Positions 1 to 64,000 of a stretch of 64,000 nucleotides of DNA are shown one piece after another. Under the pieces are notes generated by a model. The model searched no databases, was not told the DNA's origin, and saw only the letters and a list, made by a program, of their open reading frames with translations. The position numbers and the translations under genes are program-made. How positions within the stretch are numbered: position 1 is the stretch's first letter; each line of letters starts with the position of its first letter. Location of the stretch: NCBI GenBank assembly GCA_047634585.1, contig JBLIAN010000014.1:18110-82109 (forward strand). Direction: 5' to 3'. This DNA comes from Sulfitobacter sp. (GTDB lineage: Bacteria; Pseudomonadota; Alphaproteobacteria; Rhodobacterales; Rhodobacteraceae).

Positions 1-1
1 T

Positions 2-682
2 GCGGCGGTTGCAGCGATGAAACCCTTTGACTGGCAAGAGATAGAACCGGACATCTGGATTTCGCGCACCGGATTTACCGGTGATCTGGGCTATGAGCTT
101 TGGGTGCCCGCATCCAAGGCGCTGGCACTTTGGGATCGGCTCTGGGCGGCGGGGGATCATTGGGGTCTGCGCGCCATCGGCTTTGAGGCGCTGAACCTGT
201 GCCGGATCGAAGCGGGGTTCATCGCCGCAGGTGTCGATTTCCAGCCCGTGCATGGGGCGATGCGCCTGCACCGGGGCCGCAGCCCGATTGAACTGGGCTT
301 TGGCAAGATGGTGCATTTTGACAAAGGCCATTTCAATGGCCGCCGCGCCTTGTTGAAACAGCGCGACACTGGTCAACGCTATGCTTTGGCCAAGATCGAC
401 ATTGCCGGTTTCAAACCCGCCGATGGGGCCTTGCTGTATCACCGCAAGAAAAAAGAGGTTGGCTTTGTGACCTCTGGTGTCTGGTCGCCCACCACCAAAC
501 GCAACATCGCTTTGGCCGAATTCAAAGCGCCTTATGGCATCGACATCCAGGATGATCTCTGGGCTGAAATCTATGTCAACGAAGAAGGGCAATGGGACAA
601 ACGACTGGTCCCCGTGACCCTGCAAGACAAACCGTTTTTCATCAATGACCGTGCGCGCGCCACGCCGCCACGGCCTTTTTGA
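2..682 (+). CDS. GcvT-family (folate-dependent aminomethyltransferase/demethylase-like) protein, C-terminal part; 5' end lies outside the window
   Basis: The frame is open from the window edge. The translation (TGFTGDLGYELWVP, CRIEAGF, FxGRRAL) resembles the C-terminal half of glycine-cleavage T / DmdA-type proteins. Recognised by eye only. Confidence 0.65.
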   Translation, partial: AAVAAMKPFDWQEIEPDIWISRTGFTGDLGYELWVPASKALALWDRLWAAGDHWGLRAIGFEALNLCRIEAGFIAAGVDFQPVHGAMRLHRGRSPIELGFGKMVHFDKGHFNGRRALLKQRDTGQRYALAKIDIAGFKPADGALLYHRKKKEVGFVTSGVWSPTTKRNIALAEFKAPYGIDIQDDLWAEIYVNEEGQWDKRLVPVTLQDKPFFINDRARATPPRPF

Positions 683-709
683 TCCAGACAGACAGATACG
701 GAGCCCGAT

Positions 710-2104
710 ATGACCAAGGCAAGCCCCCCCCTGCACAGCCGTGCCAACACCCCGTCCACCGAAACCATGACGCATTGGGACCGCAAACATCAGATCCACC
801 CCTGGGCGGCGATGGATGATTGGCGCGGCTATGACAATATGATGGTGGATACGGCCAAAGGCATCTATTTCTGGGATGCACAGGGCAAACGCTATATCGA
901 CGGCCCCGGCGGCATGTGGTGCAGCCAGATCGGCTATGGACGCCGCGAAATGGCCGATGCGATTGCCGATCAGGTGATCAAACTATCCTATACGTCGCCC
1001 TTTACCAATGCCACGGAACCTTCGGCGGTGCTGGCCAAAAAGATCGCAGATATGGCACCGGGGGATTTGAACAATGTGTTCTTTACCACGGGTGGCTCAA
1101 CCGCCGTGGATACCGCCCTGCGCACCATGCAATATCTCAACAACCGCCGTGGCATGCCCGGTAAAAAGATGATCCTTGCCCGCGAAAAAGGCTATCACGG
1201 CTCTACCTATCTGGCGCATTCCGTCACCGGCAAGGAACGCGACAAAAGCCATTTCGATTTTGAAACGCGGCTGGTGCATTTTCTGCCCGATGTGAATCCC
1301 TACCGCCGCCCCGAGGGCATGAGTGTGGCACAATGGTGCGATGCCAAGGTTGCCGATCTTGAGGCGGCGATTGCAGACCTTGGTGCGGATAAGATCGGGG
1401 CGTTCATTGCCGAACCGATCCTCAGTTCCGGCGGGGTGATCGTGCCCCCCGAAGGCTATCACAAACGCACATGGGAAATTTGCCGTGCCCATGACATTCT
1501 GTATATCTCTGACGAAGTTGTCACCGGGTTTGGCCGCTTGGGGCATTGGTTTGCCTCTGAATCGGTGTTTGGCATCGTGCCCGACATCATCACCTCGGCC
1601 AAGGGGCTGACCTCGGGTTATCTGCCCTTGGGGGCCTGCATCATTTCGGATCGGGTCATGGAACAGATGAGCGGCCTCGGCGAGGCGTCGTCTTTTACCA
1701 ATGGCTATACCTATTCGGCGCATCCGGTGTCCTGTGCAGCGGCCCTGAAAAACATCGAGATTTTTGAACGCGAAAACATTCTTGAGCATGTGCGTGCGGT
1801 CACACCGTTGTTTCAGGACCGTCTCAAGGCGCTGGCGCGGTTTGACATTGTCGGGGATGCGCGCGGCATGGGCTTGCTCGGCTGTGTCGAATGCAAGGCC
1901 GAAAACCTTGAGGCCGAACGCACCTTGGGTGCCCAGATAGATGCCGCCTGCGAAGCGCTCGGCCTGATGGTGCGGCCCTTGATCAACATGGCGGTTTTCT
2001 CGCCGCCGCTGATCATCACCAAAGCCGAAATCAACGAGATGTTCGATATTCTGGAACAGGCGTTGGAAAAGGTCTCTGCCGACCTGGCACATCATGCGGC
2101 CTAG
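710..2104 (+). CDS. Class III PLP-dependent aminotransferase (omega-transaminase, putrescine/beta-alanine-pyruvate type)
   Basis: 464 aa. Has [25 protein letters not shown], the [14 protein letters not shown] motif and a [13 protein letters not shown] lysine region. ACGGAG Shine-Dalgarno lies upstream of the ATG at 710. Confidence 0.85.
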
Positions 2105-2236
2105 GATGTCGTCATGGCCCAAACTTATTTGAGCGCTCAATTAAACCTTGTATCAATACAAGATGCCGTTACACTTTTGACTGGTCCTGTTCTGAAAATG
2201 GGGAACGAGACCCTAAAAACGAACAGGGAGATATGA

Positions 2237-3301
2237 ATGTATAATTTCAAAAAGACCGCTACAGCCGCGATGGCCGTTGTGGCCCTCACTGGTAGCATTG
2301 CCGTTGCTGATGACGCGGAACTGACGGTTTTTGACTGGGCCGGATACGAAGACCCCGCGTTCTTTTCAGCCTATACCGAAAAATACGGCGACAGCCCGAC
2401 ATTTGCATTTTTTGGCGACGAGGAAGAAGCCTTTCAAAAACTGCGCTCGGGCTTTCATGCGGATGCAGCACATCCGTGTTCGCAATCCGTCCCGAAATGG
2501 ATCGAAGCCGGGTTGCTGGCCCCCATCGACACCAGCCGCATCCCCCGTTGGGATGAACTGGAAGCCTCGTTCAGCGAAATCGACGCCTACAAAAAAGACG
2601 GCGATCACTACTTTGTTCCGGTGGATTGGGGCAATACCGCGATTGTCTATAACACCGACAAGCTGAGCGAAGCTGATCTGGGCTCGCTTCAGGTTTTTGC
2701 AGACCCCAAATATCAAGGCCGCATTTCCATTGGTGATAATGTCGATGACGCCTATGCGCTGGCGTTTCTGGCGACAGGTGTCAAAGACTGGACCTCGGCA
2801 ACGGATGAACAATTTCAGGCCGCCTCGGCGTTCTTGCGCAAGGTACATCCAAATGTCCGTGCCTATTGGGCGGATGGTGCATCGCTGGCGCAGCTGATGC
2901 AAAGCGGCGAAGTCCTGATGGCTTGGGCGTGGAATGAAACCTTTTCAACCATGAGCTATGAAGGTCACCCGATCGGCATGACCCGCAACATGGATGAAGG
3001 GTCATCCAGCTGGGTTTGCGGTTATACACGGCTGGCCGATGGTGAAGGATCAGAAGACAAATTCTATGATTTCATCAATGCCTGGCTGGAACCAGAAACC
3101 GCAGAATACCTTGTTTCGGCATGGGGATACGGGCACAGTAACGCTGTGGCAATGGCAGCGATGAACAGTGATGATCTGGCCGCTGTGGGTCTTGACAGCA
3201 CCGAGGCACACCGCGCCAATACCCTGTGGCAGGCCCCTGTACCCGCTGCAATCCGTGAAAAAATGATTGCCGAGTTCGAGCTGATCAAAGCCGGTTTCTA
3301 A
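2237..3301 (+). CDS. ABC transporter periplasmic substrate-binding protein, PotD/PotF (polyamine-type) family
   Basis: N-terminal signal peptide (AMAVVALTGSIAVA). The length and sequence are typical of spermidine/putrescine-type binding proteins. AGGGAG RBS present. Confidence 0.8.
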   Translation: MYNFKKTATAAMAVVALTGSIAVADDAELTVFDWAGYEDPAFFSAYTEKYGDSPTFAFFGDEEEAFQKLRSGFHADAAHPCSQSVPKWIEAGLLAPIDTSRIPRWDELEASFSEIDAYKKDGDHYFVPVDWGNTAIVYNTDKLSEADLGSLQVFADPKYQGRISIGDNVDDAYALAFLATGVKDWTSATDEQFQAASAFLRKVHPNVRAYWADGASLAQLMQSGEVLMAWAWNETFSTMSYEGHPIGMTRNMDEGSSSWVCGYTRLADGEGSEDKFYDFINAWLEPETAEYLVSAWGYGHSNAVAMAAMNSDDLAAVGLDSTEAHRANTLWQAPVPAAIREKMIAEFELIKAGF

Positions 3302-3321
3302 CCGCTGCTTTCCATTTCCAG

Positions 3322-3357
3322 ATCCAACGCCCCGTTGTTGTCAGCGCGGCGTTGGAT
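3322..3357 (+). terminator. Stem-loop between convergent genes (ATCCAACGCC ... GGCGTTGGAT)
   Basis: Perfect 10-bp inverted repeat with a 16-nt loop, 20 nt after the stop codon at 3301. Confidence 0.45.
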
Positions 3358-3466
3358 GTTCACAGAGGCCGCCGGGTGAAAGATATCCTGCGCCCCGGAG
3401 CGCTTCGGAAAAGCTGATACGGGTCTGGTCATACAGATCTTGCGGCGCTGGCATTTTGCCCCCTGT

Positions 3467-4705
3467 TCAGGTCAGGGTTTCAAGATAGGCCTCGATGAAC
3501 CGCTGGGTAAAGCTTTCCATGTCCACCAGCGGTCCGGGTTGGTAAAATTTCGAATTCACCCCCCGCTGGTTGTTTTCGATGATCTGCTTGTCGGCAATGG
3601 TTGTCACATCCCAGAGCCACTTCAAACGCTCCAGATCATAATCCCGCCCCGCCTGTGCATCCTCATGCACCAACCAGATGATTTCCTGAATCGAGGTCTC
3701 TTTGTCCACGGGGACAAACCGGTAGAGCATCACATGATCGCAATAGACCAGCATCGGATTGAGGATACCCACATAGACATCCGAGGCACCGCTGTCATAT
3801 CCGCTGAGATCGCCCAGCAAGGGTGCCAACGCGGCGCCATCCGCGCTGCCTGTCAGAAACCCGTCAAAAAGCGCATAGCGGTTATAGGAATAATCCGGCG
3901 ATCCATCGGGCCGTTTCACGCCGGTCCGGTCCAGATAGGCCCGCGGCACACCCGCAGATTTGGATCGTGTGTCCATCTCGGCATTCAGGGGGGCCACGCG
4001 ATCAGCATCCATATGGATCACATGTGAGCGGGCAAATTCGGGATGTGCCGCGGTACAATGATAACATTCATTGTAATTCTCGACGAGCAGCTTCCAGTTC
4101 GCCCCCACTGGATAGTTTTCGCGATGCGCAATTTTGGTCCGCTCCAGCCCGAAAGGTGCAAGGATCGGGTCAAGCTCGCGGCGCAGGGTGGCAAAACTGC
4201 TGGGATTTTCTGACAGCGACACATAGATCAGCCCATGAAACACCTCGACGGCGACGGGTTTCAGGCCCAATGTGCTGCGGTCGTGTTTTTCATCCAGCAT
4301 CCTTGCGCTGAACAGGCTACCGTCCAGATTGAACACCCATGCGTGATAGGGACAGGTAAAGCGTCTGGTGTTGCCGCGCGGTTCAAGACAGACCCGCGAT
4401 CCGCGATGGCGACAGACATTGGCCAGCGCCCGTACCCTGCCCGCTTTGCCGCGCACAATGATGATACTTTCTGCCAGCAGTTCGAACAGGAAATAATCCC
4501 CCTCGTTCGGGATTTCGCTCAGATGGCCGGCCAGTTGCCATTCCTGATGGAACACATTTTCCATGTCTTTGGCAAAGATCGCAGATGACCGGTAAAACGC
4601 CTGTTGCAAGGCAAAGCCCGGCTGATGCGCAGCGACCAGCGCGGCAATATCAAGGGGCTGATCGGCGCGGCTGTCGCGGTGCGTCTTTTCCGGTTGACCG
4701 ATCAT
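3467..4705 (-). CDS. Rieske [2Fe-2S] non-heme-iron oxygenase, alpha (catalytic) subunit, GbcA/ring-hydroxylating-like
   Basis: Rieske motif CRHRGSRVC...CPYHAW. Mononuclear iron motif NECYHCTAAH (H-x4-H). Its start codon overlaps the upstream ATPase stop (ATGA at 4702-4705). Confidence 0.85.
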   Translation of the reverse strand: MIGQPEKTHRDSRADQPLDIAALVAAHQPGFALQQAFYRSSAIFAKDMENVFHQEWQLAGHLSEIPNEGDYFLFELLAESIIIVRGKAGRVRALANVCRHRGSRVCLEPRGNTRRFTCPYHAWVFNLDGSLFSARMLDEKHDRSTLGLKPVAVEVFHGLIYVSLSENPSSFATLRRELDPILAPFGLERTKIAHRENYPVGANWKLLVENYNECYHCTAAHPEFARSHVIHMDADRVAPLNAEMDTRSKSAGVPRAYLDRTGVKRPDGSPDYSYNRYALFDGFLTGSADGAALAPLLGDLSGYDSGASDVYVGILNPMLVYCDHVMLYRFVPVDKETSIQEIIWLVHEDAQAGRDYDLERLKWLWDVTTIADKQIIENNQRGVNSKFYQPGPLVDMESFTQRFIEAYLETLT

Positions 4706-5799
4706 TCAAACACCACCACGGATTCCGCGCCCCAGCCGATCCTCACCGGGCTTCCCGGCGTGGCGATAGAGCGGCCTGCGGTATTGCGCATCGAAATGGT
4801 GACCAGGTCTTGCTGTTCGGGCAAAAGCACGCTGTAATAGGTCATATCACCATAATAATCACTGCTGACGACTTCGCCCGCGACTTCGTTTTCGGCGGTG
4901 TCAGCCGCATCGAACAACAGCGTCAACATTTCCGGCCGGATGCCGACCTTGTTGATCTCGGCAGGATTGACACCCTCGGGCAGCGCCGAAAACGGCAGCG
5001 TGACCTGACCCAAAGCGGAAATATCCAGGGTGACCCCCGTATCAGCAGTGGTTGTCACCGAGGCCGCAAGAAAGTTCATCACCCCGATAAACGAGGCAAC
5101 CCGTTGGGTTGCGGGGCGGCGGTACAGGTCTTCGGGGGCGGCAAGCTGTGCGATTTCGCCCTCAAACATCACCGCAATCCGGTCCGACATGATCAGGGCT
5201 TCTTCCTGATCATGGGTCACCAGAATAAAGGTAATGCCCAGCGTTTTTTGCAATTCCCGCAGTTCCACCTGCATTTGATCGCGCAGTTTCTTGTCCAGTG
5301 CCGACAGGGGCTCATCCAGCAAGATCACCTTGGGGCGCATCACCAAGGCCCGCGCCAAAGCGACCCGCTGGCGTTGACCGCCCGACAATTCATGCGCCGC
5401 GCGCCGGCCATATCCGGCCAGATCAACCATCGCGAGCGCTTCGTCCACTTCGCGCGTGATCTGCGCCTTGGGCAGTTTTTTGGTTTTCAACCCATAGCCG
5501 ACATTTTCGGAGACGCTGAGATGCGGAAAAATCGCATAGCTTTGAAACACCATATTGGTGGGGCGCTGGTTGGCGGCGATGCCATCCATCGCCTGACCGT
5601 CGATGGTGATGGTTCCCGAACTAGGTGGCTCGAACCCTGCGATCATCCGCAGCAGCGTGGTTTTGCCACAACCCGAAGGCCCCAGCAGCGAGAAAAATTC
5701 GCCCTCGCGGATATCGGCATTGATGCCTTTGAGCGCCTCGAAAGACCCAAAGTTCTTGCGCAGATTGCGCAGTTCGATAATGGGGCGCTGGCCTGACAT
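4702..5799 (-). CDS. ABC transporter ATP-binding protein, PotA-like
   Basis: Walker A GPSGCGKTT, signature LSGGQRQR, Walker B ILLDEP. Start chosen at MSGQRPIIELRNL (5799). The longer ORF reaching 5868 would overlap the upstream permease. Confidence 0.9.
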   Translation of the reverse strand: MSGQRPIIELRNLRKNFGSFEALKGINADIREGEFFSLLGPSGCGKTTLLRMIAGFEPPSSGTITIDGQAMDGIAANQRPTNMVFQSYAIFPHLSVSENVGYGLKTKKLPKAQITREVDEALAMVDLAGYGRRAAHELSGGQRQRVALARALVMRPKVILLDEPLSALDKKLRDQMQVELRELQKTLGITFILVTHDQEEALIMSDRIAVMFEGEIAQLAAPEDLYRRPATQRVASFIGVMNFLAASVTTTADTGVTLDISALGQVTLPFSALPEGVNPAEINKVGIRPEMLTLLFDAADTAENEVAGEVVSSDYYGDMTYYSVLLPEQQDLVTISMRNTAGRSIATPGSPVRIGWGAESVVVFE

Positions 5800-5801
5800 G
5801 T

Positions 5802-6626
5802 TTATACGAAACCTTCCGTTGAGGATGTGTTCTTGCCCTGACGCCGCGCGGCCCGGCGCCGGAACCATTCCGCCACCACCAGCAACCCGACAGACAGCGC
5901 CAGCAGGAGTGTCCCCAGCGCCATCACCGAGGGCAGTTTGGTGGGAAAGCGCAGCTGGCTCCAGATATAGACCGGCAGGGTGGCATCGGTGCCGGTCAGG
6001 AAAAATGCGATGATGAATTCATCCAGCGAGATCGTAAAGCAGATCAGCAAACTGGAAATCACCCCCGGCATCACCAGCGGCAGGGTGATGCGCCGGAAAG
6101 TACCCCAGCGGCTTTCGCCCAGATCAAAGGAGGCCTCTTCGAGGCTTTGATCCAGCCCGGCAAAAGCCGAGCTCAGGATGGCAATGGAAAACGGCGTGCA
6201 GATCAACACATGCCCCGCCACCACCGTCCAAAGTGACAGCGACAGCCCCAGTTGCATCAGCATCACAATCAGCGACACCGCGACGATGATCTCAGGCAGG
6301 ACCAGCGGCAGCATGATAAAGCCGACAATGCCCTTTTGCGCCGGAAACCGGTAGCGCGCCGCGGCCCGCGCCGCGCAGGCCCCCAAAAAGGTACTGACCA
6401 TCGCCGTGCTGAGGGCAACAAGTGCCGAATTGCCGACAGCATGATGCAGCGCATCTGTGGTCCAGAGGACCGTGAACCACTGTGTGGTGAAGCCACTGAG
6501 CGGAAAGGCGATAATCGTTGCGTCATTAAAGGCAAACAGCGGCAGCAGGATCACCGGCGCATAGAGGAAAACCATATAGGTCACCGCATAGATGGTCAGC
6601 CATTTCGGGGACATTGCGCGCCTCAC
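5802..6626 (-). CDS. ABC transporter permease, PotC-like
   Basis: Multi-TM protein with an EAA-like loop (LEEASFDLGESRWGTFRRITLP). Tightly packed between the other transporter genes. Confidence 0.85.
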   Translation of the reverse strand: MRRAMSPKWLTIYAVTYMVFLYAPVILLPLFAFNDATIIAFPLSGFTTQWFTVLWTTDALHHAVGNSALVALSTAMVSTFLGACAARAAARYRFPAQKGIVGFIMLPLVLPEIIVAVSLIVMLMQLGLSLSLWTVVAGHVLICTPFSIAILSSAFAGLDQSLEEASFDLGESRWGTFRRITLPLVMPGVISSLLICFTISLDEFIIAFFLTGTDATLPVYIWSQLRFPTKLPSVMALGTLLLALSVGLLVVAEWFRRRAARRQGKNTSSTEGFV

Positions 6627-7492
6627 CTTGCCACCTTTCCGCCGATTTTACGGCCGATCAGGTAAATGCCGATGCTGATCAGCGCCACCACCACCATTGA
6701 TGTCACCGCCAGCGCCGCACCCAGCGGGGCGTTATTGGCCTTGCCGAATTGTATCTGGATCATATTCGCCACCATCAGCCCGTCGGTGCCGCCCACCAGT
6801 TTGGGCGTGATGAAATCCCCCACTGTCGGGATCAGCACAATCAGGGTTGCCGCCACCACACCGGGGATCGCCAATGGAAATGTCACACGCCAGAAACGCC
6901 GGAACGGCCCATCACCCAGGTCTTCTGCCGCTTCCAGCAGGGAACGATCGATCTTTTCCAAGGCGACAAAGATCGGCAGGATCGCAAAAGGCGCCCAGGC
7001 ATGGGCAAGGGTCAGCACCACCGCATTGGCGTTATAAAGGATAAAAGTCAGCGGCTCGTCGATCAGGCCCAGCTGCAACAGCGCGGTGTTCAAGACCCCG
7101 TTATAGCCAAGGATCACCTTCCACAGGAACACCCGCAACAGATAGCTGGTCCAGAACGGCACCGTGATCAGAAACAGCCACAGCGCCTTGTGCTGTTTGA
7201 CATGAAACGACAGGTAATAGGCCACGGGAAACGCCAGCACCACCGTGGCAAAGGTCACAATCAGCGAAATCCGCAAGGACCGCCACAGCAGGGTTTTATA
7301 GATCGGCTGGCTGAAGACCTCGGCATAATTTGCCCATGTCAGGGTCCGGTCGATGTCCAGATAGTTCTGGGTCCAGAAACTAAAGGTCACAACCATCACC
7401 AAAGGCGCTGCCAGCATGATCAGCGCATACCCGAACGGCAGGCCGATCAGGGTCAGCCCCTGCCGGTCTTCGCGGCTCAGGAATCTTGCCAC
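6623..7492 (-). CDS. ABC transporter permease, PotB-like
   Basis: Multi-TM protein with an EAA loop (LLEAAEDLGDGPFRRFWRVTFP). Overlaps the next gene by 4 nt. Confidence 0.85.
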   Translation of the reverse strand: MARFLSREDRQGLTLIGLPFGYALIMLAAPLVMVVTFSFWTQNYLDIDRTLTWANYAEVFSQPIYKTLLWRSLRISLIVTFATVVLAFPVAYYLSFHVKQHKALWLFLITVPFWTSYLLRVFLWKVILGYNGVLNTALLQLGLIDEPLTFILYNANAVVLTLAHAWAPFAILPIFVALEKIDRSLLEAAEDLGDGPFRRFWRVTFPLAIPGVVAATLIVLIPTVGDFITPKLVGGTDGLMVANMIQIQFGKANNAPLGAALAVTSMVVVALISIGIYLIGRKIGGKVAR

Positions 7493-7493
7493 G

Positions 7494-8702
7494 TCACCCC
7501 ACCTGCGTTTCGGCAGACAAAAGCGCGGCGTTGCGGGTTTGCAACCCGCCTGTTGGCGGCTCGTCTTCTTTCAGCACCGGAAACAACACCCGCAGGGCAT
7601 CGTGATAGGTTTTCACCCCGTATTCCAGATCCGACAGCACCACCCCGTCATAGCCCGAGGAAAACGCCGCCTCCCATGTCCATTCGATCAATTGTTCGTC
7701 TTCTTTGCTGGTCAAACGGTCAATCCGCATGCTGAGGTACCGTGCCAACCGCATCCGGCGGTCTTCGTCCTTGTGACGATAGGTGGCACCGCGCTGGATC
7801 GTCTTGCCATTGGCCAGTGGAAATTCGTGATAGAAAATCACACTGTCAGGATAGAGCCCGAAAACCAGATTGGGGAACATGCCGAGGTAAAGCCACGCAT
7901 GTTTATGATCCGCATCCAGCTGCGCGGGGGGCTCCAGAATGGTTTTGTAATTCTGCACAGACCACAGCCGTGCATCCCCGTCACGGAACTTGGAAAAGGA
8001 CCGCGACGTGCCGTGTTGGAAAGGTTCGTCATAATAATTTTTGCCAAACAGGTCCGCAAGGCCGGGATGTGCCATCGGTACATGATAGCCCTCGTTGTCT
8101 ACATCCCGCACACATTTCCAGTTCGCCTCGATTTCGGTGGTCCAGAAGCCGTTTCCATCCGGCACCATATCCGCAAGGTCATATTGCGCAAGCTCCGGCG
8201 CAAACCGCGCCATCACTTCGGCCACCGAAGGCTGCGGGCCGGGTTTGAAGCGCACAAACACAAAGCCGTTCCAGATCTCCATTTCCAGCGGCTTTAGCCC
8301 CATCTTGACCGGATCCATCTTGGGCAACGAGGCGGGCTGCGCCACCCCGCGCAATGTCCCGTCAAGATTATAGGCCCAGCCATGAAACGGACAGATCACC
8401 GCAGATTTGCAAGTGCCCGATGATTCCGCCACCACCCGCGATCCACGATGACGGCACAGGTTATGAAAGGCCCGCACGACATCATCCTGTCCGCGCAGTA
8501 CCAAGGCCCGTTCGCCGACAAAATCAAGGGTGATAAAATCGCCCGCATCGGGAAGATCATTCACATGGCACACCGCCTGCCAATGACTGCGGAAAAGCAC
8601 GTCTTTTTCCAGTGCCAGCATTTCTTCACTGAAGAAGCTCCATGCTGGCAATCCTGTCCGGTCCCAATCCTCTGGGGGTGCCGCCTGCGAAGTTGTCGTC
8701 AT
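7494..8702 (-). CDS. Rieske [2Fe-2S] non-heme-iron oxygenase, alpha subunit (second paralogue)
   Basis: CRHRGSRVV...CPFHGW and NEGYHVPMAH (H-x4-H). Start set at MTTTSQ (8702); the ORF is open to 8750. Confidence 0.85.
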   Translation of the reverse strand: MTTTSQAAPPEDWDRTGLPAWSFFSEEMLALEKDVLFRSHWQAVCHVNDLPDAGDFITLDFVGERALVLRGQDDVVRAFHNLCRHRGSRVVAESSGTCKSAVICPFHGWAYNLDGTLRGVAQPASLPKMDPVKMGLKPLEMEIWNGFVFVRFKPGPQPSVAEVMARFAPELAQYDLADMVPDGNGFWTTEIEANWKCVRDVDNEGYHVPMAHPGLADLFGKNYYDEPFQHGTSRSFSKFRDGDARLWSVQNYKTILEPPAQLDADHKHAWLYLGMFPNLVFGLYPDSVIFYHEFPLANGKTIQRGATYRHKDEDRRMRLARYLSMRIDRLTSKEDEQLIEWTWEAAFSSGYDGVVLSDLEYGVKTYHDALRVLFPVLKEDEPPTGGLQTRNAALLSAETQVG

Positions 8703-8879
8703 CTGCCGATACCTTCTGTAACCATCCGTGTGTTTCGCCCAGGCTATCAATTTATATCTGAGCGCTCAAACAAAATTTTCAGAAAAGGCCGATATTCGCA
8801 AAAACAGTCACACCACGCGCCTGCCCTGGCTGTCGCCACCCCATGAACCAAGCGGTTTGCCTGTATTTTATACGTGATC

Positions 8880-9275
8880 CTAAGCTGCGGGAAATTCTTT
8901 TAGCCGGTCCAGGATCGGGCACTCCGGGCGGTCATCCCCGGCACATTCCCGCACCAGATGGGTCAGGGTGTCTCGAATGGCCTGTAAATCCGCAATCTTG
9001 TTTTCGATCTGCGCCAGATGGTCTTTGGCGATGGCACGGACATCGGCGCTGGCGCGGTCCTGATCATCCCAAAGCGCCAGCAGATTGCGACAATCCTCAA
9101 TGGTAAAACCCAAAGCCCGCGCACGGCCCAGAAACGCCAGTTTATGCATGTCACTGTCGCGAAAGCTGCGATAGCCATTGGCATCACGCAGCGGTGTCAC
9201 CAGACCGATATCTTCGTAATAGCGGATGGTTTTGGCCGGCAGGCCCGCGCGTTTGGACGCGTCACCAATGTTCAT
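8880..9275 (-). CDS. cueR: MerR-family Cu(I)-responsive transcriptional regulator (CueR/HmrR type)
   Basis: N-terminal MerR helix-turn-helix (MNIGDASKRAGLPAKTIRYYEDIGL). C-terminal Cys pair C-x7-C (CAGDDRPEC). Lies directly downstream of copA. Confidence 0.8.
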   Translation of the reverse strand: MNIGDASKRAGLPAKTIRYYEDIGLVTPLRDANGYRSFRDSDMHKLAFLGRARALGFTIEDCRNLLALWDDQDRASADVRAIAKDHLAQIENKIADLQAIRDTLTHLVRECAGDDRPECPILDRLKEFPAA

Positions 9276-9287
9276 CTGTTTCCCTTC

Positions 9288-11783
9288 CTATTGCATCTCT
9301 GCGGGCGTGTCTGAGGGCGGTATCGGGCCTTTGGGCGGGCCGATCCAGCGCAGGCGCAAGGCATTGGACAGAACAAAAACACTTGATAACGCCATCGCGC
9401 CCGCCGCCAGCGCCGGCGATAGCATCAGATCAAACAGCGGATAGAATACCCCTGCCGCCACGGGGATCAGCACCACATTATAGCCAAAGGCCCAGAACAG
9501 GTTTTGCCGGATATTGCGCATGGTGTGGCGGCTGACATGCAGCGCATTCACCACGCCTTGCAAATCCCCCGATATCAACACCACATCCGCCGCTTCGATG
9601 GCCACATCGGTGCCTGTGCCAATCGCAATGCCCACATCGGCGCGGGCCAAGGCAGGGGCATCATTGATCCCGTCCCCGACAAAGGCCACTTTACCGCCCT
9701 CCGATTGCAGTTTTTCGAGCGCCGTAACTTTGCCTTCCGGCAGTACCTCGGCGACAATTGTATCAATGCCCAGCGTTAGGCCAATCGCCTGTGCGGTGGC
9801 CTTGTTGTCGCCGGTGATCATCGCAACCTTCAGCCCCAGCTCATGCAAGGCGGCAATCGCCGCAGCGCTATTGGGTTTAACCGGATCAGACACGGCAATC
9901 ACCGCAGCAAGCTGTCCGTCGATCGCCACAAAGAGCGGGGTTTTGCCATCTTGCCCCAGCGCCTGTGCGCTTTGATCCAGACCGCCCAGCGCGACGCCTT
10001 CGCGGGCCAATAACCGATCCGCGCCGATCAGCACCCTGCGCCCGTCGGCCAAAGCACTGACACCATATCCGGTGATCGAAGTGAAATCCGTTACCGCAGC
10101 CAGTGACAGGTTTTTGGCCTTGGCATGGCGGGTAACGGCCACCGCAATCGGGTGTTCCGACAGGGCTTCGACAGCGGCGACAAGGCGCAGCACCTCGTCT
10201 TGCTCAAACCCCGCCGTGACCTCCAGATCGGTCAGCGCAGGGTGGCCTTGGGTCAAGGTGCCGGTCTTGTCCAAGGCAACGGTGGTCACCTCGTCCAGCC
10301 CCTGCAAGGCATCGCCGCGCCGGAACAATACCCCAAGTTCCGCCGCACGCCCTGTCCCGACCATGATCGACGTCGGCGTGGCCAGCCCCATCGCGCAGGG
10401 ACAGGCGATGATCAACACCGCGACCGCCGCCACCAATGCAAACCCGAGCGCGGGATCAGGCCCTGCAACCAGCCATGTCAGAAACGTCACCAAGGCCACG
10501 CCAATCACCGCAGGTACAAACCAAAGCGTGATGCGGTTGACCAAATCCTGAATTGGCAGTTTCGCGCCTTGGGCCTCTTCGACCATGCGGATGATCTGGG
10601 CCAGCATCGTGTCGCTGCCAACCTTGGTTGCGCGAAAGGTCAGCGCCCCCGCCCCGTTGATTGTCCCGCCAACCAGCTCGGAATCCGTCGCTTTTTCCAC
10701 CGGGATCGGTTCGCCCGTGATCATGCTTTCATCAACGTAAGACGCCCCTTTGACAACAATCCCGTCCACCGCAACCTTTTCACCGGGATGCACGCGGATC
10801 AGATCGCCCAGTTTGATGTCATCCACCGCCAGTTCGCGCAGCTGTCCGTCGCGTTCGACCTGTGCGGTTTTGGCTTTCAACCCGATCAAGCTGCGGATCG
10901 CCTGCCCTGTGCGGCCTTTGGCCCGCGCCTCAAGGGTGCGGCCCAGCAAGATCAGCGTGACAATCACCGCCGCCGCTTCGAAATACACCGCCTGTGTGCC
11001 TGCGGGCAGCACGGCGGGCGCAAACAATGCCACCGTGGAAAAGCCCCAGGCCGCAGATGACCCAAGCGCCACCAGAGAATTCATATCCGGCGCGCCTTTC
11101 AACAGGGCCGGAAACCCTTTGAGGTAAAACTGCCGCCCGGGCCAGAGCATGACAAGGCTGCTGAGCCCGAATTGCACGCTCCAACTGGCCCCTGCGCCCA
11201 GCGTGTTCATCACCCAATGGTGCAGCGCCGGGATCATGTGGCCGCCCATTTCGAGGATAAAAACCGGCAAGGTCAGCACCGTTGCAATCAGCGTCATCCG
11301 CTTTAGATGCGCGGCTTCCTCGGCTTTGCGATCCACTGTGGCGCTTGTGTCGGATGAATCACCGATCAAGGTGGCGCGATACCCGGCATTTGTGGCCACA
11401 GCGGCAATATCCGACGGCGAGACCGATGCCCCCAGCACCCGAACAAAAGCCTCTTCCTTAGCCAGATTGACATCGGCTGACAGGACACCGGCAACAGCTG
11501 CCAGCGCCCTTTCGACACGCCCCACACAAGAGGCACAGGACATGTTTTCAATGGCAAAGCGATGGGTCTGCACCTGAGCAGGATAGCCTGCCGCCTTCAA
11601 CGCAGCCGCCGTTTCACGGGCGCCAAAGCTGTCATTCACATGGATGGTCGCGGTTTCCGCTGCCAGATTGACCTGCGCCTGCTGCACCCCTTGTTGGCGC
11701 TGCAACGCCTTTTCCACCCGCCCGACACAAGAGGCACAGCTCAGTGCCTGCACCCCGAATGTCAGTGTTTTGTCGCGCCCCAT
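9288..11783 (-). CDS. copA: Copper-translocating P1B-type ATPase
   Basis: Two N-terminal heavy-metal-binding domains (CASCVGRVE twice). CPC motif (CPCAMGLATP), DKTGTLT, GDGINDAP. Confidence 0.95.
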   Translation of the reverse strand: MGRDKTLTFGVQALSCASCVGRVEKALQRQQGVQQAQVNLAAETATIHVNDSFGARETAAALKAAGYPAQVQTHRFAIENMSCASCVGRVERALAAVAGVLSADVNLAKEEAFVRVLGASVSPSDIAAVATNAGYRATLIGDSSDTSATVDRKAEEAAHLKRMTLIATVLTLPVFILEMGGHMIPALHHWVMNTLGAGASWSVQFGLSSLVMLWPGRQFYLKGFPALLKGAPDMNSLVALGSSAAWGFSTVALFAPAVLPAGTQAVYFEAAAVIVTLILLGRTLEARAKGRTGQAIRSLIGLKAKTAQVERDGQLRELAVDDIKLGDLIRVHPGEKVAVDGIVVKGASYVDESMITGEPIPVEKATDSELVGGTINGAGALTFRATKVGSDTMLAQIIRMVEEAQGAKLPIQDLVNRITLWFVPAVIGVALVTFLTWLVAGPDPALGFALVAAVAVLIIACPCAMGLATPTSIMVGTGRAAELGVLFRRGDALQGLDEVTTVALDKTGTLTQGHPALTDLEVTAGFEQDEVLRLVAAVEALSEHPIAVAVTRHAKAKNLSLAAVTDFTSITGYGVSALADGRRVLIGADRLLAREGVALGGLDQSAQALGQDGKTPLFVAIDGQLAAVIAVSDPVKPNSAAAIAALHELGLKVAMITGDNKATAQAIGLTLGIDTIVAEVLPEGKVTALEKLQSEGGKVAFVGDGINDAPALARADVGIAIGTGTDVAIEAADVVLISGDLQGVVNALHVSRHTMRNIRQNLFWAFGYNVVLIPVAAGVFYPLFDLMLSPALAAGAMALSSVFVLSNALRLRWIGPPKGPIPPSDTPAEMQ

Positions 11784-11811
11784 GATACGTCCTCGCTGCT
11801 TGTCTTGCCCC

Positions 11812-11843
11812 TACATGGGGCTTCCAGCAACTGGAAGGTCAAG
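11812..11843 (-). promoter_or_regulatory. CueR box / MerR-type promoter of copA
   Basis: On the minus strand: TTGACC followed by the dyad CTTCCAG-TTG-CTGGAAG. It closely resembles the E. coli PcopA sequence TTGACCTTCC..TTGCTGGAAGG. Sits about 30-60 nt upstream of the copA ATG. Confidence 0.6.
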
Positions 11844-11856
11844 GGCCAAAAACAAT

Positions 11857-13236
11857 TCAGGCGCTGTCTTGGGCGGATTTGGGAAAGGTCAGGCGCACCA
11901 CCAGACCCGGATCATTTGAATCCAGCTCCAATTCGGCGTTGTGCAGATCGCCAATCACCGCAACAAGACTCAGGCCCAATCCGTTTCCCGTGGTGGTCCG
12001 GCTGCTTTCCAACCGATAGAGGCGGCGCAAGACGTTCTGGCGTTCCTGTGGGGGAATGCCCGGGCCGCTGTCACAGACTGAAAGCTGCACCCGCCCGTCC
12101 ACCAACCCCACCGCCACTTTGATCGCCGATCCTTTGGGCGTGTGGCGCAGGGCGTTTTCAATCAGATTGGCCAACACCTGCCCCAGCAAGCCTTTTTCCC
12201 CCGAAACAATACAGGGTGATGTGCCGGTGATTTCGGTCTGCAAGCGATGCCCTGTCTCATCGGCGCTGGGTTCGTATACTTCGACAAAGGTCGCGACAAG
12301 CGCCCCCAGATCAACGGGTTTGAACCGGTTGCGCGGGCTACCACCTTCGATCTGGGCAATCTGCAACAGCGATTGAAAAGTCGCCACAATGCCAGCGGTT
12401 TCCTGTCCGGCCTCATCCAGCAGGGTCTCAAGGTCATCGGGCAGGCCCGACATTTCCCGGGCGCGGTTCAACAAAACAGACACCCGCTGGATCGGGGTTT
12501 TCAGATCATGGGCAATATCCGCCGACACCTGCCGCAGCGCATTGACCGAAGATTGTTGGGCAGATGCCATGCGGTCCACCTGTGCGGCAATGATCGACAG
12601 ATCATCAGCATGGCCTTGCATCTTGGACACCCGCGCGGACAGATCGCCTTCGGTCAGGCGCTCCAGGGTGCCGCCGATGGCCTCAATGCGGCGGCCACTG
12701 CGCCGCGCAATCACCAGCCCCGCGGCAAGGGCAAAGCCGGTGGTGGGCAGCAGGCTCAGCAACAGGATATTCAGGAACAATTCACCAAGGTCTTCGATCT
12801 GGGACCGGCTGTTGGCGATGGTCAATTGCCCGCCATAAAGTTCGGACGTCAGGGCAAGATAGGGCTGTTCGGACAGGTCTTGGCCATCGGGCAGGGAAAT
12901 CACCCGAAACCCCTTGCCGGACTGCGCAACAATACCATTGCCGAAATGCCGCCCGTCGGCCGCCAGATAGCTTAATATCCGCCGTTCCGGTTTGGTCACT
13001 GCGGCCTCGGCCGTGATCAGACGCGCCACCGCCGTGGCAGAGGGTGCGGCCTGAAACCCGGCCAGTTCCTGCTGTAAATCGGTTTCCATCGTTTGATTGA
13101 ATGAATCGCGGATCACCAGATAGGATGCACCCAGGCTGATCAGGCTGACAAAGGCGAACAGGATCACCAATGCCACCGCCAGCCGCAAAGGTGTCGAGCG
13201 CCACAGCCTGCGGGTTCTTTCGCCCAAAGCGGTCAT
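11857..13236 (-). CDS. Two-component sensor histidine kinase (2 TM, HAMP, HisKA, HATPase_c)
   Basis: H-box HDLKTPIQ, N-box ENALRHT, G1 DSGPGI, G2 GNGLGLS. Confidence 0.85.
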   Translation of the reverse strand: MTALGERTRRLWRSTPLRLAVALVILFAFVSLISLGASYLVIRDSFNQTMETDLQQELAGFQAAPSATAVARLITAEAAVTKPERRILSYLAADGRHFGNGIVAQSGKGFRVISLPDGQDLSEQPYLALTSELYGGQLTIANSRSQIEDLGELFLNILLLSLLPTTGFALAAGLVIARRSGRRIEAIGGTLERLTEGDLSARVSKMQGHADDLSIIAAQVDRMASAQQSSVNALRQVSADIAHDLKTPIQRVSVLLNRAREMSGLPDDLETLLDEAGQETAGIVATFQSLLQIAQIEGGSPRNRFKPVDLGALVATFVEVYEPSADETGHRLQTEITGTSPCIVSGEKGLLGQVLANLIENALRHTPKGSAIKVAVGLVDGRVQLSVCDSGPGIPPQERQNVLRRLYRLESSRTTTGNGLGLSLVAVIGDLHNAELELDSNDPGLVVRLTFPKSAQDSA

Positions 13237-13904
13237 TCTTCGATCCGGTATCCGGAACCACGGATGGTTTTGATCAATTCGGTCTCGAAAGGTTTGTCAA
13301 CTTTGGCCCGCAGGCGGCTGACATGGGTTTCCACCACATTGGTCTGCGGATCAAAACTGATGTCCCAGACCGCCTCAAGCAACATGGTGCGGGTCTGCAC
13401 GCGGCCCTTGCGGCGCAACAGATGTTCGAGAAGGGCAAATTCGCGGGGCAGCAGATCAATTTCGACACCTTCGCGGATCACTTTGCGGCGGATCAAATCC
13501 ATGCTCAATCCCCCCGCCGTCAACATGCTTTCGCGTTCTTTCAACTGCGGCCTGCGGGCCAATGCCGCCACCCGTGCAGACAATTCGCCAAATGCAAAAG
13601 GTTTGGTCAGGTAATCATCCCCGCCCGCGTTCAACCCGTCAATCCGGTCATCCACCCCGCCCAGAGAAGTCAGAAAAATCACCGGCGTCAGGTTCTTGGC
13701 CCCGCGCAGGGTTTTCACAATCGACACACCGTCGATTTCCGGCAACATCCGGTCCACAATCAGGATGTCATAATCCGATGCGGTGGCCTGGATCAACCCG
13801 TCACGGCCATTGGCCAACAGATCGACGGTATGGCCTTCTTCGCGCAGCCCATGCGCCACATATTCGCCGGTGGTTTTGTCATCTTCCATGACCAGAATTT
13901 TCAT
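13233..13904 (-). CDS. OmpR-family response regulator
   Basis: MKILVMEDD start, receiver Asp in ILIVDRMLP, winged-helix C-terminus. The longer ORF to 14009 was rejected because its extension is not protein-like. Confidence 0.9.
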   Translation of the reverse strand: MKILVMEDDKTTGEYVAHGLREEGHTVDLLANGRDGLIQATASDYDILIVDRMLPEIDGVSIVKTLRGAKNLTPVIFLTSLGGVDDRIDGLNAGGDDYLTKPFAFGELSARVAALARRPQLKERESMLTAGGLSMDLIRRKVIREGVEIDLLPREFALLEHLLRRKGRVQTRTMLLEAVWDISFDPQTNVVETHVSRLRAKVDKPFETELIKTIRGSGYRIEE

Positions 13905-14011
13905 AGCTGGTTCCACTTTTTTGGTGTTTGGTGCGGCCCTGATGGGCCGCCCCTGACAGGCGGCCCCTGATAGGCCGCATTGTATCACCTGATTGCAACA
14001 GGTCTGCACCT

Positions 14012-14407
14012 TTAGTTGCTTTGCCCTGAATCTGCATCATCATTGGTTTCGCCGTCACCGTCACCATCATCCAGCGCCGCGTGGTCGTCGCCCTGCGCCT
14101 TGATCATTTTGGTATCGGCATTCACCATGAATTCCTTGCCGGATCCATCTGCCATTTTCACATCAACTTCAACCAGTGTCCCCTGACCCGATGCCTCGTC
14201 GTCAATTTCCATGCCGATGACCTTGCCACCTGTCGAGGCTTCAACCGGGGCGATCAGATCATGCATCGCGGGGTTCTCTTTCAGGAATTGCTGCAATTCA
14301 CTGGCGTCTACAGATTCATTGTCATTGGCAGCAAAAGCCGCGCCGGACAGGGCGGTCAAGGTGATCAATCCGGTGGTTGCCACTGCGAACAAACGATTGC
14401 GTTTCAT
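14012..14407 (-). CDS. Small periplasmic PepSY-like domain protein with an acidic C-terminal tail
   Basis: Signal peptide MKRNRLFAVATTGLITLTALSGAAFA. PepSY-like core (GGKVIGMEIDDE...LVEVDVKMADGSGKEFMVNADT). Confidence 0.55.
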   Translation of the reverse strand: MKRNRLFAVATTGLITLTALSGAAFAANDNESVDASELQQFLKENPAMHDLIAPVEASTGGKVIGMEIDDEASGQGTLVEVDVKMADGSGKEFMVNADTKMIKAQGDDHAALDDGDGDGETNDDADSGQSN

Positions 14408-14651
14408 GTTATTTCTCCTTTTGGGGCAAGCGGCATCATGTCGCCTGCTGATCCACAGATGGACATGCCGCATGTCGCCCCCCTGTGGCTCAGATTACAG
14501 ATTGGTAATCTTGCCCGCCGCTGCATTTCCGGCGCTTTGCCGCCCCAACCCCGCAAATCGCAAGATTACAAAACTGTATAGCCCCCGAGACCCAAATCTC
14601 ATCTGGGGTGCCGATCTTGAGGCCATAACGCATGAAACCGGAGATATCCTC

Positions 14652-15761
14652 ATGACACATACACCTACACCCAAAGGCCGCAGCACATTGACTGCGGCAC
14701 TTCTGGCGGCAACCGTGGCCACAACAGGATTGGCCGCGCTTGCCCCCTCTGCCGCCTTGGCGGTGCCCGCGGGCGGCTATGCCGATCTGGTCGAAGCCGT
14801 ATCCCCCAGCGTGGTCTTTATCGAAGTGACCGCCAAAGCCACACCGGCAGCAGGCAATTCGGAAATGATGAATGAATTGCAGCGCCAGTTCGGTGGCAAA
14901 CTGCCCTTCCCGCCGCAATCCACCCCGACACAGGGCGTTGGATCGGGCTTTATCATCAGCCCCGAAGGCGACATCGTGACCAACAACCACGTCATTGATG
15001 GTGCCACCGAGGTAAAGGTGAAACTGTCGGATGGGCGCAGCTTTCCCGCCAAGGTGATCGGCAGCGATCCCATGACCGACATTGCCCTGCTGCGCATCGA
15101 GACAGGTGAATCCCTGCCCGCCGTTGCATTCGGATCTTCCGGTGCAATCCGCGTTGGCGATGAAGCCATTGCCGTGGGCAACCCCTTTGGCCTTGGCGGC
15201 ACCGTGACCACCGGGATCGTTTCGGCCACATCGCGCAACATCCATTCCGGCCCGTTTGATGATTTCATCCAGACCGATGCGGCAATCAACCGTGGCAATT
15301 CCGGCGGCCCATTGTTCAACGCCCAGGGCGAGGTGATCGGGGTCAATACCGCGATCTATTCCCCGGATGGCGGATCGGTTGGCATCGGCTTTGCCGTCCC
15401 TGCGGATATGGTGCAAAACGTGGTGGCCGATCTGGCCGATGACGGCATGATTGATCGTGGCTGGTTGGGCGTTCAGATCAAACCAATGAGTGACGAAGTC
15501 GCCGCGGTTCTGGGCTATGATGCCCCCAAAGGTGCGGTGATCGAAGCGGTCCAGCCGGACAGCCCTGCGCAAAAAGCGGGGTTCAAAGCCGGCGACATCA
15601 TCATGTCCTTTGCCGGAACCGCGATTGATGAATTGCGCGACCTGCCCCGCGTTGTGGCCAGCACCGCACCTGAATCCGATCAAAAAGTTATCGTGCTGCG
15701 CAAAGGCGCCGAAGTCACCCTTGATGTCACACTCGGGCATCTGCCCAAGCAGGACGCCTGA
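14652..15761 (+). CDS. HtrA/DegP-family periplasmic serine protease with one PDZ domain
   Basis: Catalytic residues in TNNHVI, DIALLRI and GNSGGPL. PDZ segment GAVIEAVQPDSPAQKAGFKAGDII. Start at MTHTPTPKG, followed by a signal sequence. Confidence 0.9.
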   Translation: MTHTPTPKGRSTLTAALLAATVATTGLAALAPSAALAVPAGGYADLVEAVSPSVVFIEVTAKATPAAGNSEMMNELQRQFGGKLPFPPQSTPTQGVGSGFIISPEGDIVTNNHVIDGATEVKVKLSDGRSFPAKVIGSDPMTDIALLRIETGESLPAVAFGSSGAIRVGDEAIAVGNPFGLGGTVTTGIVSATSRNIHSGPFDDFIQTDAAINRGNSGGPLFNAQGEVIGVNTAIYSPDGGSVGIGFAVPADMVQNVVADLADDGMIDRGWLGVQIKPMSDEVAAVLGYDAPKGAVIEAVQPDSPAQKAGFKAGDIIMSFAGTAIDELRDLPRVVASTAPESDQKVIVLRKGAEVTLDVTLGHLPKQDA

Positions 15762-15873
15762 CACCCCGTTTCATCCGCTGTTTCCCCCCAGACGTAGCGG
15801 ATGAATTTTCCCGAGGATTTGGGAAAATATGCTCCGGCGCCCAGTGCGTCGGAGCATTTCTTTTCGACCGGGA

Positions 15874-17220
15874 TCAGGCCGCAGCCAGCCCCGCATCCAG
15901 GGCGCTGAGGATCACATTTGTATCCTCGGCGCTCAGAACCAGAGGTGGCGACAGGATGATATTCGGGCCCGACACCCGCACCATCGCGCCATGGTCATAG
16001 GCGGCTTCCTGAACCCTGAGCGCGGTTGCGCCATCCATCGGTGTCTTGGCCGCGCGGTCACTGACCATTTCAATCGCCGTCATCAACCCGTGCCCGCCGC
16101 GCACATCGCCGATAATGTCATATTTTGCCATCAGGGCCTTGCAGCCCTCGTATAATTGCGTGCCGCGCGCCGCTGCGTTTTCCACCACATTCAGGCGTTT
16201 GGTTTCCGCCAGACAGGCCAAGGCCGCCGCCGCCCCGACAGGATGCCCCGAATAGGTATAGCCATGGCCGATCTTGGCGGCGGAATTGTTTTCAAAGGCC
16301 TCGATCATCTTGTCCCCGATCATCACCGCCCCAAAGGGAAAGAACCCGTTGGTGATGGCTTTGGCGGTACACATCATGTCGGGCTTGATGCCCCAAAGCC
16401 GCGCCCCGGACCACGCCCCCGTGCGGCCATAGGCGGTAATAACCTCATCAGTGATCAGCAAAATCCCGTTGCGCTCACAAATCTCGCGCACCATCGGGGC
16501 AAAGCTTTTGTGCGGCGGGATCACCCCGCCAGCGCCCAATATCGGCTCCATGATCATTGCGGCAATGGTGCCTGCCCCCTGAAAGGCAATTTCGTCTTCC
16601 AAGGCTTTGACACAGAGCAACGCCAGTTTCTCTGGATCGGTTTCGTTGAACGGATTGCGATAGGTATAGGGCGCGGGAATATGGAAACATCCGGGCATCA
16701 GCGGTTCATAGGCGCTGCGGAAATTGGCATTGCCGTTGACGCTGGCCGCGCCCATATGGGTGCCGTGATAGCCTTTTTTCAGGCTCAGGAATTTCACCCG
16801 CCCCGGGTCACCGCGCAGCTTGTGGTATTGTCGCGCCAGACGCAGCGCCGTTTCAACAGAATCCGATCCACCCGAGGTAAAGAACGCCCGGCTTAATCCG
16901 TCGGGGGCGAAAAACCCGGCCAGTTCGTAAGACAGTTCAATCACGGCGTCATTGGTGGTGCCGCGAAAGGTGGAATAATATGGCAGTTGCGCCAATTGGG
17001 CGGTGATCGCGTCTTTTACGGGCTGGCAGGAATAGCCCAGATTGACGTTCCACAACCCGCCCACCGCATCCACCACCGAATGGCCGTCAATGTCCTCTAT
17101 CCTTACCCCTTCCGATCCGGTGATGATCTTGGGCGGGTTGGTCTGGCTGTCCTCGGGCGAGGTCATCGGATGCCAGAAATGCCGTGCATTGTTTTCTTTC
17201 AGAAAGTTTGAATCTTTCAT
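15874..17220 (-). CDS. Class III PLP-dependent aminotransferase (omega-amino acid/amine-pyruvate type)
   Basis: GGLWNVNLGY, FFTSGGSDSVETA, LITDEVITAYGRTG, CTAKAITNGFFPFG. Confidence 0.85.
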   Translation of the reverse strand: MKDSNFLKENNARHFWHPMTSPEDSQTNPPKIITGSEGVRIEDIDGHSVVDAVGGLWNVNLGYSCQPVKDAITAQLAQLPYYSTFRGTTNDAVIELSYELAGFFAPDGLSRAFFTSGGSDSVETALRLARQYHKLRGDPGRVKFLSLKKGYHGTHMGAASVNGNANFRSAYEPLMPGCFHIPAPYTYRNPFNETDPEKLALLCVKALEDEIAFQGAGTIAAMIMEPILGAGGVIPPHKSFAPMVREICERNGILLITDEVITAYGRTGAWSGARLWGIKPDMMCTAKAITNGFFPFGAVMIGDKMIEAFENNSAAKIGHGYTYSGHPVGAAAALACLAETKRLNVVENAAARGTQLYEGCKALMAKYDIIGDVRGGHGLMTAIEMVSDRAAKTPMDGATALRVQEAAYDHGAMVRVSGPNIILSPPLVLSAEDTNVILSALDAGLAAA

Positions 17221-18026
17221 GCTGCAGGTTCCTTAGAAGATGTTTCTTGCACCGAAGCCTGCCAAAGGGCGTCGATCCAAGCGGGGATTTCGCCACCCCA
17301 GTTCCGGGTGATTTCTTTGCTGGCGCGCATCAGATGGCGGCGGATGTCTTGGGCGGATTGCGGGGTCAGGCGGCTGGCGACACTGGCCACCGCAACAGTG
17401 CCTGCAAACAATCCGGTTTGATCAAACACCGGCGCTGCAATGCCGTGAATGTCGGTTTCCAGACTGCGATCCGAATTGCCAAACCCGCTGGCGCGGGTCA
17501 GCGCAACAGCAGCCTCCAGCGCGCTTTGCGTGGTATTGGTCTGCGGGGTAAACTGCGTCAGATCCCTGTGGGCGGCCTCCATCAGATGCGCCGGCCCAAA
17601 GGCCAAGGCACAGCTGCCCGATGCCGTGGCATGCAACGGCAAAATACGCAGATCAATCACCGCGCGGGTGCTGTGTACTGTCGGTTCGTGATCCACCAGC
17701 GCATGCAATGCATGGCCCGACAGAACCGCCACATGCGATGTTTCACCCGTGGCCTCGGCCAGATCGCGCAGCGCCGCTTGGGCACCGGCACGGCGCGGCA
17801 CAGTGGCTTCGCGCAATTGCGCCAGAGGCAAAACTGCGGGTCCGATCCGATAGGCTTTGGTCAGCGGGTTCTGCTCGACAAAACCCGCCGCTTCGAGGTT
17901 GGACAGATAGCGATAGGTGGTTGCCTTGTCGCGGCCCGCCCTGCGGCACAGCTGTGACAGGCCGATTTCGGGGGTTTGCGCCGAAAAATAGCCCAGAAGC
18001 TCAATCGCCTTGGTCACCACGGACAT
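17217..18026 (-). CDS. IclR-family transcriptional regulator
   Basis: N-terminal helix-turn-helix (LSQLCRRAGRDKATTYRYLSNLEAAGFV) plus an IclR effector domain. Its stop overlaps the downstream transaminase start. Confidence 0.85.
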   Translation of the reverse strand: MSVVTKAIELLGYFSAQTPEIGLSQLCRRAGRDKATTYRYLSNLEAAGFVEQNPLTKAYRIGPAVLPLAQLREATVPRRAGAQAALRDLAEATGETSHVAVLSGHALHALVDHEPTVHSTRAVIDLRILPLHATASGSCALAFGPAHLMEAAHRDLTQFTPQTNTTQSALEAAVALTRASGFGNSDRSLETDIHGIAAPVFDQTGLFAGTVAVASVASRLTPQSAQDIRRHLMRASKEITRNWGGEIPAWIDALWQASVQETSSKEPAA

Positions 18027-18066
18027 TCAGTATCGCTCCTTTTATCGGGCAGTTTCACAAAAACAT

Positions 18067-18127
18067 TTGACAGGTTAAATTTAACAAGGCAATCTTTTTT
18101 TCACAACAGTGGTTCAATAAATGAACC
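18067..18127. promoter_or_regulatory. Divergent promoter/operator region between iclR and tctC
   Basis: TTGACA at 18067-18072. Perfect 12-bp palindrome GTTAAATTTAAC at 18074-18085. Inverted repeat GGTTCA-N5-TGAACC at 18111-18127. Confidence 0.35.
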
Positions 18128-18145
18128 GATCAAAGGGAGAACCCG

Positions 18146-19090
18146 ATGCGTAAACTTGCCAAGACTCTGAGCGTCACAGCGCTTGCAGCCACCGCTTTTG
18201 CTGCAGCTGCTTTTGCCGAATACCCCGAAAAGCCCGTTGAATTTGTCGTGCCCTGGCCCCCCGGCGATCTGGAGGACGTGCTCACACGGATGATCGCCGA
18301 AGATTTCCAGGCGGAATATGGCGTGCCCGCAGCCGTGGTGAACAAACCCGGCGGCGGCGGCGGCCCCTTTCCGGGTGCGGTCTCTGTCGCGACGGCCCCT
18401 GCGGATGGCTATACCATCGGATCGTTTATCATCGCCATTCCAGTGGTCGGTCCGCATATCGGCATTCCCGAATTGAACCCCGATCCCTTTGTGCCGCTGG
18501 GCAATTTTCTGACCTATCCTTTTGTCATCGCAACAAGCGGTGATGCCCCCTATGACGACATGGCCGGCCTTGCCGCCTATGCCAATGAAAATGATGTGGT
18601 GTTGGGGCATTTCGGCGCGCCTTTGGTGCCGACACAGGTGACCTTGGGACTGGCCAGCGAAATGGGTTTCTCATTCGCCGCTGATGCCGCCTTTGATGCG
18701 CTGGATTGCAACACGCTGGCCTCTGGCGATGTGGATGTGATCAACACCACCCTGCAATTGATCCTGCCCTGCCTTGATACCGTCAAGGTGCTGGCCTCGA
18801 TCGGCAGTGAACGTATCCCGCTGACCCCGGATGCCCCAACGGTTGCCGAACTGGCACCCGATCTGAACGTCGCCTTGTGGAACGGATTGTTTGTGCGCAA
18901 AGGCACCCCCCAAGACGTGCAGGACAAGATCATCGCCGTGGCCCAAAAAACCGTGATGTCCGAACGCGCCCAGAAACTGGCTGCTGAAACCGGTGCAACA
19001 CTCTATTGGCAACCTGCCGATGCGGTGGAAAAACAAATCCGGTCCGACATTGAAACATTGGATCACATCGGCAAAGTGCTGGGCAATTGA
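18146..19090 (+). CDS. Tripartite tricarboxylate transporter (TTT) substrate-binding protein, TctC/Bug family
   Basis: Signal peptide. EYPEKPVEFVVPWPPGD and NKPGGGG motifs typical of Bug/TctC proteins. Confidence 0.85.
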   Translation: MRKLAKTLSVTALAATAFAAAAFAEYPEKPVEFVVPWPPGDLEDVLTRMIAEDFQAEYGVPAAVVNKPGGGGGPFPGAVSVATAPADGYTIGSFIIAIPVVGPHIGIPELNPDPFVPLGNFLTYPFVIATSGDAPYDDMAGLAAYANENDVVLGHFGAPLVPTQVTLGLASEMGFSFAADAAFDALDCNTLASGDVDVINTTLQLILPCLDTVKVLASIGSERIPLTPDAPTVAELAPDLNVALWNGLFVRKGTPQDVQDKIIAVAQKTVMSERAQKLAAETGATLYWQPADAVEKQIRSDIETLDHIGKVLGN

Positions 19091-19159
19091 TCTGATACAA
19101 CCGGGCAGCCGGGCCTGATATCGGTCCGGCTGTTTGGCCCCCTCAACAGGAGAACTCCA

Positions 19160-19699
19160 ATGTCTCGGGCGAAAACCTTGCAGGCGTTGTTCAAACGCTA
19201 CCGCCGCCCCGGTGACATTGTCTTTGCTTGGGTGTTCCTGATCTTTTCGCTGCTGCTGTTGTCGCAATTGATGGATCAGACCACCTATCGCGCGGGGGGC
19301 AAGCTGTTCACCCAGCCGATGTTCTGGCCTGCGGTGTCTTTGATCGGGATGTCGGGTTTTGCGGCCTTGCATCTGTTGGGGTCGGCGCTGTCAGACCGTC
19401 TTGAGGGACGCTGGCAAGAGGTTGCGCGCTGGGGGGCGTCGCTTGAATATGCCGCCTGGTTTATTCTCTATGCCTTTGTGGTGCCCTATGCGGGATACCT
19501 GCCTGCAACCGTCTTTCTGGCGCTGGCCCTGACCCTGCGCCTTGGCTATTCCAGCCGCGCTATTGTGATCGGCGCGGTGGTTGCGGCGCTGTCGATTGTG
19601 CTGTTGTTCAAGACATTCCTACAGGTGAAACTGCCCTCGGGGCAAATTTACAATCTGCTGCCCGATGGGCTGCGCCAGTTCATGTTAACCTATTTCTAG
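19160..19699 (+). CDS. TTT small membrane subunit, TctB family
   Basis: About 4 TM helices. Positioned between the tctC-like and tctA-like genes. Confidence 0.7.
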   Translation: MSRAKTLQALFKRYRRPGDIVFAWVFLIFSLLLLSQLMDQTTYRAGGKLFTQPMFWPAVSLIGMSGFAALHLLGSALSDRLEGRWQEVARWGASLEYAAWFILYAFVVPYAGYLPATVFLALALTLRLGYSSRAIVIGAVVAALSIVLLFKTFLQVKLPSGQIYNLLPDGLRQFMLTYF

Positions 19700-19708
19700 G
19701 CGGATCTT

Positions 19709-21229
19709 TTGATGGAAACCTTTTTCGCAGGCGCAGAAATGCTGGCCCGGTGGGACGTGATGATTGCGCTTTTGGTAGGGTCCATCGGCGGGGTGATCAT
19801 TGGCGCCATCCCCGGTGTTGGCCCTGCGGTGGCCATCGCCATTCTACTGCCTGCCACGTTTTCGCTTGATCCGATTGTCGGACTGACCATGCTGTTGGGG
19901 ATCTACGGGTCCTCCATGTATGGCGGGGCGATCCCGGCGGTGTTGATCAACACACCGGGGACAGCGGTGAATGCCCTGACGTCTTATGACGGCTACCCGA
20001 TGACCCAACGTGGCGAAGCGCATCGCGCCGTATCGCTGGCCTATTGCGCCTCGTTCTGGGGTGGCATTTTCGGGATCATCTGCCTGATCCTTCTGTCGCC
20101 GGTTCTGGCGGTTATCGCGCCGATGTTCGGCAGCCGCGAGATTTTTCTCGCGGCGCTTCTGGGGATCATTCTGGTGGTACTGGCCCATCGCGGACAGGTC
20201 TTTGCCGCGGGGATGCTGGCGATGTTCGGGATATTCCTGAATACCGTCGGGCTGGACGCGGTCACCTATACCCAACGCTATACCTTTGGCATGACCTTCC
20301 TGAGCTCCGGCATCAATCTGATCGTGGTGGTGCTGGGCCTGTTCGCGCTTAGCCAGGCGTTTTTCCTGCTGGGCGCACCGGATGAAAGCCCCGATGCACA
20401 GCCTGTGCAGGGGCGTTTCAGTGCGGGTTTCAAGGAATTGTTTCAACACAAACGTGTGGCAACTGTCTCGGCCGGGTTTGGCGTGGTGATGGGGATGATC
20501 CCCGGTGTGGGCGAATTCACCGCCCAATTCATGAGCTATACCTACGCGCAGAAAACCTCAAAGACACCTGCGGCCTTTGGCAAGGGATCCCCCGAAGGCC
20601 TGATCGCCTCTGAGGCTGCCAATAATGCCGTGCCTGCCGCCGCGATGATCCCGCTGCTGGCGCTTGGCATTCCCGGTGAGGCACTGACCGCGATGATGTT
20701 GTCGGTGTTTTATGTGCATAACGTGATCCCCGGCCCGCAGTTGTTCCAGAACAACCTTGATCTGGTGTATGCGCTGTATCTGGCGCTGATCATTCTGAAT
20801 GTGCTGGTGATCCTGTTTTTGATGGTGTCCACCAATATGCTGACGCGGATCATTCGGGTGCCGACACGGTTTCTGGGCATGTTGATCCTGATCCTGTCTT
20901 TTGTCGGGGTCTATTCGCTGCGCAATGCGCTAAGTGATTGCATGATCGCCGCCGGCTTTGGTGTTTTGGGCATGATCCTGAAGCGGCTGAACCTGCCGAT
21001 TGTGCCGATCATCCTTGGTATGGTCCTTGGCGGGATCATGGAGATCAAGCTGCGCTCGTCGCTGCCCCGCCTCAAAACCCCGTTTGATATGATTGATCGC
21101 CCGATTGCGATGGTGATTTTTGGAATGATCCTGCTGGTTCTGGCGATGCATCTACGCACCCTGATCAAGGAATACCGCGCCCATCGCCCCGATGAAGATC
21201 ACGACATCCACGACACACAGACACGGTGA
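19709..21229 (+). CDS. TTT large membrane subunit, TctA family
   Basis: About 500-aa polytopic membrane protein with TctA-like repeats (GxIPGVGP motifs). Start is TTG at 19709 or ATG at 19712. Confidence 0.85.
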   Translation: MMETFFAGAEMLARWDVMIALLVGSIGGVIIGAIPGVGPAVAIAILLPATFSLDPIVGLTMLLGIYGSSMYGGAIPAVLINTPGTAVNALTSYDGYPMTQRGEAHRAVSLAYCASFWGGIFGIICLILLSPVLAVIAPMFGSREIFLAALLGIILVVLAHRGQVFAAGMLAMFGIFLNTVGLDAVTYTQRYTFGMTFLSSGINLIVVVLGLFALSQAFFLLGAPDESPDAQPVQGRFSAGFKELFQHKRVATVSAGFGVVMGMIPGVGEFTAQFMSYTYAQKTSKTPAAFGKGSPEGLIASEAANNAVPAAAMIPLLALGIPGEALTAMMLSVFYVHNVIPGPQLFQNNLDLVYALYLALIILNVLVILFLMVSTNMLTRIIRVPTRFLGMLILILSFVGVYSLRNALSDCMIAAGFGVLGMILKRLNLPIVPIILGMVLGGIMEIKLRSSLPRLKTPFDMIDRPIAMVIFGMILLVLAMHLRTLIKEYRAHRPDEDHDIHDTQTR

Positions 21230-22719
21230 CCCAAATGGACCAGCCAAAAATAGACGCCCTGCGCGCCTTGCCCGTCACAGCCGGGCAACACATCATCAAC
21301 GGCCGGCACCAGCCCGCCTCGGACGGGGCGGTGATGCAGGTAATATCCCCGATTGACGGGCAGCCCCTAACCACGATCGCCAAAGGCACCGCCGCAGATA
21401 TGCACTCTGCCATTGCCGCCGCCCGCGCCGCGTTCGAGGATCGGCGCTGGGCAGGCATGGCCCCGCCAGAGCGCAAGAAAATCCTGTCAAACTGGGCCGA
21501 TCTGATTGAGGCAAACGCGCTGGAACTGGCGGTGTTGGGGGTGCGCGACAATGGCACCGAGATCAACATGGCCCTCAAGGCAGAACCCTATTCCGCCGCC
21601 GGCACCATCCGGTACTACGCCGAAGCCCTGGACAAAGTGTATGGCGAAATCGCCCCGACCGCAGAGGGGGTTCTGGGGCTGATCCACCGCGAACCGCTGG
21701 GCGTGGTCGGCGCGATCATCCCGTGGAATTTCCCGCTGATGATCGGCGCCTGGAAGCTTGGACCGGCCTTGGCGATGGGCAATTCGGTGGTGGTGAAACC
21801 ACCTGAAACCGCCTCGCTGTCCCTGATCCGTCTGGTCGAACTGGCCCATGAGGCAGGTTTGCCCGCGGGGGTGTTGAACCTTGTCACCGGCGAAGGTGCG
21901 GTGGTCGGCGCGGCGATGGGCCTGTCGATGGAGGTAGACGCCATCGTGTTCACCGGATCAGGGCCAACAGGGCGGCGGTTGCTGGAATATGCCGCGCGTT
22001 CGAACCTCAAACGGATTTATCTGGAACTGGGCGGAAAATCCCCCAACATCGTCTTTGTCGATGCCCCAGATTTGGACGAAGCGGCCAAGATCGCGGCGAT
22101 GGGCATTTTCCGCAATTCAGGGCAGGTCTGTGTCGCGGGGGCGCGGCTGTTGGTGCAAGACGCCATTCACGATGATTTTGTCGCCGCGGTCTGTCGCGCG
22201 GCCGAAAAACTACAGGTCGGTGATCCGCTGGACCTGAGCATTGACATCGGCGCGGTCAATTCCGAACGCCAATTGCTGCAAAACCTCGATTTTGTGCAAA
22301 AAGCGCAATCCGAGGGCGGGCAGGTCCAGACCGGCGGCGCACGGGTTTTGCAGGGCACGGGCGGCTTTTACATGGCCCCCACCGTGGTCACAGAAGTGGC
22401 CCAAAACGCCACCCTGTCCCAACAAGAAGTATTCGGCCCGGTGCTGGCCGTCACAAGGTTCAGCGATGAAGCCGGGGCAATTCGCCTTGCCAATGCAACG
22501 GTTTACGGCCTTGCGGGGGCGGTCTGGACCTCAAATCTGTCCCGCGCCCATCGGATGATCCATGCGGTGCGCACCGGGGTGATGCATGTCAACACCTATG
22601 GCGGCGCGGATGGCACGGTGCCGCTGGGCGGGGTCGGGCAATCGGGCAACGGGCATGACAAATCCCTGCATGCCCTGGACAAATACACCAATCTGAAAAC
22701 CGCTTGGATCAAGCTGTAA
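21226..22719 (+). CDS. NAD(P)-dependent aldehyde dehydrogenase
   Basis: ELGGKSP (catalytic Glu) and GQVCVAG (catalytic Cys). GTGA overlap with the tctA stop. Confidence 0.9.
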   Translation: MTQMDQPKIDALRALPVTAGQHIINGRHQPASDGAVMQVISPIDGQPLTTIAKGTAADMHSAIAAARAAFEDRRWAGMAPPERKKILSNWADLIEANALELAVLGVRDNGTEINMALKAEPYSAAGTIRYYAEALDKVYGEIAPTAEGVLGLIHREPLGVVGAIIPWNFPLMIGAWKLGPALAMGNSVVVKPPETASLSLIRLVELAHEAGLPAGVLNLVTGEGAVVGAAMGLSMEVDAIVFTGSGPTGRRLLEYAARSNLKRIYLELGGKSPNIVFVDAPDLDEAAKIAAMGIFRNSGQVCVAGARLLVQDAIHDDFVAAVCRAAEKLQVGDPLDLSIDIGAVNSERQLLQNLDFVQKAQSEGGQVQTGGARVLQGTGGFYMAPTVVTEVAQNATLSQQEVFGPVLAVTRFSDEAGAIRLANATVYGLAGAVWTSNLSRAHRMIHAVRTGVMHVNTYGGADGTVPLGGVGQSGNGHDKSLHALDKYTNLKTAWIKL

Positions 22720-22740
22720 ACGATACGAAAGGGGCGCCCC

Positions 22741-23973
22741 ATGTCTGACAAAACCATTCTTGTGATTGGCACCTATGACACCAAAGACGACGAACTGGCG
22801 TTTATGGCAGAGGTGATCCGCGCACAGGGCGGCAGGGTGATCAGCATGGATGTCTCGGTCTTGGGTGATCCGTCGCGCCCGGCGGATCATAGCAAACATG
22901 AGGTGGCAAAGGCGGGCGGCAGCAGCATTGAACTGGCCATTGCGTCGGGGGATGAAAACCACGCGATGCAGATCATGGCCAAAGGTGCGGCGACCCTCTG
23001 TGCACAGCTTTACGCCGCTGGAAAATTTGATGCAATGGTGGTGCTCGGCGGCACAATGGGCACCGATCTGGCGTTGGATGTCTGTGCGGCCCTACCGCTT
23101 GGCGTGCCGAAATATATCGTTTCAACGGTATCGTTTTCGCCGCTGATCCCCGCCGAAAGGCTGGCTGCGGATACCCAGATGATCCTCTGGGCTGGCGGGC
23201 TTTATGGGTTGAATTCGGTGTGCAAGGCGGCGCTTTCCCAGGCCGCAGGGGCGGTGCTGGGTGCGGCACGTGCGGTCACGCCGCCAAAGTCCGACAGGCC
23301 GTTGATCGGCATGACATCTTTGGGCAAATCGGCACTGAAATATATGGTGGCGCTAAAACCGGCCTTGGAAAGCCGGGGCTTTGAAGTGGCGGTGTTTCAT
23401 GCCACGGGCATGGGCGGGCGCGCCTTTGAAAACCTTGCCGCGCAGGGGGCTTTTGCCTGTGTCTTTGATTTTTGCACGCAGGAATTGGGCAATCACCTGC
23501 ATGGGTCAAATATTTCGGCGGGGGCGGACCGTCTGAGCAATGCTGGGCGCAAGGGCATTCCGCAGCTGATTGCACCGGGCTGTTATGATCTGGTCGATAT
23601 TGTTGGCTGGCAAGCGATCCCCGACAAATGGGCGGACCATCCCAAACATGCCCATAACCGCCTGCTGACCTCGATTGTGCTGAACATAAAAGAGCGCAAA
23701 GCCGTGGCCCGCGCCCATTGTGCGCAGCTGGCCAAGGCCACAGGGCCAACGGCGGTGTTGCTGCCGCAATTGGGTTTGGGGGAATGGGACCGCGCCGGCG
23801 CTGACCTGCATGACCCCGCCGGGCTGGCTGCGTTTTTCGCAGAGCTGGAAACCCATTGCCCCGCCACCGCCGAGATCACCAAAATTGATGGCCACATCAA
23901 TGACGATATTTTTGCGCAGACTGCATTGTCGGTCTTTGATGATTGGTGCGCGGCGGGGCTTATTGCGCGTTAG
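22741..23973 (+). CDS. UPF0261 / Tm-1-like ATP-binding family protein (function unknown)
   Basis: The N-terminus KTILVIGTYDTKDDELAFM and the overall length match my memory of the UPF0261 family. Not verified by search. Confidence 0.55.
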   Translation: MSDKTILVIGTYDTKDDELAFMAEVIRAQGGRVISMDVSVLGDPSRPADHSKHEVAKAGGSSIELAIASGDENHAMQIMAKGAATLCAQLYAAGKFDAMVVLGGTMGTDLALDVCAALPLGVPKYIVSTVSFSPLIPAERLAADTQMILWAGGLYGLNSVCKAALSQAAGAVLGAARAVTPPKSDRPLIGMTSLGKSALKYMVALKPALESRGFEVAVFHATGMGGRAFENLAAQGAFACVFDFCTQELGNHLHGSNISAGADRLSNAGRKGIPQLIAPGCYDLVDIVGWQAIPDKWADHPKHAHNRLLTSIVLNIKERKAVARAHCAQLAKATGPTAVLLPQLGLGEWDRAGADLHDPAGLAAFFAELETHCPATAEITKIDGHINDDIFAQTALSVFDDWCAAGLIAR

Positions 23974-24394
23974 GGTCCAAAAGCGCCAGCAGATCCAGCA
24001 ATTCCTCGTATTGCGCCGCGCCCAGCTTTTCCTTGAACCCGCTGACAATGCGGTTGGAATGATCAGCGTTGTCCTGAATGATTTTCTGCCCCGCCTCGGT
24101 GATCGCGATCATCTGGCGGCGGCGGTCTTTTTCATCTCGGGTCTGGGTGATCAGCCCCCTGCCCCGCATGGATTGCGCGATCCGGGTGAGGCTGGGAAAC
24201 AACAGGCTGGCACGGTCCGCCAGGGTCGAGGCATCCTGCGGGCCATATTCCGCCAAGACCCGCAAAACCCGCCATTGCTGTTCGGTGATGCCGGTTTCGG
24301 CCAGCATCTCGCGGATCGGGGCCATCACCCCTTCACGGGCGCGGATCAGCGCAATAGGAAGAGACCGCGAAGTCGAAGGCAGGTTGCGCGTCAT
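23960..24394 (-). CDS. hpaR: MarR-family regulator, HpaR (homoprotocatechuate operon repressor)-like
   Basis: MarR winged helix-turn-helix (QQWRVLRVL...DASTLADRASLLFPSLTRI...TRDEKDRRR). Divergent from the hpa operon. Confidence 0.75.
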   Translation of the reverse strand: MTRNLPSTSRSLPIALIRAREGVMAPIREMLAETGITEQQWRVLRVLAEYGPQDASTLADRASLLFPSLTRIAQSMRGRGLITQTRDEKDRRRQMIAITEAGQKIIQDNADHSNRIVSGFKEKLGAAQYEELLDLLALLDPNAQ

Positions 24395-24423
24395 AGGCTT
24401 GATTTCTTCTGTTTGAATGGGGC

Positions 24424-24502
24424 AATCGGCCCCCTGTCTTGCCGATTAACACTTGACATCACAAGGTTGTTTTAATTAACATAGCAATTATTAACATGTT
24501 AA
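24424..24502. promoter_or_regulatory. hpaR / hpa operon control region
   Basis: Inverted repeat AATCGGC-N10-GCCGATT (24424-24447). TTGACA at 24453-24458. Three ATTAACA copies beginning at 24445, 24475 and 24490. Perfect 12-bp palindrome TTAACATGTTAA (24491-24502) abutting the RBS AAGGAA. Confidence 0.45.
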
Positions 24503-24512
24503 GGAATACGCC

Positions 24513-24902
24513 ATGCCGCATTTCCAGATTGATTATTCCGGCAACCTTGAGGATGCCGTTGACATCAGCGCCCTGTGCGAAGCGATCCGCGCCGAAGCGG
24601 CCCGGATTGACACTTTCCCGATGGCGGGCATTCGGGTGCGGGCCCTGCGTGTGGATCATTATGCCATGGCGGACGGCAATCCCAAACACGGGTTTATCGA
24701 CCTGTCGATCCGCCTGCGGGCGGGGCGTGATCCGGCCGTGAAACAGGCCGCCGTCGCACAAATTTTCGCCTGCATGAAAGAATTCCTTGGCCCGGTACTG
24801 GCACATCGCTCTCTCGCGCTGTCTGCGGAAATGCGCGACATTGATGCAGGGCTGTCCCCGAAATACGGCACCACCCGCGACCATCTGGAGGAACCTAAAT
24901 GA
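24513..24902 (+). CDS. hpaF: 5-carboxymethyl-2-hydroxymuconate delta-isomerase
   Basis: The N-terminal MPHF... and FPMAGIRVRA resemble E. coli HpaF (MPHF..., FPLAGIRSRV). The size is similar. Confidence 0.8.
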   Translation: MPHFQIDYSGNLEDAVDISALCEAIRAEAARIDTFPMAGIRVRALRVDHYAMADGNPKHGFIDLSIRLRAGRDPAVKQAAVAQIFACMKEFLGPVLAHRSLALSAEMRDIDAGLSPKYGTTRDHLEEPK

Positions 24903-26410
24903 GCGTGCTTGATCAGAACATCGAAAAACTTCAGGGCTATTTGCGCCGGTTCAAAACCGATGGGGTGCAAAACCGTATTGCCGGACAAGACAGCGCCGGA
25001 TCAGGCGGGACGTTTGAAAATGCTTCCCCTGTTGATAAATCCCGCATTTGTGATGTGGCCCGTGGCGATGCCTCGGATATCGACAGGGCCGCCAAAGCCG
25101 CCGCTGGGGCCTTTGCGGGCTGGCGTGACATGCCTGCCACCGAGCGGCGCAAAATCCTGATCAAAGTGGCGGAAGGCATCGAGGCCCGCGCCGAGGAAAT
25201 CGCCTTTTGCGAATGTTGGGACACCGGCCAGACCATCCGCTTTATGTCCAAAGCTGCCCTGCGCGGGGCCGAAAATTTTCGCTATTTTGCCGATCAGGTT
25301 GTACAGGCCCGCGATGGGCAGCACCTGAAATCCCCCACGCTGATGAACATCACCACCCGCGTGCCGATTGGCCCTGTCGGGGTGATCACCCCGTGGAACA
25401 CGCCGTTTATGTTGTCCACCTGGAAAATCGCCCCTGCCTTGGCGGCGGGCTGTAGCGTGGTGCATAAACCTGCGGAAGCCTCGCCGCTGACGGCGCGTCT
25501 GCTGGTTGAAATCGCCGAAGAGGCGGGCCTGCCCCCCGGTGTGCTGAACACTGTCAACGGCTATGGCGAGGAAGCGGGCAAAGCCCTGTGTGAACACCCC
25601 GCGATCAAGGCCATCGCCTTTGTCGGAGAAAGCCGCACCGGCAGTATGATCACCAAACAAGGCGCAGACACCCTAAAGCGCAACCACCTTGAACTGGGTG
25701 GCAAGAACCCGGTGATCGTCTTTGAAGATGCCGATCTGGACCGGGCCCTGGATGCGGTGATCTTTATGATCTATTCAATCAACGGCGAACGCTGCACCTC
25801 GTCTTCGCGCCTGTTGGTCCAAGACACGATCCGCGCCGAATTCGAGGCCAGGCTGGTGGAACGGGTCAATAGGATCAAAGTCGGTCATCCGCTGGATCCG
25901 AGCAGCGAAATCGGCCCGTTGGTCACCCAGGAACATTTCGACAAGGTGACCCGCTATTTCGATATCGCCAGACAGGACGGCGCCACAATCGCCGCTGGCG
26001 GCGAGACCCTCGGCGACAGCGGATATTTCATCCGCCCGACCCTGTTCACCAATGCCACCAATGACATGCGCATTGCCCGCGAAGAAATATTCGGCCCGGT
26101 GCTGACCTCGATCCCGTTCAGCAGTGAAGACGAGGCGCTGCACCTCGCCAATGACACCCCCTACGGGTTGACCGGATATGTCTGGACCAATGATCTGACG
26201 CGGGCCCTGCGGTTCACGGATCGCCTTGAGGCGGGGATGATCTGGGTGAATTCTGAAAACGTGCGCCATCTGCCAACGCCGTTTGGCGGGGTCAAATCCA
26301 GCGGCATCGGGCGCGACGGCGGCGATTGGTCTTTTGACTTCTATATGGAACAAAAGCACATCGGCTTTGCCACCGGACAGCATAAAATCACGCGCCTTGG
26401 TGCGCAGTAA
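24899..26410 (+). CDS. hpaE: 5-carboxymethyl-2-hydroxymuconate semialdehyde dehydrogenase
   Basis: Aldehyde dehydrogenase motifs ELGGKNP and NGERCTSSSR. Operon context. Confidence 0.8.
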   Translation: MSVLDQNIEKLQGYLRRFKTDGVQNRIAGQDSAGSGGTFENASPVDKSRICDVARGDASDIDRAAKAAAGAFAGWRDMPATERRKILIKVAEGIEARAEEIAFCECWDTGQTIRFMSKAALRGAENFRYFADQVVQARDGQHLKSPTLMNITTRVPIGPVGVITPWNTPFMLSTWKIAPALAAGCSVVHKPAEASPLTARLLVEIAEEAGLPPGVLNTVNGYGEEAGKALCEHPAIKAIAFVGESRTGSMITKQGADTLKRNHLELGGKNPVIVFEDADLDRALDAVIFMIYSINGERCTSSSRLLVQDTIRAEFEARLVERVNRIKVGHPLDPSSEIGPLVTQEHFDKVTRYFDIARQDGATIAAGGETLGDSGYFIRPTLFTNATNDMRIAREEIFGPVLTSIPFSSEDEALHLANDTPYGLTGYVWTNDLTRALRFTDRLEAGMIWVNSENVRHLPTPFGGVKSSGIGRDGGDWSFDFYMEQKHIGFATGQHKITRLGAQ

Positions 26411-26422
26411 GGAGAGCCGAAA

Positions 26423-27406
26423 ATGCCCGTACCCGCACCAAACCTATACCCTGATTTCAACACCATCCGCCTGTCCCATATCTGTCTGAATGTGAAAGAT
26501 CTGGCCGCCTCCAAGGTGTTTTATACCGACATCCTTGGCCTGCAGGTGACAGATGAGACCGACAGCCATGTCTATCTGCGCGCCATGGAAGAACGCGGTC
26601 ATCACTGTATCATTCTGCAACGCTCTGATCAGCCCGCCACGGTTGAGGTCATGGGCTTTAAAACCTTTGACGAGGATGATCTGGACAAGGCCGAAACCTA
26701 TTTCCAATCCAAAGGCCGCCCGACCACCTGGGTCGAACGCCCCTATCAGGGCCGCACATTGCTGACCTCGGATAACATGGGTATCCCGCTGGAGTTTTAT
26801 CACAAGATGGACCGCCTTGATCCGATCCATCAGAAATATGCGCTGTATCGCGGGGTGAAACCCCTGCGCATTGACCACTTCAATTGTTTCAGTTCTGATG
26901 TGGATGCCTCGGTGGCCTTTTACAGCGATTTCGGCTTTCGGGTGACGGAATATACCGAGGACGAAGACAGCAAGAAACTTTGGGCGGCATGGATGCACCG
27001 CAAGGGCGGCGTGCATGACATGGCCTTTACCAATGGCACGGGGCCACGGATGCACCATGTGGCGTTTTGGGTGCCGACGCCGCTGAATATCATTGATCTG
27101 CTCGATCTGATGGCGACCACCGGATATGTCGGCAATATTGAACGCGGTCCGGGGCGGCACGGGATTTCGAATGCGTTTTTCCTGTATATCCTTGACCCTG
27201 ACGGGCATCGCATCGAAATTTACTGTTCGGATTATCAAACTGTTGATCCCGATCTGGAACCGATCAAATGGGATCTGACCGATCCCCAGCGCCAGACGCT
27301 TTGGGGCGCAGCCGCACCGCGCAGCTGGTTTGAACATGGCACAGGCTTTACAGGGGTTGAACAACGCGACAGCGCCATGGCGGCCAGCCCGATCATCGCA
27401 CCATAG
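26423..27406 (+). CDS. hpaD: 3,4-dihydroxyphenylacetate (homoprotocatechuate) 2,3-dioxygenase, VOC (type I extradiol) class
   Basis: Two glyoxalase/VOC modules (RLSHICLNVKDL...; RIDHFNCFSSDV...HHVAFW). Operon context. Confidence 0.75.
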   Translation: MPVPAPNLYPDFNTIRLSHICLNVKDLAASKVFYTDILGLQVTDETDSHVYLRAMEERGHHCIILQRSDQPATVEVMGFKTFDEDDLDKAETYFQSKGRPTTWVERPYQGRTLLTSDNMGIPLEFYHKMDRLDPIHQKYALYRGVKPLRIDHFNCFSSDVDASVAFYSDFGFRVTEYTEDEDSKKLWAAWMHRKGGVHDMAFTNGTGPRMHHVAFWVPTPLNIIDLLDLMATTGYVGNIERGPGRHGISNAFFLYILDPDGHRIEIYCSDYQTVDPDLEPIKWDLTDPQRQTLWGAAAPRSWFEHGTGFTGVEQRDSAMAASPIIAP

Positions 27407-27414
27407 GAGAGACC

Positions 27415-28812
27415 ATGCATTGGGACGAATTCGCCCATTGGGGCAAGCATATCACCGATTGGGCAAGTGAGTACCACAAAACATTGGGCGACCGCCCGGT
27501 GCGCGCCCAGACCAATCCCGGTGACATCAGCGTACAATTGCCCGCCGCCCCACCCGAGGGCGGCGAGGCGATGGATCACATCATGGCAGATTTTGAACGG
27601 GTGGTGATGCCGGGGATCACCCATTGGCAGCACCCGCGTTTCTTTGCCTATTTCCCCGCCAATGCCGCGCCCCCCTCGATGCTGGCGGAAATGCTGGTCA
27701 CCACCATCGCCGCCCAATGCATGTTGTGGCAGACCTCGCCTGCCGCCACCGAAATGGAAGGCGTCATGGTGGATTGGCTGCGTCAGGCCTTGGGCCTGCC
27801 CGCCCCCTATACCGGCGTGATCCAGGATAGCGCCTCGTCGGCCACCCTGTCGGCGGTGCTGACAATGCGCGAACGCGCCACTGGTTTCACCGGCAACAAC
27901 GACGGCCTTTGCAACAAGGGTCATTTGCGGATTTATTGTTCGGATCAGGTGCATTCCTCGATTGACCGCGCCTGTTGGGTTGCGGGCATCGGTCAGGCCA
28001 ATCTGGTCAAAATACCCACCAATGGCCCACGCCACGCGATTGATTGCGTTGCGCTGAAACAGGCCATCACCGAGGACCGCGCCGCAGGGCATATTCCTGC
28101 GGGGATCATCGCCATCACCGGCGGCACCGGTGTCGGGGCCTGCGATACATTGGGTCCGGTTCTGAAAATCGCGCAGGAGGAAAACCTCTATACCCATCTG
28201 GATGCCGCATGGGCGGGGGCGGCGATGATCTGTCCCGAATTCCGCAAAGATTTCTGGGCCGATGTGGCGGGGTTTGACAGTATCGTGTTCAACCCGCACA
28301 AATGGCTGGGCGCACAATTTGATTGTTCGGTGCAGTTTCTGGCCGATCCCACGGCGCAGCTGAACACCCTGAAAATCGAACCTGAATACCTTAAAACTTC
28401 GGGTGCTGACGTGGTCAATTATTCGGAATGGACAATTCCGCTGGGCCGCCGTTTCCGGGCACTGAAAATCTGGTTTCTGATCCGGTCTTACGGGCTGGAG
28501 GGGCTGCGCAGCCGGATCCGCAACCATGTGACATGGGCGGGCGAGGTCTGCCAGGCGTTGCGCGCCCTGGACGGGTTTGAAATTGTCACCGAACCGATCC
28601 TCAGCCTGTTTTCCTTTCGCTGCCCCGGTGATGACGCGATGCAGCAACGGCTGGTTGATGCATTGAACGATGACGGGCGGATCTATCTGACCCAAGGCGC
28701 CTTTGACGGGCGCAAGATCATCCGCTTTCAGGTCGGTCAATTCGACACCACCCGCGCGGATGTGATGATGGCCGTGGATGTCATTCAAGAAATCTGGAAG
28801 AAAATATCATGA
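27415..28812 (+). CDS. Group II PLP-dependent decarboxylase, aromatic-L-amino-acid (DOPA/tyrosine) decarboxylase-like
   Basis: HWQHPRFFAYFPA near the N-terminus. PLP-lysine motif FNPHKWL. Length is typical of DDC/TyDC enzymes. Confidence 0.85.
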   Translation: MHWDEFAHWGKHITDWASEYHKTLGDRPVRAQTNPGDISVQLPAAPPEGGEAMDHIMADFERVVMPGITHWQHPRFFAYFPANAAPPSMLAEMLVTTIAAQCMLWQTSPAATEMEGVMVDWLRQALGLPAPYTGVIQDSASSATLSAVLTMRERATGFTGNNDGLCNKGHLRIYCSDQVHSSIDRACWVAGIGQANLVKIPTNGPRHAIDCVALKQAITEDRAAGHIPAGIIAITGGTGVGACDTLGPVLKIAQEENLYTHLDAAWAGAAMICPEFRKDFWADVAGFDSIVFNPHKWLGAQFDCSVQFLADPTAQLNTLKIEPEYLKTSGADVVNYSEWTIPLGRRFRALKIWFLIRSYGLEGLRSRIRNHVTWAGEVCQALRALDGFEIVTEPILSLFSFRCPGDDAMQQRLVDALNDDGRIYLTQGAFDGRKIIRFQVGQFDTTRADVMMAVDVIQEIWKKIS

Positions 28813-29663
28813 ACTTTGCCACCTACACCGCCGCCGGACAGCAATTCTATGGGGCCGTCACCGATCACGGCATGATCGCGCTCAGCCCGCAGTGCCCCCA
28901 CTGGCCCAGCCTGCTGGACGTTATTCAAGCCGGCGCCCTTGACCAACTGACCGCCCTTGCCGCAGGAAAACCCGTGACCCACACGGATTTCGAATATGAT
29001 ATGGTGCTGCCCAATGCGCAGCGCATCCTGTGTGTCGGGGTCAATTTCCCTGACCGGAATGCCGAATACAAAGACGGCTCTGCCCAGCCTGACTTCATGT
29101 CGCTGTTTCCACGTTTTGCCAGCGGATTTACCGGCCACGGGCGCAATCTGGTGCGCCCGCCGGAAAATCATACGCTGGATTATGAGGGTGAAGTCGCGAT
29201 CGTGATTGGCAAGGCCGGCCGCCGCATCGCCCAGGCAGATGCCTATGATCACATCGCCGCCCTGACCCTGTGCAACGAAGGCACGATCCGCGATTGGGTG
29301 CGCCATGCGAAATTCAATGTGACCCAAGGCAAGAACTGGGACAATTCCGGCGCGATGGGGCCCTGGCTGGTGCCTTTCACCGATGCTGCGCAACTGGATG
29401 AGGCGCGCATCATCACCCGGGTGAATGGCGAGATACGCCAAGACGATGTATTGTCACGGATGATGTTCCCGATCCGCCGCGAAATCGAATATATTTCGAC
29501 GTTTATGACCCTGAAACCGGGCGATATCATTGTCACCGGCACCCCCACAGGCGCGGGCGCACGGTTTGATCCACCGCGCTATTTGACACCCGGTGATGTG
29601 GTGGAAATCGAAGTTGGCGGCATCGGCACCCTGCGCAACGGGATCGCGGACGAACAGATATGA
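28809..29663 (+). CDS. hpaG: Fumarylacetoacetate hydrolase-family enzyme, HpaG-like (OPET decarboxylase / HHDD isomerase)
   Basis: FAH-fold motifs (LDYEGEVAIVIG, GDIIVTGTPTGAG). Operon context. It is a single FAH domain rather than the fused two-domain E. coli HpaG. Confidence 0.75.
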   Translation: MNFATYTAAGQQFYGAVTDHGMIALSPQCPHWPSLLDVIQAGALDQLTALAAGKPVTHTDFEYDMVLPNAQRILCVGVNFPDRNAEYKDGSAQPDFMSLFPRFASGFTGHGRNLVRPPENHTLDYEGEVAIVIGKAGRRIAQADAYDHIAALTLCNEGTIRDWVRHAKFNVTQGKNWDNSGAMGPWLVPFTDAAQLDEARIITRVNGEIRQDDVLSRMMFPIRREIEYISTFMTLKPGDIIVTGTPTGAGARFDPPRYLTPGDVVEIEVGGIGTLRNGIADEQI

Positions 29664-30460
29664 CCCCGCAAGAGCACGCCAAAGCCGCCGCTGATCTGTT
29701 GAAGGCCGAGGGTACCGGCCAGCAGATCGGCCTGTTGACCCAGCGCCATCCCGAGATCGGCATGGATGACGCCTATGAAATCCAGAACGCAATCTACCGC
29801 GCCAAACTGGCGGCGGGGCGCAGGGTGATCGGCTGGAAGATCGGGCTGACCTCGAAAGCGATGCAATATGCCTTGAACATCGACATTCCCGACAGCGGAA
29901 TCCTGTTTGATGACATGTTGTTTGCAGACAATGCCGTGGTGCCGGCGGGGCGGTTTATCCAGCCGCGCATTGAAGCCGAGATTGCCTTTGTACTGAAAGC
30001 GCCCTTGGGCGGGGCCAATGTGACCCGCGAGGACGTTCTGGCAGCAACAGAGTATGTTGCCCCCTCAATTGAAATTCTCGACACGCGCATTCAGCGGGTT
30101 GATCCGGCAACAGGACAAAGCCGCACGGTGTTTGACACAATCAGCGACAATGCTGCCAATGCGGGGATTGTGCTGGGGGCGCAAAAACATGCGGTAGACG
30201 ATTTTGATCTGCGCTGGGTCGGGGCAATGGCGTTTCGTAACGGTGAGATCGAAGAGACCGGCCTTGGCGCGGGTGTGTTGAATGATCCGGTGCAAAGCGT
30301 GGTCTGGCTGGCGCGGCGCATGGCGCAGTATGGCCAAAGCATTCAAGCGGGGCAGATTGTCCTGTCAGGCAGTTTCATCCGCCCGGTTGAATGCCCGTCA
30401 GGCACCAAAATCCATACGGATTTCGGTGCCTTTGGCGATGTGCATATATCATTTGATTAA
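29660..30460 (+). CDS. hpaH: 2-oxo-hept-4-ene-1,7-dioate hydratase
   Basis: MhpD/HpaH-family hydratase sequence (GWKIGLTSKAMQ, EAEIAF). About 266 aa, like E. coli HpaH. Confidence 0.8.
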   Translation: MTPQEHAKAAADLLKAEGTGQQIGLLTQRHPEIGMDDAYEIQNAIYRAKLAAGRRVIGWKIGLTSKAMQYALNIDIPDSGILFDDMLFADNAVVPAGRFIQPRIEAEIAFVLKAPLGGANVTREDVLAATEYVAPSIEILDTRIQRVDPATGQSRTVFDTISDNAANAGIVLGAQKHAVDDFDLRWVGAMAFRNGEIEETGLGAGVLNDPVQSVVWLARRMAQYGQSIQAGQIVLSGSFIRPVECPSGTKIHTDFGAFGDVHISFD

Positions 30461-30467
30461 CACAATC

Positions 30468-30496
30468 CCCTTGGCGGGGATCATGACCGCCAAGGG
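30468..30496 (+). terminator. Hairpin after the hpa operon (CCCTTGGCGG-N9-CCGCCAAGGG)
   Basis: Perfect 10-bp stem 8 nt after the hpaH stop. Only a weak T-run follows. Confidence 0.5.
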
Positions 30497-30498
30497 AA

Positions 30499-30528
30499 GG
30501 TTTCGCCTGCCACGGTTTCGCCTGCCAC
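30499..30528. repeat. Perfect tandem duplication of the 15-mer GGTTTCGCCTGCCAC (2 copies)
   Basis: Read directly in the sequence, in the 75-bp gap between the convergent hpaH and phyK. Confidence 0.9.
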
Positions 30529-30535
30529 AGCAAGA

Positions 30536-32260
30536 TCAGAAATCCGCCGGTTCATGTTCAAAGGTCGCCGCCTCGAAGGTGACAATCATCCGGTAGTTTT
30601 CTGCGTCCTGTTCGATCTCGATCTCGGCACCCAGCTGGATTGCAAAGGCATTGATCAATTTCGCCCCCATACCGGTGCTTTCGGCACTGTTGTCTTCGCC
30701 CACGGAATTGGCAAATTCAAACACACAGCTGTCATCGTCATGGCGTTTAAAGGACACCGATACCCATGATTGCACACCTGCGGTTTCACCTACATATTTC
30801 ATCGCGTTTGTGGCGGCCTCTGAAGCCAGCAGCGACATCGGCACCGCCTGATCAGGATAGAGCATCACATCATCAATATCCGCACTGACCCGCAATATTT
30901 CAGGATCAGGTGAGGCAATTTCAACCGACCTGTCGATGATTTCACGCACCAGTTCACCCACATTGACCAAGCCGCCTGTGCTGGTTTGATAGAGATCACG
31001 GTGGATAGTGGCCAGGCTCAGCACCCGGTCCTGCATCCGGCGCAACACCCGTTTGGTGTCCTCATGTTCGGCCTCGCGGATTTGCATGTTCAGGATCGAG
31101 GAAATCAGCTGAAGATTATTCTTCACCCGGTGATGCACCTCTTTTAACAGCACCTTTTGCTGGCGCACTGAATCTTCCAGTTCCGCCTCGTCGCGCAGGA
31201 TCGAATGTGCCATCGCCAGAAACGAAGCCTGGATGTTTTGCAATTCACTGGGCATTTCGGCGGTGCGTTCATTGGTCAACAGGGTGCGGTTGTCGGCAAA
31301 GCGGGTCATCTGCGCGCCAACGCTCAGGATGTGACGCGACACCAGCCGGTGAATGGCAAACAATGCCACCGCAAGGCTGATCACCCACATCAATCCCGGA
31401 AACAGGCTGGTGGGCAGGATTTTGCGAATTTCATCCGAGACGCCGTTTTCGCGATCCCAAACCCCCAGTGCATAGATATGGCCGTTTTCAATCGGCACCA
31501 CCGCATAGATCCGTTCCTTGCCATAGACGCTTTGGCGCGAAAATGTCTGGGCCTCCATGCCTGAAAACCCCGCAAGGTTGACCCCCAAAGGCAAATGCGT
31601 GACCGCCGTTTCAATGCCGTTGCGTGAACTCAGAATTTCGCCCTCGTTGTTGAAAATCAACAGATCGACAAGCGCCTCCTGGTCGCTGTCATCGCCCAAA
31701 GCATCCAGCGCGGTATGGGGAATCGAAATGGTGACAAAGCCCGACAAGATGTCGTCGTCAAACACCGGCTGGGAGATATTGATCACCGATCCTTCATTCA
31801 CCCTTGCGCCGGAATTGACCTCGATGCGCGGCGCTTCGGCGGCGACAGTGTCAGCGAAATCGGCATTGTCGGAAAAATCAAATTCCTGCAGCGCCGAGGA
31901 ACACACCATTTTCCCCGAAACCGGCAGATAGCCGATAAAGGTGAAGGGGCTGGCATTTTCCACGACCTGTTCAAGCCGCGTTGAACAGGTGGCCGGATCA
32001 TCCGGCAACTTGGGCAAAAACGCCCCGATCCCTGCGGCAAGGCCAAAGGCACGCTGGATGATCAGCCGTTCTTCGGCGGCGGCCTGTTCGGTCAGCCCCA
32101 GCAACGCCAGTTCGGCATTCTGGCTGGCCTGTTCGGTCACGCTTCGGGTCTGGCTGACCGCGATCAGGCCAATCGGCAGCATCGCCAATGACATCATCGC
32201 AACCAGCCGAAACCTAAGACTCTTGTACCATGCTTGCGGTTGGGGGTCTTCGATCTTCAC
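30536..32260 (-). CDS. phyK: HWE/HisKA_2-type sensor histidine kinase with a periplasmic sensor domain (PhyK-like general stress response kinase)
   Basis: Two TM helices flank a roughly 260-aa periplasmic region. H-box EVHHRVKNNLQLISSIL. Last gene of the nepR-ecfG operon. Confidence 0.7.
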   Translation of the reverse strand: MKIEDPQPQAWYKSLRFRLVAMMSLAMLPIGLIAVSQTRSVTEQASQNAELALLGLTEQAAAEERLIIQRAFGLAAGIGAFLPKLPDDPATCSTRLEQVVENASPFTFIGYLPVSGKMVCSSALQEFDFSDNADFADTVAAEAPRIEVNSGARVNEGSVINISQPVFDDDILSGFVTISIPHTALDALGDDSDQEALVDLLIFNNEGEILSSRNGIETAVTHLPLGVNLAGFSGMEAQTFSRQSVYGKERIYAVVPIENGHIYALGVWDRENGVSDEIRKILPTSLFPGLMWVISLAVALFAIHRLVSRHILSVGAQMTRFADNRTLLTNERTAEMPSELQNIQASFLAMAHSILRDEAELEDSVRQQKVLLKEVHHRVKNNLQLISSILNMQIREAEHEDTKRVLRRMQDRVLSLATIHRDLYQTSTGGLVNVGELVREIIDRSVEIASPDPEILRVSADIDDVMLYPDQAVPMSLLASEAATNAMKYVGETAGVQSWVSVSFKRHDDDSCVFEFANSVGEDNSAESTGMGAKLINAFAIQLGAEIEIEQDAENYRMIVTFEAATFEHEPADF

Positions 32261-32814
32261 TGCGGAATTGTACCCGCACCGGAAATCACGGCCATCGTGG
32301 CATTGTCAGTCAGTTCCATCGGGCTCTCGTCATCAAGCTGCAACAATTCGGTCAGTTTCGCGCGCCCGCGATTGGCGCGGCTTTTCACGGTGCCCACCGC
32401 AACCCCGCACATGTCAGCGGCTTCCTCATAGGAAAACCCCGATGCGCCCACAAGGATCAACGCCTCGCGCTGTTCATCGGGCAGGGTTTCAAACGCCTTT
32501 TTGAAATCACTTAGCTGCATCCGCCCGTCATGGTCCGGCTTCACCGACAAGGAGGCCGTAAACACGCCATCCACATCCGCAACCTCACGGTTCAGCTTGC
32601 GACGGCTGGAATAATAAGTGTTGCGCAGAATGGTGAACAACCAGGCCCGCATTTTTGTTCCGGCCTGGAACTTGTCGATGTTTGTCCATGCTTTGACCAC
32701 GGTATCTTGCACCATGTCATCGGCCGTGGCCCCATTGCGAGTCAGACTCAGCGCAAAGGCCCTCAGGGCCGGAAGATGTTCAACCAGCTCACTCCTTGGA
32801 TCTTCGGTACTCAT
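32257..32814 (-). CDS. ecfG: ECF sigma factor, EcfG (sigma-EcfG/SigT) type
   Basis: Sigma-70 regions 2 and 4 (DDMVQDTVVKAW, GFSYEEAADMCGVAVGTVKSR). Overlaps nepR and phyK by 4 nt on each side. Confidence 0.85.
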   Translation of the reverse strand: MSTEDPRSELVEHLPALRAFALSLTRNGATADDMVQDTVVKAWTNIDKFQAGTKMRAWLFTILRNTYYSSRRKLNREVADVDGVFTASLSVKPDHDGRMQLSDFKKAFETLPDEQREALILVGASGFSYEEAADMCGVAVGTVKSRANRGRAKLTELLQLDDESPMELTDNATMAVISGAGTIPQ

Positions 32815-32975
32815 TTTTTGTCCTTCAACTCGACATCTTGTGCCGCAAGAACATCAAGTAAGTCTTTGAAACGATCCGGCAATTTCTCTTCTGCCAGGTC
32901 CGAGTAGACCATCTTGAGGTTCTGATCGATCAGATCTGAAATGCGATCGTTGTCTTTTGCCTTATTGTTCTTCAT
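32811..32975 (-). CDS. nepR: NepR anti-sigma factor (54 aa)
   Basis: Small ORF immediately upstream of and overlapping ecfG. C-terminal LPDRFKDLLDVL helix typical of NepR. The start at 32975 is the only ATG downstream of the predicted promoter. Confidence 0.65.
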   Translation of the reverse strand: MKNNKAKDNDRISDLIDQNLKMVYSDLAEEKLPDRFKDLLDVLAAQDVELKDKK

Positions 32976-33018
32976 CTTATTTACGGTCTCTTTTTTTTCG
33001 AAAAAGTCATCACCCAAC

Positions 33019-33051
33019 GGAACCGAACGCATCATCACCGCGTTTGGTTCC
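33019..33051. promoter_or_regulatory. Two overlapping, divergent EcfG-type promoters (GGAAC-N17-CGTT on each strand)
   Basis: Plus strand: GGAAC 33019-33023 and CGTT 33041-33044, ahead of phyR. Minus strand: GGAAC 33051-33047 and CGTT 33029-33026, ahead of nepR. Confidence 0.7.
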
Positions 33052-33079
33052 GTAACAAATAGAAAAAAGGCAAAATAAA

Positions 33080-33892
33080 ATGTCGAATTCGCAAGGAACA
33101 TCTGATCTCTCTGGTCAGATCGCACAACAGCTTCCTTATCTGCGCCGCTATGCGCGGGCCTTGACCGGTTCGCAAACCAGCGGTGACAATTACGCGGTCG
33201 CCACGCTTGAGGCGATCCTTCAGGACAGATCCATCTTTGAGGAAGGCCTGTCGATCAGGGTCGGCCTGTTCAAATGTTTTCACGCCATCTGGATCAGCAC
33301 AGGGGCACCCGTGGTCGACGCCGCCACCGGGACACTGGGAAAAGCGCAGGCCCATCTGGCGACGCTGGGGGCCAATACCCGCGAGGCGCTGTTGCTTTCC
33401 ACAATTGAGGAATTCTCGATCTCGGATATTGCCTTGATCATGAACATCGACGCCGAGGAAGCGCGCCTGTTGATTTCGACCGCCCGCGCGGACATGGAAA
33501 ACAGCACCTCTGGCCGGATTTTGATCATCGAGGACGAACCGATCATCGCCGCCGATCTCAGCGCGATTGTCAGCGACCTGGGGCACAAGGTAACGGGCGT
33601 GGGGCGCACCCGCACAGATGCGGTGAAAAAGGGCACCGCAGACAAGCCCGATCTGATCCTTGCCGACATCCAACTGGCCGATAATTCTTCGGGCATTGAT
33701 GCAGTCAATGACCTGTTGAAAGAACTGGGCGATACGCCGGTGATCTTTATCACCGCCTTCCCGGAACGGCTGTTGACGGGGGACCGCCCCGAACCTGCGT
33801 TCCTGATTGCCAAACCCTATAAAGAAGAACAGGTGCAATCGGCGGTCAGTCAGGCGATGTTCTTTGCCTCGACCGAGACCCTGCTGGGCTGA
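33080..33892 (+). CDS. phyR: PhyR anti-anti-sigma response regulator (sigma-like N-domain plus receiver)
   Basis: N-terminal ECF-sigma-like domain (LPYLRRYARALTGS). C-terminal receiver (RILIIEDEPIIA...DLILADIQL...IAKPY). Confidence 0.9.
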   Translation: MSNSQGTSDLSGQIAQQLPYLRRYARALTGSQTSGDNYAVATLEAILQDRSIFEEGLSIRVGLFKCFHAIWISTGAPVVDAATGTLGKAQAHLATLGANTREALLLSTIEEFSISDIALIMNIDAEEARLLISTARADMENSTSGRILIIEDEPIIAADLSAIVSDLGHKVTGVGRTRTDAVKKGTADKPDLILADIQLADNSSGIDAVNDLLKELGDTPVIFITAFPERLLTGDRPEPAFLIAKPYKEEQVQSAVSQAMFFASTETLLG

Positions 33893-33916
33893 TCCATCAG
33901 CAGATCAACCAGACGG

Positions 33917-33949
33917 AAAAACCCCGCCCGACAAGGGGCGGGGTTTTTT
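33917..33949. terminator. Bidirectional rho-independent terminator
   Basis: AAAAA-CCCCGCCC-loop-GGGCGGGG-TTTTTT between the convergent phyR and the DUF1328 gene. Confidence 0.75.
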
Positions 33950-33980
33950 GATGGGATGCCCGTCAATGCCGCAGGGACAG

Positions 33981-34151
33981 TTAGCGCGATATCCCCCGCA
34001 GCGCCCGTATGATCAGCGTGGCCGCAAACAGCGCGAGAAAGATAAAGAACAAGATTTGCGCAATGCCGGCAGAGGCGCTGGCGATGCCGCCAAATCCGAA
34101 CACCGCCGCAATGATCGCGACGATAAAAAATATGAGAGCCCAGGATAGCAT
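33981..34151 (-). CDS. DUF1328/UPF0391-family small membrane protein (56 aa)
   Basis: [24 protein letters not shown]... is the characteristic sequence of this family. AAAGGA RBS present. Confidence 0.75.
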
Positions 34152-34209
34152 GTTTCGGTCCTTTCGATCTGGTTTCAATACGCCGCATCCGACGTTCATC
34201 TGCCAATCC

Positions 34210-34283
34210 AACCACCACCCCCTCAAACAAGTTCCATAAAAAGGAGTCACTTTTCCATGGAACCAAATGCGCCATCATCTGTT
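34210..34283. promoter_or_regulatory. Second pair of divergent EcfG-like promoters
   Basis: Minus strand: GGAAC (34235-34231)-N17-GGTT. Plus strand: GGAAC (34259-34263)-N16-TGTT. Both keep the GTT core at consensus spacing. Confidence 0.45.
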
Positions 34284-34326
34284 GTGTTTGCAGAGACCAA
34301 AAACGCAGCAAAAATGGAGAAGTATC

Positions 34327-34656
34327 ATGGCACGTGCCAGCACCAATGGATCCGCAAAAGAAATGACAGTGGCTGATCTGAATGATCAGATCGAAACCCT
34401 GCGCAATGATCTGAGCACCCTCACCGGATCAATCGCCGAACTGGGCAAAGCCAAGAAATCCCAACTCGGCGATGCCGCCGCGCATCAGGTTGAAATTGCC
34501 CGCCAGAAAGGTCTGGACGCGGCGGATGCCCTGGGTCACCGCGCCAAAGATGCCCAGCACCAAGCCGAAGATTTTGTAAAAACCCAGCCTGCCACCGCAC
34601 TTGGCATTGCCGCTGGCGTTGGCTTTCTTGTCGGCATGATGAGCAGCCGTCGCTAA
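34327..34656 (+). CDS. DUF883 (ElaB/YqjD-like) stress protein with a C-terminal membrane anchor
   Basis: Coiled N-region and C-terminal QPATALGIAAGVGFLVGMMSSRR. GGAGA RBS. Start at the ATG at 34327. Confidence 0.7.
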   Translation: MARASTNGSAKEMTVADLNDQIETLRNDLSTLTGSIAELGKAKKSQLGDAAAHQVEIARQKGLDAADALGHRAKDAQHQAEDFVKTQPATALGIAAGVGFLVGMMSSRR

Positions 34657-34657
34657 G

Positions 34658-35011
34658 ATGTTTGCCAGGGTAAAACATTCCGCCGCCCAAGCGGCGCGCA
34701 AAGCCGGCGTGATCAGCGCCGGCTTGCTGTGCATTCTGGTTGGTGCGGGGTTTCTGACGGCTGCGGCATGGATCTATCTGGCCAGCGCTTTTGACAGCTT
34801 GTTGGCCGCCACGGTGATTGGCGCTGTCTATGCCGGTGTCGGGCTGATCATGCTCGGACTGGCCAGCAGCAAAACGCCCAGCGCCCCCCATGCCGCCCAG
34901 GACCGCACAGCATCACCAGCCGCCGCCACCGGCGACACGCCGCCGCTGCTTCAGGCATTTTTATACGGGATGCAGGCAGGCGCCGCTAGCGACCGACGTT
35001 CATCATCGTGA
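34658..35011 (+). CDS. Two-TM membrane protein, YqjE/holin-X-like (usual partner of DUF883)
   Basis: Two hydrophobic helices. The start lies 1 nt after the DUF883 stop. Confidence 0.5.
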   Translation: MFARVKHSAAQAARKAGVISAGLLCILVGAGFLTAAAWIYLASAFDSLLAATVIGAVYAGVGLIMLGLASSKTPSAPHAAQDRTASPAAATGDTPPLLQAFLYGMQAGAASDRRSSS

Positions 35012-35342
35012 CCGCTTGGGTGATCATTTCGGTGGTGAATGTCCGTGGCAACAGGATCAGATCGGGGTCGCGCACTGTCAATTCATCCACCGTATCACTG
35101 AGCAAGATCAACTGCGCCGCGATGCCATTGGCCGCCTCGCGTGGATCACGTTCCTCCAATGCGCGGGTCGGGATGTCCAAAACCGCCAAGGCGGCCGGCG
35201 CATGATCAACCAGCGCATCGGTGGCATCCGCCAGCGATGGAAAGGAAATCACCCCCCCTGAGGGTACGTTGTCTTCGAGGCTTTGCGCGAGATCCATCGC
35301 GACAACCGGATCGGCGAGTACAATAATGATTTTCGTGTGCAT
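34986..35342 (-). CDS. Hypothetical protein with a degenerate receiver (REC)-like pattern
   Basis: KIIIVLADP / ALAVLDI / LILLSD / LLPRTF resemble beta1, beta3, beta4 and beta5 of a receiver domain, but the acidic pair and the conserved Lys are missing. The start is uncertain (ORF open to 35420). Confidence 0.35.
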   Translation of the reverse strand: MHTKIIIVLADPVVAMDLAQSLEDNVPSGGVISFPSLADATDALVDHAPAALAVLDIPTRALEERDPREAANGIAAQLILLSDTVDELTVRDPDLILLPRTFTTEMITQAVTMMNVGR

Positions 35343-35423
35343 GTATTTTTCCAGAAGCTGCGCCGCCAGTATACCGGCTTTTTTTGCAGCTGCATTAAAC
35401 TGTGACATAGGGAGTGGCATAAA

Positions 35424-36152
35424 TTGGCCCAGAAATGTGAGAACTGCCTGCTGCGACAGCGCCAGATGTTTCAGGATATGTCCAGAGAAGAAATCCAGTT
35501 CATGCAGAAGTTTAAGGTTGGCGAGCTTGTCGTAGAGGCAGGCACGCCGATTTTGATGGAAGGCTCCAACAGCCCGCAGCTTTTCACCGCTTTCGAGGGG
35601 ATGGGCGTTAGATACAAGACATTACCCAACGGCAGGCGGCAGGTGGTCAGCTTTGTTTTTCCCGGTGATTTTGTCGGGATGCAGGCCGGCATAATGGGGG
35701 AAATGGGCCATGCGGTTGAGGCCACAACCAAGATGACGCTCTGTGTCTTTGACCGCTCAGGGGTTTGGAACCTGTTCAAAAACCACCCTGAACGCGCCTT
35801 TGATCTGACATGGATCGCCGCCAGCGAAGAAAACTTTCTTGGCGAGGCCCTGTCATCCGTCGGCCAGCGCAGCGCAATCGAGGCCATCGCATGGGCCCTG
35901 GTGCGGATATTCCTGCGCGGCGCGGGGCTTGGCCTGGTGAAAAACAATGTGATGCCCCTGCCCTTCCGGCAACAGGATCTGGCCGATGCTTTGGGATTGT
36001 CGCTGGTGCATACCAACAAAACCCTTGCCAGCCTGCGCGAACGGCAATTGGCCAATTGGTCCGAGGGGGAGCTGCGGATCAGCGATCTGGAGGCATTGGC
36101 AGCGTTGGCCCAAACCGATACCGCCAAGGTCACGCCGCGACCGATCCTGTGA
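35424..36152 (+). CDS. Crp/Fnr-family transcriptional regulator
   Basis: cNMP-binding-like beta-barrel plus a C-terminal helix-turn-helix (QQDLADALGLSLVHTNKTLASLRE). N-terminal CxxC only if the TTG at 35424 is used; the alternative is the ATG at 35466. Confidence 0.8.
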   Translation: MAQKCENCLLRQRQMFQDMSREEIQFMQKFKVGELVVEAGTPILMEGSNSPQLFTAFEGMGVRYKTLPNGRRQVVSFVFPGDFVGMQAGIMGEMGHAVEATTKMTLCVFDRSGVWNLFKNHPERAFDLTWIAASEENFLGEALSSVGQRSAIEAIAWALVRIFLRGAGLGLVKNNVMPLPFRQQDLADALGLSLVHTNKTLASLRERQLANWSEGELRISDLEALAALAQTDTAKVTPRPIL

Positions 36153-36250
36153 TGCCCCCGGCCGCTGCCCAGCCCCTTGGCACCGCAGGTGGCTTTGGCC
36201 ATGATACCCCCAATCGCGCACGCCGTCGCGTCCGCCCCTAGATCAGGATA

Positions 36251-37501
36251 ATGAACATGGGAAAACGCGCCTTGCTGGCCAAGCTGATCCAGGACATCCG
36301 CGCCAGCTATTGGTTTTTGCCAAGCTCGCTGATCTGTCTGGCAGTGCTTCTGGCCCAGTTGACCTTGTTTCTGGATCAAAACCCCGCGTGGGTGCCGATG
36401 GAATTGCCCAAAGCCCTGCGCGCCACGCAGGTCGATGGGGCGCGGTCCTTGATGTCGATCATTTCGCAATCGGTGTTTGGCGTGGCAGGGGTGATGTTTT
36501 CCATGACCATCGTGGCGGTGTCCTTTGCCTCGGGTAATTTCGGGCCGCGGCTGATCGGCAATTTCATGCGCGACCGGGGCAACCAATGGAGCCTCGGCAT
36601 TCTGGTGGCCACCTTTGTCTATGCCCTGTTGATCACCCGCGCGATCCAAAGCCCGACCGGTGCAGAGGCCGACCTGTCCACCAGCCTGTTTGTGCCACAT
36701 CTGTCGATCCTCATCGCGCTGGGGCTGACCTTTGTGTCGGTGTTTACCGTGGTCTATTTCGTGCATCACATTCCCGAAACCATCAATGTCTCCAACATCA
36801 CCGCGGGTTTGGGCAATCGGCTGGTGCATGACATCAAGGCACTGATCAAGGATCAATCCGGCAAACAGGGCGGGGCTGTCACCTTTCCCGGCGGCGATCC
36901 TGACCGGACCCTTACCTTGGGGCAATCGGGCTATATCCAGACCATGAACAAGGAACAGCTGGCCGCACTGGCGCAAAAACATGACCTGTTGATTGATGTG
37001 CCCCTGCCGGTGGGCACATTTGTGACCGAAGACACAATTGTGCTGCGCATTTGGGGGGCTGACATCCCGACAGAGGCGCATGAGAACCTGCACGCAAGTT
37101 TTGCCCTTGGCCATAGCCCGACCGAAAGCCAGAATCTGTTGTTCATTGTAAATCAACTGGTCGAAATGATTGCCCGCGCCATGTCTCCGGGGGTCAATGA
37201 CCCGTTTACCGCGATCAATTGCCTGAACTGGCTGCATTCTGCCGCGGTGACCGGGGCCAATTATCAAGGCGGGCTTGGCGCTGTTGAAACCGGCAAGGTC
37301 AGAACCGGCCAGATCAGTTTTGGTGATCTGTTGCAGGCCGGCTTTGGCGCGGCGCGGCCCTATACGAAATCCGATGCGCTCTGTGACCGCCATCAACGGC
37401 TGATATTTGATCAACTCGGCTCACAGATCACCGCCCCCGATCATCTGGAAACCCTGCGCGCTTTCATAGACCGTCTGGAACAGCCGGGCGATGCCGCTTA
37501 A
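36251..37501 (+). CDS. DUF2254-family membrane protein
   Basis: The N-terminal YWFLPS motif and four TM helices followed by a soluble domain match my recollection of DUF2254. Not verified. Confidence 0.6.
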   Translation: MNMGKRALLAKLIQDIRASYWFLPSSLICLAVLLAQLTLFLDQNPAWVPMELPKALRATQVDGARSLMSIISQSVFGVAGVMFSMTIVAVSFASGNFGPRLIGNFMRDRGNQWSLGILVATFVYALLITRAIQSPTGAEADLSTSLFVPHLSILIALGLTFVSVFTVVYFVHHIPETINVSNITAGLGNRLVHDIKALIKDQSGKQGGAVTFPGGDPDRTLTLGQSGYIQTMNKEQLAALAQKHDLLIDVPLPVGTFVTEDTIVLRIWGADIPTEAHENLHASFALGHSPTESQNLLFIVNQLVEMIARAMSPGVNDPFTAINCLNWLHSAAVTGANYQGGLGAVETGKVRTGQISFGDLLQAGFGAARPYTKSDALCDRHQRLIFDQLGSQITAPDHLETLRAFIDRLEQPGDAA

Positions 37502-37503
37502 GG

Positions 37504-38481
37504 TTGAACAATGCGGCGTTGCCCTTTGACAGATCACGCATGATGTTGGGCAGGATGGGAACAGGATGGATGATGGCCTCGGGTGAATGGATCGGTGTAG
37601 AATGGCGTGCCACGCAGATGCGGGCATGGCGGATGCGGGCGGATGGCCCGCAGGCGTTGCATTGGGATCTGGATGCAGGCGCATTAACCGCCGATGGTTT
37701 TGAATCTGCCTTGATGCAACGGATCGGCGCGCAAGTTCACGGACCCTTGGTGGTGATCGTCAGCGGCTATCCGATCGGGGAAATTGCCACGCCCTGCCCG
37801 CCGCCGCGCAGCGACGCCGCAATGCGCTTGCCCTGTTCAAATCCCGATGTGGCCCTCTATGCCCTGCCCGCCCTGCGCCAGAACCGCCCCGCCGATATGC
37901 TGCAGGGCGAAGCCAGCCAGATCGCCAGCTTTCTGCACCAGAACCCCGATTTTGACGGTGTGATCTGTCTGGCGGATGATCACAGCAAATGGGTCCATAT
38001 CAGCGCCACTGAAATTGTCAGCTTTCAAACCGCGATGACCGGTGAAATCTTTGGGCTTTTGTCCACATATTCCAGTCTGCGCAGCGCCATCGGCAGCGGT
38101 TGGGACACGGCCGCCTTTGGCGCGGCGATATCGGACGCGCTGTCACGCCCACAGGCCATTGCCGCGCAGCTGTTCACCCTGCGGGCCGAACATCTGTTAC
38201 AGGGCCAATCCCCCGATCTGGCCCGCGCCCGATTGATGGGCCTGTTGATTGGTCTCGAACTCGCAGCAAGCAAACCCTATTGGCTGGGTCAGAACATTGC
38301 CCTGATCGGTGATCCGGCGCTGACGGATATCTATGCACAGGCGCTGGCGGCACAGGGCATCACCGCGCCCCAACACATGGGCAGCGATCTGACGCTGTTG
38401 GCCCTGACGGCCGCTTATGACAGCGTGACCAAAAACCCGACCGACCCTGAATTCCATCCAAACAACGAGGCCCGCCCATGA
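37504..38481 (+). CDS. dgoK: 2-dehydro-3-deoxygalactonokinase-like protein
   Basis: The IGVEWRATQMRAW motif resembles the DgoK N-terminus (DWGT..LRAW). The true start is probably the internal ATG near 37570. Confidence 0.65.
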   Translation: MNNAALPFDRSRMMLGRMGTGWMMASGEWIGVEWRATQMRAWRMRADGPQALHWDLDAGALTADGFESALMQRIGAQVHGPLVVIVSGYPIGEIATPCPPPRSDAAMRLPCSNPDVALYALPALRQNRPADMLQGEASQIASFLHQNPDFDGVICLADDHSKWVHISATEIVSFQTAMTGEIFGLLSTYSSLRSAIGSGWDTAAFGAAISDALSRPQAIAAQLFTLRAEHLLQGQSPDLARARLMGLLIGLELAASKPYWLGQNIALIGDPALTDIYAQALAAQGITAPQHMGSDLTLLALTAAYDSVTKNPTDPEFHPNNEARP

Positions 38482-39323
38482 GTAATGTTCACGTCTTTGA
38501 CGACCGCGCCTGTGTCTTGGGCGAAGGGCCGCTGTGGCACCCCGAGCGCCAGCAATTGTATTGGTTTGATATCCTCCGCAAATCTCTGATGACCCGCGTC
38601 GGGGATCAGGCCGAGGAATGGCAGTTTGACGATCATGTTTCGGCTGCAGGGTGGATTGATGCGGATCATCTGTTGATTGCATCCGCGGCGGGGCTGTTCA
38701 CCTATGATCTGACCAACGGACAGCAAAAACAGATTGTCGCGCTTGAAGAAGATAACCCTGTCACCCGGTCCAATGATGGCCGTGCCGATCCGTTGGGCGG
38801 ATTGTGGATTGGCACAATGGGCAAATCCGCAGAACCCGATGCTGGCGCGATCTACCGCTTTTACAAGGGTGAGCTGCGGCTTCTATACAAGGGTATTTCC
38901 GTATCCAACGCGATCTGTTTCACCCCCGATGGCAATGCCGCCTATTTCACCGATACCCACAGCCGCAAAGTCATGCGTCAAACGCTGGATGCCCAAGGCT
39001 GGCCAAAAGGCACCCCCGAATTGTTTCTGGATGTCACCAAAGAAGGCCTGAACCCCGACGGGGCGGTGGTGGATGCACAGGGCTGTTTTTGGAACGCACA
39101 ATGGGGGGCGTCACGGGTGGCGCGCTATGATCCGGCGGGGAATTTCCTGTCGGAAATCACCTTTCCCGCCCGTCAGGTCACCTGCCCTGCCTTCGGTGGT
39201 CCTGATCTGAGCACGCTGTATGTGACCTCGGCCTCGGTGCGGGTCAACGACCCCCAGGGTGGTCAGACCTTTGCCGTTCAAACCGGCATCAAAGGTCAAA
39301 AGGAACATCAGATCATCTTGTAA
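38478..39323 (+). CDS. SMP-30/gluconolactonase/LRE-family lactonase
   Basis: LGEGPLWHP, RSNDGRADP.GG.W.GTM and NPDGAVVD motifs of the six-bladed propeller family. ATGA overlap with dgoK. Confidence 0.8.
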   Translation: MSNVHVFDDRACVLGEGPLWHPERQQLYWFDILRKSLMTRVGDQAEEWQFDDHVSAAGWIDADHLLIASAAGLFTYDLTNGQQKQIVALEEDNPVTRSNDGRADPLGGLWIGTMGKSAEPDAGAIYRFYKGELRLLYKGISVSNAICFTPDGNAAYFTDTHSRKVMRQTLDAQGWPKGTPELFLDVTKEGLNPDGAVVDAQGCFWNAQWGASRVARYDPAGNFLSEITFPARQVTCPAFGGPDLSTLYVTSASVRVNDPQGGQTFAVQTGIKGQKEHQIIL

Positions 39324-39334
39324 TCACCGCGCCG

Positions 39335-40216
39335 TCAAAGCCCGTTCACCGGCACTTTCAACACCATATGCCCGTCTTTGTCCTTGGGCACCGCGCCGGC
39401 GCGCATGTTGACCTGCAACGACGGGATGATCAGGCTGGGCACAGCCAGCTGTTTGTCGCGTTCAGTGCGAAAGTGGATGAATTCTTCACGGGTTTTGCCG
39501 CCGCCCACATGGATATTGCTGGCCTTTTGCTCTGCCACCGTGGTTTCCCACATGATCGCCCGATCATTTGGGCCGTAATCATGGCACATGAACAGGCGCA
39601 TCTCGTCGGGCAGCGCCAGCACCTTTTGAATGCTGTCGTATAATTGCCCCGCATCCCCACCGGGAAAATCCGCCCGCGCCGATCCGCCATCGGGCATAAA
39701 CAACGTATCCCCCGCAAAGGCGGCATTGCCCATCACATGCACCATACAGGCGGGCGTATGTCCGGGCGTATAGATGGCAAAGCCCTGCATATTGCCGATC
39801 TGATAGGTATCACCATCCTTGAACAAGGCATCAAATTGCGATCCGTCGCGTTGGAATTCGGTGCCTTCATTGAAAATCTTGCCAAAGGTTTCCTGTATCA
39901 CCAATATCTTTTCGCCCACCCCGATCTTGCCGCCCAGCCGTTCCTGCAGATAGGGTGCCGCGCTCAGGTGATCCGCGTGAACATGGGTTTCGATGATCCA
40001 GTCCAGTGTCAGACCATGATCGGTGATTTCCTTGATCAAGGCATCGGCGTGGTCATAGGTGATCCGCCCTGCAGCATAATCAATGTCCATCACGCTGTCG
40101 ATAATCGCACAATGGCGGCTGGCGGGATCTTTGACAATATAGGTGATCGTGTTGGTGGCTTTGTCAAAATGCGCCGATACTTCGGGCTTTACGGACAGAT
40201 CAACAGGATAGGTCAT
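39335..40216 (-). CDS. Metallo-beta-lactamase-fold hydrolase (glyoxalase II / persulfide dioxygenase-like)
   Basis: HxHxDH motif (ETHVHADHLS) and downstream His/Asp ligands (TPGHTPAC, GDTLF). Confidence 0.8.
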   Translation of the reverse strand: MTYPVDLSVKPEVSAHFDKATNTITYIVKDPASRHCAIIDSVMDIDYAAGRITYDHADALIKEITDHGLTLDWIIETHVHADHLSAAPYLQERLGGKIGVGEKILVIQETFGKIFNEGTEFQRDGSQFDALFKDGDTYQIGNMQGFAIYTPGHTPACMVHVMGNAAFAGDTLFMPDGGSARADFPGGDAGQLYDSIQKVLALPDEMRLFMCHDYGPNDRAIMWETTVAEQKASNIHVGGGKTREEFIHFRTERDKQLAVPSLIIPSLQVNMRAGAVPKDKDGHMVLKVPVNGL

Positions 40217-40330
40217 CGGAAAATCCTCACAGGGTCAGAAGGTGGGGTGCGCGGATGAATGGTAACCCCCGCGCGCCTGATCGCTCAATAGTTTTGTCTG
40301 GCGGCTGGCGGTGAAACGACAAACCCAGTC

Positions 40331-41203
40331 TTAAGTGAATTTACGAAACAAGCGGGTCTGGTCGAACATTTCTTCGAGATCTGCCATGCGTTCCTTGGTG
40401 TCGCTCCAGTTGAGGTTCTGCACAGCGGCAATCATGGTTTCGGTCAGCAACATCGTGGTTGCCGCGCTGTCCCATGCCGAGGGCACCACAATGCGGCTGG
40501 ACAGGCTGATATCGGCCAGATGATGCACGGGGGATCGCCATTGATCGGTGAACAGGATCACTTTGCCCCCCCGCGCATGGGCCATCTCCGCCAGTTTAAG
40601 CGTGTTGTTCTCATAGCGCCGCACGTCATAGATTACAAAAACATCGCCCTCTTTCACATCCAACAAGTAATGCGGCCATGTGTTCGAGGTGGATTGAATA
40701 TGGGTGATCTTGGGGCGGATCACCTGCATGTGCAAAAACAGATATTCCGCCAGCGTATGGGTGATGCGCCCGCCAACAATATACAGATGGCGCGTGGTAT
40801 CCGCGACCAAGGCGCAGGCATCGTCAAACCCCTGCGGATCAATCTGGCCCAAGGTGTGGCGGATGTTGTCGATCACCGCATCGGTGAATCGGTTAAGCAT
40901 GTGTTCGGAGGGCACATTTTCCGCCCATGTGTCATGTTTGGCAATCGGGTCTTTGGCCTTGGCCTTGAGTTCCTCGCGCAGTTCGGCCTGAAAATCGGGG
41001 TATCCTTTGAACCCCAGTTTTTGCACCATCCGCGCCACGGTGGGCACTGAAACATTGGCATCCTTGGCCAAAGACGCCAGTGGCCCCAAGCCGGAAGCCG
41101 GATAATTTTCCAGTATCGAATGCGCCAATTGGCGTTCCGCGCGGGTCAGTTCATCCAGCTTGCGTTGGATGCGATCAGAGATTGTCAGTGGCGCATCAGA
41201 CAT
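40331..41203 (-). CDS. MurR/RpiR-family transcriptional regulator (HTH_6 plus SIS domain)
   Basis: N-terminal ERQLAHSILENY...VSVPTVARMVQKLGFKGY and a C-terminal SIS-like region. Confidence 0.85.
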   Translation of the reverse strand: MSDAPLTISDRIQRKLDELTRAERQLAHSILENYPASGLGPLASLAKDANVSVPTVARMVQKLGFKGYPDFQAELREELKAKAKDPIAKHDTWAENVPSEHMLNRFTDAVIDNIRHTLGQIDPQGFDDACALVADTTRHLYIVGGRITHTLAEYLFLHMQVIRPKITHIQSTSNTWPHYLLDVKEGDVFVIYDVRRYENNTLKLAEMAHARGGKVILFTDQWRSPVHHLADISLSSRIVVPSAWDSAATTMLLTETMIAAVQNLNWSDTKERMADLEEMFDQTRLFRKFT

Positions 41204-41226
41204 GGCTGCCTCCTTTTTGATTGATA

Positions 41227-41255
41227 ATATAACAAAACAATCCTTGGTGTTATAT
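41227..41255. promoter_or_regulatory. Candidate RpiR operator
   Basis: Inverted repeat ATATAACA-N13-TGTTATAT in the A/T-rich divergent intergenic region. TTGACA further downstream at about 41271. Confidence 0.35.
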
Positions 41256-41318
41256 ATTTTTCACAATTCAGTTGACAGCGGCCCTATGGCCCAAGCAGTT
41301 TGACCGCAGGGGACCACA

Positions 41319-42098
41319 ATGACCAACACACAGAATCAAGACGCAAATCACAATGTCCAGATGGTGAATGCCGCTGGCGGGTCTTCTGTGATCTTGGTGT
41401 GCGAACATGCCTCCCATTACATTCCCCCTGAATTTCAAGGGCTTGGCCTGACGGGCGATGCTTTGACCAGCCATGTTGCCTGGGATCCCGGTGCAATGGC
41501 GGTGGCGCGACGTTTGTCTGAGCGACTGAATGCGCCCTTGGTAGCAGCCGCGGTGTCGCGGTTGATTTATGATTGCAACCGCCCGCCCGAGGCCCCCGAT
41601 GCCATGCCAGCCCAAAGCGAGGTCTTTGCAATTCCGGGCAATGCTGATCTGTCCGACGCCGACCGCGCCGCGCGCATTGCAACCTATTACGCGCCGTTCC
41701 GCGACGCCCTGTCAGATACAATCGCCAAGCTCAGCAATCCGGTGATTGTCACCCTCCACAGCTTTACCCCGATCTATCATGGCCAGAGCCGCGCTGTGGA
41801 AATCGGCGTGTTACATGACCGCGACAGCCGCATGGCCGATGCGATGCTGGACACAGCGGGCGCACATACTGATGCGCTGGTGCTGCGCAATGCGCCATAC
41901 GGGCCGGAACACGGCGTGACCCACACCCTACGCGAACATGCGATTGCACAAGGCCATATGAATGTGATGCTGGAAATCCGAAATGATCTGATCCGCACTC
42001 CCGATGAACAGACTGCGGTGGCCGATATGATCGCAAACTGGATCGCCGATGCTTTTGCCCGCACCCAAGCACAGGGGGCCGTCACATGCGGGGCATGA
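41319..42098 (+). CDS. N-formylglutamate amidohydrolase (FGase, PF05013-like) family protein
   Basis: LVCEHASHYIP near the N-terminus, HSFTP, and EIRNDL near the C-terminus. Confidence 0.7.
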   Translation: MTNTQNQDANHNVQMVNAAGGSSVILVCEHASHYIPPEFQGLGLTGDALTSHVAWDPGAMAVARRLSERLNAPLVAAAVSRLIYDCNRPPEAPDAMPAQSEVFAIPGNADLSDADRAARIATYYAPFRDALSDTIAKLSNPVIVTLHSFTPIYHGQSRAVEIGVLHDRDSRMADAMLDTAGAHTDALVLRNAPYGPEHGVTHTLREHAIAQGHMNVMLEIRNDLIRTPDEQTAVADMIANWIADAFARTQAQGAVTCGA

Positions 42099-42655
42099 TG
42101 CGCGGATTTATCAGAGGCGTTGATGCGCTGAACTATCGTGTCGGCCGTTTCAGCATGTATGGCATCTTTGCCTTGATGGGCATTCTGCTGTGGTCTTCGA
42201 TCAGCAAGACGTTTTTCCTGCCCTCGCTCTGGACGCTGGAAATGGCGCAGTTTGTGATGGTGGGCTATTACATCCTTGGCGGCCCCTATTCCCTGCAACT
42301 GGGATCAAACGTGCGGATGGACCTGCTGTATGGCGACTGGAGCGATCAGCGCAAGGCGTGGATGGATCTGTTCACGGTGATGCTGCTGATCTTTTATCTG
42401 CTGGTGCTGCTCTATGGTGCGATCAGTTCCACCGCCTATTCGCTGGGATACTGGAAGACCGAACCGCTGACTTATCTGTTTGGCGTGGTGACGGGCAGCG
42501 AAGACATCGGGCGGCTTGAACGTTCGTCCACGGCGTGGCGTCCCTATATGTGGCCGATCAAAACCGTGATGATTGTCGGTTTTTTCCTGATGATCCTGCA
42601 ATGCCTTTCCGAATTCTGCAAAGACGTGCTGCGCCTGAAAGGTGAAGAAATCTAA
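42086..42655 (+). CDS. TRAP transporter small permease subunit (DctQ-like)
   Basis: About 4 TM helices. Immediately precedes and abuts the DctM-like gene. Confidence 0.75.
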   Translation: MRGMMRGFIRGVDALNYRVGRFSMYGIFALMGILLWSSISKTFFLPSLWTLEMAQFVMVGYYILGGPYSLQLGSNVRMDLLYGDWSDQRKAWMDLFTVMLLIFYLLVLLYGAISSTAYSLGYWKTEPLTYLFGVVTGSEDIGRLERSSTAWRPYMWPIKTVMIVGFFLMILQCLSEFCKDVLRLKGEEI

Positions 42656-43980
42656 TGCCTTACGAATTAATCGCCACGTTGATGTTTTCAACCATGATGC
42701 TGATGCTGCTGACGGGGCAGCGGGTGTTCGGGGCCATCGGTTTTGTTGCCGTTGTCGCCGCCCTGCTGCTGTGGGGGGACAAAGGCGGGTATGACATCGG
42801 TTTTGCCGCCGCGATGAAGCTGATGAAATGGTATCCGCTGCTGACACTGCCGATGTTCATTTTCATGGGCTATGTGCTTTCGGAAAGCAAAATTGCTGAC
42901 GATCTTTACAAGATGTTCCATGTCTGGATGGGGGGGCTGCGCGGCGGGCTGGCGATCGGGACAATTGGCCTGATGGTGCTGATTTCCGCAATGAACGGCC
43001 TCAGCGTGGCGGGTATGGCGATTGGCGCCACCATCGCGCTGCCGGAACTGTTGAAACGCGGCTATGACAAACGCATGGTCACCGGGGTTATTCAGGCCGG
43101 GTCCTCCTTGGGCATCCTTGTGCCGCCTTCGGTTGTGCTGGTGCTTTACGCGATGATCGCGCGACAGCCCGTGGGACAATTGTGGCTGGCCGGGGTTGTG
43201 CCCGGATTGATGATGGCAGGTATGTTCATCGCCTATATCGTCATCCGCTGCCGGTTCAATCCCGCCTTGGGTCCGGTGCTGAGCGCCGAAGACCGCGACA
43301 TGCCGCGTGCCGAAAAACTGCGCCTGCTGCGGGCCGGATTACTGCCGATCATCATTTTTGCCGTGATGATGGTGCCTTTTGTCAACGGCTGGACCAGCCT
43401 TGTAGAAAGTTCCGCCATCGGGGCGCTTGCAGCGTTTTTCGCTGCGGTTTTCAAAGGCCGGATGACCCGAGAGGTGTTTGAAAATTCAGTGCGCAATACG
43501 CTGGGCATCACCTGTATGTTCATGTGGATCATTCTGGCGGCACTGGCCTTTGGCGCGGTGTTTGACGGGCTGGGCGCGGTCAAGGCAATCGAAAACCTGT
43601 TCACCGATCAATTGCACCTCAGCCCGTGGATGATCCTGATCCTGATGCAGCTTAGCTTTATCATCATGGGGACGTTTCTGGATGACACGGCGATGCTGGT
43701 GATTGTGGCGCCCCTATATGTGCCGCTGGTGGGGGAATTGGGCTTTGATCTGATCTGGTATGGTATCCTTTATACGATCACCACACAGATTGCCTATATG
43801 ACGCCGCCTTTCGGCTATAACCTGTTCTTGATGCGCGCCATGGCGCCGCCAGAGATCACCTTGCGCGATATCTATGGCTCGATCACCCCGTTTGTGCTGG
43901 TGATGGTGCTGGCGCTGACCCTCGTGATGATCTTTCCGCAATTGGCCACCTGGCTGCCGGATGTCGTCTACGGAAAATGA
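42655..43980 (+). CDS. TRAP transporter large permease subunit (DctM-like)
   Basis: 441-aa polytopic protein with a typical DctM sequence pattern. Confidence 0.9.
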   Translation: MPYELIATLMFSTMMLMLLTGQRVFGAIGFVAVVAALLLWGDKGGYDIGFAAAMKLMKWYPLLTLPMFIFMGYVLSESKIADDLYKMFHVWMGGLRGGLAIGTIGLMVLISAMNGLSVAGMAIGATIALPELLKRGYDKRMVTGVIQAGSSLGILVPPSVVLVLYAMIARQPVGQLWLAGVVPGLMMAGMFIAYIVIRCRFNPALGPVLSAEDRDMPRAEKLRLLRAGLLPIIIFAVMMVPFVNGWTSLVESSAIGALAAFFAAVFKGRMTREVFENSVRNTLGITCMFMWIILAALAFGAVFDGLGAVKAIENLFTDQLHLSPWMILILMQLSFIIMGTFLDDTAMLVIVAPLYVPLVGELGFDLIWYGILYTITTQIAYMTPPFGYNLFLMRAMAPPEITLRDIYGSITPFVLVMVLALTLVMIFPQLATWLPDVVYGK

Positions 43981-44032
43981 CAAAATCACAAGCCGGATCA
44001 ACCGGCGTAACCTGCAACAAGGAGAACGACCA

Positions 44033-45064
44033 ATGACAACCAGACGTAAGTTTATCCAAGGGGCCGCTGTTGCCGCCCCGGCCGCGCTGGCCACGCCCGC
44101 GCTGGCCCAAAGCACCATCAAATGGCGCATGCAGACCTATGCCGGTGCGGCATTGGCTGAACATGTGATCGACCCCGCCATCAAGATGTTCAACCAGATC
44201 GCGGGTGACCGCATGCAGATCGAATTGTTCTATGCCGATCAGCTGGTCCCGACAGGTGAATTGTTCCAGGCCATGCAGCGCGGCACCATTGACGCCGTGC
44301 AATCGGATGACGATTCAATGGCCTCCCCGACCGAAGTCACCGTGTTTGGCGGCTATTTCCCGTTCGGGTCGCGCTATTCACTGGATGTGCCGGTATTGTT
44401 CAACCAATACGGCCTGAACGAAATCTGGGACGAAGAATATTCCAAGGTCGGCGTCAAACACATCTCGGCCGGTTCTTGGGATCCGTGCCATTTTGCCACC
44501 AAAGACCCGGTCAACAGCCTTGCCGATCTGAAAGGCAAACGCATCTTTACCTTCCCGACCGCTGGCCGTTTCCTGACCCAGTTTGGCGTGGTTCCCGTGA
44601 ACCTGCCGTGGGAAGACATCGAAGTTGCGGTTCAGACCGGTGAACTTGACGGCATCGCATGGTCCGGCATCACCGAGGATTACACCGTTGGCTGGGCTGA
44701 TGTGACCAATTATTTCCTGACCAACAACATTTCCGGCGCTTGGGCAGGATCGTTCTTTGCCAATATGGACCGTTGGAACGAATTGCCTGAAGATCTGCAA
44801 ACATTGTTCCGCGTCTGCTGTGACCAGTCACATTATTACCGCCAGTGGTGGTATTGGGGCGGCGAGGCCAACCTGCGCGTCAACGGATCCAAGATGCAGC
44901 TGACCACGATCCCTGATGATGAATGGGCAACCGTCGAAGCCGCCGCTCAGGTGTTCTGGGAAGAAATCGCCGCAGAAAGCGATGTCAAACGCCGCGTGGT
45001 CGACGTGTTCAAGAAATACAACGCCGACATGGTCAAAGCGGGCCGTCCCTACCGCTACGGCTAA
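44033..45064 (+). CDS. TRAP transporter substrate-binding protein (DctP-type) with a twin-arginine-like signal
   Basis: MTTRRKFIQGAAVAAPAALATPALAQ signal. Start set at 44033, with a GGAGAA RBS. The longer ORF from 43961 overlaps dctM. Confidence 0.85.
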   Translation: MTTRRKFIQGAAVAAPAALATPALAQSTIKWRMQTYAGAALAEHVIDPAIKMFNQIAGDRMQIELFYADQLVPTGELFQAMQRGTIDAVQSDDDSMASPTEVTVFGGYFPFGSRYSLDVPVLFNQYGLNEIWDEEYSKVGVKHISAGSWDPCHFATKDPVNSLADLKGKRIFTFPTAGRFLTQFGVVPVNLPWEDIEVAVQTGELDGIAWSGITEDYTVGWADVTNYFLTNNISGAWAGSFFANMDRWNELPEDLQTLFRVCCDQSHYYRQWWYWGGEANLRVNGSKMQLTTIPDDEWATVEAAAQVFWEEIAAESDVKRRVVDVFKKYNADMVKAGRPYRYG

Positions 45065-45072
45065 ACATACCT

Positions 45073-45101
45073 CGCAGGGTGGGGATGTTCCCCGCCCTGC
45101 G
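45073..45101 (+). terminator. Stem-loop after the TRAP binding-protein gene
   Basis: CGCAGGGTGGGG-ATGTT-CCCCGCCCTGCG: a 12-bp stem with one G-T pair and no strong T-tract. It may be an attenuator or stabiliser within the operon. Confidence 0.4.
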
Positions 45102-45122
45102 TCTTAAACTGAAAGGCATCAC

Positions 45123-46475
45123 ATGAACTTCGACGACCTGAAAGCCCGCGTCTCAGACGGCAGCATTGATACCGTGCTGGCCTGTTTTGTGGATATGCAG
45201 GGCCGCCTGATGGGCAAACGCTTTCACGCGGTGAATTTCGTTGAGACATCTTATGCGCAAACCCATTGCTGCAATTACCTGCTGGCCACCGATCTTGAGA
45301 TGGCCACGCCGGATGGCTATGCCTCGACCTCTTGGCAAAGCGGCTATGGCGATTATGTGATGCAGCCCGACCTGTCGACGATCCGTCCGGTGCCCTGGCT
45401 TGATGGCACTGCGATGGTGCTCTGTGATGTGCTGGACCACCACACCCATGCGCCCGTCCCCCATTCGCCCCGCGCGATCCTGAAAAAACAGATTGCCCGC
45501 CTTGAGGCTCTGGGCTTTGACGCGATGATGGCGACCGAGCTGGAATTCTTCCTGTTCGAAAAAAGCTATGAAGAGATCCGCAAATCCGGCTTTCGCGATC
45601 TGACCCCGATCAGCGGCTATAACGAAGATTACCACATTTTCCAGACCACCAAGGAAGAAGGCGTGATGCGCCCGATCCGCAACCACCTGTTCAACGCAGG
45701 CCTGCCGATCGAAAACTCCAAAGGCGAGGCCGAAGCCGGTCAGGAAGAATTGAACATCCGCTATTCCCCGGCCCTTGATTGCGCCGATTACCATTCGATC
45801 GCCAAACACGCGATCAAGGAAATCTCGTGGCAGCACGGCCATGCCGCGTCTTTCTTGCCCAAATGGCACCACAGCAAGGTCGGCAGTTCCAGCCATGTGC
45901 ATCAATCCTTGTGGAAAGATGGCAAAGCCGCGTTTTTTGATCCCGACGCCGATCTGGGCATGTCCGACGTGATGCGCCACTACATGGCAGGGCTGATCGC
46001 CTATTCCCCCGATTACACTTTTTTCCTCGCGCCCTATGTGAACAGCTACAAACGCTTTGCCAAAGGCACGTTCGCCCCCACCAAAACCGTCTGGTCGGTG
46101 GACAACCGCACCGCTGGTTTCCGGCTCTGTGGGGCGGGCACCAAAGCTGTACGGGTGGAATGCCGCATCGGCGGGTCGGATTTGAACCCCTATCTGGCGC
46201 AGGCCGCCATGCTGGCCGCTGGCATAAAAGGCATTGAAGACAAAATGGCCCTGCCCGCCCCGACCACCGGTGATGTCTATGAAGACGCCAAAGCGGCAGA
46301 TATCCCCCAGACCCTGCGCGCGGCAACCGTCACCCTGCGCAGTTCCAAATTCCTGCGCGATGCCATGGGCGATGATGTGATTGACCACTACACCCGCTGC
46401 GCAGAATGGGAACAGGAAGAATTCGACCGCGTGGTGACCGATTGGGAAATTGCCCGCGGCTTTGAACGGGCGTAA
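45123..46475 (+). CDS. Glutamine synthetase-family enzyme, gamma-glutamyl-amine ligase (PuuA/GlnA-like) type
   Basis: GS beta-grasp plus catalytic domain pattern (ELEFFLF, NSKGEAEAGQEELN, GSSSHVHQSL, NRTAGFR). Confidence 0.85.
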   Translation: MNFDDLKARVSDGSIDTVLACFVDMQGRLMGKRFHAVNFVETSYAQTHCCNYLLATDLEMATPDGYASTSWQSGYGDYVMQPDLSTIRPVPWLDGTAMVLCDVLDHHTHAPVPHSPRAILKKQIARLEALGFDAMMATELEFFLFEKSYEEIRKSGFRDLTPISGYNEDYHIFQTTKEEGVMRPIRNHLFNAGLPIENSKGEAEAGQEELNIRYSPALDCADYHSIAKHAIKEISWQHGHAASFLPKWHHSKVGSSSHVHQSLWKDGKAAFFDPDADLGMSDVMRHYMAGLIAYSPDYTFFLAPYVNSYKRFAKGTFAPTKTVWSVDNRTAGFRLCGAGTKAVRVECRIGGSDLNPYLAQAAMLAAGIKGIEDKMALPAPTTGDVYEDAKAADIPQTLRAATVTLRSSKFLRDAMGDDVIDHYTRCAEWEQEEFDRVVTDWEIARGFERA

Positions 46476-46574
46476 AGCCGTGGCGGGCCGCCCTGCCCCA
46501 CCATATCAGGCGCTGACAGCGGCCTTTTCAAGACTTGATCCTCGGCGGCAAACCCGCCTCTACGGAGACATAAA

Positions 46575-47951
46575 ATGAGCACCATCACCTGCATTTCCCC
46601 CATCGACGGGTCGGTCTATGCCGAACGCCCTGCCCTCAGCGCCGAGGCCGCACAGGCCGCCGTGGCCCGCGCCAAAGCGGCCGGGGCTGACTGGGCCGCG
46701 CGCCCTTTGGCCGAACGGGTGGCCCTGGTCATGGCGGGGGTCGCAAAAATTGGCGAAATGAACGATCAGATCGTCCCTGAAATCGCCCATCAGATGGGCC
46801 GCCCGATCCGCTATGGTGGCGAATTTGGCGGCTTTAACGAACGTGCCACCTATATGGCCGAGATTGCCGAAACCGCGCTGGCCGATATCGAATTGGAAGA
46901 CAGCGCCGCCTTTCGCCGGGTCATCAAACGGGTGCCGCATGGGGTGGTTTTGGTGATTGCGCCATGGAACTATCCGTTTATGACCGCGATCAACACCGTC
47001 GCCCCGGCCCTGATTGCAGGCAATACCGTGATGCTGAAACATGCCTCGCAAACGCCGCTGGTGGGCGAACGTCTGGCGCAGGCCTTCCATGCTGCGGGCA
47101 TTCCCGAAGCGGTGTTCCAGAACGTGTTTCTGGATCACCAGACCACCTCTGATCTGATTGGCGCCAAAAGCTTTGGTTTTGTAAATTTCACCGGATCGGT
47201 TGGCGGCGGCAAGGCAATTGAACGCGCCGCTGCGGGCACCTTTACCGGTATCGGGCTGGAACTGGGCGGCAAAGACCCCGGCTATGTCTGTGATGATGCC
47301 GATCTGGATGCGGCGGTGGATACCCTGATCGACGGGGCGATGTTCAATGCGGGGCAATGCTGCTGCGGGATCGAACGGATCTATGTTGCCGAACACCTGT
47401 TCGACAGCTTTGTCGCCAAGGCCGTGGCGATAGTGAACACCTATACATTGGGCAATCCATTGGACCCTGAAACCACGCTTGGCCCGATGGCACAGGCGCG
47501 TTTCGCCGACGAGGTCCGCGCCCAAACCGCCGAAGCCGTGGCCGCGGGCGCAACTGCCCATATTGATCCGGCCAATTTCCCACAGGATGGCGGGGCCTAT
47601 CTGATGCCGCAAATCCTGACGGGTGTGACCCATGACATGCGGGTGATGCGCGAAGAAAGCTTTGGCCCGGTTGTCGGCATCATGCCCGTGAAAGACGACG
47701 CCGAAGCGATTGCGCTGATGAATGACAGCACCTTTGGCTTGACCGCCTCGGTCTGGACACGGGATGCAGCCCGCGCCGAAGCGATTGGCGATCAGATCGA
47801 AACCGGCACGGTGTTTTTGAACCGCGCCGATTACCTAGATCCCGGTCTGTGCTGGACCGGCTGTAAAGACACCGGTCGGGGGGGTGGTCTGTCGATCATC
47901 GGCTATCACAACCTGACCCGCCCTAAATCCTATCACCTGAAGAAAGCCTGA
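46575..47951 (+). CDS. NAD(P)-dependent aldehyde dehydrogenase
   Basis: ELGGKDP and GQCCCGIER catalytic motifs. Confidence 0.9.
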   Translation: MSTITCISPIDGSVYAERPALSAEAAQAAVARAKAAGADWAARPLAERVALVMAGVAKIGEMNDQIVPEIAHQMGRPIRYGGEFGGFNERATYMAEIAETALADIELEDSAAFRRVIKRVPHGVVLVIAPWNYPFMTAINTVAPALIAGNTVMLKHASQTPLVGERLAQAFHAAGIPEAVFQNVFLDHQTTSDLIGAKSFGFVNFTGSVGGGKAIERAAAGTFTGIGLELGGKDPGYVCDDADLDAAVDTLIDGAMFNAGQCCCGIERIYVAEHLFDSFVAKAVAIVNTYTLGNPLDPETTLGPMAQARFADEVRAQTAEAVAAGATAHIDPANFPQDGGAYLMPQILTGVTHDMRVMREESFGPVVGIMPVKDDAEAIALMNDSTFGLTASVWTRDAARAEAIGDQIETGTVFLNRADYLDPGLCWTGCKDTGRGGGLSIIGYHNLTRPKSYHLKKA

Positions 47952-47955
47952 TCCG

Positions 47956-49101
47956 ATGACGCTTACTGCAAATTGGTCCTACCCCACCGCAATCCGTTTT
48001 GGCGCGGGGCGCATTTCCGAAATCGCCGATGCCTGCAAGGCGGCGGGCATGTCAAAACCGCTGCTGGTCACCGACCGTGGACTTGCGGAAATGGAAATCA
48101 CAACCCGCACCCTTGATCTGCTGGAAGCGGCGGGTCTGGGGCGTGCGCTCTTTGCCGATGTGGATCCGAACCCGAACGAGAAAAATGCCGCAGCGGGGGT
48201 GAAAGCCTATAACGACGGGGGCCATGACGGTGTGGTTGCCTTTGGCGGTGGCTCGGGCCTTGATCTGGGCAAACTTGTGGCCTTCCTTGCCGGTCAAACC
48301 CGCCCGCTGTGGGATTTTGAAGACATCGGGGATTGGTGGACCCGCGCGGATGCCGATGCGATTGCGCCGATTGTGGCAGTGCCGACCACCGCAGGCACGG
48401 GCTCAGAAGTGGGCCGTGCATCGGTGATCACCAATTCGGTGACCAAAGAGAAAAAGATCATCTTCCACCCTAAATTCCTGCCCAGCGTGGTGATTTGCGA
48501 CCCTGAGCTGACCATCGGCATGCCGCGTTTCATCACGGCGGGGACCGGGCTTGATGCCTTTGCCCATTGCGTCGAGGCGTTTTCATCGCCGCATTACCAC
48601 CCGATGTCGCAGGGCATGGCCCTCGAAGGTATGCGTCTGGTCAAGGATTACCTGCCGCGCGCCTATGCCGATGGCAGCGATATTGAGGCCCGTGCGCAGA
48701 TGATGTCAGCCGCGGCAATGGGCGCAACGGCGTTTCAAAAGGGGCTGGGTGCAATCCATGCGCTGTCCCATCCGATTGGCGCGATCTATCACACGCACCA
48801 CGGCACCACCAATGCGGTCTGTATGCCGGCGGTGCTGCAATTCAACGCCCCCGCGATCCGCGAAAAATTCGGCGATGCGGCGAACTACCTTGGTATTGCG
48901 GGCGGGTTTGACGGGTTCTGTGCCTTTGTCGATGAAATGAACGCGCTGTTTCAAGTGCCGCGCCGTTTGACAGATATGGGCATCGAAAACCCGGATATCG
49001 ACCGGATCGTTGCAGGTGCCTTGAAAGACCCAAGCACCGGCGGCAACCCGATTGAAATGACCGCAGAAAACACCCGCAAACTGTTGTTGCAAATCGTTTA
49101 A
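47956..49101 (+). CDS. Iron-containing (group III) alcohol dehydrogenase
   Basis: GGGSGLDLGK nucleotide motif. His-rich metal site (AFAHCVEA, HALSHPIG...HTHHG). Confidence 0.9.
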   Translation: MTLTANWSYPTAIRFGAGRISEIADACKAAGMSKPLLVTDRGLAEMEITTRTLDLLEAAGLGRALFADVDPNPNEKNAAAGVKAYNDGGHDGVVAFGGGSGLDLGKLVAFLAGQTRPLWDFEDIGDWWTRADADAIAPIVAVPTTAGTGSEVGRASVITNSVTKEKKIIFHPKFLPSVVICDPELTIGMPRFITAGTGLDAFAHCVEAFSSPHYHPMSQGMALEGMRLVKDYLPRAYADGSDIEARAQMMSAAAMGATAFQKGLGAIHALSHPIGAIYHTHHGTTNAVCMPAVLQFNAPAIREKFGDAANYLGIAGGFDGFCAFVDEMNALFQVPRRLTDMGIENPDIDRIVAGALKDPSTGGNPIEMTAENTRKLLLQIV

Positions 49102-49185
49102 AACACTCGCGGCAGGATCAGACGGTCAGGTACCTTTTGCGGATCTGGCCGTCTTTATGCGCAATCCCACCTCCCGGAGCCGGGC

Positions 49186-49722
49186 TTAGCGATAGACCCG
49201 ACAGCCGGTTTCGGTCAGCGCGCCTGTTTCAACAGGATGGCCACGTTTGGGGTTGATCAGCACCCGCTGGATGCCCGTCAACCGCCGCATACATTGATTG
49301 GCCGCGCCATTTCCGGCACGGCGCCCGTCCACGTAGATATCCAGCCAGACATAGCCTTTATAACCGCTGTGGCAGGGGCCGTTCTGGGGTGTGTTGCCAT
49401 CGCCACAGAGGTCTTCGACAATGGCGTATTTGCGCAGACGCGGGAAATAGAAACGGGTGCCCGCAGGAAAATCCATGATGCTGCGGCTGCCGCGTTTGAT
49501 ATGCCCGACCGCCAGTGTCACCGGATCGGCGTAGGTGCCTGTGCCGCCTGCCCCGCGATGCACAACCGGTCTGGCAATCGCTGTTGATCCGCGCGGCGTG
49601 TTGTCCCAATAGCTGTATCCAGTCAGGAAAGCGGTGAATTGCTGTTCGGCAAGCGCGGCACCTGCGCCCATCATCAGGCCAAGCGCCACCGCGACCTGCA
49701 GGCAGGTTTTTTTGATCTGCAT
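49186..49722 (-). CDS. Secreted hypothetical protein, possibly a 3D/double-psi-beta-barrel (MltA-like) fold
   Basis: Signal peptide MQIKKTCLQVAVALGLMMGAGAALA. The segment YAIVEDLCGDG...WLDIYV is reminiscent of the 3D-domain Asp pattern. Weak, by eye only. Confidence 0.4.
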   Translation of the reverse strand: MQIKKTCLQVAVALGLMMGAGAALAEQQFTAFLTGYSYWDNTPRGSTAIARPVVHRGAGGTGTYADPVTLAVGHIKRGSRSIMDFPAGTRFYFPRLRKYAIVEDLCGDGNTPQNGPCHSGYKGYVWLDIYVDGRRAGNGAANQCMRRLTGIQRVLINPKRGHPVETGALTETGCRVYR

Positions 49723-50472
49723 CTGAGTGATCCTCTTTGTTTCTTGGGGCCCGATGCAGCGCAAGCGGCCGTTTTCGGGTGCTGAGGAAACCTCGGAGAG
49801 TAAGTCTAACAAGCGGTTAATCAGACAGGCCCAAGCGTAGGGCATCGGGAAAGGCAGAGGCATATTCGGCGCTGTTTGCGCGACCCAGGGTTATTTGCCC
49901 CACGCCGGTACAGCGCAAGTCGGGTCAGCTAAGCGATTGTTTATGTGTGAAAACCCAGCGCCGACGCAGGTGCAGCCAATTTGACAGAATCACGTATCAA
50001 ATTTGCAAAACTTTCCCCCAAAAGATGTCCCTTACCATGCCAAAGCAACCTTAGGCGTAGTTCGCCATGAATAATCACCCGATTATGAGCAGATCAGCCG
50101 CCATCACGAAACAATGATGCCATATTGCAGGGCAAATCAGGGCATAAATGTGCCGTATGATGACACGCCCAATTTTAGACATATACTGAGCTCATTCCGT
50201 TCAAGATTGACAGGGTTCCTGTGGATCAGGGACGAAATTCTAGTGGGTGTTTCTGGAGGGTGGCCAGAAACATCCGGCGCGCACTGCCAGCGCGGACCCG
50301 CCAATGCGGCGGTGCCTGGGGGTAATGCAACCAACTAGACCAAATGGATCGGGCTATCGGATTTCGGGCGGTGCTTTCTTGGCATCACAGGGGTCTGTCC
50401 GGTTTCAAAACGTTGACCAAAGGCCACTGCCCAGATGATGCAAACAGTAACCACGCTTAAAGGACCACAGCG

Positions 50473-53400
50473 GTGAGCCGCCTGTCGCGTTCCTATACCG
50501 AAACCCGCGTAGCACGCGGCAAATCGGATCGCGTGTTTCTGGACCCCAGCAACCGCCGCCGGTCCCGCGTTCTGATCTCGGCGCTGACGCTGTTTACCGC
50601 TGTGGTGATCTGGCTTGTGGTATTTTCGATTTCGCTGGTGTCGACCCAAGGCATCAGGGCTGCCCTGCCGGACGAGATCATCACACTGAAAGGCGAGTTT
50701 CACCAGACCGGCGCAGTAAACCACGGCGATCATGCACATCCCGATGCAGGATCGGCCCTGCCTGCGATTGAACGCTATGCCTTGCAGGAAACCGCGAAAT
50801 ACCGCTGCAAGACCCCGGATGTTTCCGCCCCTGCCGCCACCGCCCAGCGCATCTATGCCGTGATCCCAAGCGACCTGCCCGAAGCCGCAGGCGCGTTGGA
50901 TCACAGCTGTGACACCGTCAATGTGGTGATGCCGATGTGGTTTGATCTGCGCACCCAGAACGATGCTCTGGATGTTGTCGGATTGGCCGACGACGCCCGC
51001 GAAGCGGTGCAAGATTATGTCGCCAACCAGACCGGTGCGGTTGAAACTCTGCCCATCCTGCAATTTGATCCGGCAACAGCGCGTTTTCTGGAAAGCGCAA
51101 AGGGGCGACGTGCGGTGGGGGTGGCGCTGTCACGCTTTGCTCAGGATCTGGCCAAAGACAACAAGGTGGTGGGGCTTTGTCTTGATGCCAGCCAATTGTC
51201 AGAAAAAGCCGGTGTCGCCCTTGGCGAGATTCTTGGTCCCTTTGGCAAGCGCATGGAAGATCTGGGTCTGCGGTCCTGTGCTGTGATCGCCGCGACCGCC
51301 AGCGACAACAATCTGCGTCTCGCCGATCATTTCCTTGATCTGGTGATGGTCAAAGGCTTTGACGAACCCTGGGTTGGCTCTGCGCCGCGCCCTGTGGCGG
51401 CACGGGACTGGTTTGAACAGCGGGTTGCCACGGTTCAGAAACTGATCAGCGCCGACAAGCTGGTGATCGCATTGGGCACCTTTTCCGTGGATTGGGTATC
51501 TGGCCGCGCCAAGCCCGAAACCCTGCCTTATGCACAGATCACCACGGCCCTGGCCGACAGCAAGGTCACACCGGTATTCATGCCCGCCGCCGGGGCGGCA
51601 CAGGCGGTTTATGTGGATGGCAAAGGCCGCCAGCACCGCAGCTGGATCATGGATGCGGCCTCTGCCCATAATCAGCTGATGTGGCTGAAAAAGACCAAGG
51701 TGCGCGGTGTCGGCATCTGGGGTCTGGGCTATGAAGATCCGGGCATCTGGGCGGTGCTGGATCAATCCCGCCTCGATCTGGCGCTGGATCCAGCCACCCT
51801 GGGCAACGTGGTCTTGTCCAACTATGTCGAACATATCGGTGCAGGCCCGTTTGTGGCACCTGTGTCGATGCCGATTGTCGGCCAGCGTGACGTGGTGATC
51901 GACCCGCAGACCAATCAGGTGATGGACATCACCTATGGACGGATGGCGCGGGCGGCTTCGGTGCGGCTTTATGGACGCGGCCAACCCAACAAGGTTGTGC
52001 TGACCTTTGATGATGGTCCGGTGCGCAATTACACCACTGAAACGCTGGATATCCTCAAGGAAACCAACACACCTGCCTCGTTCTTTGTGCTGGGCCATAA
52101 CGCGATCAAGAATCCTGATCTGATTGAACGCATCCTTGCCGATGGTCACGAGCTGGGATCGCATACCTATTGGCATCCGCATATGAACGATATTTCTGCC
52201 TCCCGGGCCACGGTTGAGGTGAATTCGGTGCAATTGCTGGTCAATGGCATTACCGGTCGCAGCATGCGCCTGTACCGCGAACCCTATATGCGCAGCGGTG
52301 GTCCGATCACCTCAAAAGAAGTGGCCTCGCTGCTGCCTTTGGAAGAGGCCGGATATATCATCGCGGGCATGGATGTGGTGCCGCGTGACTGGCTGACCGT
52401 AACCGCCCATGATCTGGCCGCTGAAATCATCAAACAGGTCGAAGAAAACGCTGGCGGCATTGTCTTGCTGCATGATGGCGGCGGCGATCAAAGCCAGACC
52501 GTTGCGGCCCTGCCGATTGTGATCAAGACCCTGCGCGACAAGGGCTATGAATTTACCTCCATTGCCGAATTTCTGGACACCACCCCTGAAATCCTGATGC
52601 CAAAGGTAGACGGGTTGAAATCAACCTTCAGCAATGTGTCTTTCAAGGCAGTTGGCAACAGCTGGTCGGTGGTGGAAATCACCTTCTGGACGGTGTTCGG
52701 CCTTGGGTTGTTGCGCGCAGTGCTGTTGCTGTGGCTGACCACCAAACGCAAACGCCATATGCCCAGCTATGCCAAAGACGTCCCCAGCGTCACCGTGGTG
52801 ATCCCCGCCTATAACGAAGCAGACGTGATCGCGGCCTGCATCGAACGGGTGCTGCAATCGCAATATCCCTATTTCGACATTATCGTCGTGGATGACGGAT
52901 CGACCGATGACACCTATGCCAAAGCCCTGCCCTATGCGAACCGCGCCAATGTGACGGTGCTGTCACAGGCCAATGGCGGCAAATCCTCGGCACTGAACCG
53001 GGCGTTGTTTGAAACCGAAAGCGATGTATTGATCTGTATTGATGCGGATTCACAGATTGCGCCGGATGCGGTCGGCCTGTTGGCCGGGCATTTCAACGAT
53101 CCGGAAATCGGGGCGGTGGCGGGCCGTGTGGTGGTGGGCAACCGCACCAGCATCCTGACCCGTTTGCAGGCGCTGGAATATATCACCGCCCAAAGCATCG
53201 AACGCCGCGCCAAGGAATATCTGAACGCAATCACCGTTGTGCCCGGTGCCATCGGCGCATGGCGCACCACCGCCGTGATGGAGGCCGGTATCTTTTCCAC
53301 CGAAACCCTGACCGAAGATGCGGATATGACCATGGCAATCATCCGCTCCAACTACCGGGTGATCTATGAAGAACGCGCTATCGCCAAAACCGAAACCCCA

Positions 53401-53901
53401 GCCACGGTAAGCGGCTTGCTGACCCAGCGGTTGCGCTGGTCCCTGGGGATGATGCAGGCAGGCTGGAAACATTTGGGCGCGGTGATCGAAGGGCGCAGGC
53501 TGGGCCTGGTTTCGCTGCCTGATCTGGCGATCTTTGGCTATCTGATGCCGCTTCTGGCCCCGATTGCCGATCTGTTCCTGATCATCCTTGCGGTCAGCTA
53601 TGTCTCTGGCTGGATCAATGGCACCGAACCTGTGATCACCACCGCGGTACCGCCCAGCCTGTTGCTGGCCTATCTGATCCTGCCGTTGCTTGAACTTATT
53701 ACCGTGTTCCTTGCCTTCAAACTGGACCCCAAAGAAGATCGCAGTCTATTGTGGCTTATCCCGCTGCAACGGCTGTTTTACCGCCAGTTGCTGTATATCT
53801 CGGTGATCCGCGCGATGTGGCGTGCCACAACCGGATCGCTTGCCAAATGGGGCCATGCGCAACGTGCGGGCTTTCAGTTCGACCAGACGAGACAGACATG
53901 A
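50473..53901 (+). CDS. Single-chain GH18-like + CE4 polysaccharide deacetylase + processive family-2 glycosyltransferase (membrane-embedded exopolysaccharide synthase)
   Basis: GTG start directly after an in-frame TAA, with an AAGGA RBS. One TM helix, then a GH18-like region (...GVGIWGLGYEDPGIW). CE4 motifs TFDDGP, HTYWH, REPY, LLHDG. A second TM segment, then GT2 motifs VIPAYNE, DDGSTDDT, DADSQ, TEDAD, QRLRW. C-terminal TM helices. Confidence 0.85.
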   Translation: MSRLSRSYTETRVARGKSDRVFLDPSNRRRSRVLISALTLFTAVVIWLVVFSISLVSTQGIRAALPDEIITLKGEFHQTGAVNHGDHAHPDAGSALPAIERYALQETAKYRCKTPDVSAPAATAQRIYAVIPSDLPEAAGALDHSCDTVNVVMPMWFDLRTQNDALDVVGLADDAREAVQDYVANQTGAVETLPILQFDPATARFLESAKGRRAVGVALSRFAQDLAKDNKVVGLCLDASQLSEKAGVALGEILGPFGKRMEDLGLRSCAVIAATASDNNLRLADHFLDLVMVKGFDEPWVGSAPRPVAARDWFEQRVATVQKLISADKLVIALGTFSVDWVSGRAKPETLPYAQITTALADSKVTPVFMPAAGAAQAVYVDGKGRQHRSWIMDAASAHNQLMWLKKTKVRGVGIWGLGYEDPGIWAVLDQSRLDLALDPATLGNVVLSNYVEHIGAGPFVAPVSMPIVGQRDVVIDPQTNQVMDITYGRMARAASVRLYGRGQPNKVVLTFDDGPVRNYTTETLDILKETNTPASFFVLGHNAIKNPDLIERILADGHELGSHTYWHPHMNDISASRATVEVNSVQLLVNGITGRSMRLYREPYMRSGGPITSKEVASLLPLEEAGYIIAGMDVVPRDWLTVTAHDLAAEIIKQVEENAGGIVLLHDGGGDQSQTVAALPIVIKTLRDKGYEFTSIAEFLDTTPEILMPKVDGLKSTFSNVSFKAVGNSWSVVEITFWTVFGLGLLRAVLLLWLTTKRKRHMPSYAKDVPSVTVVIPAYNEADVIAACIERVLQSQYPYFDIIVVDDGSTDDTYAKALPYANRANVTVLSQANGGKSSALNRALFETESDVLICIDADSQIAPDAVGLLAGHFNDPEIGAVAGRVVVGNRTSILTRLQALEYITAQSIERRAKEYLNAITVVPGAIGAWRTTAVMEAGIFSTETLTEDADMTMAIIRSNYRVIYEERAIAKTETPATVSGLLTQRLRWSLGMMQAGWKHLGAVIEGRRLGLVSLPDLAIFGYLMPLLAPIADLFLIILAVSYVSGWINGTEPVITTAVPPSLLLAYLILPLLELITVFLAFKLDPKEDRSLLWLIPLQRLFYRQLLYISVIRAMWRATTGSLAKWGHAQRAGFQFDQTRQT

Positions 53902-56468
53902 TGCACCGCCGGACCTTTCTGAAATGGAGCAGCGCCCTGCCCTTGGCCCTGATGGCCCAGGGCGGCATGGCCACGGCGCTGTCAACTTCGCGCAATATGA
54001 TTGTGGTGCTGGACGGGATCACCGCCCAAACCGATGCACCGCGCCTGTCGGCACTGCTGAATGCCTTTGTGAAACAAGGCCTGCCGGTCAGCTGTATCGT
54101 GGAAACCCATCACCCCGTTGCGGGCAATCTGCGCCCTGACACAGCAGTATCCCGCGTGCTGCGCAGGCTGCATGGACAGGTGCAGGGATTGATTGATCTG
54201 CTGCCCGTGCTGCCGGATCTGGCCGCCCAGACCGCGCATTTTCAGGCCCGATCTGCCTATGATGGCCAGCAGCACCTGTTTGACGCGATCTGGGGCAATA
54301 CCGCAGGCCAGACCATCGGTTTCCGCCCCCGTGCCGTGGCTTGTGACATGCGTGCCGATATCCAGCCGCCAAACGGCGCGCGCACCAGCGGTATCCGCAA
54401 TGTGCTGATGCGCCCCGAAACCACACAGCCTGTTCAATCCGAAGCATGGGAAAACGGTATTGTGCGGCTGATCGGCGGTGCCCGTGTCGCCCTGAGCGCC
54501 AGTGTACAAGACCTGCAAAGCGGCCCTGCCCAGCCGGGGGAACGGGTGCTGTACCTTTCTGCCGCTGATCTGCCTGTGATGACATTGGCCGAGGTCGAAC
54601 GCCACGCCACAGCATTTGCCCAACATGCCCAGCATCCCGATGGCAACGAATGGATCAGCCCGATCCTTGCCTCTGACATCCAGTTTCGCGACGCCTATAG
54701 CTATCGCCGCAAGATGGCGCTGCATTTTCTGGCTTCAGAAGGGTCTTCAAGTGTCGCGCGCGCGATCCTGACAGATTTCCGTCTGGATTTGCTGAATGCA
54801 GGCCTGCCGTCCAGTTTCGGTGCGACGGTCGATGCCGGGCCGCTGGGCACGGACGGCACCGGCTATTGGATCGACATCCAACGCAGCAAAGCAGTCCTGC
54901 CGATCCTGCCTGTGCAGGATTACAACATGGCATCGGATGCATTTACCCCCGCCGCCCTGAACGCAGCGCGCAATACCTATGGCATCGGCGTGTCCTTTCG
55001 CCCGCTGGCCACCGCGCAGGCTGCGGGTATTACCGCAGAAAACACCATCGTCGTCCCCGCCGAGATCATCCAAGACCCTGCCCAGCTGGCCGGGCTGGAA
55101 AACAGCGATTTTGGCACCGAAGATTATGCCATCCTGATCTCAGATCAGGTGCTGCGCAACGCGCCCCAGCGTAGAATCCTGAAAACCGCGCTCTTGGCGC
55201 TTGCCGATGATGGCATCACCACAGCTGTGACCCTGCCGAAATATGTCCGCTCCATTGTGCCCACCGATGCCTATCTGACCCATTACCGGCGCACCTCGGC
55301 CTATGCCGGACGGGCGCGTTCCTCCGACACGCCAAACGGCGGCCAAAGCCAGGCCCAGCTGATGGCGGATGCCAAAACCGCTTGGGGCTATTTTGAAAAA
55401 TGGACCAACCGCAAAACCGGCCTGTGCCCCGCCACGGTGAATTTTTCCGAAGATGGTGTGGTGCTGCATGAAGCCGTGACAATGTGGGACGTGGGCAGCC
55501 AGATCAACGCGTTGATCGCGGCAAATGAATTGTTCCTGATCTCGGATGACGCGTTTCAAACGGCGGTGCGCAAAATCCTGCCCAATATCGCCGGGCGCAA
55601 ATCACAGGGGCGTTTGTTGCCACAAGGCTGGATTGTCACCAACCGGATCAAATGGGGCGTCAAGGATTTCGACGGCTGTGACGCGGGCCGTCTGTTGGCC
55701 GCGCTTTACAATCTCGACACCCATGCCGCCACCAAGGATCACGCCGCATCCACCGTACAATCATGGGATCTGGACAAGGTGATCAAGGACGGGGTGATCT
55801 ATAACGTCACTGACGGCGTCGAAAGCACGACCTATGTCTCTCACTGCGCCCATTACGCTTCTTGGGCGTTCCGCACCTGGGGCCATGAGGTGCGTTCCCC
55901 CTATGAGGTGTTCGACGGCAAAAGCGAAGCCGACGGGCGCATTGCCCTGCTTGAAATCGCGGGGCAAATCGGCCCGATGGGGGCAGAGCCACTTTTGCTA
56001 GAAGCCCTCGAACTGGGCATGTCGCCTGAATCGGAATACCTTGCCGAGGTGCTGTTTGCCGCCCAGCTTGAGGAATTTGACGAAACCGGTGTCCTGACCT
56101 GCGTGTCCGAAGGCCCGATAGATCATGAGCCCTGGTTCACCTATCAGGGTCTGCAATTCGACGCACCGGGCCGGGTCTGGGCCACCGATACCGTTGCCAG
56201 CCTGCCCGAACACCGTTCACCGGAATTTCGCAAGAAAAACCAGGTGGTCAGTTCCAAGGGGGCCTATCTCTGGGCCGCATACAAGAACCATGAATATTGT
56301 GACCGTCTGGTCGATTATGTGCGCGAAAAAGCCCGCACCAGCAATGGTTTTGCCTCCAGCATCTATCAACAGACCGGCAAGGCCACGCAAACCTATGCCG
56401 ACATCAACACCAATGCGGTGATCCTGCAATCCATCGCCCAGATGATGCGCAACCGGCAAAATCAATAG
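53898..56468 (+). CDS. Large Tat-exported periplasmic protein (856 aa), uncharacterised; the C-terminal half is possibly DUF3131 / (alpha/alpha)6 glycoside-hydrolase-like
   Basis: The ATG overlaps the synthase stop (ATGA). Canonical twin-arginine signal MMHRRTFLKWSSALPLALMA. The DUF3131 assignment is from memory of the family length and neighbourhood, not from a search. Confidence 0.6.
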   Translation: MMHRRTFLKWSSALPLALMAQGGMATALSTSRNMIVVLDGITAQTDAPRLSALLNAFVKQGLPVSCIVETHHPVAGNLRPDTAVSRVLRRLHGQVQGLIDLLPVLPDLAAQTAHFQARSAYDGQQHLFDAIWGNTAGQTIGFRPRAVACDMRADIQPPNGARTSGIRNVLMRPETTQPVQSEAWENGIVRLIGGARVALSASVQDLQSGPAQPGERVLYLSAADLPVMTLAEVERHATAFAQHAQHPDGNEWISPILASDIQFRDAYSYRRKMALHFLASEGSSSVARAILTDFRLDLLNAGLPSSFGATVDAGPLGTDGTGYWIDIQRSKAVLPILPVQDYNMASDAFTPAALNAARNTYGIGVSFRPLATAQAAGITAENTIVVPAEIIQDPAQLAGLENSDFGTEDYAILISDQVLRNAPQRRILKTALLALADDGITTAVTLPKYVRSIVPTDAYLTHYRRTSAYAGRARSSDTPNGGQSQAQLMADAKTAWGYFEKWTNRKTGLCPATVNFSEDGVVLHEAVTMWDVGSQINALIAANELFLISDDAFQTAVRKILPNIAGRKSQGRLLPQGWIVTNRIKWGVKDFDGCDAGRLLAALYNLDTHAATKDHAASTVQSWDLDKVIKDGVIYNVTDGVESTTYVSHCAHYASWAFRTWGHEVRSPYEVFDGKSEADGRIALLEIAGQIGPMGAEPLLLEALELGMSPESEYLAEVLFAAQLEEFDETGVLTCVSEGPIDHEPWFTYQGLQFDAPGRVWATDTVASLPEHRSPEFRKKNQVVSSKGAYLWAAYKNHEYCDRLVDYVREKARTSNGFASSIYQQTGKATQTYADINTNAVILQSIAQMMRNRQNQ

Positions 56469-56491
56469 CGTCACTTTCAATCTTGCAGGTT

Positions 56492-56527
56492 CATTACACA
56501 TCTGTAATAATCCTTCCAAACCGGAAG
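56492..56527 (+). promoter_or_regulatory. Palindrome and hairpin upstream of the XRE-cupin regulator
   Basis: ATTACA-CATC-TGTAAT (56492-56507). CCTTCC-N5-GGAAGG (56511-56527), whose right arm contains the probable RBS. Confidence 0.3.
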
Positions 56528-56534
56528 GGAACCG

Positions 56535-57158
56535 ATGCCGCACCCCGAAGCCACAGCGCCCGAAGCCCCCGATCTTTGCATCGGCACCCGCCTGCGGGAA
56601 TTTCGTATGGCACAGGGGCTGTCATTGGCAAATCTATCGCGGCTTACCGGCATTTCGGACGCTACATTGTCTCGGGTCGAAAATGCCCAGACCCTTGTCT
56701 CGGCGCATAATCTGTACATCCTCAGCAAGGCATTAAAGGTTGATATCACTGCCTTTTATGAACCCGCCGCCAGCCCGATCCGCACCGGTATCCGGTCGGT
56801 TTCACGCGCAGGCGCAGGCCGCAAGATCGACACCGCCCGTTTTTCGGCCACGGTTTTCGGGGCCGATCTGGCCAACAAGAAAATGCACCCCGCCCTTGAT
56901 CTGGTCAGCGCCACAACGCTGGAACAGGTTGGAGGATTGGCCGGACACAGCGGCGAAGAATTTCTGCTGGTGCTGGAGGGGGCGTTGGTGCTGCATTCTG
57001 CCCATTACGCGCCTTTGCGCCTGAACACCGGCGATTCCATCTATTTCGATGCGGGCATGCCCCATGCCTATCTGGCAGCGGACGACACGGCCGCGCGCAT
57101 CCTTGTGGTGAATTCTTCCGAACCGGATCTGGGCGATGACCGGCCCGATCCTACCTGA
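56535..57158 (+). CDS. XRE-family helix-turn-helix regulator with a C-terminal cupin sensor domain
   Basis: HTH_3 (LREFRMAQGLSLANLSRLTGISDATLSRVENAQ) plus a cupin_2 region (HSGEEFLLVLEGALVL...GDSIYFDAGMPHAY). Confidence 0.8.
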   Translation: MPHPEATAPEAPDLCIGTRLREFRMAQGLSLANLSRLTGISDATLSRVENAQTLVSAHNLYILSKALKVDITAFYEPAASPIRTGIRSVSRAGAGRKIDTARFSATVFGADLANKKMHPALDLVSATTLEQVGGLAGHSGEEFLLVLEGALVLHSAHYAPLRLNTGDSIYFDAGMPHAYLAADDTAARILVVNSSEPDLGDDRPDPT

Positions 57159-57202
57159 CCCAAGATCCCCCCTGACCTGATCCTTCCTGAAAGGCCTATC
57201 CC

Positions 57203-58336
57203 ATGACTGCCGATCCCAAAATCACCCCCCAAAGCATTCGCAAGGCCGAACTGGTGCTGCCGGTGCAGGATTTGAAAACCGAAATGCCGTTTTTTCTGGG
57301 CCAGCTCGGGTTTCGCCTTGAGACGATCTATCCGGCGGATGATCCGGCGGTGGCGGTTGTGTCCGGCCACGGCCTGCGCTTGCGGCTGGAACGCGATGCC
57401 GATGTGCAGCCCGGCAAGGTGGTGCTCTATTGCGATGATCCGGCGGCACTGGGTGGCGCGGATACGGTGCTGACCTCGCCCAATGGCAACCGCGTTGACC
57501 TTCAGGATGCCAATCCGCCTTTGGTGATCCCAGAAACCCGCCATTCCTTTATGGTGCGGCGTCTGGCCGACAGTGACAGCTGGGTGATTGGCCGCGCGGG
57601 GATGCGCTATCGCGATCTGATCACCGACCGTCTGGGCGGGTCGATCATCGCCAGCCACATCCGTATTCCCGATGGCGGGCCGGTGCCGGATATGGTGCAT
57701 TACCACATCGTCGGGTTTCAGCTGATCTTTTGTTATCGCGGCTGGGTAAAGCTGGTATATGAGGATCAGGGCGCCCCTTTTATCCTTGAAGCGGGCAATT
57801 GCGTGATCCAGCCGCCACAAATCCGCCACCGCGTGCTGGAAGCCTCTGACAATGTCGAAGTCATCGAAATCGGCGTGCCGGCGGAACATGTGACCACCAT
57901 TGATCATGACATGGAATTGCCCAATGCGGTGGTGAACCCTGATCGCGATTGGAATGGCACCAAATTCATCCACCACCGCGCCGATCAGGCCAGATGGCTG
58001 CCTTGGCGCGTGCCCGGCTGGGAGGCCCGCGATACCGGTATCGGCGCGGCCACCCAATCAGTGGCGGGGGTGCAGGTCAGCCGCCCGACAGCAGACACCG
58101 ACAGCGCCCCCCCCGCCTGGACCAGCCATAACACCGACATTCTGTTCGGCTTTGTCAAAGAGGGCAGTCTGACATTGGAGGCCGACAGCGAAGGCCGCAC
58201 ATCCCATGATCTGGTCGCCGGAGATGCCTTTGTCCTGCCGCCGTTTCTCAAGACCCGATTTGTGAATCCGTCAGCAGATTGCGAATTGATCGAAGTGACC
58301 CTTTCGTCGGAATTTGCGACAACGGTGCATGAATAG
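57203..58336 (+). CDS. Multidomain VOC-like plus double-cupin protein, function unknown
   Basis: N-terminal glyoxalase-like beta-alpha-beta-beta-beta pattern. Central cupin with HYH...PPQIRH. A second C-terminal cupin lacks the His cluster. Confidence 0.5.
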   Translation: MTADPKITPQSIRKAELVLPVQDLKTEMPFFLGQLGFRLETIYPADDPAVAVVSGHGLRLRLERDADVQPGKVVLYCDDPAALGGADTVLTSPNGNRVDLQDANPPLVIPETRHSFMVRRLADSDSWVIGRAGMRYRDLITDRLGGSIIASHIRIPDGGPVPDMVHYHIVGFQLIFCYRGWVKLVYEDQGAPFILEAGNCVIQPPQIRHRVLEASDNVEVIEIGVPAEHVTTIDHDMELPNAVVNPDRDWNGTKFIHHRADQARWLPWRVPGWEARDTGIGAATQSVAGVQVSRPTADTDSAPPAWTSHNTDILFGFVKEGSLTLEADSEGRTSHDLVAGDAFVLPPFLKTRFVNPSADCELIEVTLSSEFATTVHE

Positions 58337-58355
58337 CGGCGCATAGCTGCGCTGT

Positions 58356-58378
58356 GGTGGGGGATGTGCGCCCCCACC
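58356..58378 (+). terminator. GC-rich hairpin after the cupin gene (GGTGGGGG-N7-CCCCCACC)
   Basis: Perfect 8-bp stem 20 nt after the stop codon. No T-tract. Confidence 0.4.
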
Positions 58379-58578
58379 CCCCTGTCATGGCCGATGGCGT
58401 AGATCAGACAGAATCTCCGCCGCGCCCGTGCCGGGGGCGATGCGCGGTTTTTCCGGTTCTTGTCAGCACATCGCGTCAAGTAATAGTGACCCAAACCTCG
58501 GGCATTTCTGACCCGAACCGGACCTTGCACGCGGTACTGGCCAAGGACAGGTGCGCGGACAAAGCGGCCGGTGCCTGG

Positions 58579-59127
58579 CTATGCGTGAAGGTCTGCTTTG
58601 GATAGCCGTATCCAGTTAAATCCCATCAAAAGGACCAGTATTACAGCCAAGGTTGTCGAAACGGACTTGAGTATCGTGGCAGAGCTGGCGGCATAGACAA
58701 GCGGAACAGAGACCTCTGGCCAGCTCCAGATCATCGCTATGATACCAAAGTTCTCGACATAATCGAACATGGCACCAACAACCGAAAAGGCGATGCCAAA
58801 ACGGACAAATTTCCTGTTTGGTACGCGTTGTCCAAGCCAGCAGATCGCGGCAACCATAGTCAGCGCGAGCATTGCTGGATAAATGGTGTCCAAAGCGATC
58901 TGGCGACTGAGATAATAACCGCGCCCGTCCACTCCCAGCGCGTCAAGAAGCGCCGTTGCCTCAGTCGGGCCATAGCCGGACGGACGCATGTCGAAGGGGA
59001 TCTGCCCCGAAACCGCTTCGATATGAGCAAGGGTGACACTTATCATCAGCACATAGATAGACGCAGCTATCAAACCTGAACCAACGGCAATCATTCCAAT
59101 GTGTTTTGACAGAATTCTGTTCGTCAT
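58579..59127 (-). CDS. Hypothetical integral membrane protein (182 aa)
   Basis: Several hydrophobic helices. Start at MTNRILSKH (59127). Visibly more A/T-rich than the flanking genes. Confidence 0.45.
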   Translation of the reverse strand: MTNRILSKHIGMIAVGSGLIAASIYVLMISVTLAHIEAVSGQIPFDMRPSGYGPTEATALLDALGVDGRGYYLSRQIALDTIYPAMLALTMVAAICWLGQRVPNRKFVRFGIAFSVVGAMFDYVENFGIIAMIWSWPEVSVPLVYAASSATILKSVSTTLAVILVLLMGFNWIRLSKADLHA

Positions 59128-59205
59128 TTTGTAAACTCCCTGACCTGTGTCACATATGCCCGCAGAGGGTTTCACCCGCATTATCATTTGATAAGGCACA
59201 CGAAG

Positions 59206-59778
59206 ATGGATTTACGGACTTTCCTGATGCAGTCATCTGACCTGCCAGACGTGGCTTGCTCGGATGATTTTTTATCCGGTTGGAAACGGCAGCGCTTGAC
59301 AAACGGGGCGCACCTAACCCGACAGGAACAATTCGAAACAGATGAATTCATACTTTTGAAAGGGTGCCTGGCGAGTAGTATCTGTGACCAAGACGGCAAA
59401 GAGATTTGCGTCGGTTTTTATGTCGGCCCCTGTGTTGTAACGCCAAATATTGCTCGAACACGCAACGGATTGTCGCTTGTATCCATTGTGGCAATGACCG
59501 ATTCCGCGCTGGCACGGATTGACAGTGAAGTGCTTTCAAATTGGATGATTTCGGCTGAACCGGTCCGCAATTGGGCCAACGGTATTCTGCGGGAAGAATT
59601 GAGCCGGAAGGTGGATCGAGAGTGGTGTCTCGCCGCACTTAGTGGGGCTGAGCGGCTTACTTGGTTTCGCCAGACATATCCGGGCTATGAAGACATCTTT
59701 CCCCATAGGTTGATTGCTTCCTATTTGGGCGTCACGCCGGTCACAATGAGCCGCCTGCGCAGGAGCAACAAAATCTGA
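59206..59778 (+). CDS. Crp/Fnr-like regulator (cNMP-binding-like barrel plus C-terminal helix-turn-helix)
   Basis: C-terminal HRLIASYLGVTPVTMSRLRR helix-turn-helix. Divergent from the membrane protein gene. Start at the ATG at 59206. Confidence 0.6.
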   Translation: MDLRTFLMQSSDLPDVACSDDFLSGWKRQRLTNGAHLTRQEQFETDEFILLKGCLASSICDQDGKEICVGFYVGPCVVTPNIARTRNGLSLVSIVAMTDSALARIDSEVLSNWMISAEPVRNWANGILREELSRKVDREWCLAALSGAERLTWFRQTYPGYEDIFPHRLIASYLGVTPVTMSRLRRSNKI

Positions 59779-59950
59779 TAGGAAGCAGCCCTTCGTGCAA
59801 CGCGCAGCATCGCTCAACACGGGCTCCCTCCCGGCCTTCGCCGCATTTTGGGCGAACGCCGGGTTTTTCAGCTCGGGCCAATTGAAGACCTGAAGGGCAA
59901 AGTATTCTGACCTTGCACATCAAGCGCCTGCACCCAGAACATCCCGCACC

Positions 59951-60787
59951 TCAGGTCTTTTTACTGTCATCCACGATGTTCATGGACGCCACGCCGCTGT
60001 TGCCCAGTTCCACCGCGGCAAACGGGCCGCCGTGGCACATGTTGCCTGCGTCCTGCGGATCAAGCACCCCCGTTTCCGCCAAAACCGCATCGGCATATTG
60101 TTCGGCGTTGTCATTGGGGCGATAGCCAAGGAAAGAGGCCTTGGCGTTGTCCACCGGCACACGGTCGTTGTTGGACACGCCATAGACCACGCTAAAGCCG
60201 GTGACGGGGGTTTCGATGGATCGCTGGACCAGCTGGATCAGATCGTCATACGACAGCCAGGACCCCAAAGCGCGGGCATTGTTAACCTGTGCGCAGGACA
60301 GGATCCGCATATGCACACTTTCCAACCCGCGTTTGTCCCAATACATGCGGCCCAGGTCTTCGGCAAAACATTTGGCCAGACCATAGAAAGTATCAGGGCG
60401 ATGCGGCGCATCAATACCGATGAAATCGGTCTTGGGATGCATCCCCACTGCATGGATCGAACTGGCATAGACCACCCGGCGCAGCCCATGGCGATGGGCG
60501 GCTTCCCAGATGTTATAGGCCCCGATGAAATTCGGCCCCAGCAGTTTTTCAAACGGGCCTTCGTCGGCATAGGCCCCCATATGCACCACCATATCCGCGC
60601 CTTCCAGCACCCGCAGCATGTCATCAAGGCTGGCCAGATCGCCCTGCTCATAAACCTCGCCGTCATAGAGCGTGCCAATGCCCTCGACGATATCGGTGGA
60701 CACCAGTTCATCACATATTTTGCTCAGCGGTTCACGCAGATGCGAACCAAGACGGCCGGCGGCACCGGTCAGGACAAGTTTTTTCAT
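59951..60787 (-). CDS. NAD-dependent SDR epimerase/dehydratase-family enzyme, uronate dehydrogenase (Udh)-like
   Basis: LVLTGAAGRLG Rossmann motif and YGLAKCF (YxxxK). The overall pattern resembles Agrobacterium Udh as I remember it. Confidence 0.65.
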   Translation of the reverse strand: MKKLVLTGAAGRLGSHLREPLSKICDELVSTDIVEGIGTLYDGEVYEQGDLASLDDMLRVLEGADMVVHMGAYADEGPFEKLLGPNFIGAYNIWEAAHRHGLRRVVYASSIHAVGMHPKTDFIGIDAPHRPDTFYGLAKCFAEDLGRMYWDKRGLESVHMRILSCAQVNNARALGSWLSYDDLIQLVQRSIETPVTGFSVVYGVSNNDRVPVDNAKASFLGYRPNDNAEQYADAVLAETGVLDPQDAGNMCHGGPFAAVELGNSGVASMNIVDDSKKT

Positions 60788-60833
60788 CAGGAGATCTTTC
60801 TTGAAGGAACTTCAGTCGGGCACCGAAGTGCGG

Positions 60834-61607
60834 TTATTTCAATTTGGCGGTAACGCTGGCCAGCAGATCATCACTGGCCTTGGCCAAAAGGCCGGAATCG
60901 CTGCCACAGGCCACAAAGCTAAAGCCCTCGTTCAGCAGGTCAGCGGCAAAAGCCGGATCAGACACCAATGTGCCCACGGGCATGCCTTTGGCGATCAGAC
61001 GCCGGGCGACGGGTTTGATCATGCCCCAGACCTCGGCGTCCATCGGTTTGCCCAATTTGCCCATATCGGCTGCAATATCCGCCGGACCAAAGAAAATCCC
61101 GCTGACGCCGTCAACCCCGGCAATGTCTTCGGCACAGGCCAGCGCTGCTGTGGTTTCGATTTGCAGCAAAACCGTGGTTTCATCCGAAATACGGTCAAAA
61201 TAATCGGTGACGCGGCCAAATTTATTGGCCCGTGTATTGCCCGACACCCCGCGCACCCCCAAGGGAGGATAGCGCGTTGCGGCCACGGCTTTTTCTGCCT
61301 CTTCGACATTCTGGATCATCGGGAACAACAGCCCCGGCACCCCCAGATCCAGCAGGCGTTTCACAATCACCGGATCATTCCATTCAGGGCGCACAATGGC
61401 CGTGGTCCGGCTGGTGGCAAAGACCTGTAGTTGCCCCAGAACGCTAAAGTAATCGTTGGGGGAATGTTCCATATCAATCAGCGCCCAGTCAAAGCCCGAC
61501 GGTGCCGTGACCTCGGCGGCAAAAGGGCTGAGCAAGCTGATCCACAGGCCCAGTTGTTTCTGGCCCGCGGCAAGCGCATGGGTAAAGGAATTCTGGGTCA
61601 GCTGCAT
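60834..61607 (-). CDS. HpcH/HpaI-family class II aldolase (2-keto-3-deoxy-acid aldolase)
   Basis: DWALIDMEHSPND, VRPEWNDP, LLFPMIQNVEEA and IETTAAL motifs of the HpcH/HpaI/GarL family. Confidence 0.85.
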   Translation of the reverse strand: MQLTQNSFTHALAAGQKQLGLWISLLSPFAAEVTAPSGFDWALIDMEHSPNDYFSVLGQLQVFATSRTTAIVRPEWNDPVIVKRLLDLGVPGLLFPMIQNVEEAEKAVAATRYPPLGVRGVSGNTRANKFGRVTDYFDRISDETTVLLQIETTAALACAEDIAGVDGVSGIFFGPADIAADMGKLGKPMDAEVWGMIKPVARRLIAKGMPVGTLVSDPAFAADLLNEGFSFVACGSDSGLLAKASDDLLASVTAKLK

Positions 61608-62827
61608 CAGATCACGGCCCTTTCGCTGACCGGGCGGCCCTGCCTGACCCGATCATAATGGAATTCGCTCAGGTCCAATGTCCGGTAGTGACCATACAGC
61701 ATGATTTCAGAGGCACCGCGCCCCATGGCGGGGGATTGTTGCAATCCGTGACCGGAAAATCCGTTGATGAAATAGAAATTGCCGATCTCGGGATGTGGCC
61801 CCAAAATCGCGTTCTGGTCAAAGGTGTTATAGGCGTAATGCCCCGCCCATTCGCTTTGAACTTTGATGGCTTCGAACCGGGGCACCCGTGTCGCCAGTGT
61901 CGGCCAGATGTGATCTTCCCAGATCGAGAAATCCATGGTGAAATCGTCAAAATCCACCGCAGGGTCCACCGCGGCATGACCGCCCACCATATAGGTGCCG
62001 CCGCCGATTTCGCGGAAATGCACGCCCGAGGGATCAATGGTCAGCGGCAGCGCCTGATCCAGCGGTTTTTCCGCCGCGAATATCCAGGTAAAACGCTTGC
62101 GCGGCTCTACCGGAATGTCGATGCCCGCCATCGCGCAGGTCCGCGCGGCGCGGGGCCCAGAGGCATTCAACAATTGCCCGCAGGAAATCACCTCACCCGA
62201 GGAAAGCGTGACATTTTCCACCTGCGTGCCAGCGGGGTTTTTGCCAATCGCCACCACTTCGTTTTGCAGGTATTCCACACCACGTTCCCTCGCGGCACGG
62301 CGCAGGGTATCAAACACCGCTGTGCCATCCCAATACCCCTCATCGACAAGGTTGATCGACCCCAGAACAATGTCATCCAACTGGTAGAACGGATAGGCCT
62401 GCGCAATCTGATCACGGGTCATCAACTGGGTTGCGGCCCCGGCGGCGTGCTGGATTTTCTGGTTGTCGCGCAGGACATTTGCAAAACCGTCATTGTCGGC
62501 CAGATACATATAGCCAAAGCTTTGGATCGACAGATCGGGCACCCGTGGATCACCGCCCATATGGTTGCGCAGATTCTTGATGAAATCAGCCGCGAATTGC
62601 GACACTTTCACATTCAGGCTGGTGGAAAACTGCTGTCTGATACAGGAATTGGTGTGCATCGTGGAACAGTTCTGATAGCTCGGGTCGCGTTCCACCACCA
62701 AGATGCGGCCTTGAAAATCAGGGTTGGAGGCCAGGAACCAAGCCGCCGATGATCCCATGATCGCGCCGCCGATGATCACCACATCATAGGCCTGATGCGC
62801 GGGTGATTGCAGAATGCTCATGGCCAT
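61607..62827 (-). CDS. FAD-dependent oxidoreductase (DAO family)
   Basis: N-terminal YDVVIIGGAIMGSSAAWFLA dinucleotide fold. About 400 aa. Confidence 0.8.
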   Translation of the reverse strand: MAMSILQSPAHQAYDVVIIGGAIMGSSAAWFLASNPDFQGRILVVERDPSYQNCSTMHTNSCIRQQFSTSLNVKVSQFAADFIKNLRNHMGGDPRVPDLSIQSFGYMYLADNDGFANVLRDNQKIQHAAGAATQLMTRDQIAQAYPFYQLDDIVLGSINLVDEGYWDGTAVFDTLRRAARERGVEYLQNEVVAIGKNPAGTQVENVTLSSGEVISCGQLLNASGPRAARTCAMAGIDIPVEPRKRFTWIFAAEKPLDQALPLTIDPSGVHFREIGGGTYMVGGHAAVDPAVDFDDFTMDFSIWEDHIWPTLATRVPRFEAIKVQSEWAGHYAYNTFDQNAILGPHPEIGNFYFINGFSGHGLQQSPAMGRGASEIMLYGHYRTLDLSEFHYDRVRQGRPVSERAVI

Positions 62828-64000
62828 GTTTCCCCTTTGTGAACCGCTGCTGCAACGGCGGCAATGTCTTGTGCACTTAGCCCGTACGCGCGGGCGGCGG
62901 TTTCGGGGGTGATATAGCCCCGCGCCAGATCACGTTTGACCAGTTCGGGATCACGCAAGGACGGATCGCCGTATCCGGCCCCCCCGGGAAAGGCCATCAT
63001 CACCCTGCGGCCATGCGGGACAAATTGTTTGCCCTTGCCATTCATCGCGCTGCCATCATCCTGCGCGATGGTGGTTGGCGCACCCGATCCGCCGCCGCGC
63101 CGTCCCCGTGCGGGGTGGTTCACGCGATCAAACATTGCCTGAATGTCGAATTCATAACCGTCCTGTGCGCCCACTTCCATATATTGCCCGAGGCCGCCGC
63201 GCTGCTTGCCTGCGCCGCCGCTGTCAGGGCGCAATTCCTTGCGCCAGATGATCACCGGGCCGACATGTTCGGTGGCCTCGACGGGCATGGTCATCACACC
63301 GGATGGGAAGGCCGTGGCATTCAGCCCGTCATGTTCGGGCCGCGCCCCTGATCCGCCGGAATTAAAAGTCAGCACCTCGGCGCGGCGGGCGTCTTTGGGG
63401 GCGGGGCCATCGCTGCGCGGGCGCAGGGACACTTGAAAATTGCACAGGCATCCTGCGCCTTCGGCGGGCACCATATCAGGCAGGATTTTGTCCAAGGCAT
63501 CATAAACCGTATCCGGCACAAAATGCCCGACGATATGGCGCAATGCCACAGGCGCGGGATGCACCGCATTGACAATGGTATTTTCCGGCGCGGTGATCTC
63601 GAACGGGGCCAAGGACGCGGCATTATTGGGAATTTCCGGCGCAATCGCACATTTCAACGCATAACAGGCATAGGCCTTGGTATAGACCAGCGGACAGTTG
63701 ATGCCTTTTTTGTCCACCCCGGTGGTGCCGGTGAAATCTGAAATGATCCGGTCTTTTTCGATGCTCAGCTTGACCCGCAGGGTGATCGGCGTGGCAAAAC
63801 CATCCACCGTCATTTCGCCCGTGGCCTGTTTGCGTGGCAAGGCATTGATCCGTTCCAGCGTCGCACGGCGTGAATTTTCAAGGATAAAGCCGCCGATCCC
63901 GTCCAGATCATCCAGCGCAAATTCCTGCATCATCTCGACCAACCGCCGATGGCCGATCTCGTTACAGGTGGTCAGGGCAAAAATATCCCCGACCAATTGA
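62818..64000 (-). CDS. Hydantoinase B/oxoprolinase-family protein, C-terminal part; 5' end lies outside the window
   Basis: The frame is open to the window edge. The sequence (FNSGGSGARP, GGLGQYMEV, FPGGAGYGDP) is typical of HyuB. Confidence 0.8.
   Translation of the reverse strand, partial: QLVGDIFALTTCNEIGHRRLVEMMQEFALDDLDGIGGFILENSRRATLERINALPRKQATGEMTVDGFATPITLRVKLSIEKDRIISDFTGTTGVDKKGINCPLVYTKAYACYALKCAIAPEIPNNAASLAPFEITAPENTIVNAVHPAPVALRHIVGHFVPDTVYDALDKILPDMVPAEGAGCLCNFQVSLRPRSDGPAPKDARRAEVLTFNSGGSGARPEHDGLNATAFPSGVMTMPVEATEHVGPVIIWRKELRPDSGGAGKQRGGLGQYMEVGAQDGYEFDIQAMFDRVNHPARGRRGGGSGAPTTIAQDDGSAMNGKGKQFVPHGRRVMMAFPGGAGYGDPSLRDPELVKRDLARGYITPETAARAYGLSAQDIAAVAAAVHKGETWP

Follow-up and report, generated by a model that had tools for sequence, protein, structure and literature searches.

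Organization of the hpa operon

Six tightly packed genes in the order hpaF-hpaE-hpaD-decarboxylase-hpaG-hpaH occupy positions 24513–30460 of the window, that is, the whole 64,000-nucleotide stretch of Sulfitobacter DNA analyzed here (Table 1). The first-pass annotation had described this order with overlapping codons, and all of the ORFs and overlaps were confirmed. Start and stop codons overlap as ATGA at three junctions (24899/24902, 28809/28812, and 29660/29663), and the genes at the remaining two are separated by 12 and 8 nt, with a GGAG-type ribosome-binding site in both gaps. Translation of the decarboxylase gene is coupled to that of hpaG. The GC content of the decarboxylase gene (0.591) equals that of the neighboring genes. 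The host is a marine Roseobacter-group bacterium.

HpaR, HpaE, HpaD, and HpaH each exceeded their own equivalog cut-off, and the last three, together with the CHM isomerase HpaF, identify a hpa meta-cleavage operon. HpaD matched the structures 1F1X and 1Q0C (E 6e-78), and the active site of HPCD, the homoprotocatechuate dioxygenase, is retained in the alignment (H155, H214, E267, H200, Y257, N157, W192, R243, and H248 are all conserved). The HpaG-like protein has one FAH domain and its best match, HpaG-C-term, reached 150 bits, under the equivalog cut-off of 276; the place of its gene after hpaD or the decarboxylase gene is kept in relatives.

Table 1. Features of the hpa operon and its surroundings (positions in the window)
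Feature	Position	Strand	Evidence
Class III (omega) aminotransferase; proposed amine:pyruvate transaminase, dopamine or other arylethylamine to arylacetaldehyde	15874–17220	-	PF00202, 301 bits
IclR-family regulator	17217–18026	-	PF09339 and PF01614; weak PcaR/PobR-type match
TctC	18146–19090	+	PF03401
TctB	19160–19699	+	PF07331
TctA	19709–21229	+	PF01970
Aldehyde dehydrogenase, PuuC/KauB/AldA type; proposed arylacetaldehyde dehydrogenase yielding 3,4-dihydroxyphenylacetate	21226–22719	+	PF00171, 521 bits
UPF0261 protein, last gene of the tct-aldehyde dehydrogenase unit	22741–23973	+	PF06792 and PF23189; structures 9MPY and Tm-1
hpaR, MarR-family repressor of the homoprotocatechuate operon, divergent	23960–24394	-	TIGR02337 HpaR, 131 bits (cut-off 121)
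Putative operon promoter and operator-like repeats	24453–24509	+	TTGACA 24453–24458, 18-nt spacer, TAACAT 24477–24482
hpaF, 5-carboxymethyl-2-hydroxymuconate isomerase (CHMI)	24513–24902	+	PF02962, 130 bits
hpaE, 5-carboxymethyl-2-hydroxymuconate semialdehyde dehydrogenase	24899–26410	+	TIGR02299, 755 bits (cut-off 638)
hpaD, type I extradiol homoprotocatechuate 2,3-dioxygenase, Brevibacterium/Arthrobacter type	26423–27406	+	TIGR02295, 405 bits (cut-off 321)
Aromatic L-amino-acid decarboxylase-clade enzyme, 465 aa; proposed L-DOPA decarboxylase	27415–28812	+	PF00282, 308 bits
hpaG-like single-domain FAH-family protein, 284 aa; proposed OPET decarboxylase	28809–29663	+	PF01557, 205 bits
hpaH, 2-oxo-hept-4-ene-1,7-dioate hydratase	29660–30460	+	TIGR02312, 383 bits (cut-off 351)
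Hairpin, 10-bp G+C-rich stem (CCCTTGGCGG / CCGCCAAGGG)	30468–30496	.	Read directly from sequence
HpcH/HpaI-family class II aldolase, 30 kb from the operon	60834–61607	-	PF03328, 131 bits

The putative promoter upstream of hpaF is overlapped by operator-like repeats, in which ATTAACAT occurs twice and TTAACATGTTAA forms a perfect palindrome at 24491–24502. The TTGACA box and TTAACA/TGTTAA half-sites were also found upstream of hpaF in Roseibium, Sulfitobacter, and Sagittula loci, and hpaR is present in 18 of the 36 decarboxylase loci. These motifs suggest that the six genes are expressed from a single promoter to which HpaR may bind and which it may control. At the other end, hpaH and phyK converge on a hairpin that was missed by the consensus scan because it has no T tract, and that likely marks the end of the operon.

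The same gene order was found in half of the species-level decarboxylase loci (18/36), which is far beyond chance. Judged by the start/stop overlaps, the predicted single promoter, and the conserved synteny, the decarboxylase gene genuinely belongs to the homoprotocatechuate (HPC) meta-cleavage operon and is co-transcribed with its other genes, as the initial description had it. No paper was found in the literature on a link between such a decarboxylase and a homoprotocatechuate operon, in line with the earlier remark that this link is not well described.

Candidate upstream genes for the amine-to-acid steps

Dopamine is not a direct substrate of HpaD, hence a transaminase and an aldehyde dehydrogenase would be needed to connect the decarboxylase with ring cleavage, and genes for both lie just upstream. 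They are outside 24513–30460 and had been missed in the first-pass annotation. The transaminase exceeded the cut-off of NCBIfam NF005683 (727 bits), and the solved structures most similar to it are those of the omega-amine transaminases 5LH9 (E 6e-129) and 6S54 (E 3e-126). Its gene adjoins the hpa operon in Roseibium, Sulfitobacter, and a 'Rhizobiales' MAG whether the decarboxylase is present or not, and shares 4 nt with the IclR-family gene, which is divergent from tctC. The best NCBIfam match of the aldehyde dehydrogenase, whose start was placed at 21235 by the gene callers, was PuuC (534 bits, under the cut-off); KauB (6B4R), 5IUU, and 4LIH are its closest structures, and the enzymes nearest to it act on amine-derived aldehydes. 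These matches and the gene context point to a role of the transaminase in converting an arylethylamine and of the dehydrogenase in arylacetaldehyde oxidation.

The products of tctC, tctB, and tctA (18146–21229), co-located in relatives, form a tripartite tricarboxylate-type transporter, which may be the uptake system for a carboxylate substrate of the pathway; binding proteins of solved structure show only a distant relationship to TctC. In distant relatives, the genes for the transaminase, the IclR regulator, the Tct transporter, and the aldehyde dehydrogenase adjoin the operon, even if rearranged, and the UPF0261 gene holds the same position in relatives.

Clade and active site of the decarboxylase

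The PF00282 match covers residues 35–402, the whole catalytic core of the decarboxylase. No characterized enzyme shares more than about 40% identity with it: its best solved match is 7XIN, designated 'DOPA decarboxylase' (E 3e-107, 40% identity), and it shares 38% identity with pig DDC. Since E values against DDC, TyDC, TDC, and HDC structures ranged from 1e-77 to 3e-107 vs. 1e-22 to 5e-33 against GAD, CSAD, and DABA decarboxylases, it is assigned by sequence to the aromatic L-amino-acid decarboxylase clade of group II PLP-dependent enzymes, with a corresponding predicted activity. This agrees with its original classification as a DDC/TyDC-type enzyme. H180, D263, K296, Y325, and G344 correspond to H192, D271, K303, Y332, and G354 of the pig enzyme; K296, the Schiff-base lysine, lies in NPHKW, H180, which stacks on the cofactor, in SDQVHSS, and D263, which binds the pyridine nitrogen, in LDAAWAG.

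With these residues intact, an amine rather than an aldehyde is the expected product. An aromatic acetaldehyde synthase would offer a shorter pathway, in which L-DOPA is converted directly to 3,4-dihydroxyphenylacetaldehyde and the transaminase is unnecessary, and plant and insect members of the clade do act in this way (6EEI, 6EEQ, and 6JRL were among the structure matches). Insect aromatic acetaldehyde synthases have asparagine in place of the cofactor-stacking histidine (His192), and the plant synthase 6EEI has phenylalanine in the catalytic loop (NPEFLK). As the decarboxylase keeps both H180 and Y325 (EPEYLK), it has the decarboxylase form of each known switch, and the transaminase gene is conserved next door, so we give hardly any credence to direct aldehyde formation.

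All catalytic residues and the aromatic cage (W71, Y79, and F80), which is invariant across 153 family members, are shared with pig DDC (1JS3), Catharanthus TDC (6EEW), and Papaver TyDC (6EEM). However, where these enzymes carry the partner-subunit pocket motif [I/V/L]-G-[F/L], all members of the bacterial family have Q-C-M. The pocket residues A82, Q101, C102, and M103 matched none of the characterized DOPA, tyrosine, or tryptophan decarboxylases compared (T, I, G, F in pig DDC and S, L, G, L in 7XIN; the plant enzymes differ too), and this set is particular to the family of the operon decarboxylase. The specificity is consequently not readable from the sequence; the mismatch makes a DDC of the known type less probable, while DOPA as substrate is still compatible with it.

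In the roseobacter literature, what appears from its position to be the same gene is named tryptophan decarboxylase and connected with auxin synthesis. JNX03_18460 of Sulfitobacter mediterraneus SC1-11 was termed a putative tryptophan decarboxylase, and 'most' of the listed IAA-synthesis genes rose with H2O2 in this strain (PMC12114110); Roseobacter genomes likewise 'contain a putative tryptophan decarboxylase' (PMC4896954). In the corresponding locus (L042, from the SC1-11 chromosome CP069004) the decarboxylase gene lies within the hpa operon, and its position suggests that it is JNX03_18460. The enzyme would then open the tryptamine route to indole-3-acetic acid, and A82 and G344 indeed match A103 and G370 of the Catharanthus tryptophan decarboxylase, while the neighboring aldehyde dehydrogenase is close to 5IUU, which we take to be the indole-3-acetaldehyde dehydrogenase AldA. 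Nevertheless, the published assignments are based on homology alone, and neither residue discriminates, since serine occupies the first position in the rice tryptophan decarboxylase and the glycine also occurs in DOPA decarboxylases. The catechol-cleavage operon, presumably HpaR-controlled, contains no indole-using gene either, which makes a tryptophan decarboxylase highly improbable here.

Genes missing from the operon

None of hpaB, hpaC, and hpaI was found inside the operon, and no HpaB-type hydroxylase anywhere in the 64 kb window. A tblastn search with E. coli HpaB (query checked against 6QYH) had no hit in either the window or the 122 related loci (1.55 Mb), a result that applies to linked, E. 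coli-type HpaB; a 4-hydroxyphenylacetate hydroxylase of another type or an unlinked hpaB copy may still be encoded in the genome. The profile scan covered ORFs of at least 200 aa, thus an HpaC-like reductase (~170 aa) could escape it. The earlier statement that hpaBC is not linked therefore held for E. coli-type HpaB, and under these circumstances a ready-made catechol amino acid as substrate requires the fewest unseen genes.

If the decarboxylase acted on L-tyrosine (or m-tyrosine or phenylalanine) instead, tyramine would be converted to 4-hydroxyphenylacetate by the same transaminase and aldehyde dehydrogenase, and an unlinked hydroxylase would supply homoprotocatechuate. The gene context fits this equally well until the hydroxylation step, and the decarboxylase family is equally close to plant tyrosine and DOPA decarboxylases; moreover, HpaR-controlled genes of E. 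coli are induced by 4-HPA and 3-HPA as well as by homoprotocatechuate. In one relative (L041), the decarboxylase and hpaR genes adjoin phenylacetate (paa) genes, but only a remnant of hpaF is left there after a deletion, and the adjacency may be accidental. Given that E. coli-type HpaB was found neither in the window nor in any of the 122 related loci, the lack of any further gene conserved near the cluster, and the glycine that replaces the serine marking plant tyrosine decarboxylases, we consider tyrosine an unlikely substrate.

As to hpaI, in relatives such as L013, L044, L052, and L075 it follows hpaH, while here the search found none in the operon and hpaH is followed by the hairpin and the convergent phyK. 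The absence of HpaI noted previously was thus corroborated. For the HpcH/HpaI-family aldolase encoded at a distance (Table 1), the best NCBIfam match was HpaI (280 bits vs. a cut-off of 369), closely followed by GarL-type models, and it is only 39–45% identical to the relatives' HpaI encoded after hpaH. It is one of the enzymes that might catalyze the final step.

Distribution of the decarboxylase gene among relatives

The order hpaFED-decarboxylase-hpaGH is kept in Sulfitobacter, Roseobacter sp. GAI101, Sagittula, Marivivens, Roseibium/Labrenzia, and a 'Rhizobiales' MAG, the position being stable across two alphaproteobacterial families. Fuller versions read hpaFED-ssadh-decarboxylase-hpaGHI, the succinate-semialdehyde dehydrogenase gene having been lost from the operon examined here. 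A genome comparison had been proposed to see whether the decarboxylase insertion is conserved: its place is, whereas its presence varies, with 22 of 57 related operons in a metagenome sample carrying the gene, often differing between close relatives. Some of the 35 decarboxylase-free operons show deletion scars, indicating that they formerly had the gene. Contrary to what had been suggested, the operon is thus not 'dedicated' to the decarboxylase route; rather, the decarboxylase is old in the operon family and was lost repeatedly, and it represents a facultative upstream addition to a unit for amine-plus-catechol catabolism.

The gene also persists in loci that have lost hpa genes (e.g., L040, L041, L015, and L018) and stands alone in Maricaulis and Hyphomonadaceae, so its use is not strictly tied to ring cleavage. 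This stand-alone occurrence, its retention under the hpaR promoter in L041 after deletion of the hpa genes, and its frequent presence/absence among close relatives would suit a broad-range aromatic amino-acid decarboxylase that removes toxic L-DOPA or makes a biogenic amine and lies among hpa genes only for shared regulation. The translational coupling to hpaG and the position maintained in two families speak against such a role outside carbon catabolism, and the adjoining transaminase and aldehyde dehydrogenase module would pass the amine into the pathway anyway; we therefore regard it as quite improbable.

Proposed pathway and comparison with known systems

The location of the decarboxylase gene in a homoprotocatechuate operon hints at a route for the consumption of L-DOPA and dopamine, L-DOPA being suggested as substrate by gene context. 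Transcribed from the presumably HpaR-repressed promoter along with the ring-cleavage genes, the decarboxylase would convert L-DOPA to dopamine, the omega-transaminase would form 3,4-dihydroxyphenylacetaldehyde, and the PuuC/AldA-type aldehyde dehydrogenase would oxidize it to 3,4-dihydroxyphenylacetate (homoprotocatechuate). The latter would then enter the meta-cleavage route via HpaD, HpaE, HpaF, HpaG, and HpaH, and the last two steps, catalyzed by an aldolase and a succinate-semialdehyde dehydrogenase, would be supplied from elsewhere in the genome. We favor this L-DOPA route as a whole over the alternatives discussed above, and give it about even odds. The public sequencing runs containing the sequence are of DNA.

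The operon shares with the hpa (hpc) operon of E. coli W/C, whose pathway yields pyruvate and succinic semialdehyde, the HpaD-type ring cleavage followed by HpaE, HpaF, a putative HpaG, and HpaH and the divergent MarR-type repressor HpaR. In contrast, its dioxygenase is of the type I Brevibacterium/Arthrobacter kind, its HpaG-like protein has a single FAH domain instead of two, linked hpaBC, hpaA, and hpaX are missing, hpaI is absent from the operon, and a PLP-dependent decarboxylase gene, joined in the fuller versions by that of succinate-semialdehyde dehydrogenase, is located between hpaD and hpaG. The decarboxylase resembles 7XIN, presumably an L-DOPA-specific enzyme of Pseudomonas putida, in clade, fold class, approximate length, and conserved catalytic residues, and differs from it in overall identity and pocket residues as described above; to our knowledge, the Pseudomonas gene is not inside any hpa operon.

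In the '3,4-dihydroxyphenylacetate catabolon' of P. putida U (tyramine/dopamine) and with TynA-FeaB of E. coli, an arylethylamine is converted via arylacetaldehyde to arylacetate, followed by homoprotocatechuate meta-cleavage, the entry compound being an amine attacked by an amine oxidase or dehydrogenase. The pathway proposed for Sulfitobacter would follow the same logic with a predicted omega-transaminase, but with an amino-acid decarboxylase built into the ring-cleavage operon, which would shift the entry point back to the amino acid.

Organisation and boundaries of the hpa operon

The six ORFs that the first-pass annotation had placed at 24513–30460 were confirmed by ORF and profile searches (see table), and reading of the junctions showed that its abutting or overlapping codons are start/stop overlaps of the form ATGA, located at hpaF/hpaE, decarboxylase/hpaG, and hpaG/hpaH. 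The remaining two gaps are 12 and 8 nt long with a GGAG-type ribosome-binding site at each, and the G + C content of the decarboxylase gene (0.591) is the same as that of the neighboring hpa genes (0.55–0.60). For ring cleavage, the gene set is that of an ordinary hpa meta-cleavage pathway whose dioxygenase is of type I; HpaD keeps both the metal ligands and the second-sphere residues found in the homoprotocatechuate dioxygenase of Brevibacterium.

Features of the hpa operon region and of the candidate accessory genes
Feature	Position	Strand	Evidence
Class III aminotransferase	15874–17220	−	Closest structures: omega-amine transaminases 5LH9, 6S54
Aldehyde dehydrogenase	21226–22719		Closest structures: KauB, 5IUU, PuuC-like enzyme
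UPF0261 (Tm-1-like) protein	22741–23973		
hpaR, MarR family, divergent, upstream of operon	23960–24394	−	HpaR equivalog model, 131 bits (cut-off 121, passed)
hpaF, CHM isomerase	24513–24902		PF02962, 130 bits
hpaE	24899–26410		TIGR02299, 755 bits (cut-off 638)
hpaD	26423–27406		TIGR02295, 405 bits (cut-off 321)
Group II PLP-dependent decarboxylase	27415–28812		PF00282, 308 bits
Single-domain FAH-family protein in hpaG position	28809–29663		Best match HpaG C-terminal half, 150 bits (below cut-off 276)
hpaH	29660–30460		TIGR02312, 383 bits (cut-off 351)
Hairpin 3′ of hpaH	30468–30496		10-bp stem
HpcH/HpaI-family aldolase	60834–61607	−	HpaI, 280 bits (below cut-off 369); 39–45% identical to in-operon hpaI of relatives

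The 118-nt intergenic region between hpaR and hpaF contains a near-consensus promoter (TTGACA at 24453, 18-nt spacer, TAACAT), two copies of the operator-like overlapping repeat ATTAACAT, and the perfect palindrome TTAACATGTTAA (24491–24502), which is a candidate operator. Roseibium, Sulfitobacter, and Sagittula loci likewise have the TTGACA box and TTAACA/TGTTAA half-sites ahead of hpaF. Since the hpaR gene and the promoter/operator-like repeats lie at one end, and the hairpin followed by the convergent phyK gene at the other, the six genes look like one HpaR-controlled transcription unit. The public runs in which the window sequence occurs are ice and seawater metagenomes of DNA; coverage in them is flat and DNA-like, and no RNA signal was seen.

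Between hpaH and phyK, the 15-nt unit GGTTTCGCCTGCCAC is tandemly duplicated (30499–30528), while four public runs of closely related populations have a single copy. A complete alphaproteobacterial general-stress-response locus follows directly downstream of the operon (30536–33892), encoding a PhyK-like HWE/HisKA_2 kinase, an EcfG-type ECF sigma factor, NepR (74 aa; the name is taken from gene calling on the identical contig L036), and PhyR. Contig L039 matches the window except that a single 535-aa FAH-family product is called across hpaG and hpaH (L039 5012–6619), which suggests a frameshift or an assembly error.

Class and pocket of the decarboxylase

The closest solved structures of the decarboxylase are all aromatic amino-acid decarboxylases or their aldehyde-synthase/histidine-decarboxylase cousins. 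The best match is 7XIN, titled "DOPA decarboxylase" (E 3e-107, 40% identity), on which our literature search found no paper; Arabidopsis 6EEI, pig DDC (1JS3, 38% identity), and human AADC are also near, while glutamate, cysteine-sulfinate, and diaminobutyrate decarboxylases matched much more weakly (E 1e-22 to 5e-33). The equivalents of the catalytic Lys303, His192, and Asp271 of pig DDC are all kept (K296, H180, and D263), and Tyr332 of the catalytic loop and Gly354 correspond to Y325 and G344, respectively. The plant aldehyde synthase 6EEI aligns a Phe with Tyr332; as Y325 is kept along with the other catalytic residues, the product of the window enzyme is predicted to be the amine rather than the aldehyde.

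The residues lining the aromatic pocket in pig DDC (W71, Y79, and F80) are invariant across 153 members of the family. Position 82 is Ala and positions 101–103, belonging to the partner subunit, are Gln-Cys-Met in the window family, compared with Thr and Ile-Gly-Phe in pig DDC, Ser and Leu-Gly-Leu in 7XIN, Ala and Val-Gly-Phe in the Catharanthus tryptophan decarboxylase, and Ser and Val-Gly-Phe in the poppy tyrosine decarboxylase. In three pocket positions the family is unlike every characterized relative, and Gln-Cys-Met is retained in 151–153 of the 153 sequences, down to 56% identity. Since the catalytic residues and the aromatic cage are kept but the pocket is unusual, the sequence gives the class and not the substrate: judged by it, the enzyme is an aromatic amino-acid decarboxylase of a distinct subfamily, and which amino acid it uses is a point on which the sequence is silent. 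A GABA-shunt reading, joining the decarboxylase with the class III transaminase and a succinate-semialdehyde dehydrogenase (SSADH), was rejected, since the enzyme is much nearer to aromatic decarboxylases than to those acting on glutamate and it keeps the aromatic cage.

Distribution of the decarboxylase and deletion scars

Roseobacter-group genomes and marine metagenomes commonly contain orthologues of the decarboxylase (80–86% identity), each about 465 aa long. When carrier loci were compared through flanks of up to 10 kb, the gene was found directly after hpaD in 18 of the 36 species-level loci carrying it. Reverse sampling of 80 metagenome loci chosen by HpaD (77–92% identical) revealed the decarboxylase after hpaD, directly or past another gene, in 22 loci, while the operon ran on into hpaG without it in 35; another 17 were arranged differently, either truncated to hpaR-hpaE-hpaD next to pca genes or in some other way, and in six the contig ended. 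The decarboxylase is a variable and not a defining member of the operon. Recent horizontal insertion was rejected, because the G + C content equals that of the neighbors and the arrangement occurs in more than one family. In one metagenome contig (L110 2659–2925) the decarboxylase starts after hpaH instead of hpaD, so its place among the operon genes can vary. The neighbor genes of distant family members (56–62% identity) had no common theme.

The fullest versions (loci L052, L075, and L013) have the order hpaR | hpaF-hpaE-hpaD-ssadh-decarboxylase-hpaG-hpaH-hpaI, where the last gene scores 347 bits on the HpaI model, just below the cut-off of 369. The extra dehydrogenase upstream of the decarboxylase (L001, L012, L013, L052, and L075) was considered as an arylacetaldehyde dehydrogenase forming a cassette with it, but this was rejected, as it is an SSADH (TIGR01780, 704 bits, cut-off 646) and therefore catalyzes the final step of the homoprotocatechuate pathway rather than acting as the decarboxylase's partner. 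Compared with these operons, that of the window is, from its gene content, a reduced form that has lost ssadh and hpaI. The aldolase at 60834–61607 is a possible stand-in for hpaI. It lies in a minus-strand run (59951–63996) with an FAD-dependent (DAO-family) oxidoreductase, a hydantoinase/caprolactamase-B-like protein, and an NAD-dependent epimerase-family dehydrogenase, and probably belongs to another pathway.

Several loci carry deletion scars. The first 81 ssadh codons are fused to the last 32 decarboxylase codons in L062, the decarboxylase has an internal deletion in L065, and ssadh fragments precede an intact decarboxylase in L050, L054, and L059. In L041, a Sulfitobacter MAG, hpaR, its promoter, and a remnant of the hpaF 5′-end are followed directly by the decarboxylase (L041 9374–11410). 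These scars indicate that at least some decarboxylase-less operons descend from decarboxylase-bearing ones, and together with the presence/absence pattern they cleanly illustrate how a catabolic operon gains and loses a module.

On the other side of hpaR, L041 has a full phenylacetate cluster (paaABCDE, paaZ, and thiolase). A dozen or more marine metagenome contigs (L084, L087, L089–L091, L093, L094, L097, L099, L100, L103, and L104) contain only hpaR-hpaE-hpaD with no hpaF, hpaG, or hpaH nearby, and may represent a truncated or re-purposed hpa stub. In L089, the one locus with annotated downstream genes, the stub is convergent with pcaHG (protocatechuate 3,4-dioxygenase), pcaC, a Lyase_1 gene (possibly pcaB), and a BKACE-family gene.

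The upstream block and the candidate substrate

The first-pass annotation suggested that the decarboxylase feeds ring cleavage from L-DOPA or a related aromatic amino acid. Operon anatomy and synteny give good support to the catabolic link to homoprotocatechuate. Dopamine is not a substrate of the hpa enzymes and has to be converted to 3,4-dihydroxyphenylacetate first; these steps had been missed, and candidate genes for them lie immediately upstream. These are the class III aminotransferase and the aldehyde dehydrogenase, accompanied by genes for an IclR regulator, a TctCBA transporter, and a UPF0261 protein. Of the structures closest to the dehydrogenase, 5IUU is the indole-3-acetaldehyde dehydrogenase AldA. 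Despite changed order or orientation, the block adjoins the hpa operon in Sulfitobacter mediterraneus (L042), Roseibium and Labrenzia (L002 and L004–L008), an uncultured Sulfitobacter (L020), and a "Rhizobiales" MAG (L013), and it is present with or without the decarboxylase in the operon (e.g., L051, L053, L062, L073, and L121). We read it as an amine-to-arylacetate module, by which dopamine would be converted to 3,4-dihydroxyphenylacetate before ring cleavage and which the decarboxylase would extend back to the amino acid. The UPF0261 gene is the last of the tctCBA-aldh unit and keeps this place in relatives; no partner gene was evident for it, and comparison with solved structures yielded no clue to the ligand of the Tct binding protein or of UPF0261.

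An E. coli-type HpaB is encoded neither in the window nor in 122 related loci (1.55 Mb, validated query), and no other conserved gene family was found around the cluster. L-DOPA is the sole aromatic amino acid that would reach homoprotocatechuate with only the enzymes seen here, hence, by parsimony, it is ranked first as the most economical candidate substrate. Tyrosine would be an equally good substrate given an unlinked or other-type hydroxylase, and the pocket residues are of no help in choosing. The decarboxylase may also have a wider or different role, since the gene is kept where the hpa genes are gone (L040 and L041) and stands alone, among uninformative neighbors, in Maricaulis and Hyphomonadaceae.

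Relation to known pathways and to the published annotation

Catabolism of tyramine and dopamine via homoprotocatechuate is known in Pseudomonas putida U and E. coli, and a bacterial L-DOPA-specific decarboxylase is also known. Our literature search found no paper on a decarboxylase built into an hpa operon, or on any L-DOPA route, in roseobacters. Marine sources of catecholic amino acids and amines include some green macroalgae, which contain dopamine, and the adhesives of invertebrates, which contain DOPA; we know of no mineralization route for these compounds described in the abundant Roseobacter group.

In the literature, a "putative tryptophan decarboxylase" serving auxin synthesis has been ascribed to roseobacter genomes (PMC4896954), and JNX03_18460 has been named as such in Sulfitobacter mediterraneus SC1-11 (PMC12114110). 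In the SC1-11 chromosome (CP069004, L042) the decarboxylase is located within the hpa operon at ~3.757 Mb of 3.798 Mb, a position that fits the locus tag, and we infer that JNX03_18460 is this decarboxylase. The published annotation makes it the tryptophan decarboxylase of the tryptamine route. Tentatively, and with somewhat less than even confidence, we propose instead that the Q-C-M decarboxylase, omega-transaminase, aldehyde dehydrogenase, and hpa genes form an undescribed, widespread unit for L-DOPA/dopamine mineralization in marine Roseobacteraceae and Stappiaceae, that the decarboxylase is gained or lost by niche, and that the "tryptophan decarboxylase" of roseobacter auxin synthesis is catabolic. 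The arrangement matters chiefly because it is widespread in an ecologically important group and at odds with the published annotation. If confirmed, the pathway would extend the carbon and nitrogen cycling of roseobacters by one substrate class, establish what an uncharacterized decarboxylase subfamily acts on, and correct the annotation used for tryptamine-route auxin in these bacteria (PMC12114110, PMC4896954).

Other loci in the window

At 17–8750, two Rieske-type oxygenase alpha subunits are encoded on either side of an ABC importer, together with a second class III aminotransferase (710–2104) and a GcvT-like fragment; the group resembles a catabolic cluster for a methylated amine or betaine. 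The 50473–56468 region, which encodes a 1142-aa fusion of a polysaccharide deacetylase domain and a family 2 glycosyltransferase, followed by a 905-aa DUF3131 protein, is probably an exopolysaccharide synthesis unit.

Follow-up and report, generated by a model that had tools for sequence, protein, structure and literature searches.

Which glycan would be made by a locus that joins a glycosidase-like domain, a deacetylase and a processive glycosyltransferase in one polypeptide, and what do the neighboring genes contribute? We addressed this question in a 64,000-nt stretch of Sulfitobacter sp. DNA (assembly GCA_047634585.1, contig JBLIAN010000014.1, positions 18,110 to 82,109, forward strand), called the window below; coordinates follow its own numbering and features lie on the + strand unless stated. 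ORF1, the synthase gene (50473..53901), has a GTG start with an AAGGA ribosome-binding site ~9 nt 5' of it and encodes 1142 aa; its stop overlaps the ATG start of ORF2 (53898..56468, 856 aa) in an ATGA at 53898..53901, consistent with translational coupling. These coordinates, lengths and the overlap reproduce those of the original prediction, which described a two-gene polysaccharide module; the pairing is indeed conserved, but a third conserved gene lies outside that pair, at 49186..49725 on the minus strand. We lean, with modest confidence, toward a synthase-dependent system of three genes whose product is a poly-N-acetylglucosamine glycan, de-N-acetylated in part.

ORF1 begins with an Arg-rich cytoplasmic tail and TM1 (residues 1-57, TM1 at 33-56; 50473..50643). 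The tail carries the conserved motif VF-x-DPS-x-RR-x-x-R, and the pattern (V/I)F(F/Y)D(P/A)xxxR(R/W)xR is kept immediately N-terminal of TM1 in relatives of all phyla. The chain continues with a GH18-fold domain (residues 58-499; 50644..51969) and a CE4/NodB deacetylase domain (residues 500-715; 51970..52617), both predicted to be periplasmic, and a hydropathy scan places TM2 at about residues 733-756, with its hydrophobic segment at 736-754 and KRKRH after it (52669..52740), which would bring the chain back into the cytoplasm. Beyond it lie the cytoplasmic GT2 catalytic core (residues 758-995; 52744..53457) and C-terminal membrane segments (residues 996-1142, hydrophobic at about 1010-1081; 53458..53898) that are predicted to form the translocation channel. 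This topology obeys the positive-inside rule and makes the GH18-fold and CE4 domains a ~680-aa insert in the first periplasmic loop, from TM1 to TM2. Pfam, fold and hydropathy results thus uphold the domain order and membrane topology originally predicted, and all motifs then quoted are present: TFDDGP (511), HTYWH (564), REPY (602) and LLHDG (665) in the CE4 domain, and DDGSTDDT (807), DADSQ (857), TEDAD (947) and QRLRW (985) in the GT2 core.

The GT2 core combines the four motifs D, DxD, TED and QxxRW with subsequent membrane helices, as do processive membrane enzymes of the BcsA/PgaC/HAS/chitin synthase type. It matches Pfam PF00535 (E=2e-30, residues 774-914) and Glyco_tranf_2_3 (residues 771-991), with PF00535, PF13641 and PF13632 each above its own cut-off, and its PDB matches include hyaluronan synthase (8e-11) and BcsA (1e-9); Chitin_synth_1/2 Pfam matches are weak. 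Among the curated NCBIfam families, PgaC/IcaA scores best for the core alone (PgaC_IcaA 184.5 bits, NodC 107, CelA 66). Whole ORF1 scores 191.3 bits against PgaC_IcaA (TIGR03937), spanning profile positions 32-401 of 407, and falls under the equivalog cut-off of 422.3 bits, a shortfall that counts against our reading.

The CE4 domain has all five motifs intact, with PRDW at about residue 640 completing those listed above. It is recognized by PF01522 (E=2e-29, 102 bits, cut-off 23, residues 504-607), and CE4 deacetylases in the PDB match it down to 1e-28. Searched alone against NCBIfam, the domain is closest to the PdaB, NodB and PgdA families (104-124 bits; NodB 110), followed at E<=0.001 by PdaA, YlxY and the XrtA deacetylase family; neither PgaB nor IcaB is returned at this threshold from a library that presumably contains curated models of both. 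By its sequence affinities, the domain looks chitin/peptidoglycan-type.

The barrel that precedes it is a GH18 (beta/alpha)8 domain by fold: modeled with AlphaFold (pLDDT 87, pTM 0.85), residues 58-500 retrieve GH18 structures in 50 of their best 50 Foldseek matches to the PDB (SleL 4s3k, E=1e-19; chitinase 5jh8). At the sequence level the window protein misses the PF00704 gathering score (12.2 bits vs 29.6, E=0.15), so that the GH18-like region of the original prediction holds as a fold and not as a sequence match; homologous N-domains from other genomes reach PF00704 at E<=0.001 in 51 of 66 cases. Both catalytic motifs of the domain are degenerate in the window protein: the beta4 motif reads GLCLDAS (D-A-S for DxE), where relatives have G-x-x-x-D-F-E, and the beta6 motif reads VKGFDE (K-G-F-D for MxYD), where relatives have LMAYDEH. 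DxE and MxYD are kept in the fused GH18 domain of 48 relatives, and loss of both is confined to two clades (Roseobacter/Bauldia and Methylobacterium/Rhizobium). The barrel itself and the beta8 sugar-site motif LGxEDPxxW are retained in the window's clade. We regard the domain as a predicted pseudo-chitinase, catalytically dead and probably a binding module rather than a hydrolase.

ORF2 opens with a Tat signal peptide (MMHRRTFLKW..., 53898..53987; N-terminus MMHRRTFLKWSSALPLALMAQGGMATA) that comprises a motif of the S/T-R-R-x-F-L-K type, a hydrophobic stretch and an AxA-type site, with cleavage probable after ATA. The HRRTFLK named in the original prediction is confirmed at residue 3; the Pfam TAT_signal model gives 17.5 bits, under its 22.7 cut-off, and the RR motif is kept in 46 of 57 ORF2 family representatives. 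The beta/alpha-rich N-terminal half (residues 31-480; 53988..55337) has no match in Pfam and is family-specific, with 81 representatives among 1.84 billion proteins, nearly all of them proteins of 830-900 aa that carry the region at the equivalent position. It bears a weak, putative resemblance to CE4 and DUF2334 barrels (hhalign probability 18%; one member reaches DUF2334 at E=0.047).

The C-terminal half of ORF2, a protein to which no function could previously be assigned, is a DUF3131 domain (PF11329; residues 491-848; 55368..56441) with E=1e-73 and 248.9 bits against a gathering score of 20.3, and all 57 family representatives match the same model. The structure model (pLDDT 80, pTM 0.80) is an (alpha/alpha)6 barrel superimposable on those of the SGL clan (GH144/GH162/GH189). 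Foldseek aligns the model with the Cgs cyclisation domain (8rf9, 8wy1), GH144 (5gzh), GH162 (6imu) and EeSGL1 (8xuj), with E values from 2e-8 to 7e-7 and target-normalised TM scores of 0.39-0.62 for the single-domain targets (0.54-0.62 for clan matches at E about 1e-8); the ORF2 family profile against TiCGS 8wy1 is marginal (E=0.0039). Judged from the model, DUF3131 is a glycoside-hydrolase-like (alpha/alpha)6 barrel of the beta-1,2-glucanase/cyclic-glucan-synthase (SGL) clan, a likeness of fold and not of sequence-level membership. The (alpha/alpha)6 enzymes of this clan comprise GH144, GH162, GH189 (the Cgs cyclisation domain) and new beta-1,2-glucanase families (PMC12102758, PMC10834661), and its defining residues are E239, F286 and Y367 of XcSGL (PMC12102758). 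ORF2 differs from them in its 450-aa N-terminal half, unique to its own small family, and in its partner, an amino-sugar-type synthase.

The third gene, divergent from the synthase gene, encodes a small secreted Cys-rich protein (49186..49725, minus strand). The longest open reading frame reaches 49863, and M47 (MQIKKT...) is the probable start; the signal peptide ends ...GAGAALA/EQQ, leaving a mature part of ~153 aa with four invariant Cys. No match to Pfam or the PDB was found, profile search included, and its family has 524 matches, with a Pfam domain in 0 of 120 among the matches listed. The gene is part of the module: it adjoins the synthase/DUF3131 pair in 9 of 12 loci (the window, L063, L064, L067, L068, L071, L072, L073 and L074), and the window protein is 59-64% identical to ORFs beside pairs whose synthases are only 34-35% identical. 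The intergenic region between the divergent genes (49726..50472) is presumed to hold promoter and regulatory sites; it contains no ORF with homologues and no Rfam match, and the sole promoter-like match at a plausible position is 50160-50187 (+), the number of such matches not exceeding chance expectation.

The genes upstream of the module encode a TRAP binding protein, a GS-like protein, an aldehyde dehydrogenase and an Fe-ADH, and those downstream an HTH-cupin protein and a cupin protein. As originally stated, no PgaA, PgaD, Wzx/Wzy or Wza gene is adjacent, which is true within ~6 kb of the module. An OPX HMM scan of the whole 64-kb window gave zero matches, and within these limits (~6 kb; for OPX, 64 kb) the locus has no dedicated outer-membrane exporter of the PgaA/BcsC/AlgE/PelB type or OPX, an absence that weighs against our reading.

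The GH18-CE4-GT2 architecture occurs in at least 58 species genomes, in Alphaproteobacteria, Acidobacteriota, Bacteroidota, Verrucomicrobiota, Gemmatimonadota, Firmicutes and others. We take ORF1 to be a member of an uncharacterized CDD family, 'GH18_trifunctional' (cd06549) or 'CE4_GT2-like' (cd10962), with a three-domain composition identical to its own. Cd06549 exists as a glycosyl-hydrolase-like domain (10.1101/621433). Literature searches returned no experimental study of the GH18-CE4-GT2 family and no experimentally characterized close homologue, as the original prediction had assumed; its description of an uncharacterized trifunctional family is accurate for the literature searched, but the family is not rare. 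The window's subclade stands apart from the rest of the family in having lost the GH18 catalytic motifs and gained the DUF3131 and small-protein partners.

Synthase and DUF3131 protein stand next to each other in 12 loci (Sulfitobacter, Leisingera, Phaeobacter, Aestuariicoccus, Limimaricola, Maritimibacter and Bauldia), in varied contexts and orientations and at synthase identities down to 34%. They are divergently oriented in 3 of the 12 and share the 4-nt overlap in 4 (the window, L063, L071 and L073). The downstream gene is thus conserved beside the synthase, as had been anticipated, which supports a conserved functional pair predicted from gene order. A separate glycosidase-like neighbor is found only in lineages with a dead fused GH18: the DUF3131 protein in the Roseobacter/Bauldia clade, and an OPX exporter plus a stand-alone GH18 in the Methylobacterium/Rhizobium sister clade, where a Poly_export gene lies immediately 3' of the synthase and, in L047, the stand-alone GH18 (PF00704 E=3e-71) comes after both the synthase gene and the OPX gene. 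An adjacent accessory gene is present at 0 of 48 loci with intact motifs and at 10 of 14 with degenerate motifs (Fisher p=9e-9), an association that stands for only ~2 independent evolutionary events. The ten comprise six with the DUF3131 protein and four with OPX and a stand-alone PF00704 GH18; the four degenerate loci lacking a nearby accessory gene are three acidobacterial ones (E->Q) and that of Desulfatitalea. The coincidence of motif loss with replacement glycosidase-like genes argues that the glycosidase function cannot be dispensed with.

Biofilm formation depends on exopolysaccharides from synthase-dependent systems (cellulose, PNAG, Pel, alginate), and in each system known the synthase is accompanied by a deacetylase or other modifier and by a glycosidase, the role of which remains a matter of debate. 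PgaABCD (E. coli, Bordetella) and IcaADBC (Staphylococcus) share with ORF1 a processive GT2 that carries the motifs D, DxD, TED and QxxRW and has a membrane channel of its own, and a periplasmic or extracellular CE4 de-N-acetylase. PgaB also joins a TIM-barrel glycosidase-like domain to the deacetylase, being CE4 plus GH153 with a barrel that resembles GH18/GH20 (PMC5933820). ORF1 differs in having all three domains in one polypeptide, with the periplasmic module between TM1 and TM2, a CE4 domain that is not PgaB/IcaB-like and a barrel that is GH18 rather than GH153 and predicted to be inactive here; adjacent PgaD/IcaD, PgaA porin and IcaC genes are absent, and the DUF3131 and small secreted proteins are extra partners. 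The original prediction held that CE4 and GT2 are split in characterized PNAG systems, which Streptomyces MatB contradicts, since this fusion of an extracellular CE4 through a TM helix to an intracellular GT2 makes PNAG that is dispersin B-sensitive and chitinase-insensitive (PMC5972031). MatAB resembles the window module further in its adjacent partner gene, as MatA is required and was reported without a known domain (PMC5972031); unlike the window module, it belongs to a Gram-positive actinomycete and MatB has no GH18 domain. NodC and NodB, likewise a UDP-GlcNAc GT2 and an N-acetyl-removing CE4, differ in being separate cytoplasmic and membrane proteins that produce short oligomers and have no periplasmic module, and the ORF1 core falls far below the NodC cut-off of 550 bits.

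In the mechanism that we propose, the GT2 core of ORF1 would polymerize UDP-GlcNAc and thread the chain through the protein's own C-terminal membrane channel, and the tethered CE4 domain would strip some N-acetyl groups from the emerging chain. A fused GH18 with intact DxE and MxYD, as in most relatives, would trim the polymer; the decayed domain of the window's clade is probably a lectin-like chain guide. ORF2, coupled to ORF1 and predicted to be exported folded via Tat, is our candidate for the periplasmic step otherwise missing, cleavage or transfer of the glycan, a role comparable to that of the GH153 domain of PgaB, PelA or BcsZ elsewhere, and the small Cys-rich protein would be a further periplasmic or outer-membrane-associated component. 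More tentatively, the DUF3131 protein may be the first SGL-clan member to act on an amino-sugar polymer, replacing the decayed GH18 and cleaving or transglycosylating (possibly cyclizing) nascent deacetylated poly-GlcNAc. Weighing against this scheme, the biochemically characterized structural relatives of DUF3131 all act on beta-1,2-glucans (PMC12102758).

The least secure step is the linkage of the product, for which beta-1,6 (PNAG-like) appears most likely, given that NodC and cellulose synthase are far more distant from the GT core than PgaC/IcaA is. Identical machinery might instead produce a beta-1,4 chitin/chitosan-like polymer, an alternative that we consider possible yet doubtful. Beta-1,4 fits better than beta-1,6 in two respects: the CE4 domain resembles chitin/peptidoglycan-type deacetylases and is not PgaB/IcaB-like, and the sister operons use a canonical GH18. 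GH18 enzymes cut next to GlcNAc in beta-1,4 polymers, the majority of fused N-domains are true GH18 at the sequence level, and the weak chitin synthase matches point the same way. The earlier hint of a beta-1,4 product finds support in the chitin/peptidoglycan-type CE4 and GH18 parts and is opposed by the GT core (184 bits to PgaC/IcaA vs 107 to NodC). MatB, the sole characterized CE4-GT2 fusion, also makes the beta-1,6 polymer (PMC5972031), and the hydrolase barrel of PgaB is itself GH18/GH20-like (PMC5933820).

We think it unlikely that the product is a periplasmic OPG-like or cyclic oligosaccharide whose short chains stay in the periplasm rather than a secreted matrix polymer. Such a product would suit the Cgs cyclisation/transglycosylation domain among the best fold matches of ORF2 and the OpgH/OpgD parallel of a Tat-exported periplasmic glucanase partner, as well as the lack of an outer-membrane exporter adjacent to the DUF3131-type loci, in contrast to the OPX-bearing sister clade. 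An OpgC_C/Acyl_transf_3 gene adjoins the synthase in L063, and in Klebsiella one accessory block brings together a GT2 'cellulose synthase', three DUF3131 proteins and OpgC (PMC12974863). A PNAG system, however, would be just as likely to include an Acyl_transf_3 gene (IcaC), the CE4 and GH18 modules point to an amino-sugar polymer, and the plasmid setting described below is that of surface genes. We know of no periplasmic cyclic form of an amino-sugar polymer.

Less probable still, ORF2 could be a non-enzymatic periplasmic scaffold or chaperone that hands the nascent chain to an unlinked exporter, in the manner of BcsB or of the non-catalytic view of the PgaB C-terminal domain. Very few residues are invariant in its N-terminal half, where nothing looks like a catalytic triad, and the fold relatives of DUF3131 include non-hydrolytic epimerases and isomerases. 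Yet conservation is very strong in the DUF3131 half, where the acids D595, E697, E738 and D835 are invariant, and the protein appears where the GH18 catalytic motifs are lost. Finally, that the genes are functionally unrelated chance neighbors is effectively refuted by the conserved synteny of the pair across contexts and orientations, even though the other window genes around the module are unrelated metabolic genes.

The family amounts to a natural experiment in which three functions occupy one chain, widespread in soil and marine phyla, and in which a dead built-in glycosidase coincides with a separate glycosidase-like gene or, in the sister clade, with a stand-alone GH18 and an exporter. 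DUF3131, a rare 450-aa domain and an unannotated small-protein family of ~500 members also gain a functional context from it. If DUF3131 does act on an amino-sugar polymer, it and the new small-protein family would together mark out a type of synthase-dependent glycan system, often plasmid-borne, that has gone unrecognized in marine Alphaproteobacteria. The pair often resides on large plasmids of Sulfitobacter, close to RTX/T1SS-type genes of a kind characteristic of surface/adhesion loci, and the presence of the cluster on such plasmids in many Sulfitobacter strains suggests a role in roseobacter surface attachment to algae or particles.

The two open reading frames of the module were recovered with the coordinates, lengths and overlap of the original prediction. 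ORF1 (50473-53901, plus strand) starts at a GTG codon with an AAGGA ribosome-binding site ~9 nt upstream and encodes 1142 aa; its stop overlaps, in an ATGA at 53898-53901 (plus strand), the ATG start of ORF2 (53898-56468, plus strand; 856 aa), and every motif previously cited for the two proteins lies at its expected position. Hydropathy analysis of ORF1 detects TM1 (residues 33-56), TM2 (736-754, with KRKRH after it) and a hydrophobic region near the C-terminus (1010-1081); based on the positive-inside rule, residues 57-735 are predicted to be periplasmic and the GT2 domain cytoplasmic. Pfam reveals the anticipated order of CE4 (PF01522, 2e-29) followed by GT2 (PF00535, 2e-30, plus PF13641 and PF13632), and sequence searches of the PDB retrieve deacetylases of the CE4 family (down to 4e-28) as well as processive GT2 synthases. 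The best NCBIfam family is PgaC_IcaA, at 191 bits over profile positions 32-401 of 407, below the 422-bit cut-off; ORF1 is no PgaC equivalog. For the CE4 domain, NCBIfam shows resemblance to PdaB, NodB and PgdA and lists no PgaB or IcaB family, and in this respect the domain is unlike the deacetylases of those systems.

The periplasmic module also includes a GH18-like domain, whose fold agrees with the original prediction and whose catalytic motifs are degenerate. Pfam matches PF00704 to the window protein at E=0.15 only; however, an AlphaFold model for residues 58-500, made from a shallow alignment of 24 sequences, nonetheless has high confidence (pLDDT 87, pTM 0.85). The best 50 matches that Foldseek gives it in the PDB are GH18 proteins without exception, including SleL (1e-19), a chitinase from Chromobacterium, SI-CLP and class V chitinases of plants. 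PF00704 is also found at E<=0.001 in 51 of 66 homologous N-domains (best E 4e-26), and these relatives retain intact beta4 (G-x-x-x-D-[FLW]-E), beta6 (L-M-[AN]-Y-D-[EQ]-H) and beta8 (W-R-L-G-x-E-D-x-x-x-W) motifs. The window protein and its clade retain the beta8 motif but read GLCLDAS at beta4 (Glu to Ser) and VKGFDE at beta6 (Met to Lys, Tyr to Phe). Judged by the usual criteria for GH18 catalysis, the domain is a predicted pseudo-enzyme that keeps the barrel and part of the sugar site. It is also the fastest-evolving part of the synthase, with identities of 24-43% for the GH18-like domain, 34-74% for CE4 and 42-68% for GT2.

To place ORF1 among its relatives, one genome per species was scanned and the loci were scored with per-domain HMMs, with gene starts taken from ORF scanning. 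The scan returned at least 61 loci, nearly all encoding a single protein of 1100-1200 aa in the order N-domain, CE4, GT2, and the three-domain synthase occurs in Alphaproteobacteria, Acidobacteriota, Bacteroidota, Verrucomicrobiota, Gemmatimonadota, Firmicutes, Desulfobacterota and Gammaproteobacteria. In two loci, L028 (Alicyclobacillus pomorum) and L061, the GH18-like domain is encoded by an ORF of its own or by an interrupted one, and the 1393-aa synthase of a third (L052) has ~240 additional C-terminal residues. We take the family to be the "trifunctional" family of CDD, which is listed there as uncharacterised. No experimental characterization of the GH18+CE4+GT2 family, and no close characterized homologue, was found in the literature searched, where the existence of cd06549 is confirmed (10.1101/621433).

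ORF2 begins with a twin-arginine signal, as predicted; a longer GTG-initiated version from 53751 lacks support, because the homologues begin at MxxRRxFL. Directly after the signal (53988-54020, residues 31-41), the family shares a strand motif, hydrophobic-x-hydrophobic-x-D-(D/G)-I-x-x-x-T (for example VVLDGITAQT, VVFDDITGGT or LIDGITPNT), which recalls CE4 motif 1 (TFDDG); the family has no conserved His-His metal site. In the C-terminal half of this protein, to which no function had been assigned, residues 491-848 match DUF3131 (PF11329, 1e-73); in residues 1-490, Pfam recognizes nothing at E<=10. DUF3131 is present in all 57 family members tested and the RR motif in 46 of them. PDB searches gave no match with the single sequence, noise only with a narrow profile and one marginal match (8wy1, E=0.0039) with a broad profile of 57 sequences. 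The structure model, also of high confidence (pLDDT 80, pTM 0.80) despite a shallow alignment of 21 sequences, finds its Foldseek matches in the PDB among the (alpha/alpha)6 barrels of the beta-1,2-glucanase clan: the Cgs cyclization domain (8rf9), the GH144 enzyme CpSGL (5gzh, 4e-8), EeSGL1 (8xuj), the cyclization domain of the Thermoanaerobacter cyclic-glucan synthase (8wy1) and the fungal GH162 enzyme 6imu. Farther away are isomerases and 2-epimerases that share the fold. Every characterized member of this clan acts specifically on beta-1,2-glucan; one of its groups has no known substrate (PMC12102758).

The N-terminal half of ORF2 is a beta/alpha-rich fold of narrow distribution: among 1.84 billion representative proteins, just 81 contain the region of residues 31-480, and almost without exception these are 830-900 aa long and have it at the same position. 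That it is a deacetylase-like barrel is a hunch, because Pfam has no match, the best hhalign score against the CE4, GH18-like and GT2 domains of ORF1 is an 18% probability for CE4, and a DUF2334 match occurs in one of 57 relatives (E=0.047).

The pairing of the two genes is conserved in related genomes, as the original prediction supposed. Including the window, a DUF3131-protein gene adjoins the synthase gene in 12 loci: those of Aestuariicoccus (L001), a Sulfitobacter faviae plasmid (L068), a Limimaricola plasmid (L069), Leisingera (L071), Bauldia (L072) and Phaeobacter (L073), L074, and four loci reached via synthases 34-42% identical to ORF1 (L062-L064, L067). The DUF3131 gene lies downstream on the same strand in nine and is divergent in three; the 4-nt overlap recurs in L063, L071 and L073. 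Matches are carried on 175-313 kb plasmids in ten listed records, nine from Sulfitobacter and one from Limimaricola; in 8 of these 10, the match covers both genes. The pair is not restricted to Sulfitobacter, since it occurs in Bauldia (Hyphomicrobiales).

Around the window module, the immediate neighbors are unrelated metabolic and regulatory genes, and their annotation bears out the reported lack of an adjacent porin, PgaD, Wzx/Wzy or Wza gene. Downstream lie genes for an HTH-cupin regulator, a bicupin protein and a 206-aa multi-pass membrane protein without a family match (58579-59199, minus strand; 56535-58336, plus strand), none of which is kept beside the module in other loci. Rfam has no match to a regulatory RNA or c-di-GMP riboswitch in 49000-57000, and promoter and terminator scans did no better than on shuffled sequence. 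A DUF995 gene for a small secreted Cys-rich protein, absent from the window, lies beside the synthase in Sulfitobacter faviae (L068, 4501-4983), Leisingera (L071, 17230-17805) and Phaeobacter (L073, 16394-16879), often near RTX (HemolysinCabind) or type I secretion genes. In L063, the synthase has as a divergent neighbor a membrane acyltransferase gene (OpgC_C/Acyl_transf_3; 6476-7621, minus strand), perhaps of the IcaC or the OpgC type.

Clustering of neighboring ORFs surfaced a third conserved gene (49186-49863, minus strand; probable start 49725), which adjoins the pair in 9 of 12 loci. Its product has a signal peptide and ~153 further aa, among them four invariant cysteines. Between loci with synthases of only 34-35% identity, the small proteins are 59-64% identical. 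The family comprises 524 matches, some of them lipoproteins, with no Pfam domain among the 120 listed; the window protein has no match in Pfam or the PDB, as a single sequence or as a profile, and our impression is of a putative double-psi beta-barrel or 3D domain likeness. It does not always accompany the pair: on the Tritonibacter scottomollicae chromosome (L070, 9001-9606), it occurs without synthase or DUF3131 genes, adjoined by transposase and T6SS-effector-type genes, and thus may have a function independent of them.

To relate loss of the GH18 active site to the accessory genes, we used loci chosen regardless of partners (genome scan, synthase-homologue loci and window), leaving out the partner loci that had been reached via the partner genes (L068-L074). 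All 48 loci with an intact DxE lack both an adjacent DUF3131 gene and an adjacent OPX plus stand-alone GH18, and none has the small-protein gene within 4 kb. Among the 14 loci with degenerate motifs, six have the DUF3131 gene, four have OPX plus stand-alone GH18, and four (three acidobacterial, with Glu to Gln, and Desulfatitalea) have neither. The OPX loci, from a sister clade of Methylobacterium segetis, Rhizobium albus and two MAGs (L057, L066) whose fused GH18 is degenerate, carry operons of synthase, Poly_export (OPX) and stand-alone GH18 (L019, 8228-10563; L047, 13050-15643; L057, 7959-10504; L066, 5178-7546). The stand-alone enzymes match PF00704 at up to 3e-71, and the L057 copy has an intact DFE. 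An OPX protein in a synthase-dependent system is itself unusual. The association of motif loss with an adjacent accessory gene has a Fisher's exact p of 9e-9 with only two or three independent events behind it, and is best taken as a pair of parallel cases. Most simply, the pattern would mean that a periplasmic glycan-cleaving or -transferring step is needed and can be supplied in cis or in trans.

We propose that the window system works like PgaBC/IcaAB and MatAB, with a periplasmic module that mirrors PgaB (CE4 plus a GH18/GH20-like barrel, PMC5933820). UDP-GlcNAc would be the donor, given the PgaC/IcaA/NodC/chitin-synthase affinities, the obligatory CE4 and GH18 chemistry. Such chemistry requires an N-acetyl group. 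The chain would be translocated as it is made, via the C-terminal helices of ORF1, and partially de-N-acetylated by the tethered CE4; the dead GH18 domain may bind the chain, and ORF2 may trim, release or transglycosylate it. We tentatively favor a beta-1,6 linkage, since the GT core alone scores 184.5 bits for PgaC_IcaA vs. 107 for NodC and 66 for CelA, and MatB, the Streptomyces protein that is the only characterized CE4-GT2 fusion, makes beta-1,6 PNAG (PMC5972031). The PdaB/NodB/PgdA-like CE4, outside the PgaB and IcaB families, and the canonical GH18 in the sister operons are consistent with a beta-1,4 product; however, the same GT scores and the MatB precedent argue against it, and we consider it possible but the less probable of the two. 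Other linkages take up the remainder. A periplasmic glycan as the product appears improbable; in its favor are the lack of an outer-membrane exporter among the neighbors of the window module, the Cgs-like fold of ORF2, the OpgC-type gene in L063 and a Klebsiella block that combines a "cellulose synthase" with three DUF3131 proteins and OpgC (PMC12974863).

What is new is a subclade with an apparently inactivated GH18, a co-inherited DUF3131 partner bearing a rare extra domain and an unannotated small secreted protein. The module is of interest because the need of synthase systems for a glycosidase could be probed cleanly by genetics here, and because it places three unknown families in a context.

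A cytoplasmic motif, (V/I)-F-(F/Y)-D-(P/A)-x-x-x-R-(R/W)-x-R, lies directly N-terminal to TM1 (50473-50570; ORF1 residues ~18-33). It reads VFLDPSNRRRSR in the window and, for example, VFFDPTGKRARL and VFYDPQRKRWKRLRR elsewhere, and is kept in three-domain synthases of all phyla examined, at the equivalent position in L003-L072. Its role may be regulatory, perhaps through the binding of a nucleotide or of c-di-GMP, or it may act in gating. In L074, the motif and TM1 (AVFADPKNHRRFWIGMIFLL...) end a separately called 206-aa ORF (7948-8568) just upstream of a 1090-aa synthase (4663-7935), suggesting that the gene is frameshifted or split or that the assembly is faulty here.
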